Source: Podarcis muralis (lineage: Eukaryota). From it: DNA of 64,000 nt. The notes below the pieces were generated by a model. The model was given only the letters and a program-made list of their open reading frames with translations, had not been told where the DNA came from and did no database searches. Below are positions 1-64,000 of the stretch, piece by piece. Position numbers and translations under genes: made by a program. The stretch's first letter is position 1. Every line of letters begins with the position of its first letter. The stretch lies in NCBI RefSeq assembly GCF_964188315.1, contig NC_135670.1, positions 14,756,001 through 14,820,000 of the forward strand, written 5' to 3'.

Positions 1-980
1 TTATTGCTATAAAATGTTTTGAACCCAAACATGGCACGCTTCCCTCACTGCCCAACCCTCCCAGTAATTTGTGCTTTTAGACATTTTTGCTAGCTTATAC
101 AACACACTGTGTCACCATGAAGAAACTCTCCAAACCAACCAATGGAGCAGGTGTACATGGGGGAGTTCTTTTTCCAACAGGGAAATGTCAGCATGAAGTG
201 AGGGAATGCCCATTATTTCTTCTGTACTTACTCTTAAACAAGTGCACTGAGAAACAGAAACACAGCCAGAGAAAACCAGTGAAAGAGCCTCAGGCAACCA
301 CCCCACCTTACCATTAACAAGTACATGATAAGAATTACCAACCATGGACTAATGTCACTCTGTTGGTGACATTTCACTGCAAAAAAAAAAATAGTAATAA
401 AATGTATCACCCCTAAAAATCAAGAAGAGCTGGTATTTCACTCTATGCTCCAAAGTAGGAATTAGAAACACAGAAAGCCAACACAGAATATATATATATA
501 TATTTTAGAAAAACCCACTGAATTTAAAAATACAGCAATGTTCTGGTGGTGCAACAATACCTTAGCACATTTTGAATAGTCCAAGTAATTATTATTTACC
601 TGCCAACCTATGAAGAAAAGGATAAACAGCCTTTTTAAAATACAGAATAAAAACAGAATGAACACAGGCAGATCACGCAGATGTGATGTTTCAAATGCAC
701 AAGGCAGGCTATTTAGCAAGTATTACATGGGATGCAGCCAGAAGCTGTTGTCCTTGCTTCCGCCAGTGTCAAAACTCAAGGGAAAGTCATCACCCAGTAG
801 CTGGACCTGTACAACATCATTACCCAGTTTGCAATTTGCCACCAAGTCCACCTGGCAGCAAAGAAACGTACTGCTTTCTGGGTTTGGAGAACCGGAAGAG
901 CTCCATAGGACAAGCCCAAAATCTGTGAACAAAGAGCACTCAATGAGCAGACAGGCAGCGCTCCAGTGAAAGAGGAGACT

Positions 981-3900
981 TTATTCCACAAGGAGGTCGA
1001 ATCTCTCCGCTTCTTCAAACTCCGCGTTCATCTGGGCTGCCCATTCATCCAGCTGTGATACCTGAAAAGGCACAGAGAGGCTTCAGCTAAAAGGGTGGCT
1101 CCACTTTAGTGACCCTACAAGATAACAAACAGGCAGTGGTGTCCAAACTTTTTTTCAAAGAGGGCCAGATTTGATGAAGTGAAGGGCCGTGAGGGCCAAC
1201 CAAAGGGCCAACCTTTTTTTAGGATTGAAGTTGTCGAGATTTTTTTAAGGATTTTACCCCAGGAAGTAAACTGCCACACAGGCCGGATTACACTGACCAG
1301 TGTGCCGGATTAGGCCCCTGAAACAGACTTTGGACATGCCTGGGGTTGGGGCAGCAAAGTGCCAGAAAGGCCAACAGTTTAGCAGAAGGAAACACTAAAG
1401 GGAGAAATGAAATTCTGTGCTCTAGAGTTAAGCAAATTTGAAATGTACATCTTAGTGAATGAACTGTGTGTGGTTAAAAAAAGATTCAAATAATATAAAA
1501 ATAAGCAAACCTATGTTATAGTTTAGGCATATTATAGGGCCCTGTGGAACTGTGCTTGTCACCCTTTTTTAAAAAGAGGAAGCTGTGCTTGTTAAAATCC
1601 CAGAACTCCCTGCCAAGGTGACCCAAGTTCTGAGACAAGACTAAACTCTACTACTGGAAGGGCTCTGCAAATTAAGAACATGAGCCTACAATTATTCTGC
1701 TAGATACGGGGATGGGAAAATATCTAAGCAGGGTGCTAACCATTGGGCAATGCTACTCAGTAGAAGCAGCTTTCAAGGCCTTAGCAAATATGGCCAACCA
1801 TTTCCTTTCTCCACACACGCACCCTCCAGGCAATGTTTGAAATCCCCCAGGTGTTTTGCAACTGGCATGTGTCCAATTGCAACTGTGGAAATCTCAGGAT
1901 GCCAGGTTGGCGACTGACATCTCCATCAGGATGGCTCTCCAGCTTTCTTAAGCAGGTAAGCAGAAGAGCTTATTTATTGCATTTACACTCCACCTTTCCC
2001 CCCGAAGGAGTACATGGTTCACCCACCCCCTAGTTAATTCCTACAATGACATAGATTCCCCATGACATAGATTAAGAAGCTATGACTGGTCCAAGGCCAC
2101 CTAGTGAGCTTCATGACTAGTGGGGATTTGAACCCTGACCTCCCAGGTCCTAGTCCCGACACTCTAACCCAGGGGTAGGCAACCTAAGGTCTGTGGGCCG
2201 GATGCAGCCCAATCGCCTTCTCAATCCAGCCTGCGGATGGTCCGGGAATCAGTGTGTTTTTACATGATTAGAATGTGTCCTTTTATTTAAAATGCATCTC
2301 TGGGTTATTTATGGGGCATAGGAATTCGTTCATCTCCCCCCCCCCCCCCAAATATAGTCTGGCCCACCACATGCTCTGAGGGACGGTGGACCAGCCCAGG
2401 CTGAAAAAGGTTGCTGACCCCTGCTCTAACCACTACATTACCCTGGCTTCCTACAGTACTTCTGCTTTAGGGGCAGCTATATAAATTAAATCAGTGAATA
2501 AAAATGGGGAAAGTAAAATGTCACTCAGAGAAGGATCTGAAATATTTTCCTTGAAGCTTGAATTTGTTTTATTCTAGATTGTTTTATTTGATGTTTTAGT
2601 GTGTTGTAAACTGCTTTTGATATATATTTTTTAAAATATAAAACAGTATAGAAATGAATATTTATAACAACAAATTTCACTGGGGCCGGAGCAGGGTAGA
2701 TGCCTAGACATTCCATTGCAGTGACTATAACCTAGATTTAAGGTGTCATTTAGTGATTAGCTTATACATCTGAGTTTCTAACATTGTTTCCAGGATTGCC
2801 AGGATGTGGCCATTTCTAGCCCTCCAAGGTGCAACTTCAATAGTAAATAACTAGATATAGCACTTTAAAGTGCTCGATAAGGCTTCCTGTGCATTATTTA
2901 GTTGAGATCCTTACAACAAGACCATGTTACACTTTTCACAGGTGTAGGGAAATATTTTTCAGCCACAAGGCCAGATCTTTATCTCTCCAATCCCTGGGAA
3001 GCCCATTTTGACAAGATGGTTGGGGACCCCCACATGTCAATCACTTGACATTGCAGTGATGTTAGGCGACTCTTTTCTTTTCAGCAGTGGAGCCCCAGAA
3101 GCCCAGTTGGTGCAGACTTTAATGTCCATGTTATGTCCCCCTTTCATGCTTCCCCCACTCAGTCTGAAATAAAAAAAAATTCCTTCCAGTAGCACCTTAA
3201 AGACCAACTAAGTTAGTTCTTGGTATGAGCTTTCGTGTGCATGCACACTTCTTCAGATACACTGGCAGTGTATCTGAAGAAGTGTGCATGCACACGAAAG
3301 CTCATACCAAGAACTAACTTAGTTGGTCTTTAAGGTGCTACTGGAAGGAATATTTTTTTTTTACTATGGCAGACCAACACGGCTACCTATCTGTATCCGT
3401 CTGAAATGTTATACTTACATCAAATTGTGGCATCTTCTTCTTCCTTCGTTTTTCCCTGACAAATGAGATACCTGGGATGTCTGTGTCTCTCTCATTGATG
3501 GCTCCAGGCTCTGCCACTGTTGACTTCTGGGGAACAGCTGTGTTCACAGGAGAGATGTTGGCGAGCTCACCTGGAACCAGAAGCTTATCAAAGCCAAAAA
3601 GAGTTTGCCGCTTGACTGGGCCATGGGTAGGTGTGGAAGTGTCCGACAGGCCGGAGCTGGGAGACTCTTGTCGCCTCCCCAGGAAACTGTAGCTTAAGGG
3701 GTTCTCCAGGCGGCTGTAAGACCGGCGTACTCTTTTTGGCCTGGCCAGTTCTTGCTCGTCATCAGCACTGACTGGGAGCAGGAGGTCGGTCCCTGCCGGT
3801 AAGGCCTCGGCCTCAGGATGCAAAGAGCTGTGCAGGGGAGAAGGCTTCAGTTCCACCTTGGCATTACTTTCAACCTCTGTGGTTCTCAGAGGAATGTTTT

Positions 3901-6900
3901 CCTTGTCTTCTTTTAATGAATTCTGTAAGAGAAGATGCAAGCTTAACCTTCAATAGGAAAGGCTTCTGCAGGTGACAGACTTAGCACTCTATTCTGAATA
4001 ATGCTGAAAAGAGTACTCCAGCAAGAATGCCAAATGATTCACTAATTTCAGCTGATTAACTACCTGCCTTGGAACAAATTAATTTAAGCCTATTTGCATA
4101 TAGCCAAAGTAACAATGTTATGCACCTTTCAGGTATCAAATACAGTATATCCATATTCATTTGTAAATTAACAACCCATCACATTGCGAGTTGGGATCAT
4201 CTTTAAATAGCTCTTTTTTCATTTCCTTGTGCAGTGACACACCAGAATCAAAGAGGCTTAAAATAATAATTATAATAGGAACAAGTGTGTCCGTCATTTA
4301 CAGCATCCCTGCTCCAACATTGGCAAGTTAAAGTTCACAGCCCTGATGGAAAGGCGTGGCCTTTCTGTTAACCACAGAACCTGGTGCTTGAGACTTACCC
4401 TTGGACTCCGACGAGGAATTAAGGCTGTTTCTTTTATCTGGTTTGGAAAAAGGAAAAGAAAACCCAAATGAAAAAGCATTCTGCTGCCAGAACTGCTGCT
4501 CCTGTGGATCATGCCGTCTGAAGTGGTTGCCTCCCTGCTTCAGAGGGAGTGCAATCTCATCCAGAACAGGTAACAGAACTATTTCTTAGACATGGAACCA
4601 TTCTTCCACAGGGCATCTTTCTTGCCAGGATTCAGATTCAGTTAACTGGCCCAGACCAACACTGCATTCAGGGTCTGATCCAGGGTCTGTATGTCCCCTC
4701 CTGATCTTCAAATTACCGTATTTTTCGCACCATAGGACGCACTTTTTCCCTCCTAAAAAGCAAGGGAAAATGTGTGTGCGTCCTATGGAGCGAATGCAGG
4801 GGGGAGGCAGGCGGGGAAAGCCCTCAAGAGCCGCACACAAGCTTCGTGCGCTCTTGCGGGCTTTTCTCCAGGAGGGAGAAGGGACTGACTGGCTGTAGCA
4901 GTCCCTTCTCCCTCCTGGGGGAAAAGCCCCCAAGAGCGGCACCCTCTTTAAAGGCTGTGCGGCTCCTGCAGGCTTTTCTACGAGGTGGGGGAATCCGCCC
5001 ACCTCCCAGAAAAGCCAGGAGAAGCCGCACCGCCCCTTTAAAGAGCGTGCGGCTTCTGCGGGAGGTGGGGGAAGCTGCAGCAGATTCCCTCCTCCCGGGC
5101 TCCCTTTGAGGCGGCAATGTGGGAGGGGAGCAGCTTACACTCGTGTAAGCAGCTCCTCTCCCACTTTCCTCCTTCAAAGCAACTACGGAGGAGGGAAGGA
5201 AGAGGACCATGGATCCTCCGCTGCTGGAGGCTTCAGCAGATTCCCCCCTCCGTGATTGCTTTGAAGCAGGAAAGTGGGAGGGGGGCAGCTTACACTCGTG
5301 TAAGCAGCTCCTCTCCCACTTTCCTGCTTCAAAGCAACTACGGAGGAGGGAAGGAAGGGGACCATGGATCCTCCGCTGCTGGAGGCTGCAGAGGATTCCT
5401 CCTCCGTGATTGCTTTGAAGCAGGAAAGTGGGAGGGGGGCAGCTTACACTCCTGTAAGCAGCTCCTCTCCCACTTTCCTGCTTCAAAGCAACTACGGAGG
5501 AGGGAAGGAAGGGGACCATGGATCCTCCGCTGCTGGAGGCTTCAGCAGATTCCCCCCCTCCGTGATTGCTTTGAAGCAGGAAAGTGGGAGGGGGGCAGCT
5601 TACACTCGGGTAAGCAGCTCCTCTCCCACTTTCCTGCTTCAAAGCAACTACGGAGGAGGGAAGGAAGGGGACCATGGATCCTCCGCTGCTGGAGGCTTCA
5701 GCAGATTCCCCCCCTCCGTGATTGCTTTGAAGCAGGAAAGTGGGAGGGGGGCAGCTTACACTCGGGTAAGCAGCTCCTCTCCCACTTTCCTGCTTCAAAG
5801 CAACTACGGAGGAGGGAAGGAAGGGGACCATGGATCCTCCGCTGCTGGAGGCTGCAGAGGATTCCTCCTCCGTGATTGCTGGGAGCTTCTCTGGGCAGGA
5901 ATTCCCTCAGCTTAAGTGGGGTGGGGGAAGTGTGGCAGGTAGGGGGGTACCTACCTAGACAGTGAAGCCACATGTCTCTCCAATGAAAATTGGGAGTGGG
6001 CATTGTGTGAAGTGGCTGTGGATCCCCTGCCGCAGAACTGTAGGACTGTATAGAGTTGGGAGGGCCACCCGAGGGTCATCTAGCCCAGCCCCCTCACAAT
6101 GTAGGAATCACATCTAAAGAACGCCAGGCAGATGGTCCCCCAACTGCTGCTTAAAAGCCTCCAGTGGTGGAGACCCCAAACACCTTCCGAGGTCATAGAA
6201 TTGCAGGGTTGGAAGGGAACCCCAGGAGTCATCTAGTCCAGCCCCGGTGGACAGCAGGCGCAATCCATCCCATTGCGCAAGACTAAAGATGCTGCGCAAG
6301 GCTAAAGAAGAAGCCAAGGCAGCGAGCGGGATGGATTGCGCTTGCTGCCTTGTCTTTTTCTTTAGCTGCACTGGAGAGGTTTAGCTCCTGGCTGGAGAGG
6401 TTGCGCGGCTATGGACCCCACGCGCTGTCTTGGCTTCTTTGCTCTTTGGGGCTGGGGGGGGGGGAACCCGGGCTTCCCCCGCAGCCCCGAGAAGCTCTGG
6501 GAGAAGTGGATAGGCTGCGTGCAGCCTGTCCGTTGCTCTTTGGGGCTGGGGGGGGGGAATAATATTTTTTTCCTTGATTTCCCCCTCTAAAAACTAGGTG
6601 CGTCCTGTGGTCCGGTGCGTCCAATAGAGCGAAAAATACGGTAAGGTAGATGCACTATAGCATTAAAATTTTGCCAATATTTGGATTTACTTGTTCTTTA
6701 AGAGCCAAGTGTAGATGAAAAGAAGAAGTGGTGAGCAGGTGTGAAGGGCAGAGTATCACACATCTACAAGCAGCAGGGAGATTTTTTGGTGGTAGCAGCT
6801 TTTCCAACCTCCATCAGAAGCTCCAGCATGTCTTCTTTCAGTACAATTCTTCAAAAGATGTTGAGTTATAGTCCAATTCTTAGAGCAACCAGTTAACTAC

Positions 6901-8927
6901 TAAGGAAATTTGTGAATTTCAAAACAGGAAACTTGATTTAACTATCTTTGCATCTGGTCACCCTAAAGCAGTGTTTCCCAACCGGTGTTCCGCGGCACAC
7001 TAGTGTGCCGCGAGACGTTGCCTGGTGTGCCGCGAGATGTTGCCTGGAGGGAGGCAGGCGAGTCGGGCGGCGAGAGGCGGGGCGGCGGCGGCGAGGAGAG
7101 GCCGCCCAGCGCGGGGCTCTCGCCGTCTGCCTGCCTGGCTGCCTGCGTGGCGCTGACGTCACGGGGCTGTAACGTGCCCCACATAGGCACACGCGGGGCG
7201 GTGAGCGAGCTCCCTCCCACATCCCATCGCCGCTCGCTTCGGCCGGCCTACTGGGCTGTCGCAGGCGGAAGGCCTGCGCATGCGCGAGGTTTTAGCGCCT
7301 TCGGGATTCCCTTCACGCCTTCCTCCTCCCGGGTCCTTGAGAGCACGGGAAGCGGCAGCGCGAGACCGGCGTTGAGCCTGGTAGGTATTGCGCTTGCCAA
7401 GGCAGTCATTTGGGAAATGAAAACTTGCAAAGCAAGCAACCAGTTCAATCTGAAGTACGTGTATGCTTAATATCCTGTATCTGAAACCTGTTCTGCCCCC
7501 TCCCCCACACTTGGTGCCATTTTCATCTACACATGCAGCAGAGTAAGTTGACCCAGAATAGTACCAATTCAGATGGCAGATGGGAGAATGACAGTGCTGA
7601 ATGCTTTCCCAGGTAGAACAGTCCCTGCAAATAAAAACCTAGCATATTTGGAAGAGGGATGCTAGCCTAACCATTACCTTCTATGCTGTTACTATTTTTT
7701 TTTTTTTTTACATAAGTAAAAAGTGACCTTTCCCCATCTGGCATGGTGGTGTGCCTCGAGATTTTTTCCATGAAACAAGTGTGCCTTTGCCCAAAAAAGG
7801 TTGGGAAACACTGCCCTAAAGAGTGGCATGTAAGTACAAAACATTAATCTGAAGGGGATACTATGTTGCAGTTTAGGCTCTAATCTGGGTCCTGGGTGCA
7901 AAGAGGCTAAAGGTCAGGGTGGAGAGAGAGAGAAAATCCATGGATGGCTCTCTCTGCACTAGCAGAAAATGGCACGAGGCCTCTGAAACTCTACGTACCT
8001 GCCGATTTCGTGGCATGATCTTTTTCACAGTGACCGGCCGCATTGCAAATGGTCCAGATGTCTGTGGAGAAGACAAGTAACAATTGAAGTGAGTGTTGAA
8101 AGGGAACCTTAGTAGAAAGGGTTATGCTCCTTCTGTCCAAAAGAACCCCAACACCAGCCTTTTGCTAACAATTCCCTAGGCACACCAGCTGTCAAAAAAG
8201 CACATTGGTAGAAGCAGTCAAAGTTCAAGCAGGAGGAGCGCACCCAGGGAAAACACACAGGCTGAGGTGTTTCCTGCCCTGATCGCAGCCTGGGCAGGAA
8301 AACAGGATAAACGTTTCCACCCACCAGTTTGCCGCCTGGCACTTTGCTCGCCACCGGGCTCGGCTTCCCCTGCGACACGGGCTGAGCCGAGGGCGACGCG
8401 ATCCTCTCCGACCGGCGCCGCCGCGAGGGAGAAGCAGCATCAGCATTAACAGCACCTGCGAGAAAGGGACCGAGAGAGGGGGGCGCTCAGCAGCAGCTAA
8501 CCCCGGGGGGATCCGCCAAGATCTCCCGCGATCCCCCTGGGCGGCCGCTCTGGATGTTGCTCGTTCCCGCCGCCGCCCCAGCAGCGGCCACCCCAGGCGG
8601 GCTGGGCTCGGGCAAGACAGACGCCCGTCCTGGGGGCAGGATCCCTTCGTGCGCAGCCAGGCCGCCAGCCAACGGGACCCCACAGCCGAGGGGGCCTGAA
8701 GGTCGCCCCAAAGGGAGGGAAGAGCGGGGCTAGAGGCGCTGAAGGAGAGACGGAAACGGCCTGACCGACTGCCGCCCCCCACAAAATGGGCGCCTCTTCC
8801 TCTCTTTGCCCCCCACCGCCCCCTGCTGATAACAGCTCTCTGGTAACGTGACCCCTCCCCGCTCACCTGCCCGGGCTTCCCCAGCGGAGCGAGCCCTCCT
8901 GGCCCCTGCGCGGCCTCCTCCCGCCAT
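981..8927 (-). CDS. CDCA5: Sororin (cell division cycle-associated 5), 6 coding exons, about 292 aa
   Basis: Exons complement(8867-8927, 8325-8455, 7999-8061, 4399-4437, 3419-3922, 981-1061) total 879 nt with GT-AG junctions in consistent phase. Motifs: KEN box (EDKENIP), RRSPR, RRSYSRLE, FGF (TLFGFDKLL) and the C-terminal sororin domain LDEWAAQMNAEFEEAERFDLLVE*. The exon-2 donor at 8325 is the least certain boundary. Confidence 0.93.
1130..1342. mobile_element. hAT-type MITE
   Basis: Imperfect TIRs CAGGCA..TGTCCAAA / TTTGGACATGCCTG with gggcc-rich subterminal motifs. TSD not recognisable. Confidence 0.5.
2170..2423. mobile_element. hAT MITE inserted into a SINE
   Basis: TIRs CAGGGGTAGGCAACCT / AGGTTGCTGACCCCTG. 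8-bp TSD CTCTAACC at 2162-2169 and 2424-2431. It interrupts a tRNA-SINE-like sequence (ggggatttgaaccc...ctctaaccactac). Confidence 0.85.
3179..3351. mobile_element. Palindromic Penelope-like element remnant with minimal hammerhead ribozyme motif
   Basis: Arms 3179-3263 and 3267-3351 are exact reverse complements with a 3-nt loop (GGC). Contains GTAT-CTGAAGA-A-GTGTGCATGCACAC-GAAA-GC-TC-ATAC at 3270-3307. Confidence 0.8.
4716..6641. mobile_element. Non-autonomous TcMar (Tc2-like) DNA transposon with internal tandem array
   Basis: TA|CCGTATTTTTCGC...GGACGCAC at the left and GTGCGTCC...GCGAAAAATACGG|TA at the right (about 27-bp imperfect TIRs, TA TSD). No transposase ORF. Confidence 0.8.
5100..5880. 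repeat. Tandem repeat, 154-156 bp unit, about 5 copies
   Basis: The anchor GTGATTGCT recurs at 5252, 5406, 5562, 5718 and 5872; the copies are nearly identical. Confidence 0.95.
6969..7813. mobile_element. Non-autonomous hAT element, 845 bp, with GC-rich cargo
   Basis: 15-bp perfect TIRs CAGTGTTTCCCAACC / GGTTGGGAAACACTG. Perfect 8-bp TSD CCCTAAAG at 6961-6968 and 7814-7821. Confidence 0.9.
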
Positions 8928-8929
8928 TG

Positions 8930-9300
8930 CGGCCTGCGGGCAGCTTCGCTTCAAGATCCTCTTCGCCGTTGAATTCGCCCGCCACCGCTTCGGCGGAAGT
9001 AGCGTAAGGGAAGAGGCGCGGCAAGGGAAGCGAGTCGCCGCTCTAGCGCCATCTTGGGAGAGGCCCCCGCAGCCGCCCCGCGCGGCGCTCTCGCGAGGTT
9101 AGCGCCGCTCGCGTGACGCTGGGGATGATGCCATCAGAGCGCGTCCTTCCCGGAAGAGACGTGGCAACAGGGCCAACAGGCGAAGGCATCGTCGTCCCCC
9201 CTCCCTCCTCCTCCGCCTTTCTTCCTCCCGTCATGGCCACGCCTCTTCCCCGGAATCTGTAAGGGGAATCCGTGAGTATCGGCGGACCTTCGCGCGGGGC
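8930..9300. promoter_or_regulatory. CDCA5/ZFPL1 bidirectional CpG-island promoter
   Basis: CpG-rich over about 8250-9560. YY1-type CGCCATCTT 9047-9055, TCTCGCGAGG 9089-9098, several CGGAAG ETS cores, CHR-like CTTGAA (minus strand, 8950-8955), MYB-like CAACGG (minus strand, 8966-8971). Confidence 0.7.
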
Positions 9301-10015
9301 CGGTAAATAAGGGCTAGGGCGCCAAGGGATCGCGTCACTCGGACGCCTGGGTTCCTTTCCTGGTGGAGTGCAGGAGTCCTGGGTTCCTGACAGGGCGGGG
9401 CTGCAGAGCAGGGCGCCCGGATCCCCTTCTGTGAAAGAGGAGCGGCAGTGGGGCGATCACTGCTCCTGGGTTCTTCGCGGGGCGTAAGCGTCGCTGGATC
9501 CGGGCGGGGCGGCGGCTGGGATGCTTGGCTGGAAGAGATGACGATTGGCATGTGGGTGGGGGGAGAGAAAAGCTTCTGTGGTTTTTAAACATCCCAGTCT
9601 TGAGGGTGCTTTCGTGGAGATATCTCCAGTGCGCCTGGGACTAACTTGGGTAGGACAGTACTGTATTTGTGTGGGCAGAGTATTGCTCTCTCCGTGGGGT
9701 GATTCTGGTATAGCTCCTCTATAGAGCAGTAATAGTTGCCTGAAAGATCAGGGAAATCAACAGGTCTAGCTTTCTCTGCTTTTGCAGCGCCATGTTCCTC
9801 AGTGTTACCTGCTGTGTTTTGGGGTGGGAGGTGGAGGGGAGAGTGCAGATGCTGTGAGAGCATTCAGATGGTGGCAGTGTAGATTCTGGACTCTGCTCGT
9901 GAGGAACTTGTAGGAATTGGAGCTAATGATGAAGACTTGGGGTGCAGGTTGTGCTTTGCTAATCTGGTATCTAGGTGGGGTTGGAAAGCCTTCATCCAGG
10001 CAAGGCAGTAATCCC

Positions 10016-10016
<1 letters not shown>

Positions 10017-10063
<47 letters not shown>

Positions 10064-10064
10064 T
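10017..10064. repeat. (CTTT)12 microsatellite just before the ZFPL1 first coding exon acceptor
   Basis: Direct reading of the sequence. Confidence 0.95.
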
Positions 10065-10090
10065 CCTTGCCTAGCTTTCTTTGCTCTTGA

Positions 10091-15424
<5,334 letters not shown>

Positions 15425-17138
15425 GTGGGGGGGCAGCCTCTTCCCTGCTGGGCTCCCTTCTATGTTCTGGGCTCCCCTGCCCGCTCCTGGAGAAAGTTGG
15501 ACCGAAGAGAGTCCTGGAATAGCTCTTTGGTTGCAATCTCAGCCCCTCCCAGGAAGAAACAGGGGACCACGGCCACTCCTGACAGCTTGGACAAAGAGAC
15601 TCTGGTGAAGGAGTCGCCCTCTTCCTTCTGTCTTCTGCAAACTCAAGCTGGAGCTGGGAACTCTCTTTTTGCATTTTTGGGGGGGCCCAGAGAGCACCCC
15701 ACCCCTTTCCTGCTGCATCCAAATGCCGGGATGGTCACAGGCAAGGGAGGCTCGCTTTTCCTGGGCATCTCCCCATGACACTACAGAGAGGAATAACAGT
15801 TCAGTGGTCTGCATCTGCTTTTTCTGACTACCACTCAATGGAGTACCCCCAGTCTTCCTCCGTTCACTGATGTGAAATGACAGCTGCTGAGTCAGCAGAG
15901 GAGCTCTCTCGCTCCCCCCACCCCCGTCACACACACACCAACCCCCAAAGTTTCATTGGCTTTCTTTTACTGAAGTGAAAAGCCCATCCTCTTCGCTCTG
16001 CTTTTACTAGCAGCTGAGATACTCTGTTTTGTTTTTCTCAGCTTTGATGTTCATAATTATAAAGGAACTATGGAAACCAAGCACTCCCCATGCACCCCAG
16101 CTCCCTCCCAGTGCCCTGTAACAGTGTTGGTAAAAGAGTGGGACCAAGTGGGGGTGGGGAGGAGTTTCCTCCCTTTGACCAATTTGGGGTGGGAGCGGGT
16201 TTCAGTAATAGGCTTCTGCTGTTTCAGACCTGCCTCAGTGCTTTGCTGTGGTCTATCTGAATTCCATGAACATAGGGAAGCCCTACTTCAATCTCCTTTT
16301 GGTCCTGGCAGGGCTGGTGCGTGGGGGGCCAAGCACTTTACCTAATGCAGTTGGTTTTCCAGCACAAGGGTCTGCACCATTCCCGATAGCTTTCCTTAGC
16401 ACAGCTGTAGCCCCAAGGAGAAGGTGCCTGCTTCTTGCACAGCCCATCTTTGCCCTGCCAAGTGTGCACCTCTCAACAGGGCGTTTGCAGCTGGAGAGAG
16501 CACTGGGGAGGAGGGAGCAGAATCCCCTTACCACAATACTCTGGCAGTAATGGAGACATGGATAAATGGCTCATTGTCAGCTCAGCAGAATGCTGAAATA
16601 GCAGAAATCTAACTGAAAGCTGGCAGCACAAGTGGGGTTTGTTTTTCCTGCTTTAACAGTGCAGTGGCTGGGATCGTGGGTTCCATGTTAAGTTTATTGT
16701 GGCAAATGTGATGCCTGTGTACCAATCCCAAGCACCACCTCTCTCTGCTCATCCACCCCCCAGATCTCACGTTGCAGGGCTGGTAGCAGCTGGGTGATTC
16801 TCAGACCCTGCTCTTCAACTGAGAGGTGCTGGCCCCATTCATAGCAGTTTGGAAAGGGAGTGGGGCACACAAGACTTCCCATGATCCCTTGCAGCAAGGA
16901 AAGGTTATTTGGAGGCATTGCCCCAGCAACGTGACTGTGTGGCTCACTGACCACCTCAATTCTCTCTTGGTGAAAATACAAGACTTTATTACACCTGAAG
17001 CAATAGACCTGTTTGTTTGTTTGTTGGTGTTCCATTAAACTCTTGGTTAACCCGAAACTGTATTTGCTCCCTCCTTTCTTCCTTGGAGGCAAACTGGAAC
17101 AAGCCTGGGGAGTGCACCCCCCTTTTGAGAATCGCTGC

Positions 17139-20100
17139 TTAGTACTGTTCCTCTCTGTAATCAATGGTGGCATAGTCCATGCTGAAGCGGGCAAGGAAGG
17201 CGGCAAAGTTCAGGGCTGGGCAGAAAGGAGAGGAAGGCATCAGTAATCATTTCAGTACAAACACTGCTTTTTCCCAATTGAAAGATGGACATCTGAAGTC
17301 TGACATCCTCCACACAACCTAGGCCAATGAGCTCTTTCACAGTTACTTGTGTGCTACAGATATGCAGGCCCATTGGGAATGTAGCGCTAAACCATGGTTT
17401 AGCTCTATGGTAATAAGCCATGGGCTAGCATATTTCCCCTTTCCCTCTCCGCTGGCATGGCTCCCATGAGGAAATTCGAAGTACCCACTTTCAAACTATT
17501 TAGAATTCCTTGCTGCTTCTCAGTTTGGCGGAACTCTGGTTAGCTTAAACTGTAACCTGAGAAGCTGCCTCATACAGTTAGGCCATTGATCCACCCAGCT
17601 GAGTACTGTCCCCGCTCCACTGATTTGTAATAGCTCTCCAGGGTTTCAGATGTGGGACTTTCCCAGCCCTACACAGAGATGCTTTTGAGGACTGAACCTG
17701 TAACCTTCTGCATGCGAGGCAGATGCCCTGACACTGAGCTGCAGCCCTCTCCTGGTTTGTTAATAAGCCAGGACCACAAACCAACAACTTGATAGTGGCA
17801 GCACCATAAACCATGGCTTTGATCCTACATTTCAAAGCAAAAGCAGAAGCTTCCAGTTTCTTCACTGCTTTAGCAGAGGAGACTCGTTCACAAACCACTA
17901 ACATCATGTGGAAAAGTACGTTGTGGCAGGGGACCTGAAAGCGCTGATGGAAAAAAGTGACTCCACTTCTCCAACGCACAATGGGGGTGGGAGGGACCCA
18001 CTGCTTTGAAGCAAGCAAGTTTATGCGTTTCTGGGTATGACAAAATGTGGAGTGGCTGACAGCAGCCTGGGAGGTCAGGGGAAGCCCTCACAGAAGTTGA
18101 GCCATTCAGTATGGAGTTTGGGCTAGGGGACTGGGTCTTATGTCTGGGAAGCATCAGGGAAAACCTTGCTACCCCAGGGCCAGAGTTGGCTTCTGCTGCG
18201 ACATGAGGCGGCACCTTCTCCTTTGCAGCAAATGTGACATTCCTAACTGGGCCCACCTCTTTCCACCACCGATAATCCCAGCTGAAGGCCCATCCCTCTA
18301 AGCTCTAGCCACACTCCTCCTCCTCCCAGGGTTGGGTTCTTTTGGAGGTGGCTGTTCCAACTTGGAGATGGGGACACGGTGAGTGGATTCCTTTTGTCCT
18401 GGTTCATTGGCTAGAGCTGGGGCAGGTTTTTCAGTGTGCATTTTTCTATGAGATCTATTTCATGAGCTTATTAGTAGAAATCAACAGATGCCAGTAAGTA
18501 TTAAGCACCCTTGGACGATGTTAGTGTTTTTTGCTTTGTTTACTAAATAAAAGCAAAATAAACCTGTTAAATTAAATCACTTTTTAGAGCCTCATAAAAC
18601 ATTATGATGGCAAAATAATAATAAAAACCCTGCTCTATGGAAATTGCCCTAATTTGCACAAAAGATTCCAATTCAATCTTTCCCAGAAAGCTCACATCAC
18701 TGGGCTTGAAGGGAGCCCCGGAATATGTGGTGGGTCCCCATCCCTCTAGTTCCCCAATTTGCCTTACCGAAGGATGTCATGGCAATGTACATCAGCACAT
18801 CGTCGTCTGCTTGTAAAGTGTAGATCGCTGCCAGCAGTGCCCAGTAGAAGCTGGTTGTATGTGAGGACTGCAGAAACCAAACAGAAGGAGCAGAAGTGAT
18901 TTGTCTTCAATGAAGGAAAAGTGGGAGAGGGGAATCATCTCTATACTCTGATGCACTTTTGTCTGGGGGATTAAGATGGAAGGGGGCAAATGGGACACTT
19001 TTCTAGATGCTTATTGCAAACCCCCGGTACATTTGTGGAAAAGTTAGCTTAGAATCCTAAACCACATACCCCAAATCTCTCCACATCCATTTAATCTGGA
19101 GTGAGTCTCAGCATGCTGGTCATATTCAAGAACTTTTTTCATTAACCTTCCTGGTTTTCTATTTGCAATGCTGAATGCAGATTCAGCAGTGCATAAAATT
19201 AAGTGCACCCATGACCACCAAGTCAGGATGTTTAAAACAGAGACAGGTAGAAGGAAGGGCAAGAACTACAGTGGGTGACTGGCAATATTTTATGTATTTA
19301 TTTTCTTAGCACTATTTTTATAGACTGCCCAATAGCAATAGAAACATTTAAGATATAAATAGTAAGGGCAAGAATATCTAATGAAGAGTAACAAAATTCC
19401 ACCAACAAAATTAAAAACATCTCAAACTCAAGTAGCACTAAGAATATTTTAAAACCGTTTTCAGGATTTAATTTTTGAAAGAGTTGATGGTGCTGGAAAT
19501 ACGACAAAGGAGCTTGTCTGTTTTGGCAGAGCAGTCTACAACTGAAGTGCTATCACTTCTAACTGACCATCTTATCCTCCTCAAATTTGTCTTGTCCCCT
19601 TTTAAAACTGTCCAGGTGTGTGCCATCACCTACATCTTATGGTAGTTAATTCTCTCATTCACCCGTAACATGAGAGCCAGTGTGGTGCACTGGCTAGAGT
19701 GCTGGACTAGAACCCTGGAGGCCAGGGTTCAAATCCCCCCTCAGCCAGTCACTTCCTCTCAGTCTAATCTACCTCACAAGATTGTTATGGGGGTTAAATG
19801 GCAAGAAGGAGAAGTGTGGATGCCACCCTGAGCTCCTGGGCTTCTCTTATTCAGTCTTCACTGGATGATCCCACTGGGTTCTTGTATTGCAGGAGAGAGA
19901 AACTCCTCTGTCCACTTTCTCTACATCATGTACAATTTGACACACCTCTATCATGTCCCTCTTCAGTGCTTTTAAACCTAAACTAAAAAAACTCAAGCAT
20001 AGTGACCTTTCCTCCTAGGGGAGTTGCTGCACGTCCCTGATCATTTAAGTTGCCCTACTCCACCTCTACAACAACCTTTTTGATAAACAGTGACTTTGAG

Positions 20101-20488
20101 ATTTGAAAACACAAATTAATGCCAATTATTTATGAAGGGACAGTGTGTCAATGTCCATCCTGATGGGTTTGGTACTTATGCACCAGAACTCATCCATTTT
20201 CTACAGTCGCAAGCACCACCAGGGAGTTTTTCTTGTGTAAGCCTCTTTGAAATGACTGCCTGCAAAATAGAGGAAATGTGTGAGAGAGACAGGGAGAGAG
20301 ATAGAGCTTTTTACCAATAGCACTACGGTAAAATGGAAGCTCATGAGGTCCCCCCTTTGGGAGACGAAGAAGTGATACAGGTCACCAATGAGAACACCTG
20401 TGTGAATGATGAGCATAAGGATAGAGCCAATGGTGTAGATGACTTTGCTTGGGAAGGTGATAGTTATGAATGGATCCTTCCAGCTCAT
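17139..20488 (-). CDS. TMEM262: TMEM262 / CatSper auxiliary subunit eta, 3 exons, 116 aa
   Basis: Exons complement(20315-20488, 18768-18867, 17139-17215) total 351 nt: MSWKDPF...DLMSFHFTVVLL | SSHTTSFYWALLAAIYTLQADDDVLMYIAMTSF | ALNFAAFLARFSMDYATIDYREEQY*. Matches the recalled human motifs MSFHYTVVL and EYREEHH, the 3-TM layout, and the position between ZFPL1 and VPS51. AATAAA on the minus strand at 16985-16990. Confidence 0.9.
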
Positions 20489-20947
20489 CCTCTCTATGCC
20501 CCTCTGCAGTTGGCTGCTTCATTGATTTAGAACCCTGAGGAAGGCAACGCGCATTCAGACAGCCCAGCCTCTGACAGATGCAGATCCTGGCCTGCTGAAG
20601 TCATAGAGGCCCAGAGGTTCCAGAACTCTTGGCCTGGGAAAAGGCAGCCACGGGCAAGAGAGTGTTGGGGTGCAGCAACAAGTTGAGGAAGAATAAGGAA
20701 GAGGGGGTGGGCAACCTTGCAAAGTCCCAGGAAGCTGGAATCCTTGACCCCAGCAAACTCTCAGCATGCCAGGCTGCTTTCCTCAAGCCTCACTTTCCAG
20801 ACGATGGGCAGAACCTTCCTCCACATCATACAATGCGGGGTGGGTCTCTGGCACTAGGGCAGGCTGACCCCTAACCCTTTCGTGACCAGGCAGCACCTCC
20901 TCTTCCCCTCCCTCCATGCACAGAAGCCGAGATCTGACTTCAATGTA

Positions 20948-21174
20948 CAGTGGTACCTCGGGTTAAGTACTTAATTCGTTCTGGAAGTCTGTTCTCAACC
21001 TGAAACTGTTCTTAACCTGAAGCACCACTTTAGCTAATGGGGGCCTCCTGCTGCCGCTGCGCCGCCGGAGCACGATTTCTGTTCTCATCCTGAAGCAAAG
21101 TTCTTAACCTGAGGTACTATTTCTGGGTTAGCAGAGTCTGTAACCTGAAGCGTATGTAACCCGAGGTACCACTG
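20948..21174. mobile_element. Tigger-like MITE, copy 1 of 6
   Basis: TA|CAGTGGTACCTCGGGTTA ... TAACCCGAGGTACCACTG|TA. Confidence 0.9.
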
Positions 21175-21449
21175 TACCTGCCTCAGTGCCCCTGGGGGAG
21201 GTTAGTTCCCTTGGGGGAGAGTGAAGAGTATGCTCCTTAAGGGGGGGGGACCCCGAGACCCTGCCAGTCCCCCCTTCCGAGTCCTGTTCAGTGGAAGGGG
21301 GCCTCCCGGGGGGCGAGAGAAGCGTTTTCAAGGGGTTGTCCCTGTGTTGCTAGGCTGGGCGCTCCCTGTGTGCCTCAGAGGGTGGGTGGGGGGGGGTTTG
21401 GGGGGAGGCTCCCCCCTCTTTTCCAGGGGCCGGCCTGGGAAGCAGCCGA

Positions 21450-21721
21450 GCGCTGACAACGTCGCCAGGCAGCGGTAGGGTTGCTTTTTCCCTTAAGCAG
21501 CTGCAGCAGCTGGAGGAAGAGCCGGAAGCGGAAGCGCTTCAACAAAACTTTATTGAGCGCCCGGTCTCCATAGAGACGGGAAGGCCTTCCCTGCGCCCTG
21601 TCGCAACAAAACTTTATTATTCCCGGAAGTGGAAGTTGCTGTTGACCGTTGCCGCCCTCCCCTCTCCGGTCTCCCCAGCCTCCCCCCAACCCCCACCCCA
21701 CGGCCAAACAGGCAGCGGGTC
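21450..21721 (+). promoter_or_regulatory. VPS51 CpG-island promoter
   Basis: Tandem ETS cores (ccggaagcggaagc near 21522; ccggaagtggaagt near 21623) in GC-rich DNA directly upstream of the ATG. Confidence 0.65.
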
Positions 21722-24700
21722 ATGTCGGCGCCTCAGGCGGAGCGGGGCCCCGAGGGCGCGGGCGGCAAGCGGAGGCCGCACGGGATGCTGAAGCTCTACT
21801 ACGGGCTGCCGGACCCGTCTGGGGAGGCCTTGGCGGGATCGGCCAGGGGGGATCTCGGGGGCCCCACCGACATCAACGGTCCCCACTTCGACCCGGAAGT
21901 CTTCCTCACCAAGGTGAGGGGGGGCACGGACGGGCAGATACACCCTCCGCGCCTAGCAACACCCTGCCCACTGGCGAGGTCTCCATGGCAACCTTCTCTG
22001 GGCTGGCTCCACCGTCCCGTGTCGAGCTGGCCCGTCCCCAAAACTCACTTCTTCCGGGAAATGCTGCTTTGCTTTCCCAAAATGCTGAACAGCTTGAGCT
22101 GAGTGTCTCTGGGCATGAGCAGAGTGCCTTTTGCCTCGAAGGGTTAGCATGTTCACAGATCCAGATTTCACTCAAAAGATCTCAGGGTTCCTCATGGTGA
22201 AGGGAGTCGTCTATTATTACTGAAGCATTGGATCTGAGAACAGAGTGCCTCTGGTAATCTGCAGAGTGCCATCTCCAAAGGATGCCAGACCTGGTGTGGT
22301 GTTGTGGTAAAGAGACTAAGCTATTAATCAGCAAGGCCATAAGAGGATAAGGAGAGCATAAGGCCACTGGCCCATCTAGTCCTATTCTCACAGTGGCCAA
22401 CCAAAGGGAAGCCCCCAAGCAGGATCTGGGCTGATAGGCTTATCCTCCCCTGTTTTGGCTCTCATTTCCACCCTGAATTCACTATGAGCCCGGTTTGGAA
22501 CCAGGAAGGGCGGGGTATAAATAAAAATGTATTATTTTTATTATTATGTGTTCCTTGGTGTTGGCAAGCCACTCCCTCAGCCTCTGTCTCCCCAACTGCA
22601 ATATTGGGGAGTAAAAAAATAATAATCTCCTTTAAAAAAAACGAATAACCCAAACAAGCATGCATAACGGCAGTGTATTGCATTTCACTTGCAGCAGCTC
22701 AGTCACCTATTGACCTGCCTTATCCAGAAGTCAGACTCTTGCTCTGTTTAGCCCAGATCTTAGCCCTGCAGCTGGTGATCCTTTTGAATCTAAGGCCTTC
22801 TGTACACAAAGCAAGGGCTCAATGATTAAACTGGGTGGGGGTGGGGGTGGGGGTGGAGGAGTGTTCACAAGGATAGCCAGAGGTGCATTGGCCAAGTTCA
22901 GTTCAGCACCCACCTCTGTTGTGTGTGACAGCTGCGAAAAGAATGCCCCCTGGCCCAGCTGATGGACTGCGAGACAGACATGGTGAAGCAGATCCGATCC
23001 TTGGACAGTGACATGCAGACTCTAGTCTATGAAAATTACAACAAATTCATCTCGGCCACAGGTAACTGGGAGGCTTGTGGGGGGGGGTCATGGAAAGTTA
23101 TATTTGTGGTTCACCTCCCTCTTCCAGTTTATTATTATTTAGATCAGGTGTGGGAAACCTGCAACCCACAGAACTTCCCCACTCAGCCTTCAGCTTAAAC
23201 AGACAGCTTCTGTTAGTGCCAATGGAAGAAAATGCTTTTGAAGCAGACTCTTCCTAACATTCTCACGTTCCATTCTTCAGACACAATCCGTAAGATGAAG
23301 AATGACTTCAAGAAGATGGAGGATGAGATGGACTGCTTGGCAGCAAACATGGCCGTCATCACGGAGTTCAGTGCGAGCATCAGCAGCACCTTGCAGGATC
23401 AACATGAGCAGATCACCAAACTTTCTGGTGCGATACCTCTTCTCTGATTGCTGCTAATGTGCGACAAGGGTGTCAGGAGCCCGTCAGAGCTGATGGGGAG
23501 GGGGCACCAGTTCAGTGGCAGAACATCCACTTTGCATGTCGGAGGCTACCTGTTTAATCCCCAGCATCTCCAGGAGGAGCTTGTTGAGTGCTGGAAGGTG
23601 GGGTGGCACCAGCTGGGGTTTGGGGCTGCAAAGCAGCTTGCCTGCCCTGCTCTGACTTCCTCCCTCTCTCTTGACCCCAGGTGTTCACGCGCTCCTACGC
23701 AAGCTGCAGTTCCTGTTTGAGCTGCCAGCCCGCCTGACCAAATGTGTGGAGATGGAGGCTTACGGGCAGGCTGTGCGATACTATAGCAAGGCCCGCTCCA
23801 TCCTCCACCAGTACCAACACATGCCCTCCTTCCGGGGCATCCAGGATGACTGCCAGAAGATCATGGCTGACCTCGCTCAGAAGCTGCGCGAGAAATTCAG
23901 GTAGGCAACAGAAGACATCAGGGGAGCTGTTGCACTTGACTGTTTGCTACAAATGGGGCTGTGTTTGGGGAGTTCTTGGGGACTGAAGTAGAGGAGGCTG
24001 TGAGCCAGAAGACCCGGCAAAGAAGGGTGGCTGCTCTGTGATTCTGCTGTACAAATTTAGATTAGCTTAGCTGTCATGGTTTCCATTCGAGGAATCCTGA
24101 AGTTGGATTCCCCAGAGTCCTACAGTTCCCTGGGGGGAGAGAATGGCTGCAGGGAGCCAATGTGGTGCCAGAGTTGGAGTGCCTAACGAGGAGCTGGGGT
24201 TCAGGTACACCACCACCCTGCTCAATGCAGCCCTGAAGCATGATGGGCATACTGGCCCCCCTCACTATCTCTCAGCCTAACCTACCTTGTAGGATCGTTG
24301 TGAGCCAGCGTGGTGTAGTGGTTAAGAGTGGTAGACTCGTAATCTGGTGAACCGGGTTTGTGTCTCCACTCCTCCACATGCAGCTGCTGGGTGACCTTGG
24401 GCTAGTCACACTTCTCTGAAGTCTCTCAGCCCCACTCATCTCACAGAGTGTTTGTTGTGCGGGAGGAAGGGAAAGGAGATTGTTAGCCGCTTTGAGACTC
24501 CTTCGGGTAGTGATAAAGTGGGATATCAAATCCAAACACCACCACTACTACTACTTCTTCTTCTTCTTTATGAAATTTCTGGGGGATAATCTTCTGTGTC
24601 ACCCTGGACTCTTGGGAGGAAGGGTGGGATGAAAATGTCACTTAAGAGGAGGAGCCAATTTAAAATCTGCAGCTCAGCCCTCAGAGCCTTCCTTCCTGCC

Positions 24701-27700
24701 TCCTCAGGGATGGGGGCTCTTGCGCCAAGGACTTAGCGGAGTGCGTGGAGCTGCTGCTGCAGCTGGGCGAGCCTGCCGAGGAGCTGTGCGACGAGTTCCT
24801 CTCTCACGCCTGCTGCCGCCTGGAAGCTGAGCTGCGAGCCCTGGAGGCGGAGCTGGGCGAGGGGCAGCTGGCCACCCCGGCCACCGATATCCTGGAGTTC
24901 ACCGACCGCGGCTGCAACAACTTTGTCAGCAACATGTGCCTGGTGATTGCCTCATACCAAGAGCTGTTTGTCAGCCGGGAGGGGGCCCGTGAGATTGCCA
25001 GCATGGCCCACGACAAGCTGGTGGCCTTTGTGGACGGCCTGATGGAGCGCTACTTCGCCCTGGTGGAGAGGCGCATCCAGCTGGAGCGGGGCGTGGGCGA
25101 TAACTCCCTGCTGGTGCGGGCCCTGGACCGCTTCCACCGCCGCTTGCAGGCTTTGGTCAAGCTCTTGCCCGCCTCGCGGTCAGCGGCGGAGGGCACAGAA
25201 ATCGTGGTGCGGGCAGCCAAGGAGCGCATCCGCCAGTACCTACAGGCACTGCAGAGCTTTTACCTGGACTGCTTGACGGACGTGCGCCAGTCCTTGGCCG
25301 CCCCTCGGCTCATGGGGAAGGACAGCCCCAACCTGGCAGAGCTGCTGGCCACCATCTCAGCCTCCATCCTCAACCAGATCAAGTCTGTGCTCACCTACGT
25401 CCACCTCTTCACTGCCAAGGACATCACTTTCTCTAACAAGCCTTATTTCAAGGTAAGGAGAGAGAGAAAGAGATTTTGTTAGACTTCTCAGAGAGAAAGT
25501 TGCTTGCTGGAGCCCAGAGACTTGATACATTGCAAGAAATAAAAATGCGCATATGTAGAATTACATAAGGTAACCCATGGTGATACAAATTGTATGAGAG
25601 CCAAACCCTCTGTAGGCTTCACAACAAGACCCTTCCACTGCCACCAGAATCCCCATAAGAAACTCCTCCTTGGGTCCTGCTTTTGTAGGATGGACCTCTC
25701 TGATTGTGGGAGAAGCACCCCAGGATATCTCCCTTCCAGGGGTTAAGGCAGAGCTGGGTGTACCCAGCCTCTGTCTCTTTAGTTTACATTTTGGGATATG
25801 CAGCTGCCAGCCTGAAGCCTCTGCCTGCTCTGCGATGGGGCCCCATAGCTGCTAGTCCTCATGAATCCCTTCTCATTATGCCCCTCAGCCACTTGCATCT
25901 CTGAAAGATCCCTGCATTGCTGGGAGTTGGACTAATGACCTTTGGGGTCCCTTCCAGCCATACAATTCTATGAAATGTCTGAAATGAGGTTAGGGCTCCT
26001 TAACCCTTCTTCCCCAATGTGAACAGCCGTAGTGGCTTCCTGACAGTTCAGCAGCTGGTGGCCCCGTACTTGAACTGCCCCACATAGCTCCAGTCCTGCT
26101 ATGTGATTTCTCTCTTAAGAAAAGCAAAGGCTCAAAGCTTTCTCACCGCCTATGAGCAATGGGCTTTGCCAGCATCCTCCACTTCAGGCATCCCTCCCAT
26201 TTGTCAGTGTTCCTGCTGACCCAGTGAGTGGTTGAGGGACCCGAGGGGCGAACTCTGGCAGAGCCTCTGTCCCTGTTCTTGCAGGAGAAGGAAGGGTTAA
26301 AGAGCCCACCAACTCCCTTCAGTGCTGGCCCTGGAATCAAACTGTGGCTCATGTCAAGGCTGGGTGGCTGAGACTTTTTGCTGCGATGCCTCTAACTTTC
26401 CTCTGTGCCTCTCCTTGCTTTTTCCTAGGGGGAATTCTGCAGCCAGGGTGTCCGCGAAGGCCTCATTGTCAGCTTCATCAAGTCCATCTGCCAGACAGCC
26501 CGGCAGTTCTGTGAGAGCACTGGCGACAAGGGGGGCTCCACGCCCCCCACCCTGCTGCTGCTCCTCTCCCGCCTCTGCCTGGACTACGAGACCTCCACCA
26601 TCAGCTACATCCTCACTTTGACAGATGAACAGTTTCTGGTGCAGGTGTGTCACACGTGGGAAGAGAGGATGCTGGGAGTCATTTCAGGCTTGGGAGATTT
26701 AAATGGCTAGATTGGGGGGCAGAAGGGGGCTGTGCTTCCTTTCCTCTGCTCAGAACCGAGCTCATTGAGATCTGAATAAGGCCTCAGCTGTGCCATTATT
26801 CCACACAACTATGGAACAAACATAGGGCTTTGTTCCTTCTTTATATATACAAAGAAGCACATTTTAGACCTGCCAGTTTACTTTTAGAAGCCAACTACCA
26901 AACAAGAAGGGGGGGGAAGCATTACGCAAGCTCCGTAAACAGGTCTTTTAAAAAAACATATATAACATAATATTTAATGAAATAGCGGAAGCCAGAACTG
27001 TACATACTGTCCCATTTGCATCATCTCTCTCTGTGTGTGGCAGAGCTTGCTGATTTCCTTATTGCAGAATATGGGGATTGCAGTATGTGTGACTCACAGA
27101 ACTTTCTCAGCCAAGGGGCAGCCCCAAACGAGAAATCCTGGCTAGCTTGCTCCTGGCTTTTGGAGGGGTCCTTCCCTGTTGAGCATGTTGCTTGGTGTGT
27201 TCAGGTGTGGGGTGGAGGTGGGGTCCCCCCCATATCACAGGGCCAGAGTCTCTTTCAAGGGAAGTCATCTTATGCAGAGTCAATACTATTTATTAGAAAT
27301 GCATTAGAATTGGGTTTTGTCACTTTGGAAGAAGCTTGAAATGTAAGTATTGTGGCCCCTGCATTCCACATGTGTTGGCTGAGAATGAAATGTGTTAACT
27401 CCATTTATGGCTCTGGTCCTCTGTGCCGCTTCTTTGGTGACTGTGTCGATTAGCTTTCCAGTTGCTCCTCAGTCTTTCGGTCACTGCATAGGGCGCACCT
27501 GCTGCTTCCCCACCACCCCAGGAAACCCCTACATTTCTCGCCTCCTATAAAACATATACCGTATTTCATTTCTCCAGATGCAGTTCAGAAAGATGTAAAT
27601 CTCAAACCATTCAGAAACCAGCAAAGCCTATCCAAATATAGCCTGTTTAGTATTGGTATGGTGTAGCAGTTAACAGCGTGAGCTTTGAGCCAGGAAGTCC

Positions 27701-30700
27701 CTGGTTCAAATCCTGTCTCTTCTGGGAGCCTGTTGGATGACATTGGGCAAGCCAGTCCCTCTCAGCTTTTCCCACCCTCCACCTCCAGTTTTGTTCTTAG
27801 CGGACTGGCCTGCCTTGTGGCGAGGCCTCTTTATGTATCTAAAAGCCCCTTGAGTTTTCCAGAGCCCCACATCAAGCTGCCAAGTGTGCCACCCTTTTCA
27901 TCCTCCTCCTGCTCTGCTTTGCCTCTGGACCAGGACCACTCTCCCGTCACCCCTGTCACTGGCTTGTGTGCTGAAGCCCGGGAAGCCGCCCAGAAGCTGC
28001 TGAACCACTACGTGAAGGTGCAAGGCCTGGTCATCTCTCAGATGCTGCGCAAAAGCGTCGAGACGCGGGATTGGATCACCACCATTGAACCACGCAATGT
28101 CCGTGCTGTCATGAAGCGTGTGGTGGAGGATGCCACCTCCATTGATGTTCAAGTGAGTGGAGGGGGGGGGATTTCAGAAAACCACCCGGTTCCAGCTTCT
28201 TACCTTGCCTGTAAATGGAAAAGTCAGCTATAGGGTAAGATAGGGCACCATATGAGGAAGAAGGGGTTGGAATTTGGGGGTTTGTTCCTTTTTATCTATT
28301 TGTTTATTTATAATGATACCATGAAAATACCAGTTTCCAGTGTATCTATACGGAAAGCACATTAAAATTTAAAATCGGCTAATCGTCATGGAAAATGTAT
28401 TCTTAACAGGCTAAATAGGTTTGGCAGAATAGAAAAATTTTCAGCAAGCGTTGGCACAGAAGGCATCTGTTGAATCTCTAGTGGTGGAGCGTTCCACAGG
28501 ACTGGGCCAATGACACCAAAGGCTCTTTTTTTTGTTGATGTCAAATGAGCCTCACCAACTCGGGGAACGACCAGCGATGCTCCTGCAGATGTTCTCAGTA
28601 ATTGAGCTGAGATAGAAGAGCTTTGTCGGTCCCTGAGGCACCCTGGACCTAAGTTGGTCAGGGCTCTGTAAATTAATACAAATAGTAAATGGGCAGCCAG
28701 TGCAGCTGTTTTGACAGTGGTGTCATATGCTGCTTGTTACAGGGTAGGCGTGGGGTGCCAGGGGTCCTCACTTGAAAGAGGGTGAACCTGTGCAGAGGCT
28801 CCCTCTCCATTCGAGTAACTGCCTCACACGTTAATCTCCCCACGCAGGTTGGGCTTCTCTATGAGGAAGGTGTGCGCAAAGCCCAGAGCAGTGACTCCAG
28901 CAAAAGAACCTTCTCCGTCTACAGCAGCTCCCGGCAGCAGAGCCGCTACGCGCCAAGTTACACGCCCAGGTGAGCTGGGGAGGCAGGCCCTGTCCTTCCT
29001 GCTGGACGGGGAGTTTGAATCATCCCTAAATCATAAAGGAGCAGGCGGGGCACTGTGTGTATGTAATGCAACCTTGCAAATTGGCCCCTAAGAGTTTCTG
29101 GTTCGCAAGAATTGATGCTGGCTTGCCTGCCATGGATATCTCGCATAGTTATTGTGTGCCACAGGCCTGGGTGGAGGGAAAGAGATGTCCATCCAAACCC
29201 CTCTCCAGCAAGGCAGTTCAGGGGTCGGGGATGGTGTGCTAATCTCTTGGGCACGGCCCTTAGCCCCACAAGCAGTCAGCCACTCTGTGTGAGCCTCATC
29301 TCTTCTCTTCTCTCCCCAAGCGCTCCCATGGATACCAACCTGCTGAGCAATATCCAGAAGCTTTTCTCTGAGCGCATCGACATCTTCAGCCCTGCGGAGT
29401 TCAACAAGGTGAGGAGCCTGCAGTGGCCTGCTCTGTTGTGCTTCCTCCTGCCAAAGCACGTGAGGTTGGTGGCCTCTCTACAGGGGTGCCTGGATCTGCC
29501 TCTTGGGGAGATGTGCATGCACCCCACAGGGAGAGAGGAGCCATTGCCCTTGCCAACAGATGATGGGACTGATCTCTAGAAAGGGTAGCAGGTTCCTTTT
29601 CTTTGGTTATTGCTAGATATATATGTATATATCTTTCACTAGGGCTGCAGTTGCAGCCTGAACCTCATTCGATTACACCACTCAGATCAGGAGAGAACCG
29701 TAATTTTCTCAATATGTAGGGGAGGCGTCCGTTTGGGTTCTCCCTCTCAGTGTTAAAGGCTAATAGTTCACGGAGCTCCAATCTGCTTCTCCCCTCCCAA
29801 AATGCCTGATTCTCAGCGGAGCCCAGAATCAGAGCTTGTGGTCATCTTGGCACCTTTGCTGAATGAATCACCCGCCCTCTTTCAGTTTCTGAGCACCGTT
29901 TGGCTGCCACCAGGACAGAGGTGAATCAAGCCTTTATTAAGAAGCTTGTGATGAACATCCATGATGAAGGTCCTTAGTAAGACCTGGCCAGGATGGATGG
30001 TTAAGCTTGGCTGGTAAGAGAAGCCACATAAGTGCCTTTACTCTTGGGTCTTAGGTGTTCCCCTCTCTATTAGTTTTTTCTGTTTGTAATCATCAAAATT
30101 GACACAGCAATGTGTGATTGGGGCAGGAGGGCGAAGCCACAGGCAATGGCATTTGCCTGTTTTGTTGGCACTCTTAGGCCAAGTAGGTTGCAGAACATTA
30201 CCAATAAAGCAAGTGCAATTTAAATGAAAATCATAGAATAAAAACACAAAACGGCCATGCAAGGGGAAGGGAGGCACCCATTGACTTAACCAAAGGCCTG
30301 GCTGAAGAGAGGCATACTGAGCAGTTGTCCAAAACCATACAATGATTTCAGTGAGCACTTCCGGGGGAAAGTATCAGGAAAATATCTGTTGGGCAGATTT
30401 TTGGATCTTCAGTCTGCTGTCCATTTTTTAATCCTTTTCATCGTCTTCTTCCACTCAGGTCTCTGTGCTTACCGGCATCATCAAGATCAGCCTGAAGACG
30501 TTCCTGGAGTGTGTCCGCCTGCGAACTTTTGGCCGCTTTGGCCTGCAGCAGATCCAGGTGGACTGTTACTACCTGCAACTCTATCTGTGGCGCTTTGTCT
30601 CTGATGAGAACCTGGTGCACTTCCTGCTGGATGAGATTGTGGGCAGCACAGCCCACCGCTGCCTTGACCCCGTGCCCATGGAGCAGAGTGTCATTGAAGT

Positions 30701-30719
30701 CATCTGTGAGCGCGGCTAG
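21722..30719 (+). CDS. VPS51: GARP/EARP complex subunit VPS51, 10 exons, 779 aa
   Basis: Exons 21722-21913, 22932-23061, 23281-23427, 23681-23900, 24708-25452, 26429-26644, 27934-28152, 28848-28969, 29321-29408, 30459-30719 (2340 nt), all GT-AG and in phase. Motifs [42 protein letters not shown]-terminal [22 protein letters not shown] near 30845. Confidence 0.97.
24302..24570 (+). mobile_element. tRNA-derived squamate SINE (Squam3-like) with microsatellite tail
   Basis: A-box-like GTGGTGTAGTGGTTAAGAG head, a degenerate B box, and a (CAC)(TAC)(TTC) tail. The family name is tentative. Confidence 0.7.
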
Positions 30720-31106
30720 GGCACGAGGAGGGGGCTGGACCGGGGGGAAGGGCAGCTATGTGTCTGCACTCTTGTTCCCTGCCAGGTAGGGGGAGAACGG
30801 GAATGTCTGGCAGGTGAGACCTCAAAATATGTCAATGTGGTTGTAATAAATAAAGAATAACTTAAACCGTATTCACTGGTGAAGGCTATTTTGTTTCCGC
30901 AGCAGCCAGGAAACTGTAGCTCTGGATAAAATTAGACCGTGTCAGTTGCTCCTTTTTGCATGATTTCACGAGAGCATGAGAAAAGTCCTGCAGCAGCAGC
31001 TGGGACAGGCCAAAGGCTCATCCAGTCCAGCATCCTGTCTCTGTGGCCAACCAGATTTGTTCATTATTGTTATTCAATTTATATCCTACCTCCTTCCAAG
31101 GAGCTC

Positions 31107-31453
31107 AATAATAATAATAAAATTTTACTTATATCCCACCCTCCCCAGCTGAAGCCGGGCTCAGAGCGGCTAACAACAGTAAAAGTAACACAGTTTACAT
31201 AAAATCACAATCAATTAATTGAAATATAGTCTAAAATCAATTCATTCTAAACTCAATTCAAATCAAACCAATGGCAACCATTGGGCCAGAGCTCCGCGAA
31301 GATTGCCAGAGGAGGGGGTCAGGCTGTGCCCTGGCCAAAGGCCTGGTGGAACAGCTCTGTCTTGCAGGCCCTGCGGAAAGATGTCAAGTCCCTCAGGGCC
31401 CTAGTCTCTTGTGACAGAGCGTTCCACCAGATCGGGGCCACAGCCGAAAAAGC
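31107..31453 (-). mobile_element. L2 LINE 3' fragment
   Basis: (AAT)n tail at the left and L2-type 3' end sequence (gcgttccaccag...ggggccac...gaaaaagc) in reverse. Confidence 0.65.
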
Positions 31454-32332
31454 ATGCATGGGTCTCCCCCTTCCTCTGGAAGTGTATACTGGATTTTGAC
31501 CAAACTAAGCCTCCTAGAACTAAAAATACATCAGAAGACTTTTTGGTCAGAATCAGGTATACACTTCCAGAGTTAATGCTAAATACATTATACCTGGTAA
31601 ATGAGCCACCATAGTCACTAGAGGACTGTGAAAATTTGCATCCCAGGCTTTTTAGACTCGTCTACCCATGTACTAACTAAAACCCAAGGGGCACATGGGT
31701 TGCCAGATGTGAAATATATTGGCAATATTTTCGGCTCTCCTATACCACAGCTTCTCCAAACTGCTGAACTCAGTTCTGGGCTGAGTTCAGGGATTTCATA
31801 CAGAGGACTACAGTCCTACATTACATGCATGTGACATGCACAAGCTGAAAGGGACACGCAACATTGAAAGCTTAGGTCTTTCATTTCCCCCCTTCTTGAA
31901 ACATGTTGCTCTCCCTGCCCTCCCTGCCTTGCAAATGCAACTGTGAATAATTTTTAACCACCCCTTCTCAGAAAGTTGGTAGGGAAATGGGCAGCTGAGT
32001 GAAATTGCTTTCGGGGGCATATGTGGCACAGAAGGCTGAGAGTTCGCCACTCTGGCCTTAAATGCAAGATGACAAAACTACAAATGGAAATGATTCGCTG
32101 CTCTGGAGAGGACATTCCAGCAGGGCGACAAGGTACCTTGCCTGAAATTTCCACTTTCACCCAATGATACAAAGTGCAGGAAGCCTGTGTGCAGTTATTC
32201 TTGGGTAGACTTGGTTTTAGCAATCTTTAAGGATCTGTGTGCACCTAGGAAATGTTGCACTTGAGCTAGCATGGTGGAGGGCGGCGGCGGGGGGTGGGGG
32301 TGGGAACAGTAATATCTGCTGAAGGGCCCTCA

Positions 32333-32342
32333 GGGAATTTCC
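32333..32342 (+). promoter_or_regulatory. Consensus NF-kB site upstream of the soluble TLR5 gene
   Basis: GGGAATTTCC matches GGGRNWYYCC exactly. It lies about 95 bp before a TATA-like TTTATAT (32436-32442) and about 180 bp before the proposed ATG. Confidence 0.55.
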
Positions 32343-32523
32343 CCAGTATTTCCCCATTATGCATCTTTCCAAATCACATTTGAGTCAACACAGGCTGTTG
32401 ACGTGGGGCCCAGAAAGGGAACTGCTCGGGTGGTGTTTATATGGGGCAAGGACTGTGCCAACCCATAAGCAGCAGCAGCAGAGAGAGAGAGAGAGAGTCT
32501 CATTTTGCACCAGCTTCAACACC

Positions 32524-33162
32524 ATGCCGAGGTTTCACCAAAGTCGCCCACTTTGGAGGGCTCCAAAAGGTGAGTGACAGAAGATAAAGTGGGGTTTGAG
32601 TCCCTCAATATGACTGGTCCTCTTTCTAGAAATTCAATAATTCTCCCCTGTCAGGTGAGTCATCAACTTTCAGGTTAGTGAAGAGCTTTAAGATGGGGAA
32701 GGCCCGTTACTCCGTGGCATAGGTGGGATGCAAATGTTTTTTTCACACTGGTCCTGAAAGACCTACATTGGCTCCCAGTACATTTCCGAGCACAATTCGA
32801 AGTGTTGGTGCTGACCTTTAATGCCCTAAACTGCTTCGGCCCAGTATACCTGAAGAAGCGTCTCCATCCCCATTGTTCAGCCCAGACACTGAGGTCCAGC
32901 TCGGAGGGTTTTCTGGTGGCCTTCTGGCAAGAAGTGAAGTTAGAGGGAACCAGACAGAGGGCCTTCTCAGTGGTGGTGCCCACCCTGTGGAAAGCCCTCC
33001 CATCAGATGTCAAGGAAATAAACAACTATCTGATTTTTATAAGACATCTGAAGGCAGCCCTGTATAAGGACTTTTTTAAGGTTTAAGGTTTTATTTTATT
33101 TTTATCTATGATGGAAGCCACCCGGAATGGCTGGGGAAACCCAGTCAGATGGGTGGGGTACA

Positions 33163-33204
<42 letters not shown>

Positions 33205-35880
33205 GCTGTTGTTGTTATTGTTCTTGTTACTACTCACAAGGCCAACAGCTTGAACTGCAGACATCAGCAGATGGCCATGACTTATCTCTTTACTGTGTGG
33301 GAGGAGGGAAGCTTTATTGCAGTTTTCTGCACATCAAGAGGGTGTTAAAAGGTGGTTAAAAGATGGTCTGTCCTTTTGCTGGTCAGTCTGCAACTCTATT
33401 GCTAGATCCCGTGCTTTGCATGCCCAAGATTATTCAGTTTGGGATATTGTGTAGCCAGTTTGGTGCAGTGGCTGTTGGGCTAGTGTCTGTGAGTCCAGGG
33501 TTCAAATCCCCACTCAGCCATGGAGCTCATTTGGTGATCTTGGGCCACTTGGGGTGTTGCAGGGAAGAAATGAGAAAGGGGAGGATCATGATTGCTGCCT
33601 TGAGCTCCTTAAGAGGAAAGGCAGAATATACCCGAAATTATAAAATCCTCACATTTCCAGTTAAAGGGTTATTGGACAAGCAGTGCTGGGAGCGGCCTCG
33701 GCACAGGAACACCCTGAAGAGCTCTTCCTGCTGCCCATCAAATGAGACAATATTGGACCACTTTGTGTGTTTGTTGCAGAGGTGGCATTTAAATCTGGGA
33801 CTATCAGCAGCCAAATTATGCCATCTCTCTGATCAGTCAACTGTCAAAGCTTCTTCTTGCCCCATTAAACTTGAGGAAAGTTAGGACAAGCTGTGCTAGG
33901 AAAATGAACAGGGAACTAACAAATGTCCCCTTTCTTCTCTCTTAATTGCCAGCTCCTTTTAGTAGGATCATCTTCTTGCTGGTTTTGGGGTCCACTGTTG
34001 ACAGCCAGCCCCGCTGCTACCATACCAAAGTGAATTCTCTGCTGGTGGCCAATTGCCAAGCTCAAAGACACAAGGAAGTCCCTGAAATGGACAGCTCCCT
34101 TCAGGTCCTCTTGCTGAACTTCAACTTCTTATCCAACATCTCGGATTCCTCCTTCTCCCAAATGCCGTCCCTGAAGATGCTGTCTCTTGGGAAGCAACTG
34201 GGAGGATCCCTCTATGTCGGAGAAAGGGCGTTTCAGAATGTGCCCAGTGTCAGGATCCTGGATCTTGGTGGCAACAAGAACTTGACCTTGCACCCAGCTG
34301 CTTTCCACGGCCTCACCCAGCTTGAGGTGTTGCTCTTGGATTTCAATGGTTTTGACGAAGAAGTACTGGAAAGAGGTTATTTCCAGGATTTGGTATCACT
34401 GAAGAGGCTGGATCTTTCTGGAAACCGCATCCGTAGGCTGAGGCCTGATCCAACTTTCCAGGGCCTGAGGAAGCTGAGTGTCCTTCAGCTGAAGCTCAAC
34501 CAAATTGGGGAAATCTGTGGGGAAGACCTACAGCACCTCAGGGGGCACCATTTGGCCTTGCTTGACCTCTCATCCAACCGACTGCTTAATCCCAATGCCT
34601 GCACCAACCCTTTCTTCAGCATCGTGCTGGGAACTCTGGACGTCTCTTCGAACTCATGGAACGCGATGGAAGCTCAGAAGTTCTTCACACGACTAAATGG
34701 CACTCGAATCCATAACCTCAAGATGCAGCACTCAGCCGCCCTCGGCAGCGGGTTTGGTTTCCGTAACCTCAAGGGCATCTCGCCCAGCACCTTTCTTGGC
34801 CTCCGTGGCAGCGGAGTTTACTCCTTCGACATGTCCAATGGCTTCCTCAGGGAATTGGGCCCATCTGTCTTCTCGGGGCTCCCAGACCTCAACATCCTGC
34901 TGTTGAGATCCAACCAGATTACTGAGATCAAGGATGGGGCCTTCTCTGGGCTGAGCCAATTGCGTATTCTCGACCTGTCCCACAATCTGCTTGGGGAGCT
35001 GTACACAGAAGCCCTGCGACCCCTGAGGTCATCCCCACTCCAGCACCTCATCCTGAAGTCCAACCACCTTGGGATTGTTCAACACGATGCCCTGGTGGGG
35101 CTGAACTCCTTGCAAACCCTTGACCTCCGGGACAATGCTCTCGTGAGGGTCCCGGCGGGGAAACTCCCATCCCTTCTGCGCCTGATGCTGGGGCAAAACA
35201 GGATTGGGGATGCCTGGGGTCTTGAACGTCTTAGCAGCAACCTGACCCACCTTGACTTCTCCTCCAACCGCCTGAGTGACTTAGGGAGTCTCTGGGGTCA
35301 ACTAGGGGAAAACCCCACCTTGCGTTTCCTGAATCTCTCAGGCAATCAGCTGGCAACGTGCTTCAGGGCTGAGAGAGGCCCCGGGCAGCTCAGAGAACTA
35401 GATATTTCCCATAACGACCTGGGAAACATCTGGAAAACAGAGAGCTGTGCGGACATCTTCCAGCATTTGGAGAACCTTAGAGTCCTGAATCTCAGCTCCA
35501 ATGGCCTTCGGGCCCTTCCTGAAGGACTTTTCCAGGGTCTGGTGTCTCTCCAGACTCTGAATCTCTCTGACAACCTCCTGCCCATCATTCCTGAGGAGGC
35601 ATTCCTCAGCTTGAAATCCTTGCGCAGCCTTAGCCTCCATGGGAACCCCATAGTGACCCTTTCCCACTCTACATTTCAACCACTGGTGCAGCTGCAGTCA
35701 TTGGACCTGAGCGAGTTGTCCTTGCTGTGCGACTGTGGACTTTCTGACTTCCAGAGTCTGATGCAGGACAAAGACTCAAGGCTGAGTGGAGCTGTGGCCA
35801 ATCTCCTGTGCATTCAAACCAGCCCTGATTTCCTGCATCTCTCCTTGTCCTGGTTCCTCCAGAGCAAGTGTGCCCAATAA
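32524..35880 (+). CDS. Soluble Toll-like receptor 5-like protein (TLR5S type): signal peptide, LRR ectodomain and LRRCT, with no TM or TIR domain; about 657 aa
   Basis: Uninterrupted LRR ORF to the stop at 35880 with TLR5-diagnostic segments (LDLGGN, ICGEDLQHLRG, CTNPFFSIVLGTLDVSSNSW, GSGFGFRNLK, LSHNLLGELY, LDLRDNAL). It ends CDC...C...KCAQ*. There is no in-frame ATG before the acceptor ttgccag|33953. The proposed first exon 32524-32569 (accATG...AAAG|gtgagt, phase 1) joins in frame to give MPRFHQSRPLWRAPKAPFSRIIFLLVLGSTVDS. The large exon is near-certain; exon 1 is inferred. Confidence 0.88.
32745..33205 (+). mobile_element. L2 LINE 3' fragment in TLR5S intron 1
   Basis: Peptide LHWLPVHFRAQFEVLVLTFNALNCFGPVYLKKRL...RAFSVVVPTLWKALP typical of the L2 ORF2 C-terminus, followed by a (TAT)n tail at about 33163-33203. 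Confidence 0.85.
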
Positions 35881-36887
35881 TATGTTACGACCCAATATGG
35901 GGATTGGGATGGAGAACAAAATCTTATCCCACAGGATGCGGGATGCCATCAAGCTGCACAGCAGTGCCAAAATCTGTGTTCCAGTTATCAAAAAAAAATG
36001 CCTCATTGTCCTTTTCGCATGCCTGGGAACATCCATTTGGTAGGCCCATAATCTCTGTGTATTCAAGTAGCAAAGGCCAAATTGCTGACGTTTCGTAACT
36101 CACACCCCCAAGCTGGCTTTTTGTTTTTTGTTTTTGTTTTTTTGCTTCTGGCATGTGTAAGCAAAACAATCCAAACACACACAGAGAGAGGCAAATGCTG
36201 TGTGATTGCAGGCCCTCCAAATGTCCCGATTTTCCAGGGACAGTCCTGGAAGTGAGTCTACCCTCCTACTCCCTGCTGTCAAAACTGCCCATTCCAATTC
36301 CCTCTCCCTTTGCTTACTAAGTCCTAAACGACTTGGGTCCAAAGTATGTGAGAAACGTGCTTTCCTAGAGATGCTACCTATCAGTTCTTGGTAGTTCCTC
36401 CACCCTCAGTAATTTGGGGTGTGGGTGTGTGATGATTAAAATGCATTTTGTATCTTTAAACATGGTTTTAGTAAGTTGATAACCCTAAGAAGCAGAAGCT
36501 TTAGAGCCAACTTGTGGATTTGGCAACCTAGCAAGTTAAGTAACCTACTACTGTATTTATTTATTTTATTTACCTATTAAATTTATATACCGCCCTTCCT
36601 CTGAGGATCACAGGGTGGCTTAAGTATAAAAACACAAAAATACATAACATAGTTTGAACAAGGTTTTTTTTAAAAGACGTGTATACATTTAATGAAATAA
36701 ATAACGTTTGTTAGAGATACTTATGCTGATGATGTATTCATACATAAATGCTTTTAAAACATCTCTCCTTTCATTATCAGTAAAACTGTGTCCTTAATCC
36801 AATTAGATTGATCATTAGCTTTGCCGAGTAATTCAGCCTTGAAAGCAATCCAAGGTGACCTGGCAACCTGAACAGAACAGTTAACAC

Positions 36888-36888
36888 A

Positions 36889-36914
<26 letters not shown>
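36888..36914. repeat. (TG)n microsatellite
   Basis: Direct reading of the sequence. Confidence 0.9.
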
Positions 36915-36919
<5 letters not shown>

Positions 36920-37485
36920 GAGTGATCAGGTTTTGCTTACAGAGGACTAAGAAGCTAAGAAGCAGGGTTGGCCCTAACTTTGAACCTACGCAAATGGAAG
37001 TTCCAGCGCATGTGAAAAGGACAAATATTGAGACAATCATGGATTATTTGGGCAAAGGGAAAATGCCTGCTTCCGCAGCCCAGCACTGTTTTCTACATCC
37101 TGTGGGGTGGGATTTCCTTTGCCATGTGTCTATGGAGGCAGTTCTGTTTCAGTGCCGACACCAGGAAGGCAATTTGGGGCAGAGAAGACCGAGTGGGAGA
37201 AGGCAACTGGGGAAAATATTACAATGTGAAGAAAGGATTATAATTCAGAAAAGACTTAAACAGCAGAATTCTGAAGAGTCAACACATATCTGCAGGCCTC
37301 ACTTTCCCCCTATGTTTGGTTGTTACAGAACCCTTGCTCGGATTCCTTGGTGTGTGTACTCCTGAGTGTGTATGAATTTAGGGTTTGTGTGCTGCTAGGT
37401 TAGGGTAATAGCTTCATTCCAGCTTCTCTCTCCCTTTTTCCCAGAGTCAGTCTCCACAAGGGATAAAACACCTCACTGTTTAAAT

Positions 37486-37793
37486 CACGGGTGTCAAACA
37501 CAAGGTCCGCGGGCCAAATCCGGCCCGCCAGACCTCATCATGTGGCCCGTGTAGCCGCCGCCGGCCACCAGCCTTCACCTTTTATTCTCGCTTTTTTTTT
37601 TTTTACACAAGAAAGCCGCCTCTTCAGCGCATGCACAGCAGCCTACAAGCCAGAGAACGTCTGCCCTCTAGCGGCGCCGGCCGTTCTACATAGGAAACCT
37701 CCACTTTACATGCAAGATACAGATACAACCGGTCCTTTGAGGGTGACCAAATTGCTCGTACGGCCCCCGATGAATTTGAGTTTGACACCCCTG
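37486..37793. mobile_element. hAT MITE
   Basis: TIRs CACGGGTGTCAAAC / GTTTGACACCCCTG. 8-bp TSD GTTTAAAT at 37478-37485 and 37794-37801. Confidence 0.85.
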
Positions 37794-38157
37794 GTTTAAA
37801 TATTTTGCTAGGTAATAAAGTCTTGAACTTTCATTTTTGGTCTGGATTTTCCCCCTATACATTCCCTTGCAAAGGAAAAAACCCCCAGATTGAGGTTTAG
37901 TTGTTCATCTTTGTCTCCTTGCATTCCCTTTGCAAAACAAAGGTTCTTGCGCGTCTCAGGCCTGATCAACTTGACACGCACAGCACCCTCTCACAAACTC
38001 ACTGTACTGAAAATAATGGACACATGGTCTATGTGGGTCTTCCATAAAGAACTCCTAATAAAGAACTCCTTGCAGCTACTTTGAATGGAGATTGCCTTGC
38101 GATGGCACACTGCTTTGGGCTTGATCGCAGAAGCTTGGTACTCACGGATATGGTCTA

Positions 38158-38383
38158 CGGTGGTACCTCGGGTTACATACGCTTCAGGTTACAGACTCCA
38201 CTAACCCAGAAATAGTGCTTCAGGTTAAGAACTTTGCTTCAGGATGAGAACAGAAATCGTGCTCCAGCGGCGCAGCAGCAGCAGGAGGCCCCATTAGCTA
38301 AAGTGGTGCTTCAGGTTAAGAACAGTTTCAGGTTAAGAACGGACCTCCGGAACGAATTAAGTACTTAACCTGAGGTACCACTG
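38158..38383. mobile_element. Tigger-like MITE, copy 2
   Basis: Same family as 20948-21174, in the opposite orientation, TA flanks. Confidence 0.9.
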
Positions 38384-39199
38384 TATATCCCTATCCGAAA
38401 AACCGACTTGCCAAATCTGAGCAGCCAAAGGGAAAACAAACCCACACCTTTTATACAACACACGGCATTCACACACCATTTGAATGGCAATGCGCATCAA
38501 ATGGGGGAGGGGCGGCCCCCTCAATTATTATTATTTTTGGGGAGGGGGGGTCGAAGGGACCTCGGTTACAAGGAGTTGGTGCCTATGAGGCCAGCGAAGG
38601 AGATAATACCATGGTTATGCTGCAGCGCCCCCAGGTGGACAAACAGCCACAGCCACCATCACATCATTGTGGATGAGCTGGTTTTGCAGAAAGCAGGTGC
38701 TGTTGAGATGCCAGACTCCAAGCAGCGCCTTAATTAAAAGGCCACTTACAACAGAAGAGCCGAGTCATGCACACTGCCTCGCGTAAAAAAGGTGGGATAT
38801 AAATAAATAAAATTCCTGTGGCTTAATGGAGACTTGAAGGCAGTATATTTTTTCCATTTCAGAAACAACAGGCGAGATTTAAAAGCCATCTCGACGCGTC
38901 CTGGTGTTTATTTCCGTTTTGGTCCATTCCCCCCACCCCCAGTTGTTCATTTCTCCACTGAACTCCAATGCATTAGAGCAGGAGGCGTTTTGCACTCTGC
39001 GTATGCCCAGGCACTCTCTTTTCCTTCTCATTAGCGCATTCTTCCACCACCAAGGGAACCCAGGACGGCGAAAGCGAAGGATTGGGACACCACCGTCCAC
39101 CGCCCACTCCCTCTTCTGTCCTCTCCCTTTTCACCACCACGATTTCATTTCTTTCCTGCGGGCGCCTGGATGCACGAACAGGGCTGGACGGGACGGGAT

Positions 39200-39381
39200 G
39201 AGCAGTGAGGCGGGCCCGCCTCCTCTCGCCTGATAGGCTCCGCGCCCTCCTCCCTCGGGCGCGATTGGCTGCTCCGGGATAGGGACAGGATGGGCAGAGG
39301 GTGGCGCCGCTGATGCCGGGCTGATGCGGGCGGACAGGTGGCCGGGACAGGTGAGCGCCTCCCGCATCCAGGCGCCGCCAG
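39200..39381 (+). promoter_or_regulatory. TM7SF2 CpG-island promoter and non-coding/alternative first exon
   Basis: GC boxes 39209-39220, SRE-like CTCGCCTGAT 39225-39234, inverted CCAAT 39264-39268, donors cag|gtgagc (39350) and cag|gtaagc (39381). A matching acceptor tctag|42006 lies upstream of the ATG. Confidence 0.6.
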
Positions 39382-40056
39382 GTAAGCCTTCCTCCGGTGT
39401 GTCCCCTCTCCCGTGCCAGAGGATGCCGCCGCTGTTGCTGGCGGGATCGGGAGGGCCGGTGGGTGGGGCAGACATGCGCGGGTCCCTCTCGGGATGCACA
39501 CAAGCCAGGCAGGGGAGTGTGGTCCCCGCGGGGGAGGGTGGATTTAGGGACCTTCCCGAAAGGGCCAGCCCGACCTGAGATTGGCATCCTCGCCAGCAAC
39601 GCTTCCGCTGGGCTGGGAAAGGCCACCGTCTGGAACTGCAGCGCCGTCGGTGGATGCGGAGCTTAGGCGCAGCAAGGACCGGCGGAGAATGAGGCAGCTG
39701 CCTTTTCTACAGAAAAGACGAATTTTCTACAGAAACATGAGGACTGGGAGCTTGCTCCTTTCTTTTAGGGGAAAGGTGGCGGTAGCTCAAATGGGAGGGC
39801 GCATGTTTTGCACGGAAAAGGTCCCCGCACCCACCCCGGCCAGGTTCAATCTCTCTCTCTCTCTCTTTCACACACATTTGAGGGTGGCTGCTGGGCAGGC
39901 AAGATGGGGACTGATCCAGTATGGCAGCTTCCTATGAGGGTTGGATCCTGCATCCAGACCTGCAAGGCATCTGACATCTCCCTCTTTTGAAATGTATTGA
40001 GGTCAGCAGCAGAACTGTCCTCCTCAGAAGCGCCACAAATTTTGACTGCCAAAGTA

Positions 40057-40298
40057 CAGTGGTACCTCGGGTTAAGCACTTAATTCGTTCCGGAGGTCTG
40101 TTCTTAACCTGAAACTGTTCTTAACCTGAAGCACCACTTTAGCTAATGGGGCCTCCCGCTGCTGCCGCGCTGCCGGAGCACAATTTCTGTTCTCATCCTG
40201 AAGCAAAGTTCTTAACCCGAGGTACTATTTCTGGGTTAGCGGAGTCTGTAACCTGAAGCGTATGTAACCTGAAGTGTATGTAACCTGAGGTACCACTG
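40057..40298. mobile_element. Tigger-like MITE, copy 3
   Basis: TA|CAGTGGTACCTCGGG ... GAGGTACCACTG|TA with a duplicated subterminal 16-mer. Confidence 0.9.
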
Positions 40299-42080
40299 TA
40301 CCTTGAATTACTTCATAATGTTGTTGGCCTCAGTCTGTTTCAGGAAACAATGGGCGTGTGTGCCTTTTTTGGGGGTGGGTGAAGTCAAGCTGTTGGAAGA
40401 TTATGGTGCCTGCTGTGGCCGTTATTTAGGGGTGCAGACACTTTGGGGGTGATGCAAATGGCACAGATTTCAAGCGTGCACCTTGTCAGGTTGTTTAATA
40501 GTTCTTGAAGATACACACAAAGGCCATGTTTTTCAAAATACATACAAAAGCCATGTATTTCAAAGGTTGGCAGTTCTCTCGCTTATGAGGACAAATCTGC
40601 CACAGGCTGTTGGATCCGGAAGATTCTTTGTTGGAGGGTTGCTTTCTCTGCTGGAGACAGGGAACTGGGCTGAGAACTTCAGACAGAGACTACAAAGCAG
40701 TTAGCATGTTCTTAATGCTAAATTACGAAACTGACAGGACTCTAAAGGAGAGGAGGAGAAAGGCCAATTCATTTTGCAACCAGTAAATCAATTAACAATT
40801 TCACAGGGATGAGGCTTCAGTTGAGAACCAGTGTGTTGTAAGGCATTTAAAGACATCCCAACTAAGCCTGGAAATTGTAATTTGTTAAGGGTGCTGGGAA
40901 TTGTAGCTCTGTGAGGGGCAAACTGCAGTTTCCAGGATCCTTGAGCAGGGATGCTTTAAATGCGTGGTGTGTTGGCAAACCTAGACCATGAAGGCCTAAA
41001 TTCAAATCCCTAATTGGCCATGAAACTCTCTGGATGACCTTGGGCTAGTCACACACACAAAAATACCACAGTGGACTCCTAGGAGGAAAGGTGAGGAATA
41101 GGATGGGTGTGTGCTGGGACTCACGTTTCCCTTGTTCTAACAGTGTCCAGATGTGTCTGGAGGGCTTAGTGGTGAGAGAGCAAGCACTCCCAATATGCTC
41201 AGAGGCACTTGATCGTAACTTTGAGAGGTGTGCTTTGGTGCCAGAAATGGGTGGTGAAGCTCAACCTTGGCAAGCGCCAACTCCAATTTTGTGCAGCTGG
41301 AGACTTAAGTGAGGAGCTTGACACACTCTTGGGCTCATGACCCCCAGAAGTGGGGTAGGGGGTACACTTTGCACCTGCTATTTGAAATAATTGCACCCAA
41401 ATATTTATCCTGAGTTGCAAGTTTTCTGGGAAAGGGAAGGTGGACTTGCCAAGCACTAGTTTAGAATACGAAACATCCTTCCCGGTTATGATGGTTGCCT
41501 GGGGAAGAGTCTGGAGAGATGCTGCCAGCCAGTGGAACCAATACTGAACTCGATGGGACAACAGCCTGACTCTGCCAAAGGCAGCATCCTGTATTCCTAT
41601 GAGAGGTGCTCACGAACCAGTAGCACTTTGTATCGACTGGAGGTCTGTTCCAAAGGGTTCACAATGCTGCGCATACCTTACAACAGCCCTGTGAGGTAGA
41701 CTAGTGGCAGATGTCTAATGGGACAGACATGACAGTCTGACAAGCATGCCCTTCCTCTGGAATCCCAGCCTCCAGCTGGCCAGCTTTTGTTGGCTGTGCC
41801 CTCCTGGTGATTAATGTCTAAAAAAAGAAGGGGACCTGGGCGGAATTATTCCACGGGCAGGCGGCCTTGCATGTAAGGCACAGTCAGTTAGAAAGAATGT
41901 GGCTTCTGTTAACAGGCGATCCAAATCAGCTCAAACACACGTGGGGGGATACTCAGAGGCTTGTCTCAAGGGTCTCTGTTTGGTCTTCATGGATTCTTTC
42001 TCTAGGTCTGTGTGTGGTTGCTGAAGACCGGGGAAACTTGCAAGAAGAGGTTTCTGGCCCAGGACCTGCTCAAGAGGACA

Positions 42081-45000
42081 ATGGATCGACTGAAGGTCCC
42101 CCGCACCAGAGAGCTGGAATTTGGAGGCGTCCTAGGTGAGGGGAGAAGGCTGAGCTCAGGGTGGGTGTGTGCAGGCAGAAGAATACTGTTATAGATTGGG
42201 TGCAGGGGCTAAACCTTAGAAATTAGTAAATGGTAAGATTTTTATTATTTGGGGATGCGATACAGGCTGCGGAAGAATTCCTGAGCTATACTATGCCAAA
42301 CGACCTGGCCAAGCTTAGGGCCGTTAAGAAACAATACAGGGTTATTGAGGGCCATTGTCAATGCAAGAGAACTGTCCTTCTCCCCGCCCCCCACTTGCCC
42401 TGAGTTGTGAACAGAGACTGGGAGTTCAGAAGGTTGCCAGGATAACTTGGTGTTGTATGACAAGAAAAGATAATTTTTAGCAAGGTGTGCTGGGAAGAAG
42501 AAGGGGGAGAGAAGAAAGACTGGGATCCATCTTGGGCAGGCTGGCTGAAGGCTGGCTGGGAGAGATGCCAGGGCTGCACTGCTGTGGGGGACAAGCCCCT
42601 CTTGAGATGACCATGCTTTAAGATCTGGACTCCATGCAGACTGAAGGTGTAAATAGGTGAATAAACCATATTTCTTAAAGCTACGACAGTCTCCAAAGGG
42701 AGCCTGGGTGAGTGCCTGGAATCCCATGGACTCTGGCTACTGCTCGGCAGAGAGAGGGGGAGGCACTCAACTTTTGTAACTATACCTTTCTCTCATCCCT
42801 CCCCAGGAATCCTCTATTAGGGAGGCTTGGGAATGGTGTGAGCAGGGGATGCAGGACTCCTGGGTTCTGTCTCTTCCCCTTTCTGACCGCTCCATCTTTT
42901 TTCATCACAGGGGCTGCCCTCCTTATCGTCCTGATGCCCACCACTGTCTTCTACCTCCTGTTGACTTGCAGAACGGAGCAGGCCAGCCTGTTGAACATCC
43001 CCTATCCTTTGCCCACCCTCCGCTCCCTGTGGGACCCCCGGGACTTTGCCCTAGTCTTGGCCTGGGTTGGATTGCAAGCTTTCTTATATATGCTCCCGAT
43101 GGGGAAGGTAAGAAGACCTCCACACTCTCAAGGGATTTTTCCTGGCTTCTGCCACGGACTCATTCTTGCCTGCGCTGCAGTAGGGTTCTGCAGCCTGGCC
43201 TCAGTTTTCCTCATCTGCACAATGGGGAGAAAGGCTAGCTGGTCCTACTAGTAAAATGGCAGAAATGGGGAATTGACATCAGAAAACAGCGGCAGCCCTT
43301 GGCTGCAGAGGGACCCTTGAGTCGTGGGGAAAGGCCAAAGCAGCCCTCTGTCTTTTTATTTTCCCAAAGTGCATTTTGAGCATTCCTCTCCCACCAGAGA
43401 TGCTTCCCCCTGGCTCCATATAAAGCAGAGTTTCCCAAATGTGGGTCTCCAGCTGTTGTCGGGCTACAACTCCCATCATCCCTAGCTGGCAGGACCAGTG
43501 GCCAGGGATGCTGGGAATTGTAGTGTTAACTGTTGGGAAATTGTGTACGTGCAGCTACTCACACAGAGTCAGTTAAGGTTTGACAATCTGAAGGAGTAAG
43601 TCTGCCTGGTGATAACAGAGACATGGGGAGAGCTCCCTGATTGGTCAAGCTCTTTGTAGGGAGTGATAATTAATGGCCTCCTAACTGGAATGTGTTAGTT
43701 CAGTATTCAGAGCTCAGTGTTCAGAGTTCTGTGTGTCAGTGTAGGAGTTGTGAGTCGTGTCAGAGAGAGCTAGCAAAAGATCCGTGTTCTGTTCCTGTAA
43801 ATAGTCCACTGTATATAATAAACACCTAACTACAAGTTCCTGCTTCCTGCTTCGTCTAGCCTGTCTGCAGCCAAGTCGCCAATTGCTTCCATGGATTCTG
43901 CGTGTACTCTGCTAGGTCTGGCTAAGCTCCTGCAACTAGTCAGAAAGTTGCGAAACACCAAATAGGTTTTGCCAATATTAACAACAGCTGGAGACCCAAG
44001 TTTGGGAAACCCTGATATAAAGAAAGCACCCTGCTTTCAGGCAGCCCTGGCAACACAGACCCCACCACCGCTTTCTGCATCTGTGTGTGTTTTCAACAGC
44101 TCACAGAAGGGACCCCCCTGCGAGACAAGACCCGGCTCCAGTACCGGATTAATGGTAAGTGCCCCCCACCCTTAGGAAAGGTCCCCCAGAGGTGAGACGG
44201 CCGCCAGGGGTGTTGCTGGTGGCTCTCAGCAATGGGGAGGGATGTGGTGCTGAGTGGCCTTTCAGCGTATCCCAGTGTTTCAAGACTGAGAACATTTTAT
44301 TAAACGCCACCTCGTGATTCTCCCCAAGTTTAGCCATATCAGTATTGGCTTAGGAAGGCAGGGGGGGGGGCAGGAGGGATGATAAATTGATGTCTGGTTG
44401 TTGTTTGTTTGCCCCACCCTCCTTCTCCCCCTGCCCTACATTTCTCAGGGTGCCATGCCATGGTGGTCACAGCGCTGGTGGTTGGAGCCGGCCTGGCGGC
44501 TGGACTGCGCCTCAGCTACATCCACGACCATTTCCTGCAGTTGGCCTTCTCTGCCTCCCTCGTGGCCTTCGGACTCAGCGCCCTCCTGTACCTCAAGGCC
44601 TTGCTTGCCCCACAGGCAGCCCTGGCCCCAGGCGGGAACTCAGGTGAGGTGCGAACCCTGACACTGGGCTCCTTCTGGCCTCCTTTGACAGCTCCACCTC
44701 GGCAGGGACTAGCGACTTGATGGGCATGGCCAAAACCCATCAAATGTCCCGTGTCTGGTGCAAGCTGGTGGTGGGGTGGCAGGAAGGAAAAGGAAGGGGG
44801 GAAAGACTGAAGCCGTTATCTCCTCATGTGAATTGGCTGGCAAAATCGGATAAGGACCGTCTCCCGGGGATGATACGCCATTTAAAAAAATAACAGAGAG
44901 ACCTGCAGTCCTTTTAAGGCTCATTCATTTCTTTTTTATATATATAATATTTTATTAAATTTTCAAATACAAAATCAACAATCTACATACAAGATCCCTT

Positions 45001-48000
45001 CACCAAAGAAAAAATACACAAAAAAGTCAGAACAAGAAAAAAACAAAAGAAAAGAGAAAAACTCAAAAAGAAGTAGAATAAAAAGATTAAGAATACAATT
45101 TTATATAACCAACTGGACTTCCTCACATCTCCTTTACCCCGCATTATTTATAATAAAGAAAAACCAGCAAATTATTACCTTGTTTCAAACCTTATTCTAT
45201 ACTTTCCAAATATTTTACTTCTTGATTTAAAGTGATTTTTATCAATTACTCATACCTTAAAATTAAACATAATATTGCCTTAAATTTCAACCTTGAGGCT
45301 CATTCATTTCTAGAGGCAGGAGTTTTTGCAGGAAAACGTCCACCACTTATGTAGCATTATTCTTGCTGATATTATTGTTATACAGCAACGGTATAAAAAT
45401 CGCTACGTGTAAAAATGATAAAATACCCAGGGGACGCAAATTGTTATTCCCAGTTGGCAATTACCTCTTCGTACATGTAATTTGCATCGTTATGAACACA
45501 CGGGAAAATGCGAATAGGCCAGAAAGGTCTTTGGGAATGCAAAGGGCTAAGATCACCCAGGGAGCTTCATGAGTGGGGATTTGAACCCTGGTCTCTCAGG
45601 TCCTAGTCTGGCTCTTTTACACTGAGACATGGTGACTATAAGATCAGCTGCAGAGCATTCTGGGAGGCTGTGTGTTCTTCCTCTGGTTTCTGAGCATATA
45701 CAGTGGTACCTCAGGTTACAGACTCCGCTAACCCAAAAATAGTACCTCAGGTTAAGAACTTTGCTTCAGGATGAGAACAGAAATCACATGGCGGCAGCAG
45801 GAAGCCCCATTAGCTAAAGTGGTACCTCAGGTTAAGAACAGTTTTAGGTTAAGAATGGACCTCCAGAACAAATTAAGTTTTTAACCCGAGGCACCACTGT
45901 ATGCTGAAAATGTGGGCACAACGTTCTGCCAACACTTCCCTGCTTCACGGGGGTGCAGCTGCCTAGAGGGGGGTGTCAGAACCACCTCCCCAAAGTGTTT
46001 TTGACGGCGATTTCTCCTGCTTGCCTCTTTCCCCATCCCACAGGAAATCCCATTTATGACTTCTTCATGGGCCACGAATTGAACCCACGGATCAATACCT
46101 TTGACCTGAAGTTCTTCTGTGAGCTGCGCCCAGGTCTCCTCGGATGGGTAGGCATCCCTGCACTGGTAGCAGAAGGCAGGGTTGGGGAGCGACCCCTTTG
46201 TGTTGGTGTGGCAGCGCCAAGGAGTGCCCCTCCCCCCATACTGGAGGGTCCGGATCGCTGGGGATCAGGCAGCCGACACAACTGGGATCCAGTATGGTGT
46301 TGTGGTTGGAGTGCTGGGTGCGGACTGCGGAGATGCGGATTCAAATCCGCCTGTAGAGCAGGTGTGGGGAAGCTTTGACCCTCCAGATGCTCCTGAACTA
46401 CAACTCCCTTCAGCCCCAGCAATGGCCAATGACGACAGGAGTTGTAGTTCAGCAATATCTAGAGGGCCGAAGGTTGCCCACCCCTGCCATAGAGCTGGCA
46501 GCAACCTCCCCTAACCGGGTGGCCTTCAGATTGTTTTCACGTCTTTCGGGGCCATGCTCTCGCAGGAGCCAAAATGGGACATCCCAGGAGCCAATCGGAA
46601 GCCAGAATGGCTTTGTAATTCTGGGGTGTCCTGCTTAAAACAGGACATTTGAGGGGTATGCCACAAGCGGTAGCTTTTGCTACTACTAATGGTGATGAGG
46701 ATAATACTGCTTTCCCCCCTCTGCCACCCGCTGCTTCCCTGCTCTCTCGTAGGCCCTGATTAACATGGCCATGTTGGTGAAGGAGACGGAGCTGAGAGGA
46801 AGCCCTTCCCTGGCGATGATCCTCGTTAATGGCTTCCAGCTTCTCTACGTGGTGGATGCCTTATGGCACGAGGCAAGTCTGGCCAAGGGTGGGATCTGAA
46901 CTGGCTGGCCTGCTGGCCTGAGTTTTGCAAGGAGCCTTAATTCTTCAGTTTCTGCCACGGAGATGCATCACAGGAACTGCCAGGCTGAGCTTACAAATGA
47001 CACCCATGTATGGGTTTTTTTTGGTGATTTCCTGCACTTCCTTCCATAAGGACTAGAAACTTGCTTTTGTCTTTTAAAAAAGGAACAGAAACAAAAGCAG
47101 GGATTTCCAAACTGCTCCCCTTCCCTAGTGTCGATTTCAGTCAAGCCTCCCAGGGGCTCAATAAACCTTCTTTTGCCTGCTTGGCTGTAAACAAAGAACA
47201 CAAAAAGAGAAATTGACACAACGTGTGCATGTCGGGCTGTTTTCATCCTAGTGGACCTCAATTCTGCTCATGTTCCTCCTTCTGAATTTGGGGTGCGCCC
47301 CTGGGGGAGGAAGGCTTACCTGTCCTCCCTAGTACCTGCTTCCTCAAATCACCTGAACCTGTTTGACTGTAGCCACTTCTCTGAAATGCACCCGCTCCCC
47401 AGTGTGTGGCTTGCAGTGGGTTTGTTTAGTGGGGACTGAGAGTTGGTGGATTTTCCTGGGCCAGATTTAAAAAGGCAAATTTTCTTCCTTCCCAAAGGAG
47501 GCTGTTCTTACCACGATGGACATTGTCCATGACGGTTTCGGCTTCATGTTGGCTTTCGGGGACTTGACGTGGGTGCCCTTTTTGTACACCCTTCAATCGT
47601 ATTTCCTCGTCACCCACCCACAGAAGCTGAGCCTGCCCATGGCTGGGGGCATCACCCTGCTAAATGGTGAGTTGGGCGGCAAACAGGGCCTCTGAGCATG
47701 CTCAGAATATATTTTCTTCCCCTCCAAGCTTCAGCAACTTTATTTTCTTTTCGTGTCAGGGGTCTAATAACGTAGCCAACTTGCTCTTAACTAAGCTTCC
47801 AGAATGGGAAGGGATATAAAGCCTTAATCAATTGATAGTAAAGAGTGGGGTCTTTGTACATTTAAAAACAAACAGGCAATATTCACAATTTCCACTGTGT
47901 CAAAGATAGGCAGCCCCTCTTTGCAGAGTGCCCCTACCCAGTGCCTAAGCTGGGGTGTGGATTGTGCCTGCTACCCGGAAACAATTATTTCCTGAGTTTG

Positions 48001-50255
48001 GGAGGGCCAAGGGAGAGGCTGTGCATAGGGTGCTAAGAGAAAGAAAAGCAAAATTAATGTGGCTTGAAACATATCTATGCAAATGTGCATGTTTTAATTA
48101 TTTCTTTTCCTAGCCCTGCCCCTTCAGCCCACCCCAGAGCTCAAACTCTCTCTCTGTCCACCCATTCTTTCTCTCTAGCTTGCTTTGCCCATTCATGCCA
48201 TCTCACTCTCCCCCCGCCCCCTTCTCAACCCTGCAGGCCTGGGCTACTCCATTTTCCGTGGTGCCAACTCCCAGAAGAATGCCTTTCGCCGGAATCCTGC
48301 CGACCCCAAAGTTGCTGGTTTGTCCTCCTTTGTAACTTGTGGCCTGTTTGAACCCTGCTGGGAGACACACAAGCTGTGCCCTGCGCCTTCACAACCTTTG
48401 GCCTCTAACGTTCCTTTTCTTAAAATGCATAGCCGTGGCTCACGCGGGCAAGTGCCTCAGAAAAGCTCCTGCATTTAAAATCCAAATGCCATCGCTTCTG
48501 AAGAGGAGTGGGTGCCTGGGCATCGTGTTTTGCCTGTGGGGGGGAGGTGGAAAATTGGGCATTGCTTTCCTCCCTGTTGTGAAAACAGAGCATGGCTGGC
48601 CTCCTGCTTTTGCAGGACCTGCACGCCTTGTGAACCCCTTTGTTCTCACAAGAGAAATGTTGTTTCCTTGCAGGACTGCGAACCATCCCCACGGCCACAG
48701 GACGGCGCCTGCTGGTGTCCGGCTGGTGGGGGTTTGTGCGGCACCCCAACTACTTAGGAGACCTCATCATGGCTTTTGCGTGGTCCTTGCCCTGCGGTAA
48801 GCGGGAGCCTCTCTCCCCCTCCGTCAATATCCAGACCACACTCTGTAGGGAGAGAATCTCAGTGCCCGGCCCACTCACCAGGGTCACACAACACCATTAC
48901 AGGCAATTACATGACCTTGCACATAGTGTGTGCCAAGTTGCCAAAGGCACAGAAAGGAGGACAGGGAGACAGCATCTCCTCAGATAGACAAAATTGCTGT
49001 GCTTCTTTAAAGAAAGAGAGAACCATCATATACATTTTGACGCAAATTCTGAGGGTGCAGAGTTAAGCAGCGCCCGTTTTCCGATGTCCACGACTCTCAT
49101 GGCCTTTTGAGTAACCGCTGAGAGGCTCTCAAAATCCTCACTTTGGAGAGAAACAAGCAAAACACGTTGAAAATTAAACATACCCCTTATAATTTCATGT
49201 TATGCCCTGCAAAATCCCAGAAAGAGCTTTCCCATCACCTTCCATCCTTTCAAGGCTTAACCCAGGGAGCGGGAGCCTGCAGTTGGGCTCCCACCTCCTC
49301 ATCCCTGACCATTGGCCATGCTGGCTGCTGCCGGGGCTGATGGGAGTTGTAGTCCAGCAGTGCCTGGTGGGGACCCCTGCACTGGCCCCTGTTCCTCGCA
49401 GTAACCCAGCAGGCAAAGAATGGCATTTCATTTGAAACACTATATGTATGTTACACAGGAGTTAAAGGTAAAGCATTAAGATCCACATTACAGCAATACC
49501 TCTGTTAAAAAAGGTAAAGGTAAAGGGACCCCTGACCATTAGGTCGAGTTGTGACCGACTCTGGGGTTGCGGCGCTGGTGTACAGCTTCCGGGTCATGTG
49601 GCCAGCATGACTAAGCTGCTTCTGGCAAACCAGAGCAACACATGGAAATGCCGTTTACCTTCCCGCCGGAGCGGTACCTATTTATCTACTTGTACTTTGA
49701 CGTGCTTTCAAACTGCTAGGTTGGACCGAGCAAAGGGAGCTCACCCCGTTACGGGGATTCGAACCGCCGACCTTCTGATCGGCAAGTCCTAGGCTCTGTG
49801 GTTTAACCCACAGCGCCACCTCCGTTAGGCCAGCCTAAATGTTACAAAATAGTTTGGAAGCTTTCAGGGTTTCCCCGCCCAAACTGATCAGGCTGGACCT
49901 TAAAAGCTGGGTTTGGGGCGAGGGGGAAAGAGAGAGAAAAGGCTGCTGGTGCCGAGAGACCCCTTTTCTTTCTCTCTTCGCCACCCCTAAATGGGATTCT
50001 CTGTGCCTCCTTGCACTGAAATCTGAAGTGGTTCCTCTGTGTCCCAATAGCCCGCCCTCCCCAATGGCCTCCCCATTCTGTTTCCTCTCCTCAGGTCTGA
50101 CCCACATCCTGCCTTACTTCTATGTCCTCTACTTCACCATGCTTCTGATTCACCGGGAAGCCCGGGACGAGCACCAGTGCCTGAGGAAGTATGGCCTCGC
50201 CTGGCAGGAGTATTGCCGCCGCGTCCCTTACCGGATCTTCCCCTACCTCTACTGA
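42081..50255 (+). CDS. TM7SF2: Delta(14)-sterol reductase, 10 coding exons, 419 aa
   Basis: Exons 42081-42135, 42911-43107, 44100-44154, 44449-44643, 46044-46147, 46753-46872, 47498-47666, 48237-48317, 48674-48796, 50095-50255 (1260 nt). ERG4/ERG24 motifs [62 protein letters not shown]. Lacks the LBR Tudor N-terminus. Intron 6 has a GC donor. Confidence 0.96.
43531..43977 (+). mobile_element. Solo LTR (447 bp) nested in a hAT MITE
   Basis: TGTTGG...CCAATA ends, 5-bp TSD TTAAC (43526-43530 and 43978-43982), internal TATATAATAAA near 43811-43821. It splits a MITE whose halves lie at about 43426-43530 and 43978-44017. Confidence 0.75.
44933..45295 (-). mobile_element. 5'-truncated L1-like retroposed fragment
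   Basis: T-rich tail at the left edge. 16-bp TSD AGGCTCATTCATTTCT at 44917-44932 and 45296-45311. Confidence 0.75.
45701..45899. mobile_element. Tigger-like MITE, copy 4
   Basis: TA|CAGTGGTACCTCAGG ... GAGGCACCACTG|TA, internally deleted. Confidence 0.85.
46359..46486. mobile_element. Short hAT MITE
   Basis: CAGGTGTGGGGAA ... GTTGCCCACCCCTG ends with an internal ACTACAACTCCC/GGAGTTGTAGT hairpin. Degenerate 8-bp TSD ctgtagag/ccatagag. Confidence 0.7.
49510..49822 (-). mobile_element. Sauria SINE
   Basis: (AAAGGT)n tail complement at the left; body GTTTACCTTCCCGCC...GGTACCTATTTATCTAC...GGATTCGAACC...CACAGCGCCACC, characteristic of Sauria SINEs. Confidence 0.85.
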
Positions 50256-50711
50256 GCCATTGCTTGACAACTCAGCTCTCGCCCTGGTCACCACAATGGA
50301 AACCCACCTTTTCTGCCTGCCTGGAGAAGCCCATGCCCACACGGGCCCAACCAAGGAGAGGAATTGGTGCTGTGGTCCTCACTGTGGGGTCACAACCCCC
50401 CTCCCCACCTCTGGGAACTGTGGGGAGGGGGGGGTCCTCAGCCTGCTGCAGCTTTGTTTCCAAGACCCACTCAGACAACATGGCCTGCTTCTTTCAGGAA
50501 ACAAGAGGCTCTCTTGCATCCTATCTATTGCCCGTCAGGACATTTCGATCTAGAAATCGCCTTCTTTTGTCAAGCCTGAATTTGCAAAAATTTAACCCAC
50601 AAAGATCATGTGGGCAAACTCTGTGTTGCTGGTTTTTAAAAAATCCTTATTCTGTGCAGACAGCAAGAGCCCAGATTACACGACTGGAATTACTGTGTTG
50701 ATCTTTACATA

Positions 50712-50895
50712 CAGTGGTACCTCGGGTTAAGAACTTAATTCGTTCTGGAGGTCCGTTCGTAACCTGAAACTGTTCTTAACCTGAGGTACCACTTTAGCTA
50801 ATGGGCCCTGCCGCTGCGTTCTTAACCCGGGGTAATATTTTTTCTGGGTTAGTGGAGTCTGTAACCTGAAGCGTCTGTAACTCGAGGTACCACTG
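50712..50895. mobile_element. Tigger-like MITE, copy 5
   Basis: Same TIRs with TA flanks, internally deleted. Confidence 0.85.
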
Positions 50896-52614
50896 TATTT
50901 ATTTTGTTTCTACAATGCAGCAGAGCACTGAGCTATACATCAAAGACGTTTGGCAAGCTGCAACCAACTGGAAGTGCTGCTCTGACTCTTTCTCTGGCCT
51001 CTGAGATTCCACCGCAATTCGTTTTGCAGCAATAAGAACTAGAAGCATTTTCAGTTAATTAAGGAAACTTTTTTTAAAAAAACAGAGATCTTTGGCATGC
51101 ACAATTTCTGTGAACAGTGCTACTAACCTGTGGAAAAGGCAGATTCCTGTTTACTGCAAGTTAAGAAAGCTGTACTAACTGAGAAACCTGACATATTAAA
51201 CAGAACTTAATTTATTTTGGGATGGGGAAAATAGCTAACTCCACTTTTTGACTAGGGATGTCACTAGACATTCAGAAAGCGACAAAAAAACTCTCAATCT
51301 GGATTTTGAATGATTTCTAATCAAGCTTGGATTTTGGGGACTAGATTTTAGCAACCACTGATTTTGGTAACCGAGGTTCAGGTTTATTAAAGCAGCTTTT
51401 GAAAGTCAAATGTTTATTGAACAGCAAATTAACACCAGGGAACTTTCTGAGTTTTTGTCAGGTTTAACCATTTTGGCTAGGCTAGGGGAATGTTTGCAGT
51501 CAAGTCTGCAGAATTTCAAATTTATGCAGAATCTTAATTTAGGTTTAGTTGGGCACTTCATGTGTGCATGGAACAGCTGAAAGAGAGCAACCTTTTTTCT
51601 CTGTCTTACACCCACACCCCAACCATTTGCTAAAGAGTCAATGGAAACATAACAGGGCAGTAGAAGGAATTGGAGCACACCAGAGTTGTCTGTAGATGCT
51701 GATGGGTTAAGGATTAAACTGGATTTCCCTGGCTGGGTGGGAAATTAGGGGGGGTTATTTACTTGCATTTTTGAAAGGGGTGGGAGAAATGAGCAAATGT
51801 AACTTATTTTAATAAATAATATATTCAAAGCTCTGCGGGGTTTGGAATGTAATTTTGGCAAAGCTGCTGCTCCACACTTCTTTGAGGACATCAACAGTGA
51901 ATGCAGAGTCCACACAGATATTACCAAGAGGGTATTTTTCTCCATATCATGGTTGCATACAAGAAAGCTGCCAAAATGCTGTAATTTCAGTAATGACAGT
52001 GATGGACAGCTAATTTCCCTCAAATCAACAGATCACATGTTCACTTATTATTTTACAACAAGGAACACACCTTTGTGTTTTAATATGCTGACTCCAGATT
52101 ATTAAACTCTAAACCCATTGGCTGTTAATACTTCCGCTAGGTGTGCCTTAATCCTAAAGCATGTTCTCAGAAGTGAGGCCCACTGAGTTCAATATCCATT
52201 CACACTTTGTAAGATTCTTCCCAATCAGGGCAGTCTGGAGGGTGGCTACTCAATGTATTTACTAGAATGTAAACTCTACTAGATACAGTGGGATCGTCCT
52301 TATCCCAACTAACCACACATAGGATTGGGCCATTGATTAAAAAATGGAACAAAAACAGCAAGAAAGTCCACCAATTTATTACACCAGCAGCCCCCACAAG
52401 TGCCTCTTGAAACCCAAGCCTCGCTCCATTTCAAGGTGTTAACATGAAGTGAGACAGAAAAGGGGCTAATCTTGTCTAATCCAATATGTGATCCAGTTTA
52501 CAAAGTATTCAATTTCCTGCTCCAAAGCCTAATCTCGTTTCAGCAGGAGGACTCTCCCCCAAATCCCTCCCAGGCCAGCTGGTGAGCATCTGACAGCTGT
52601 CAAAGTTCCTGAAT

Positions 52615-53844
52615 TCAGTCCAGTTCTTCTATCAGGGGCTTCTTAGGAGGAGGCACTTTGGCCCCCCACATCCGCTCCAGTTCCTGGCTGACAGCCCCCA
52701 CCTCCTTGACCATGTCTAGGTGGGCATGGTATTCCTGCTGCACCTCCAAGGCCAGGAGGCTCAGAGCCACCTCGTTCTCATTCACCCAGGAGAGCAAGAA
52801 CTCGCACTTCTTCTGGGCCCCAGAGATTCTGGCTCGGTCCTGGGCAGGCAGCCGCCTCTTCCCTTTGCTCAGCAGTCGGGCCATGTGGGCGAGGGCAGCC
52901 AGGCTGAACCCCTTTTGCTGGGCCTGGCACTCCCCCATTAAAATCTGGGCCACGGCAACCATCACCTCGGCATTGCCCAGCAGGCATTCCGGGTATTGCC
53001 CCATTGCCAGGGCCTGGAGGGCGGCTTGTAGGGCCTCGGCTGTAGAGTGGAAAACCTGCTTGGCCCCCAAAGCCCCAGAAACGTCAAGGACCGTTTCGCA
53101 AAACTCAGGGAGCATCTCTGCCTCGTCCGCCTCTCCGTTGTACAGCGCCAAGGCGTAGGCATAGGCATAGAGAACATTGGGCAGCTGGAAGCGGACTAGA
53201 GGTGAGGCAGGAGTACGAGTCAGGGAGGCCAGCGGAGGGATGGAGGATGGCAACGTGGGTACTGCTTGCTGTCGAAGCCTCCGGGTGCCGGTGGGAGAAG
53301 CCTCTTCTGTGTGGGTGGTAAGTGGTGGCTGTTGCAAAGAAGCCTCTGGGTGCCGGTGGGGCTCCGGCTCCTGAGCATCCCTGGAGTCCCCCTGGAGCTC
53401 CTGGATCAGGGCAGTGCCATCGCATCTCCTGCCCCTCAGCCACCAAGGCTCCCAGGCAGGCAGGAGTCCCGAGATCTGTCCGCTGCTCAGCAGCCCCTGG
53501 AAGTGCTTCCTCTGGCCGGGGCTCAGCTGCTCCCACAGCGCCTCCTCTTGCTCCACGTCGGGGTTGAGGCCTAGCGAAAGGTCCTCATCCCCAGGCTCGC
53601 GTAGCTCCTGCAGCCGCAGGAGGGCCTCTCTCAGGCGGCGCTGGGAAGCCTTGTCCCCCCGAAGGCCCCGGAGGCTTAGCTCCAGCTCGCGGCTCTGGAA
53701 GTCCTGGGCGCAGGAGCCGTGGTCCCGGTAGCAGGGCACGGAGCAGAAGCGGAGGTGGCAGCGCGGGCAAGTGTAAGGGGCTCGCCCGGCCTGGCAGTGC
53801 CCGCAGGGAAGGTCCGGCGCGGGACTCGAACCCGCGGAATCCAT
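52615..53844 (-). CDS. ZNHIT2: Zinc finger HIT domain-containing protein 2, single exon, 409 aa
   Basis: Intronless ORF with a HIT finger (CGHC...YTCPRCHLRFCSVPCYRDHGSCAQDF) right after MDSAGSS and C-terminal KPLIEELD*. Start chosen at the ATG at 53844. AATAAA on the minus strand at 52375-52380. Confidence 0.93.
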   Translation of the reverse strand: MDSAGSSPAPDLPCGHCQAGRAPYTCPRCHLRFCSVPCYRDHGSCAQDFQSRELELSLRGLRGDKASQRRLREALLRLQELREPGDEDLSLGLNPDVEQEEALWEQLSPGQRKHFQGLLSSGQISGLLPAWEPWWLRGRRCDGTALIQELQGDSRDAQEPEPHRHPEASLQQPPLTTHTEEASPTGTRRLRQQAVPTLPSSIPPLASLTRTPASPLVRFQLPNVLYAYAYALALYNGEADEAEMLPEFCETVLDVSGALGAKQVFHSTAEALQAALQALAMGQYPECLLGNAEVMVAVAQILMGECQAQQKGFSLAALAHMARLLSKGKRRLPAQDRARISGAQKKCEFLLSWVNENEVALSLLALEVQQEYHAHLDMVKEVGAVSQELERMWGAKVPPPKKPLIEELD

Positions 53845-54234
53845 GTCGGAGAAGAGGCAGCCGAGGAACGCCGAGCGCGTTCGGGAATTTCCGGCAGCAG
53901 CCTGTGTAAAGGGTTTCCGCGTTAATACCTTGCTGCGAATCGGAAGTTTCCGTTCATTCTCGGGCCGGAGAGCGCCGAGCCCCAGAAGGCTGTGCGCGCG
54001 TTCCTTGAAAACTGGTTTCCGCGCAGACGCACGCACGTATGTAAATCTAGCCACAACAGTGCATTGTGGGAGGAAAATCGGAGCGAAGACCGGGGAATTT
54101 AGGGCATCTGAATACATAAATCTACCATAATTGGATATGGAAGCATTGCTGTTCTACCAGAGCGGTTTATTGCACCTGCTTTGGAGAGGCCACCATATCC
54201 TTCATAGCAGAGCCAAAGAGTGCCCAGGAGGTGC

Positions 54235-54432
54235 NNNNNNNNNNNNNNNNNNNNNNNNNNNNNNNNNNNNNNNNNNNNNNNNNNNNNNNNNNNNNNNNNN
54301 NNNNNNNNNNNNNNNNNNNNNNNNNNNNNNNNNNNNNNNNNNNNNNNNNNNNNNNNNNNNNNNNNNNNNNNNNNNNNNNNNNNNNNNNNNNNNNNNNNNN
54401 NNNNNNNNNNNNNNNNNNNNNNNNNNNNNNNN
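54235..54432. other. Assembly gap, 198 N
   Basis: Run of N. Confidence 1.
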
Positions 54433-56124
54433 ATAGATCTACTGTAGTAGTGTATCGTGCTACTTTTAAGCTTAGACGTACTTCTGAGCGAAGAAGCTGT
54501 GTAATAACCATTTATATATTTATAGCGCTCATATACAGTTTGGTTGGCGCTGCGCTAAGCTGCTTTGAAACGCGAGAAGTTAGCCACGCTGGTTTGAGAT
54601 ATAAGCATACCTGATTTGTTAAGTGGAGTCTTAATGGTGGAGGCTGGTTCATAAGGCGAGTGCCATGTTGCCCCACCAAGCAGAACGTTCAGCATGCTCC
54701 ATCAACTTAACTGCCTTCTGATTTATAACCAGGGCAAGGAGGGGGTCACTTATCAATTTCCTCCTCCTTAATGGGACTGTTGCTCCTTGCAGTAGATCTC
54801 TGCTGCAGGGAGGATGGGGGCAGGGGACACAAAAACTCTACCTGCAGTTTGGCCTCCCTGCCTTCTCCAATATCCAACAGGTATTGTGCAGGTGTGTGCC
54901 AAAATCCTGAGCTAGTTACAATATGCAAAGAGCAATTTTCACAGGGTCCAAAAATGTGAGCTGGGAGCAGGGGCTGGACAAGCTCTTGGGGGGCGTGGCA
55001 GCTGCTTCGGCTCTTTGAACAATATAGAATAAAAATAATTGTGCACCAGTTAATTTGTTAACAGTTCAGCTTAATGTTGCACTTGAATGTTTATGCCTGC
55101 AGACATGAGGCAGGAAGCAGAAGAATGTAACTTCCAGAGGAATGGGGGTAGTGTGGTAGTGAAGAATCAACACTGTAGAAATTTACAGAGAGAAATATGC
55201 AACACCACTGTGTGGGCAACAGGGACGACTGGAGCAATTGGGAGAGGAAGGAGCAGCTGGCAGCATTTCCAGGTCCGGCTTGAGCTTAATTAGCAACATG
55301 TGTTTCCTTGCAATTTCTGAACCCACCGACTCAAGCCCATCTTAAATAGCTAAACACATTCCATCAAGCAGAGGTAGTAGAGCAGGTAATGTAATCTGCG
55401 TTCCCCTTCTTCTTCAAGAGCAGCATTTTTAGCACTGCCATGCTACTACAGTGGTCAACCTGTGGCTGTCCACTTTGGACCATGGCCAGGTTCCTGTCTC
55501 CCCTCCAATAAAACATCCCTTGGCAGGAAAAAAAAAGCATGGCAAGGACAAGCCAGGATCCTTCTCCATGATACTTGTGTTGGAAATATTTCCTGTATGA
55601 AATCAGTCCATCCTGTGAGCCCTCTCCAATGACCGACTTAAAAATACATCAAACTAAATGAGCACTGAGCCATTGACCCTCCCCCTCCATTACTTTCTTG
55701 CTTTGTGAGCTCCTAGTGGAAGTGATTTGTCAAATAGTAGAGGCTAATGCGCTACATATAAAAACCAGCCGTGGAAATATGCCATCATGGAGGGGCAATG
55801 GAGAGCTTGCCCATTTTAAATGCACATATGCTTCCTTATTTTTATGAAGGTGGCTGGTGGTATATTGTGAACTGGTGACAGTATTTCCCTCTAAAAACTC
55901 TGACCCTGAAAAAGGAATTTCCCTCCCCCAAGATTGATTTAGTAAACCCTGAGTGATAGGAAAGAGGGCATTGAGCACTTTACTACTTGCTTCGCAGTCC
56001 TCTCCACTCAGCTGTGCTGTGACGGGTGGGTTCTTGAATGTTTTTCAAATGGGTAGACCACAGTCTTGAACCTGATATACAAATTTTAAAAATAGCTAAA
56101 TGGAGGCGTAGTTTGGTCAGAATA

Positions 56125-56342
56125 CAGTGGTACCTCGGGCTAAGTACTTAATTCGTTTCAGAGGCCCATTCTTAACCTGAAACTGTTCTTAACATGAAGC
56201 ACCACTTTAGCTAATGGGGCCTCCTGCTGCAGCCGTAGCACGATTTCTGTTCTCATCCTGAAGCAAAGTTCTTAACCCGAGGTACTATTTCTGGGTTAGT
56301 GGAGTCTGTAACCTGAAGCGTATGTAACCCGAGGTACCACTG
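56125..56342. mobile_element. Tigger-like MITE, copy 6
   Basis: Same TIRs with TA flanks. Confidence 0.9.
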
Positions 56343-56435
56343 TAGAGTATATTTTCAGAGTTAACACTAAATACAATACTACTGGCCGAAAATTTGTGTC
56401 CTGAGATTTTTAGATTCATCTACCCATGTACTTAG

Positions 56436-56692
56436 GGGATGCGGGTGGTGCTGTGGTCTAAACCACAGAGTCCAGGGCTTGCCAATCAGAAGGTTGGTGG
56501 TTTGTATCACCGCAACGGGTTGAGCTCTCATTGCTCGGTCCCTGCTCATGCCAACCTAGCAGTTCGAAAGCACGTCAAAGTGCAAGTAGATAAATAGGTA
56601 CCGCTCCGGCGGGAAGGTAAATGGAGTTTCTGTGCGCTGCTCTGGTTCGCCAGAAGCGGCTTAGTCATGCTGCCCACATGACCCAGAAGCTG
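56436..56692 (+). mobile_element. Sauria SINE, 3'-truncated
   Basis: GGGATGCGGGTGGTGCTGTGG head; GTAGATAAATAGGTACC...GGAAGGTAAA body, the reverse complement of the 49510-49822 copy. Confidence 0.85.
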
Positions 56693-56868
56693 GCATTATT
56701 TTCAGCTCTCCTACACCACTTTGCAACTTTGGTTGCCCCACTTTCTCTGAATCGACTGCAGTCCTCGGGCTCAAGTGAAACAAAGCCCCTGTTCCCAATA
56801 AGGAAGAAAAACGCCCACCAACACCAGGTCCAAGCTAAGATCAGATTTATTAGGTAACTGGGTGCTGC

Positions 56869-58672
<1,804 letters not shown>

Positions 58673-61006
58673 GGTTCCACCTGTGCTGAGGAGAACAGCA
58701 ATCAGATTAGGGTGCGAAAGTACAGCATTTCCTCCTGAGGATTAGACAAATTTATTAAAAAGAGGTCTATTGATGGCCAAAAGCCACAATGGCTATGCTC
58801 TGCCCTTCACAGTTGGAGGCAGCAATGCTTCTGAATACCAGTTGCTGGAAACCACAGGAGAGGAGAGGGCTCCTGTGCTCAAATCCTGCTTGCTCATTTC
58901 CCAAAGCATCTGGTGGGCCACTACAAGAACAGGATGCTCTTCTTACTTCTTAAGCTAGTACCACTGGCGTTTCCCCACCTATCTTTTAGACTAGGAAACT
59001 CTCTCTCCATTCTGTAAAGCAGACCTCAAGGTAATGCTGCTGTTCAAGAACAAACCCAGAACGTGAGATGTGGCTCACAAGCCTCTCCATTCAGCCTGCT
59101 ATTGGTGCTCATCTTGGCAACAACTTAGCTTCCATCAAGATACTGCTGGAAGGCCCCTAAATTCTTTGTTTCGGGGACTCACAAAATTGTCTGTGTGTAT
59201 CCTTCCAAATATGGTGCAGGGAACAGAGTCCACTAGGAAATGCCAACCTGAACACAGTTCCTCTCAAAGATTATCGCCGCCCCCCATTTGAACAACACAC
59301 AGTGCCATCTGCTGGGCCACAAACAGCTCCACACACAGAAACAGAGATGTCTTGACCTACCCATTGCAAAGTGAGAATGTAGCCGTCCCCAATTCTCTTT
59401 CAGAGAATCCTGGTCACCCACCCACACCATACCATTCAAGGCACAGCACTGCCACATTAACAGCCACGGCTCCCCCTCTAAAGAATCCTGGGAACTGCAT
59501 TATACTAACAGGAACTGTAATTCTGTGATGGGTAAACTACTGTTCCCATGTTTATCTGTGGGGAGCCATTGTTAACGTGGCATAAATGTGCTTTAAATGT
59601 GGATGTGACCAAATACTGTACTACAGTTCTGAAATTATATCTCTTGTATTCCTTCCCACACCTTCGCAACCAGGCTTAACAATATGAAAACCAGCATCCT
59701 GACTTACTCCCCAGCCTTCTCCCTACAATTCCTATCTGCTTTCTACTTTATTAAGCTCTTCCATCTCTTCCCCACACCCTGCTACCCCTCCATTTATCTT
59801 TCTATCTTAAAAGAGGACCCAGGAGGTTCAGACTCTTAATCCCATTCCTCCACTGAATTCTTCAGGAAAAGCCAGGAGTTCACTTAGACAGCGTGTTCCC
59901 CCAGTCAAATAAAAAGCACTCAGGAGTCCTGGCTCTTATCACTCCCTTACAAAAAAAAAAATACTAATACAAAAAACCCCCCAAGTACTGTATTTAATTA
60001 CCCATGCCCAATCGTTATGTCCTTTACCTCACTTACACATAACCCAACCCCACTCTACCTCCATGAGAAGAGGGATTACAACCGGTTATGCACTGCCTAT
60101 GTTTTTAGTTGTTTCCATTTTATCCGTTAGATGCCTTGAGTCCCTGTCAGGGGGGAGAGGCAGGATAAAAATAAGTATAATGCCCAGGGAACGTTGATTA
60201 TGGGGCGAAAGGAAAACCTAATCACTACATAAATAAAGGTCTCCTGCGATGCCTGTACAGCAACCTTCCTTATCTCCTTAAAGTCTCCAGCAAAACTCAT
60301 CTGGATCATTCCTAGTCCCTACTTTTTACTTCAAGCAAAGGATGTGCCATTCAAGCAACGTTCTCTCCTCGCTTCCATTCCCTCACCCCGTTTTTGCCTC
60401 GGTGACCTGTCATGCCCCTTCTTTAGGAAGCACCATCCACACACAGGGGGTGATACAAGAATGGCAACAAGGCAAACCCGTCCCCCCCCCCAGCTTCGTT
60501 TGCTCCTCAGGCTTTTAAAAGCGGCTCTCTGGCCTTTGCCTGCCTGCGCAGCCGGTCGCCTCTCAGTCTTAGCAGCGTGAGAAGAGCGTTGCTGGCAGCG
60601 TTTTCCGTACGGACCGACACGGGGTGCTTCTCTACGGTCCCCGCGGAAGCCGAGGCTACGGGGACGGAGGGTCCGACCAAGGCAACTCCGGCCGCTCGCA
60701 TCGCTGGAACACGCGTCCCGCTCCATCTCCACGTGCTTCACGGGGCCCTGCGAGCCGCGTGGAGCCGAGGCCAGTCCTGCTCCGAGTAGGCCCATTGGGC
60801 CAAGGGCCAGAAGTTAGCCGCGCTCATTCACTTCATGGGGTCTACTTCCGAGTAGGTCGAATGCGGGCTCCACTCCCTGCCCTTCCCCAATTCCCCCCTC
60901 TCCCAATAGGAGGCCTGGATTTGAGGGCCGTCTCAAGGGGACCCAGGAGTCCGGGGGACCCCACCCCCACCATTTTCCTTTTGATTCCCCTCCCTTCCCG
61001 TCTCAC

Positions 61007-61048
61007 CCTCAGTCGCCGATCCAAGATGGAGCCGGGAGAGCCGAAGAG
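61007..61048 (-). other. FAU: FAU non-coding exon 1 with pyrimidine-rich (5'TOP-like) start
   Basis: Minus strand reads CTCTTCGGCTCTCCCGGCTCCATCTTGGATCGGCGACTGAGG|gtgaga: pyrimidine start, CTCCATCTT as recalled for the mammalian FAU 5'UTR, and a good donor. The exact TSS is approximate. Confidence 0.7.
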
Positions 61049-61303
61049 TCGCCGCCGCTCCGCGCACGCAGACGAGGGAAAAGGAAAGAGGCAGGAAATG
61101 GGGCGGGACTACCAGGGCGCAGGCGCAGTGGGGTCGGGTGGGAGGGGTCGGTGTGGGCGTTGGCGTCTCTATGGTTGGTTTGGCTTGGTTTTCTCGCGCA
61201 GCCGGGCTGGCACCGTCATTTTGTCTCTATGGTGGCGCCGTGCCCTCTCTATGGTAGGGTCGCGTTGACGCCATCAATCCGCGCTTCTCCTCCTCCTCTC
61301 AAG
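61049..61303. promoter_or_regulatory. FAU/MRPL49 bidirectional promoter (about 250 bp)
   Basis: CpG island between the divergent genes. GGGGCGGG, three TCTCTATGGT copies, and a YY1-type AAGATGGCG overlapping the MRPL49 ATG. Confidence 0.75.
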
Positions 61304-63427
61304 ATGGCGACTTTGGCTTTCGCCTTGACCAGAGTTGGGCTGCGGAAGGGGCCGTTGCTGGGAGGATGGCGGCAGCGACTCTTGGCTGCGGCTCATACGG
61401 TAAAGGGGACTCGAGCACAGCTTGAGGGAGGGAGGGGGCGGAGGGCCATGGAAGGAAGCGGCTAGGGATTAGGTTGCGAGACGGGCGCCGCAGGAGCTTC
61501 AGGGCACGGGCAGAAATACAGCGGGTAGAGCTTCATCTCCAAAAGAAAAGAAAAGGGCATTTTCTAGCTTTGCAAATCCATGTTTCCTCTGTATTGTGTG
61601 AAAAATAAGCGGTGCGGGTAGTGACCTGTGTTCGGGGGAGGGCAGTGGTTTTTATTTTATTTGACATCATCTGGGGCACTGAGTAGGAACTTCGCAGTCG
61701 CCTCTAATGTAGGAATGGGGAAGCTTTGGCCCTCGAGATGTTGTTGGGAGCCCTGCTCTCCTCAGTCCCAAATAGCTTGGCTATTAGAATGGACTAATGG
61801 GAATTGTAATTCAGCAACATCTGGTGGGCTGTAGGCTCCTGACCAATACTTCATAGACTCTATTATCTTTATTTGTTTACTCTACAAGGAGGTCAGGATG
61901 GTAGACGTGGACATCTTCCTATCTCTTCCTTGCCCCATTTTTTATTCTTCTGGGGTGCTTGTTAGGCAGAGTGGCTCAAGTTGAATTTTGTGATTGAAGA
62001 AGTATTTGAACCCAGGTCAGTTGCATTTAGCAGAGTGACTGTAGAACCATTGGAAGTTTTTAAAATAATATGCTTCAAATGTGTATAGTGATGGAGAGAA
62101 ATAGCAAACACTAGCAGTACTAGCCTCCAGACAGAATCCATGCATGGCCCCACATCATAGAAATTTGGAGTGTGCCGGGCTGATTCTCCCAAACCAGCTT
62201 CTAATGGACTGTTCCAAAATTAACCTTGTTTTTCCAGTCTTCATCTCCAGTGAGTGGCTGTAGCAACGTAAACTACCAGTATTGCCTAGAGGAAGGTCGG
62301 GGTGTGTTCTGCCAAGGGCAGGGTTCTTTCTGGATCTGGAGCCAATAAGCATGCCAGCGGATGAAGAATAACCAGTGCTTTATTTGTGTAAGGTTAACAG
62401 ATAGCAGCAGGCATACAAAACACGAATTATAGCATACCAGAGAGGAGTCACACACAATCTCCCCTTCAGCTGCCCAGAACTCCAGGTAGAGCAGCAAGAG
62501 AGACCCCGGCTGACACTCTCACAGCATCTGGTACCTCGATCTGTGAAGAAGCTCACTGAGCCCCTTCAGCCTACAGCTTTTATAGCCAACTTTGATTTAA
62601 TTGATTGAACCTAATTAGCAGGCATCACTCATGACCAGCCCGGGACACCGGGTGCGACTAATGTGAGGCAGCTGAGGGTCTCCAACCCAATTCACTGCAA
62701 CTGGGTATCCTCCCCACTAGCCAATCAGCACTTAGAACACAGGGGACCCAGGAAACTCCAGACACAGGTGTGTGAAAAACAAATTATACTATCATGAATC
62801 AGCAAACCTTAAACCAGGGATGTAAAAGGGAAAGAGACATGTCATCTAACTCCTCAAAATTACAATGGTCTTCTGCGTTTCCCCTACAGGGTGGGTGCTT
62901 CCTCGCTGAAGGTCTTCAAACAGAGGCTAGGCAGCCATCTTTTGGGGCAAGCTGTTGAGTGATGTTCTAGCTCTGGATTTCCCCATCAAGCAGGGGGTTG
63001 AATTAGGTGGCCTTGCAAGATCTCCATCAAACAATGTGCCTATTCTGTCTGGCCAAAATGGTTCAATAAGACTTATAAAAAATGTTTTAGGAGCATTTAG
63101 TTTCAGTTGCCCCTGTTAGCATACTATTTTCATTCTCCATAGCTAAAGAAAGAATTGCTTTCTCTCTGACAAATTTATCTCTGCCATTATTATAGCAGAA
63201 AAATAGTGACGATATCCCCAAGCAAAATTCTTGTAAGTTGACTAACGTTTTTCTGTTTCAGAGGCAAGCTTCAGCAGAAACCAGCTCTACAGAACAGAAA
63301 TATCCAGGGATTATTGAATCTACTAATGAATATAAGTTTGTGGAGAGACTTATACCTCCCTCCCGAGTACCAGTACCCCCGAAACATGACAGTTATCCCA
63401 CCCCTTCTGGATGGAGCCCACCTCAAG
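61304..63427 (+). CDS. MRPL49: Mitochondrial ribosomal protein mL49, first two exons (gene continues beyond the window)
   Basis: Exon 61304-61399 ([16 protein letters not shown]..., presequence-like) and exon 63262-63427 ([41 protein letters not shown], matching the mL49 motif FVERLLP...YPTPSGW). Head-to-head with FAU as in mammals. Confidence 0.93.
62259..62864 (-). mobile_element. Probable solo LTR in MRPL49 intron 1
   Basis: TGTA...TACA ends, minus-strand TATAAAA near 62580 and AATAAA near 62381 in LTR order. Degenerate 5-bp flanks gtggc/atggt. Confidence 0.5.
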
Positions 63428-64000
63428 GTAAAATACAGGGGAAGGGGTAATTTGATTGCTCTAAATAGTTCAGAGTCTTAGGTAAGGGTCCAGTTAGACT
63501 CACGAGACCATTTTGGCCCAACCAGGTCCAACTGCCCTGTCCCGGGCATCATTTATGGCATCAGGTGTGTGGTTGGTGAAAACCTGGCTAAGCTGAACGA
63601 GGGTTTGCAGGCACCACAGATCAGGCCGTTTGGTCTAGTTTGCAAAGGTCTCAGCAAGAACCGTGTGGTCAAAAGTCATCTTGATGTCAGAGGAAGGGTT
63701 ATAGTTCACTGGTAGAGCATCTTCTTTAACTGCAGACGGTTCAAGGTTCAATTCCCGGTGGTATCTCCAGGTAGGCCTGTTCTTACTGAAATCCCGGAGA
63801 GCAACTCAGTGTAGACAGTAGTGAACAAGATGGACTGACTTCATATACAGCTGCATCTACCTGCCAGACTTGACCTGTGATAGGTGAGGGAGATAGTGAG
63901 ATGCAGTTGCCCACCCCTAGCTTTTGAAGGGAAGGGGTCCCTGATAGTTTGTACATGTAGTATCCTTTTGGCACCCTAGGAAGTAAAGTTTGAACTAGAT

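Follow-up and report, generated by a model that had tools for sequence, protein, structure and literature searches.

The window analysed here, a 64-kb stretch of Podarcis DNA, carries a TLR5L gene between VPS51 and TM7SF2, where an earlier preliminary description of the sequence had placed it, and all three genes are on the + strand. The locus is very probably the lacertid orthologue of TLR5L, a paralogue of TLR5 that has no TIR domain, and this high confidence covers both the identity and the architecture of the gene. The features of the locus are:

24709..30721, + strand: VPS51 3' exons, the upstream neighbour, located by tblastx, which matches the loci of sturgeon and turtle collinearly; the gene continues upstream
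32524..32569, + strand: coding part of TLR5L exon 1, from the ATG through 15 codons to base 1 of codon 16, MPRFHQSRPLWRAPK
32570..33952, + strand: TLR5L intron 1, GT..AG, 1383 nt, with interspersed repeats and a (TAT)n microsatellite
33953..35880, + strand: TLR5L exon 2, with the rest of the signal peptide (judged from sequence), LRRNT, LRR run, LRRCT and stop
34735..34773, + strand: LRR9 loop codons, AALGSGFGFRNLK, the counterpart of the TLR5 flagellin hot-spot pocket
35728..35871, + strand: LRRCT cysteine cluster C608, C610, C635 and C655, numbered in the 657-aa protein
35878..35880, + strand: TLR5L stop codon TAA, the end of exon 2
42886..50252, + strand: TM7SF2 exons (sterol C14-reductase, ERG4/ERG24 family), the downstream neighbour, located by tblastn with the TM7SF2 part of a fused Lerista model (P0018)

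Gene model, transcription and selection

The two exons of TLR5L (32524-32569 and 33953-35880) give a coding sequence of 1974 nt, which encodes 657 aa and has no internal stops. The large exon is free of frameshifts, as had been described, and its reading frame runs uninterrupted for 644 codons from 33946 to 35880 (+). The Lacerta agilis model P0001 has the same length (657 aa), and its N-terminus agrees with the exon 1 peptide. GTGAGT follows exon 1 directly, a pyrimidine tract and CAG lie just 5' of exon 2, and the two exons are phase-compatible, with G and CT joining to an alanine codon.

A 1201-nt RNA contig from run X5 covers 32508-32567/9 and continues in exon 2, joining 32569 to 33953 over the 1383-nt GT..AG gap at the exact exon junction. 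This contig extends the 5' UTR to at least 32508, and run X5 is the one RNA run that supports the splice junction. Candidate poly(A) signals are present at 36435, 36576, and 36696. Almost no reads map to the TLR5L exon in two bulk RNA-seq runs, and the contigs of run X1 contain 75% of the k-mers, yet none of them aligns on the exon. The scarcity of bulk reads suggests that the expression of TLR5L is low or tissue-restricted. Podarcis TLR5L is an intact, transcribed gene.

The dN/dS between Podarcis and L. agilis TLR5L ranges from 0.28 (NG86) to 0.45 (YN00), and the identity of the two loci is 96.5% in the exons, 89.5% in the intron, and 87% in the downstream DNA. Purifying selection on TLR5L is evident from these comparisons. 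The preliminary description had named, among others, two observations that would speak against a functional secreted receptor. The first was a dN/dS near 1 together with a lack of expression; the ratios found are 0.28-0.45, and a spliced contig is present in run X5. The second was splicing from the large exon to a TM-TIR exon; no such joint occurs in the aligned contigs, and the window holds no TM or TIR sequence. A dN/dS of 0.236 has been published for reptile TLR5L, and positive selection has been reported in a newt lineage (PMC4316619, PMC6946030).

Protein architecture and the LRR9 loop

Pfam identifies only LRR families in the TLR5L protein, and TIR is absent. The best PDB sequence matches are human TLR5 (3j0a, 2.8e-94) followed by zebrafish TLR5b, and residues 42-626 are collinear with the human TLR5 ectodomain in the alignment. 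The AlphaFold model (pLDDT 88.8, pTM 0.86) has the fold of a TLR ectodomain and superimposes on the zebrafish TLR5 fragments 5gy2 and 6bxa with TM 0.82-0.83 and rmsd 2.6-3.3 Å. The protein ends in ...SKCAQ*, with the last LRRCT cysteine at C655 of 657 and the stop two codons on, in agreement with the complete TLR5-type ectodomain that had been described. In lizards, snakes, turtles, frogs, and caecilians, most orthologues likewise end 0-3 residues past the last cysteine. Seven N-glycosylation sequons are present. The putative signal peptide was read by eye from the sequence alone and consists of a basic n-region, the core IIFLLVLGS, and a c-region of small residues, followed by QPRCY.

The core of this signal peptide is the sole hydrophobic stretch of the protein. 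The top Kyte-Doolittle 19-residue mean is 1.25, and the maximum outside the N-terminus stays below 1.1. Since the hydrophobic stretch is N-terminal only, the protein has no transmembrane candidate. A custom TLR5 TM+TIR HMM, run unfiltered on six-frame fragments of the whole 64-kb window, found no TM-TIR sequence, and its best match (E 0.19) lies beyond TM7SF2. Similarly, tblastn with TLR5 C-termini against 35881-42885 gave nothing below E 0.08, with a fish TLR5 locus recovered at 3e-50 as the positive control. The lack of TM and TIR stated in the preliminary description is borne out by these searches. A fossil TIR directly after the stop (35881-36043) was also tested and is not supported, the HMM and tblastn matches being at chance level only. 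Elsewhere, a 23-residue tblastn match recurs at 36658-36726 with E 0.4-5, which is also chance level.

The LRR9 loop can be compared with TLR5 residue by residue, using the pocket residues from PMC5247705. It aligns without gaps to zebrafish TLR5b (YNMGSSFGHTNFK), and its alignment to human TLR5 (-IMGAGFGFHNIK) shows a gap of one residue, directly ahead of the loop and not inside it. The equivalents of G270, S271, and N277 are kept in TLR5L, and G265, F270, and N272 are invariant across 34 TLR5L sequences. Three changes relative to zebrafish TLR5b are found in the pocket wall, namely Y267A, N268A, and K303F; human TLR5 too has F at the K303 position. Every TLR5L and TLR5M sequence examined keeps the GxxFGFxN motif and the loop length, across a span of more than 400 My. 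The putative flagellin-contacting LRR9 loop is conserved in TLR5L, and its residues 264-270 form the low-pLDDT part of the AlphaFold model.

Orthology, genomic slot and age

Podarcis TLR5L is 95% identical to a 657-aa L. agilis protein named "toll-like receptor 5" by NCBI. The identity is 54-78% to squamate and turtle short forms, 44-51% to amphibian short forms, and only 35-40% to TIR-bearing TLR5s. In a phylogeny with TLR5M, TLR5S, and amphibian TLR5-like genes, a check that had been suggested beforehand, the Podarcis gene groups with amphibian and reptile TLR5L. The TLR5L clade comprises tetrapods, lungfish, bichir, sturgeon, and paddlefish with a support of 100/98, and the gene tree agrees with the species tree. 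A single clade of TLR5L and teleost TLR5S is rejected (p-AU 4.45e-24), as is a grouping of the sturgeon short form with teleost TLR5 (p = 0.0056). The outgroup was a lamprey TIR-less TLR5-like gene. As a deeper orthologue this gene was rejected, since its neighbours are Amnionless and a ZNF/ELM2 gene and the synteny is not shared. A 648-aa catshark short form was also discarded as a TLR5L candidate because it nests in the shark TIR-bearing TLR5; it has no neighbours within 10 kb.

TLR5L is found in lizards, snakes, tuatara, turtles, amphibians, lungfish, and basal ray-finned fishes, so the preliminary description was too narrow in ascribing the gene to lizards. Its view that mammals lack the gene is supported, as neither of two homology searches seeded with a TLR5L protein found a mammalian orthologue, and its term of a second receptor of the flagellin type fits, as a canonical TIR-bearing TLR5 coexists with TLR5L in lacertids (Podarcis P0128; the Podarcis-type protein has 904 aa). 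Its caution that the gene family may not be new was also justified. Descriptions of TLR5L (TLR05L) from newts, turtles, and anole have been published (Babik 2014, PMC4316619; Liu 2020, PMC6946030), and the Podarcis gene itself is not new.

In the L. agilis annotation, VPS51 Pfam families lie directly upstream of TLR5L, and the window and L001 are collinear. An ERG4_ERG24 gene follows TLR5L in L. agilis, turtle, Xenopus, caecilian, and bichir. The order VPS51 > TLR5L > TM7SF2 on a single strand is seen in the Podarcis window, Lacerta, turtle, caecilian, and Atlantic sturgeon; in Xenopus and bichir the TM7SF2 side is seen, giving at least TLR5L > TM7SF2. The lungfish TLR5L has no neighbours within 10 kb. 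The recurrence of the order in these species indicates that the VPS51-TM7SF2 slot is ancestral to bony vertebrates. The term "inserted" used in the preliminary description therefore does not hold, and it is the mammals that changed instead. In the human genome VPS51 and TM7SF2 are adjacent, and no gene is known to lie between them. TLR5L appears to have been lost in mammals, archosaurs, and neopterygian fishes.

In public annotation, TLR5L and true TLR5 are both named "toll-like receptor 5", the Lerista model P0018 is a TLR5L-TM7SF2 fusion, and the Rhinatrema TLR5L is named "VPS51 isoform X4". A location in the VPS51-TM7SF2 slot separates TLR5L from TLR5 simply and reliably. The same-strand position between these neighbours was derived as a TLR5L criterion in this analysis, not from the literature.

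The published accounts call TLR5L "unique to some tetrapods" or have it arise in the history of amphibian taxa (PMC4316619, PMC6946030). Bichir, sturgeon, paddlefish, and lungfish carry the gene; sturgeon shares both neighbours, and bichir shares at least TM7SF2. On this evidence from tree and gene order, the TLR5L clade matches the bony vertebrates in age and TLR5L is older than those accounts state. This is a modest new point; a TLR5L gene as such is nothing unusual in a reptile. The greater age makes a TLR5-type, presumably secreted protein an old part of bony-vertebrate immunity, apparently with several losses and one re-evolution in teleosts.

A more tentative proposal is that TLR5L did not arise as a late copy of the TLR5 ectodomain but is an old sister of TLR5, perhaps an ohnologue from the 2R whole-genome duplication; we consider this possible and rather less than probable. 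The argument starts from the position of TLR5L beside TM7SF2 and of human TLR5 (1q41) ~2 Mb from LBR (1q42.12), the TM7SF2 paralogue. Other 11q13/1q41-42 paralogue pairs are CAPN1/CAPN2, CNIH2/CNIH3, MARK2/MARK1, and ESRRA/ESRRG. The tree leaves the branching order of TLR5L relative to shark TLR5 unsettled, a duplication after the shark split is borderline disfavoured (p-AU 0.044), and in grouper and fugu no LBR-type gene was found within 10 kb of TLR5M or TLR5S. If the ancient-sister reading is true, the ancestral jawed-vertebrate TLR5 system had a secreted flagellin-binding arm. Neopterygian fishes, archosaurs, and mammals would each have lost it independently, and teleosts would have re-invented it as TLR5S.

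Proposed function and comparison with known systems

The predicted product is a 657-residue glycoprotein in which a signal peptide precedes a complete TLR5-type horseshoe (LRRNT, LRRs, and LRRCT). Since it would consist of these parts only, TLR5L should be secreted and could not signal alone. The secreted protein may bind the D1 hot spot of flagellin via the retained LRR9 pocket and would then act in body fluids alongside membrane TLR5. It could hand flagellin over and amplify the signal, as reported for trout TLR5S, or it could buffer flagellin. We favour D1 binding through the LRR9 pocket and joint action with membrane TLR5, by a narrow measure, as somewhat better than an even chance.

A less likely alternative, to which we give a minor share of the probability, is that TLR5L took another ligand and is a secreted LRR pattern-recognition protein that does not, or does not solely, recognise flagellin. 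The ligand of TLR5L is stated to be unknown in PMC4316619 and PMC6946030, and the low identity to TLR5 ectodomains (35-40%), the wall substitutions Y267A and N268A, and the positive selection reported in a newt lineage fit such a change. However, the loop motif and its length have been conserved, and human TLR5, which binds flagellin, also departs from zebrafish TLR5b at several of these positions in the wall. About as improbable is a pure decoy role, in which TLR5L would sequester flagellin and so dampen TLR5 signalling instead of helping it. Soluble receptor ectodomains often serve as decoys, and TLR5L has no signalling domain. Against this, teleost TLR5S, the only studied analogue, is reported to be synergistic with TLR5M (Tsujita 2004, as cited), and nothing in the sequence separates a helper from a decoy mode.

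The remaining two explanations concern the gene and not its ligand. A truncated TLR5 duplicate in decay, or the 5' portion of a membrane-receptor gene with a downstream TM-TIR exon, is a very unlikely explanation, given that TM/TIR similarity is found nowhere in the window, the stop just past the LRRCT is conserved across tetrapods, dN/dS is below 0.5 with the exon conserved far better than the intron, and no splice joint leaves the large exon in the aligned RNA contigs, which cannot in themselves prove absence. A lizard-specific insertion or retrocopy of the TLR5 ectodomain into the VPS51-TM7SF2 interval might be suggested by the location of nearly all coding sequence in one exon and by the human gene order, but it is refuted by the occurrence of the gene at this position and in this orientation in turtle, caecilian, frog, sturgeon, and bichir, by a gene tree that tracks the species tree, and by an upstream coding exon and intron conserved in L. 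agilis.

The favoured reading, a secreted flagellin-binding partner of membrane TLR5, can be set against three known systems. Amphibian and reptile TLR5L is the same gene, with an ectodomain of ~650 aa without TM or TIR in one clade and a similar dN/dS (0.236 vs 0.28-0.45 in lacertids). The Podarcis gene does not differ in kind from it; the present analysis adds the position between VPS51 and TM7SF2 and the bichir, sturgeon, paddlefish, and lungfish members. Canonical TLR5 (TLR5M; PDB 3J0A, 3V47, and 5GY2) is collinear with TLR5L from LRRNT to LRRCT and has the same horseshoe fold, and its LRR9 loop motif GxGFGFxNxK is retained. In contrast to TLR5L, it has a TM helix and a TIR domain, and the loci differ in most squamates, where the contig that carries TLR5L measures 9-40 Mb and the one with TLR5 >120 Mb.

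Teleost TLR5S (trout and fugu; Tsujita 2004 and Tsukada 2005, as cited) shares the architecture of a TLR5 ectodomain of ~640 aa of the secreted type, and liver-biased expression is reported for both teleost TLR5S and newt TLR05L. The likeness to TLR5S put forward in the preliminary description stands as a functional analogy and fails as orthology. Teleost TLR5S nests inside teleost TLR5M, and the fugu gene is flanked by an EF-hand/ZZ gene and a kinesin gene, whereas TLR5L is flanked by VPS51 and TM7SF2. Because the joint clade is rejected (AU p = 4e-24) and the neighbours differ, teleost TLR5S is, on this comparison, an invention separate from TLR5L. By analogy, it would still be the best functional model for TLR5L.

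Gene structure, transcription and selection

A 644-codon open frame is found at 33946-35880 on the + strand. Since the first in-frame ATG lies deep within it, the translation start is not in that frame. The large exon is entered through a splice acceptor, a pyrimidine tract followed by CAG, and its phase is compatible with that of an upstream exon (G + CT = Ala).

Coding exons of TLR5L
32524-32569, + strand: exon 1, coding part; ATG at 32524, 15 codons plus one base, then GTGAGT
33953-35880, + strand: exon 2, the large exon

The joined coding sequence (1974 nt, 657 codons) has no internal stops. Its N-terminus, MPRFHQSRPLWRAPK followed by APFSRIIFLLVLGS..., agrees with NCBI gene models from Lacerta agilis (MLKFHQSRPLWRAPKAPFSR...) and from Rhineura. 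A 1201-nt contig from RNA run X5 spans 32508-32569 and picks up again at 33953, after a gap of 1383 nt bounded by GT..AG; because it crosses 32569/33953, the exon junction is present in RNA. Reads on the TLR5L exon are next to none in two bulk RNA-seq runs with the same species label. The preliminary description had considered splicing from the large exon to a downstream TM-TIR exon; no joint to any downstream site has been found among the reads and contigs examined, and contigs cannot exclude one.

Compared with L. agilis, the coding sequence shows 70 nucleotide and 32 amino-acid differences, with a dN/dS of 0.28 (NG86) to 0.45 (YN00). Identity is 96.5% in the exons, 89.5% in the intron, and 87% in the downstream DNA. 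On these figures TLR5L is not a pseudogene.

Other features have been observed around the gene. Contigs from RNA runs X1 and X5 cover 36927-37604, 1 kb 3' of the stop codon; this region holds a 168-codon open frame with no Pfam match and may belong to an extended 3' UTR, represent a repeat, or come from a transcript of its own. RNA word depth reaches thousands at 32600-33200 (intron) and 38156-38199 (downstream), where many reads continue into unrelated sequence and the latter has "goes back 16" joints; both have the look of high-copy interspersed repeats and do not seem to belong to TLR5L. At 33165-33215 and 33470-33545 the intron also contains a (TAT)n/(TGT)n microsatellite, giving a poly-Tyr pseudo-ORF, and a segment with the end ...GGTTCAAATCCCCACTCAGCCATGG, similar to a tRNA-derived SINE.

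Protein architecture and the absence of a TIR half

The features noted from the sequence are confirmed: TLR5L is an intact TLR5-type ectodomain whose C-terminus, ...SWFLQSKCAQ*, stops two residues past the last LRRCT cysteine, with no TM or TIR. Pfam matches are to LRR families only, the only hydrophobic stretch is N-terminal, and there are seven N-glycosylation sequons. The closest solved structures by sequence are human TLR5 (3j0a, 2.8e-94), collinear from LRRNT through LRRCT, and zebrafish TLR5b (3v47, 1.8e-58), with TLR3 and other LRR proteins far lower. A confident AlphaFold model (34 orthologues as input, pLDDT 88.8, pTM 0.86) resembles TLR ectodomains, matching zebrafish TLR5 fragments at TM 0.82-0.83 (rmsd 2.6-3.3 Å) and full-length TLR3 ectodomains at TM about 0.7.

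An HMM of the TM+TIR region, built from the C-terminal ends of 27 TLR5 proteins and run unfiltered on all six-frame fragments, finds nothing in the whole window (best E 0.19 at 55946, beyond TM7SF2). Three TLR5 C-termini, compared with 35881-42885 by relaxed tblastn, produce no match better than E 0.08; a fish TLR5 locus, searched with the same query, reaches 3e-50. With both searches of the window at chance level, the idea of a fossil TIR at 35881-36043 finds no support. In most orthologues (frogs, caecilians, turtles, snakes, lizards) the stop falls 0-3 residues after the equivalent cysteine, indicating that the truncation is old and maintained.

Relatives, genomic slot and age

The nearest protein is the 657-aa "toll-like receptor 5" of L. 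agilis (95% identity), a name that many NCBI records share with true TLR5. Identity to TIR-bearing TLR5s is only 35-40%.

Short TIR-less relatives (identity to lizard TLR5L)
Squamates: 60-78%
Turtles: 54-58%
Tuatara: partial model
Amphibians: 44-51%
Lungfish: 44%
Sturgeons and paddlefish: 46%

Starting a search from the sturgeon protein brought in a further member, from bichir. The gene is already known as TLR5L or TLR05L, from newts (Babik et al. 2014, PMC4316619) and from nine reptile sequences with a dN/dS of 0.236 and no ligand named (Liu et al. 2020, PMC6946030), bearing out the caveat that the family may not be new. The earlier interpretation is right in part, but this is a known gene and no insertion into the VPS51-TM7SF2 interval.

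Surroundings of TLR5L
L. agilis, turtle (Emydura), caecilian (Rhinatrema): VPS51, TLR5L, TM7SF2, order and strand as in the window
Xenopus tropicalis: TM7SF2 5 kb downstream
Bichir: ERG4/ERG24 gene (420 aa) 4.6 kb downstream, same strand
Atlantic sturgeon (tblastx): 942-6953 collinear with window 24709-30721 (VPS51 exons); short TLR5 gene at 10001-11995; 15935-20488 collinear with window 42886-50255 (TM7SF2 exons)

Two errors of annotation reflect this arrangement, a Lerista (skink) model fusing TLR5L to TM7SF2 (P0018) and a Rhinatrema TLR5L labelled "VPS51 isoform X4" (P0033). Since sturgeon and, on the TM7SF2 side, bichir share the slot with tetrapods, it is older than the divergence of ray-finned from lobe-finned vertebrates. 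Two TLR5L-seeded protein searches returned no member from archosaurs, mammals, gar, bowfin, teleosts, coelacanth, or sharks, in line with the earlier claim for mammals; at the protein rather than the DNA level, this points to several losses.

Within the interval, a segment of about 660 bp that separates VPS51 from TLR5L (30930-31594) finds no match in the otherwise collinear locus of L. agilis; this is an indel, probably a repeat insertion. Next after TM7SF2, an open frame of 512 codons that includes a HIT zinc finger (52618-54153, - strand) is probably ZNHIT2, which holds this place in mammals; sturgeon locus L002 (21033-21254) matches it at 52664-52885, and an assembly gap follows (N run 54235-54432). 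Four geckos have TLR5L and TLR5 together on one contig of chromosome scale (196-286 Mb). Elsewhere among squamates, and in turtles, the contig with TLR5L is small (9-51 Mb) and TLR5 is on another, mostly much larger. This pattern fits a microchromosome location of TLR5L, fused in geckos.

In trees rooted on lampreys, tetrapod, lungfish, bichir, sturgeon, and paddlefish TLR5L form one clade (support 100/98) whose branching tracks the species tree. Topology tests reject a tree in which the sturgeon gene joins teleost TLR5 (p = 0.0056) and speak only marginally against TLR5 and TLR5L having duplicated after sharks branched off (p = 0.044); the larger tree gives no firm deep order. TLR5L is older than both published datings, "unique to some tetrapods" (Babik et al. 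2014, PMC4316619) and "arisen in the history of amphibian taxa" (Liu et al. 2020, PMC6946030), in agreement with a brief comment, made in the whale-shark genome paper, that assigns "TLR5/5SL (possibly both)" to the ancestor of jawed vertebrates. A 2023 fish TLR5 survey, from which sturgeon is absent, gives non-teleost fishes one TLR5M gene only. The conserved slot and this deeper age are the modest new points.

TIR-less TLR5-type models also exist outside the clade. A 648-aa catshark protein (P0067) nests in shark TLR5, and lamprey proteins of about 720 aa (river lamprey locus L005, 10001-12163) are flanked by Amnionless and a ZNF/ELM2 gene; each may have been truncated independently or be an incomplete gene model.

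LRR9 loop and comparison with TLR5M and TLR5S

TLR5 grips flagellin mainly via the LRR9 loop, whose pocket holds a conserved D1 arginine; in zebrafish the pocket residues are Y267, N268, G270, S271, S272, H275, N277, F278, and K303 (PMC5247705). Aligned with zebrafish YNMGSSFGHTNFK, the lizard loop AALGSGFGFRNLK needs no gap; with human -IMGAGFGFHNIK, a gap of one residue directly precedes the loop, and the loop itself has none. The lizard protein retains G270, S271, and N277, has Ala in place of Y267 and N268, and has Phe in place of K303, as does human TLR5. Lacertids also carry a canonical TLR5 (Podarcis, 904 aa), so TLR5L is a second TLR5-type gene, as first described. In frogs, a 2025 study found TLR5L expression consistently up after bacterial infection.

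By analogy with trout TLR5S, we lean slightly towards TLR5L being a putatively secreted protein that would bind flagellin and work together with membrane TLR5; its effect could be to amplify the signal, as reported for trout TLR5S, or to buffer it. The GxxFGFxN motif of the loop, with G, F, and N invariant in 34/34 TLR5L sequences from sturgeon to lizard, is common to TLR5L and to TLR5M of all classes. Teleost TLR5S has a different origin: in the phylogeny it is placed within teleost TLR5M, apart from the lizard and amphibian TLR5L, which group together. Forcing TLR5L and TLR5S into one clade is 199 log-likelihood units worse (p-AU 4e-24), and the neighbours of fugu TLR5S differ from those of TLR5L.
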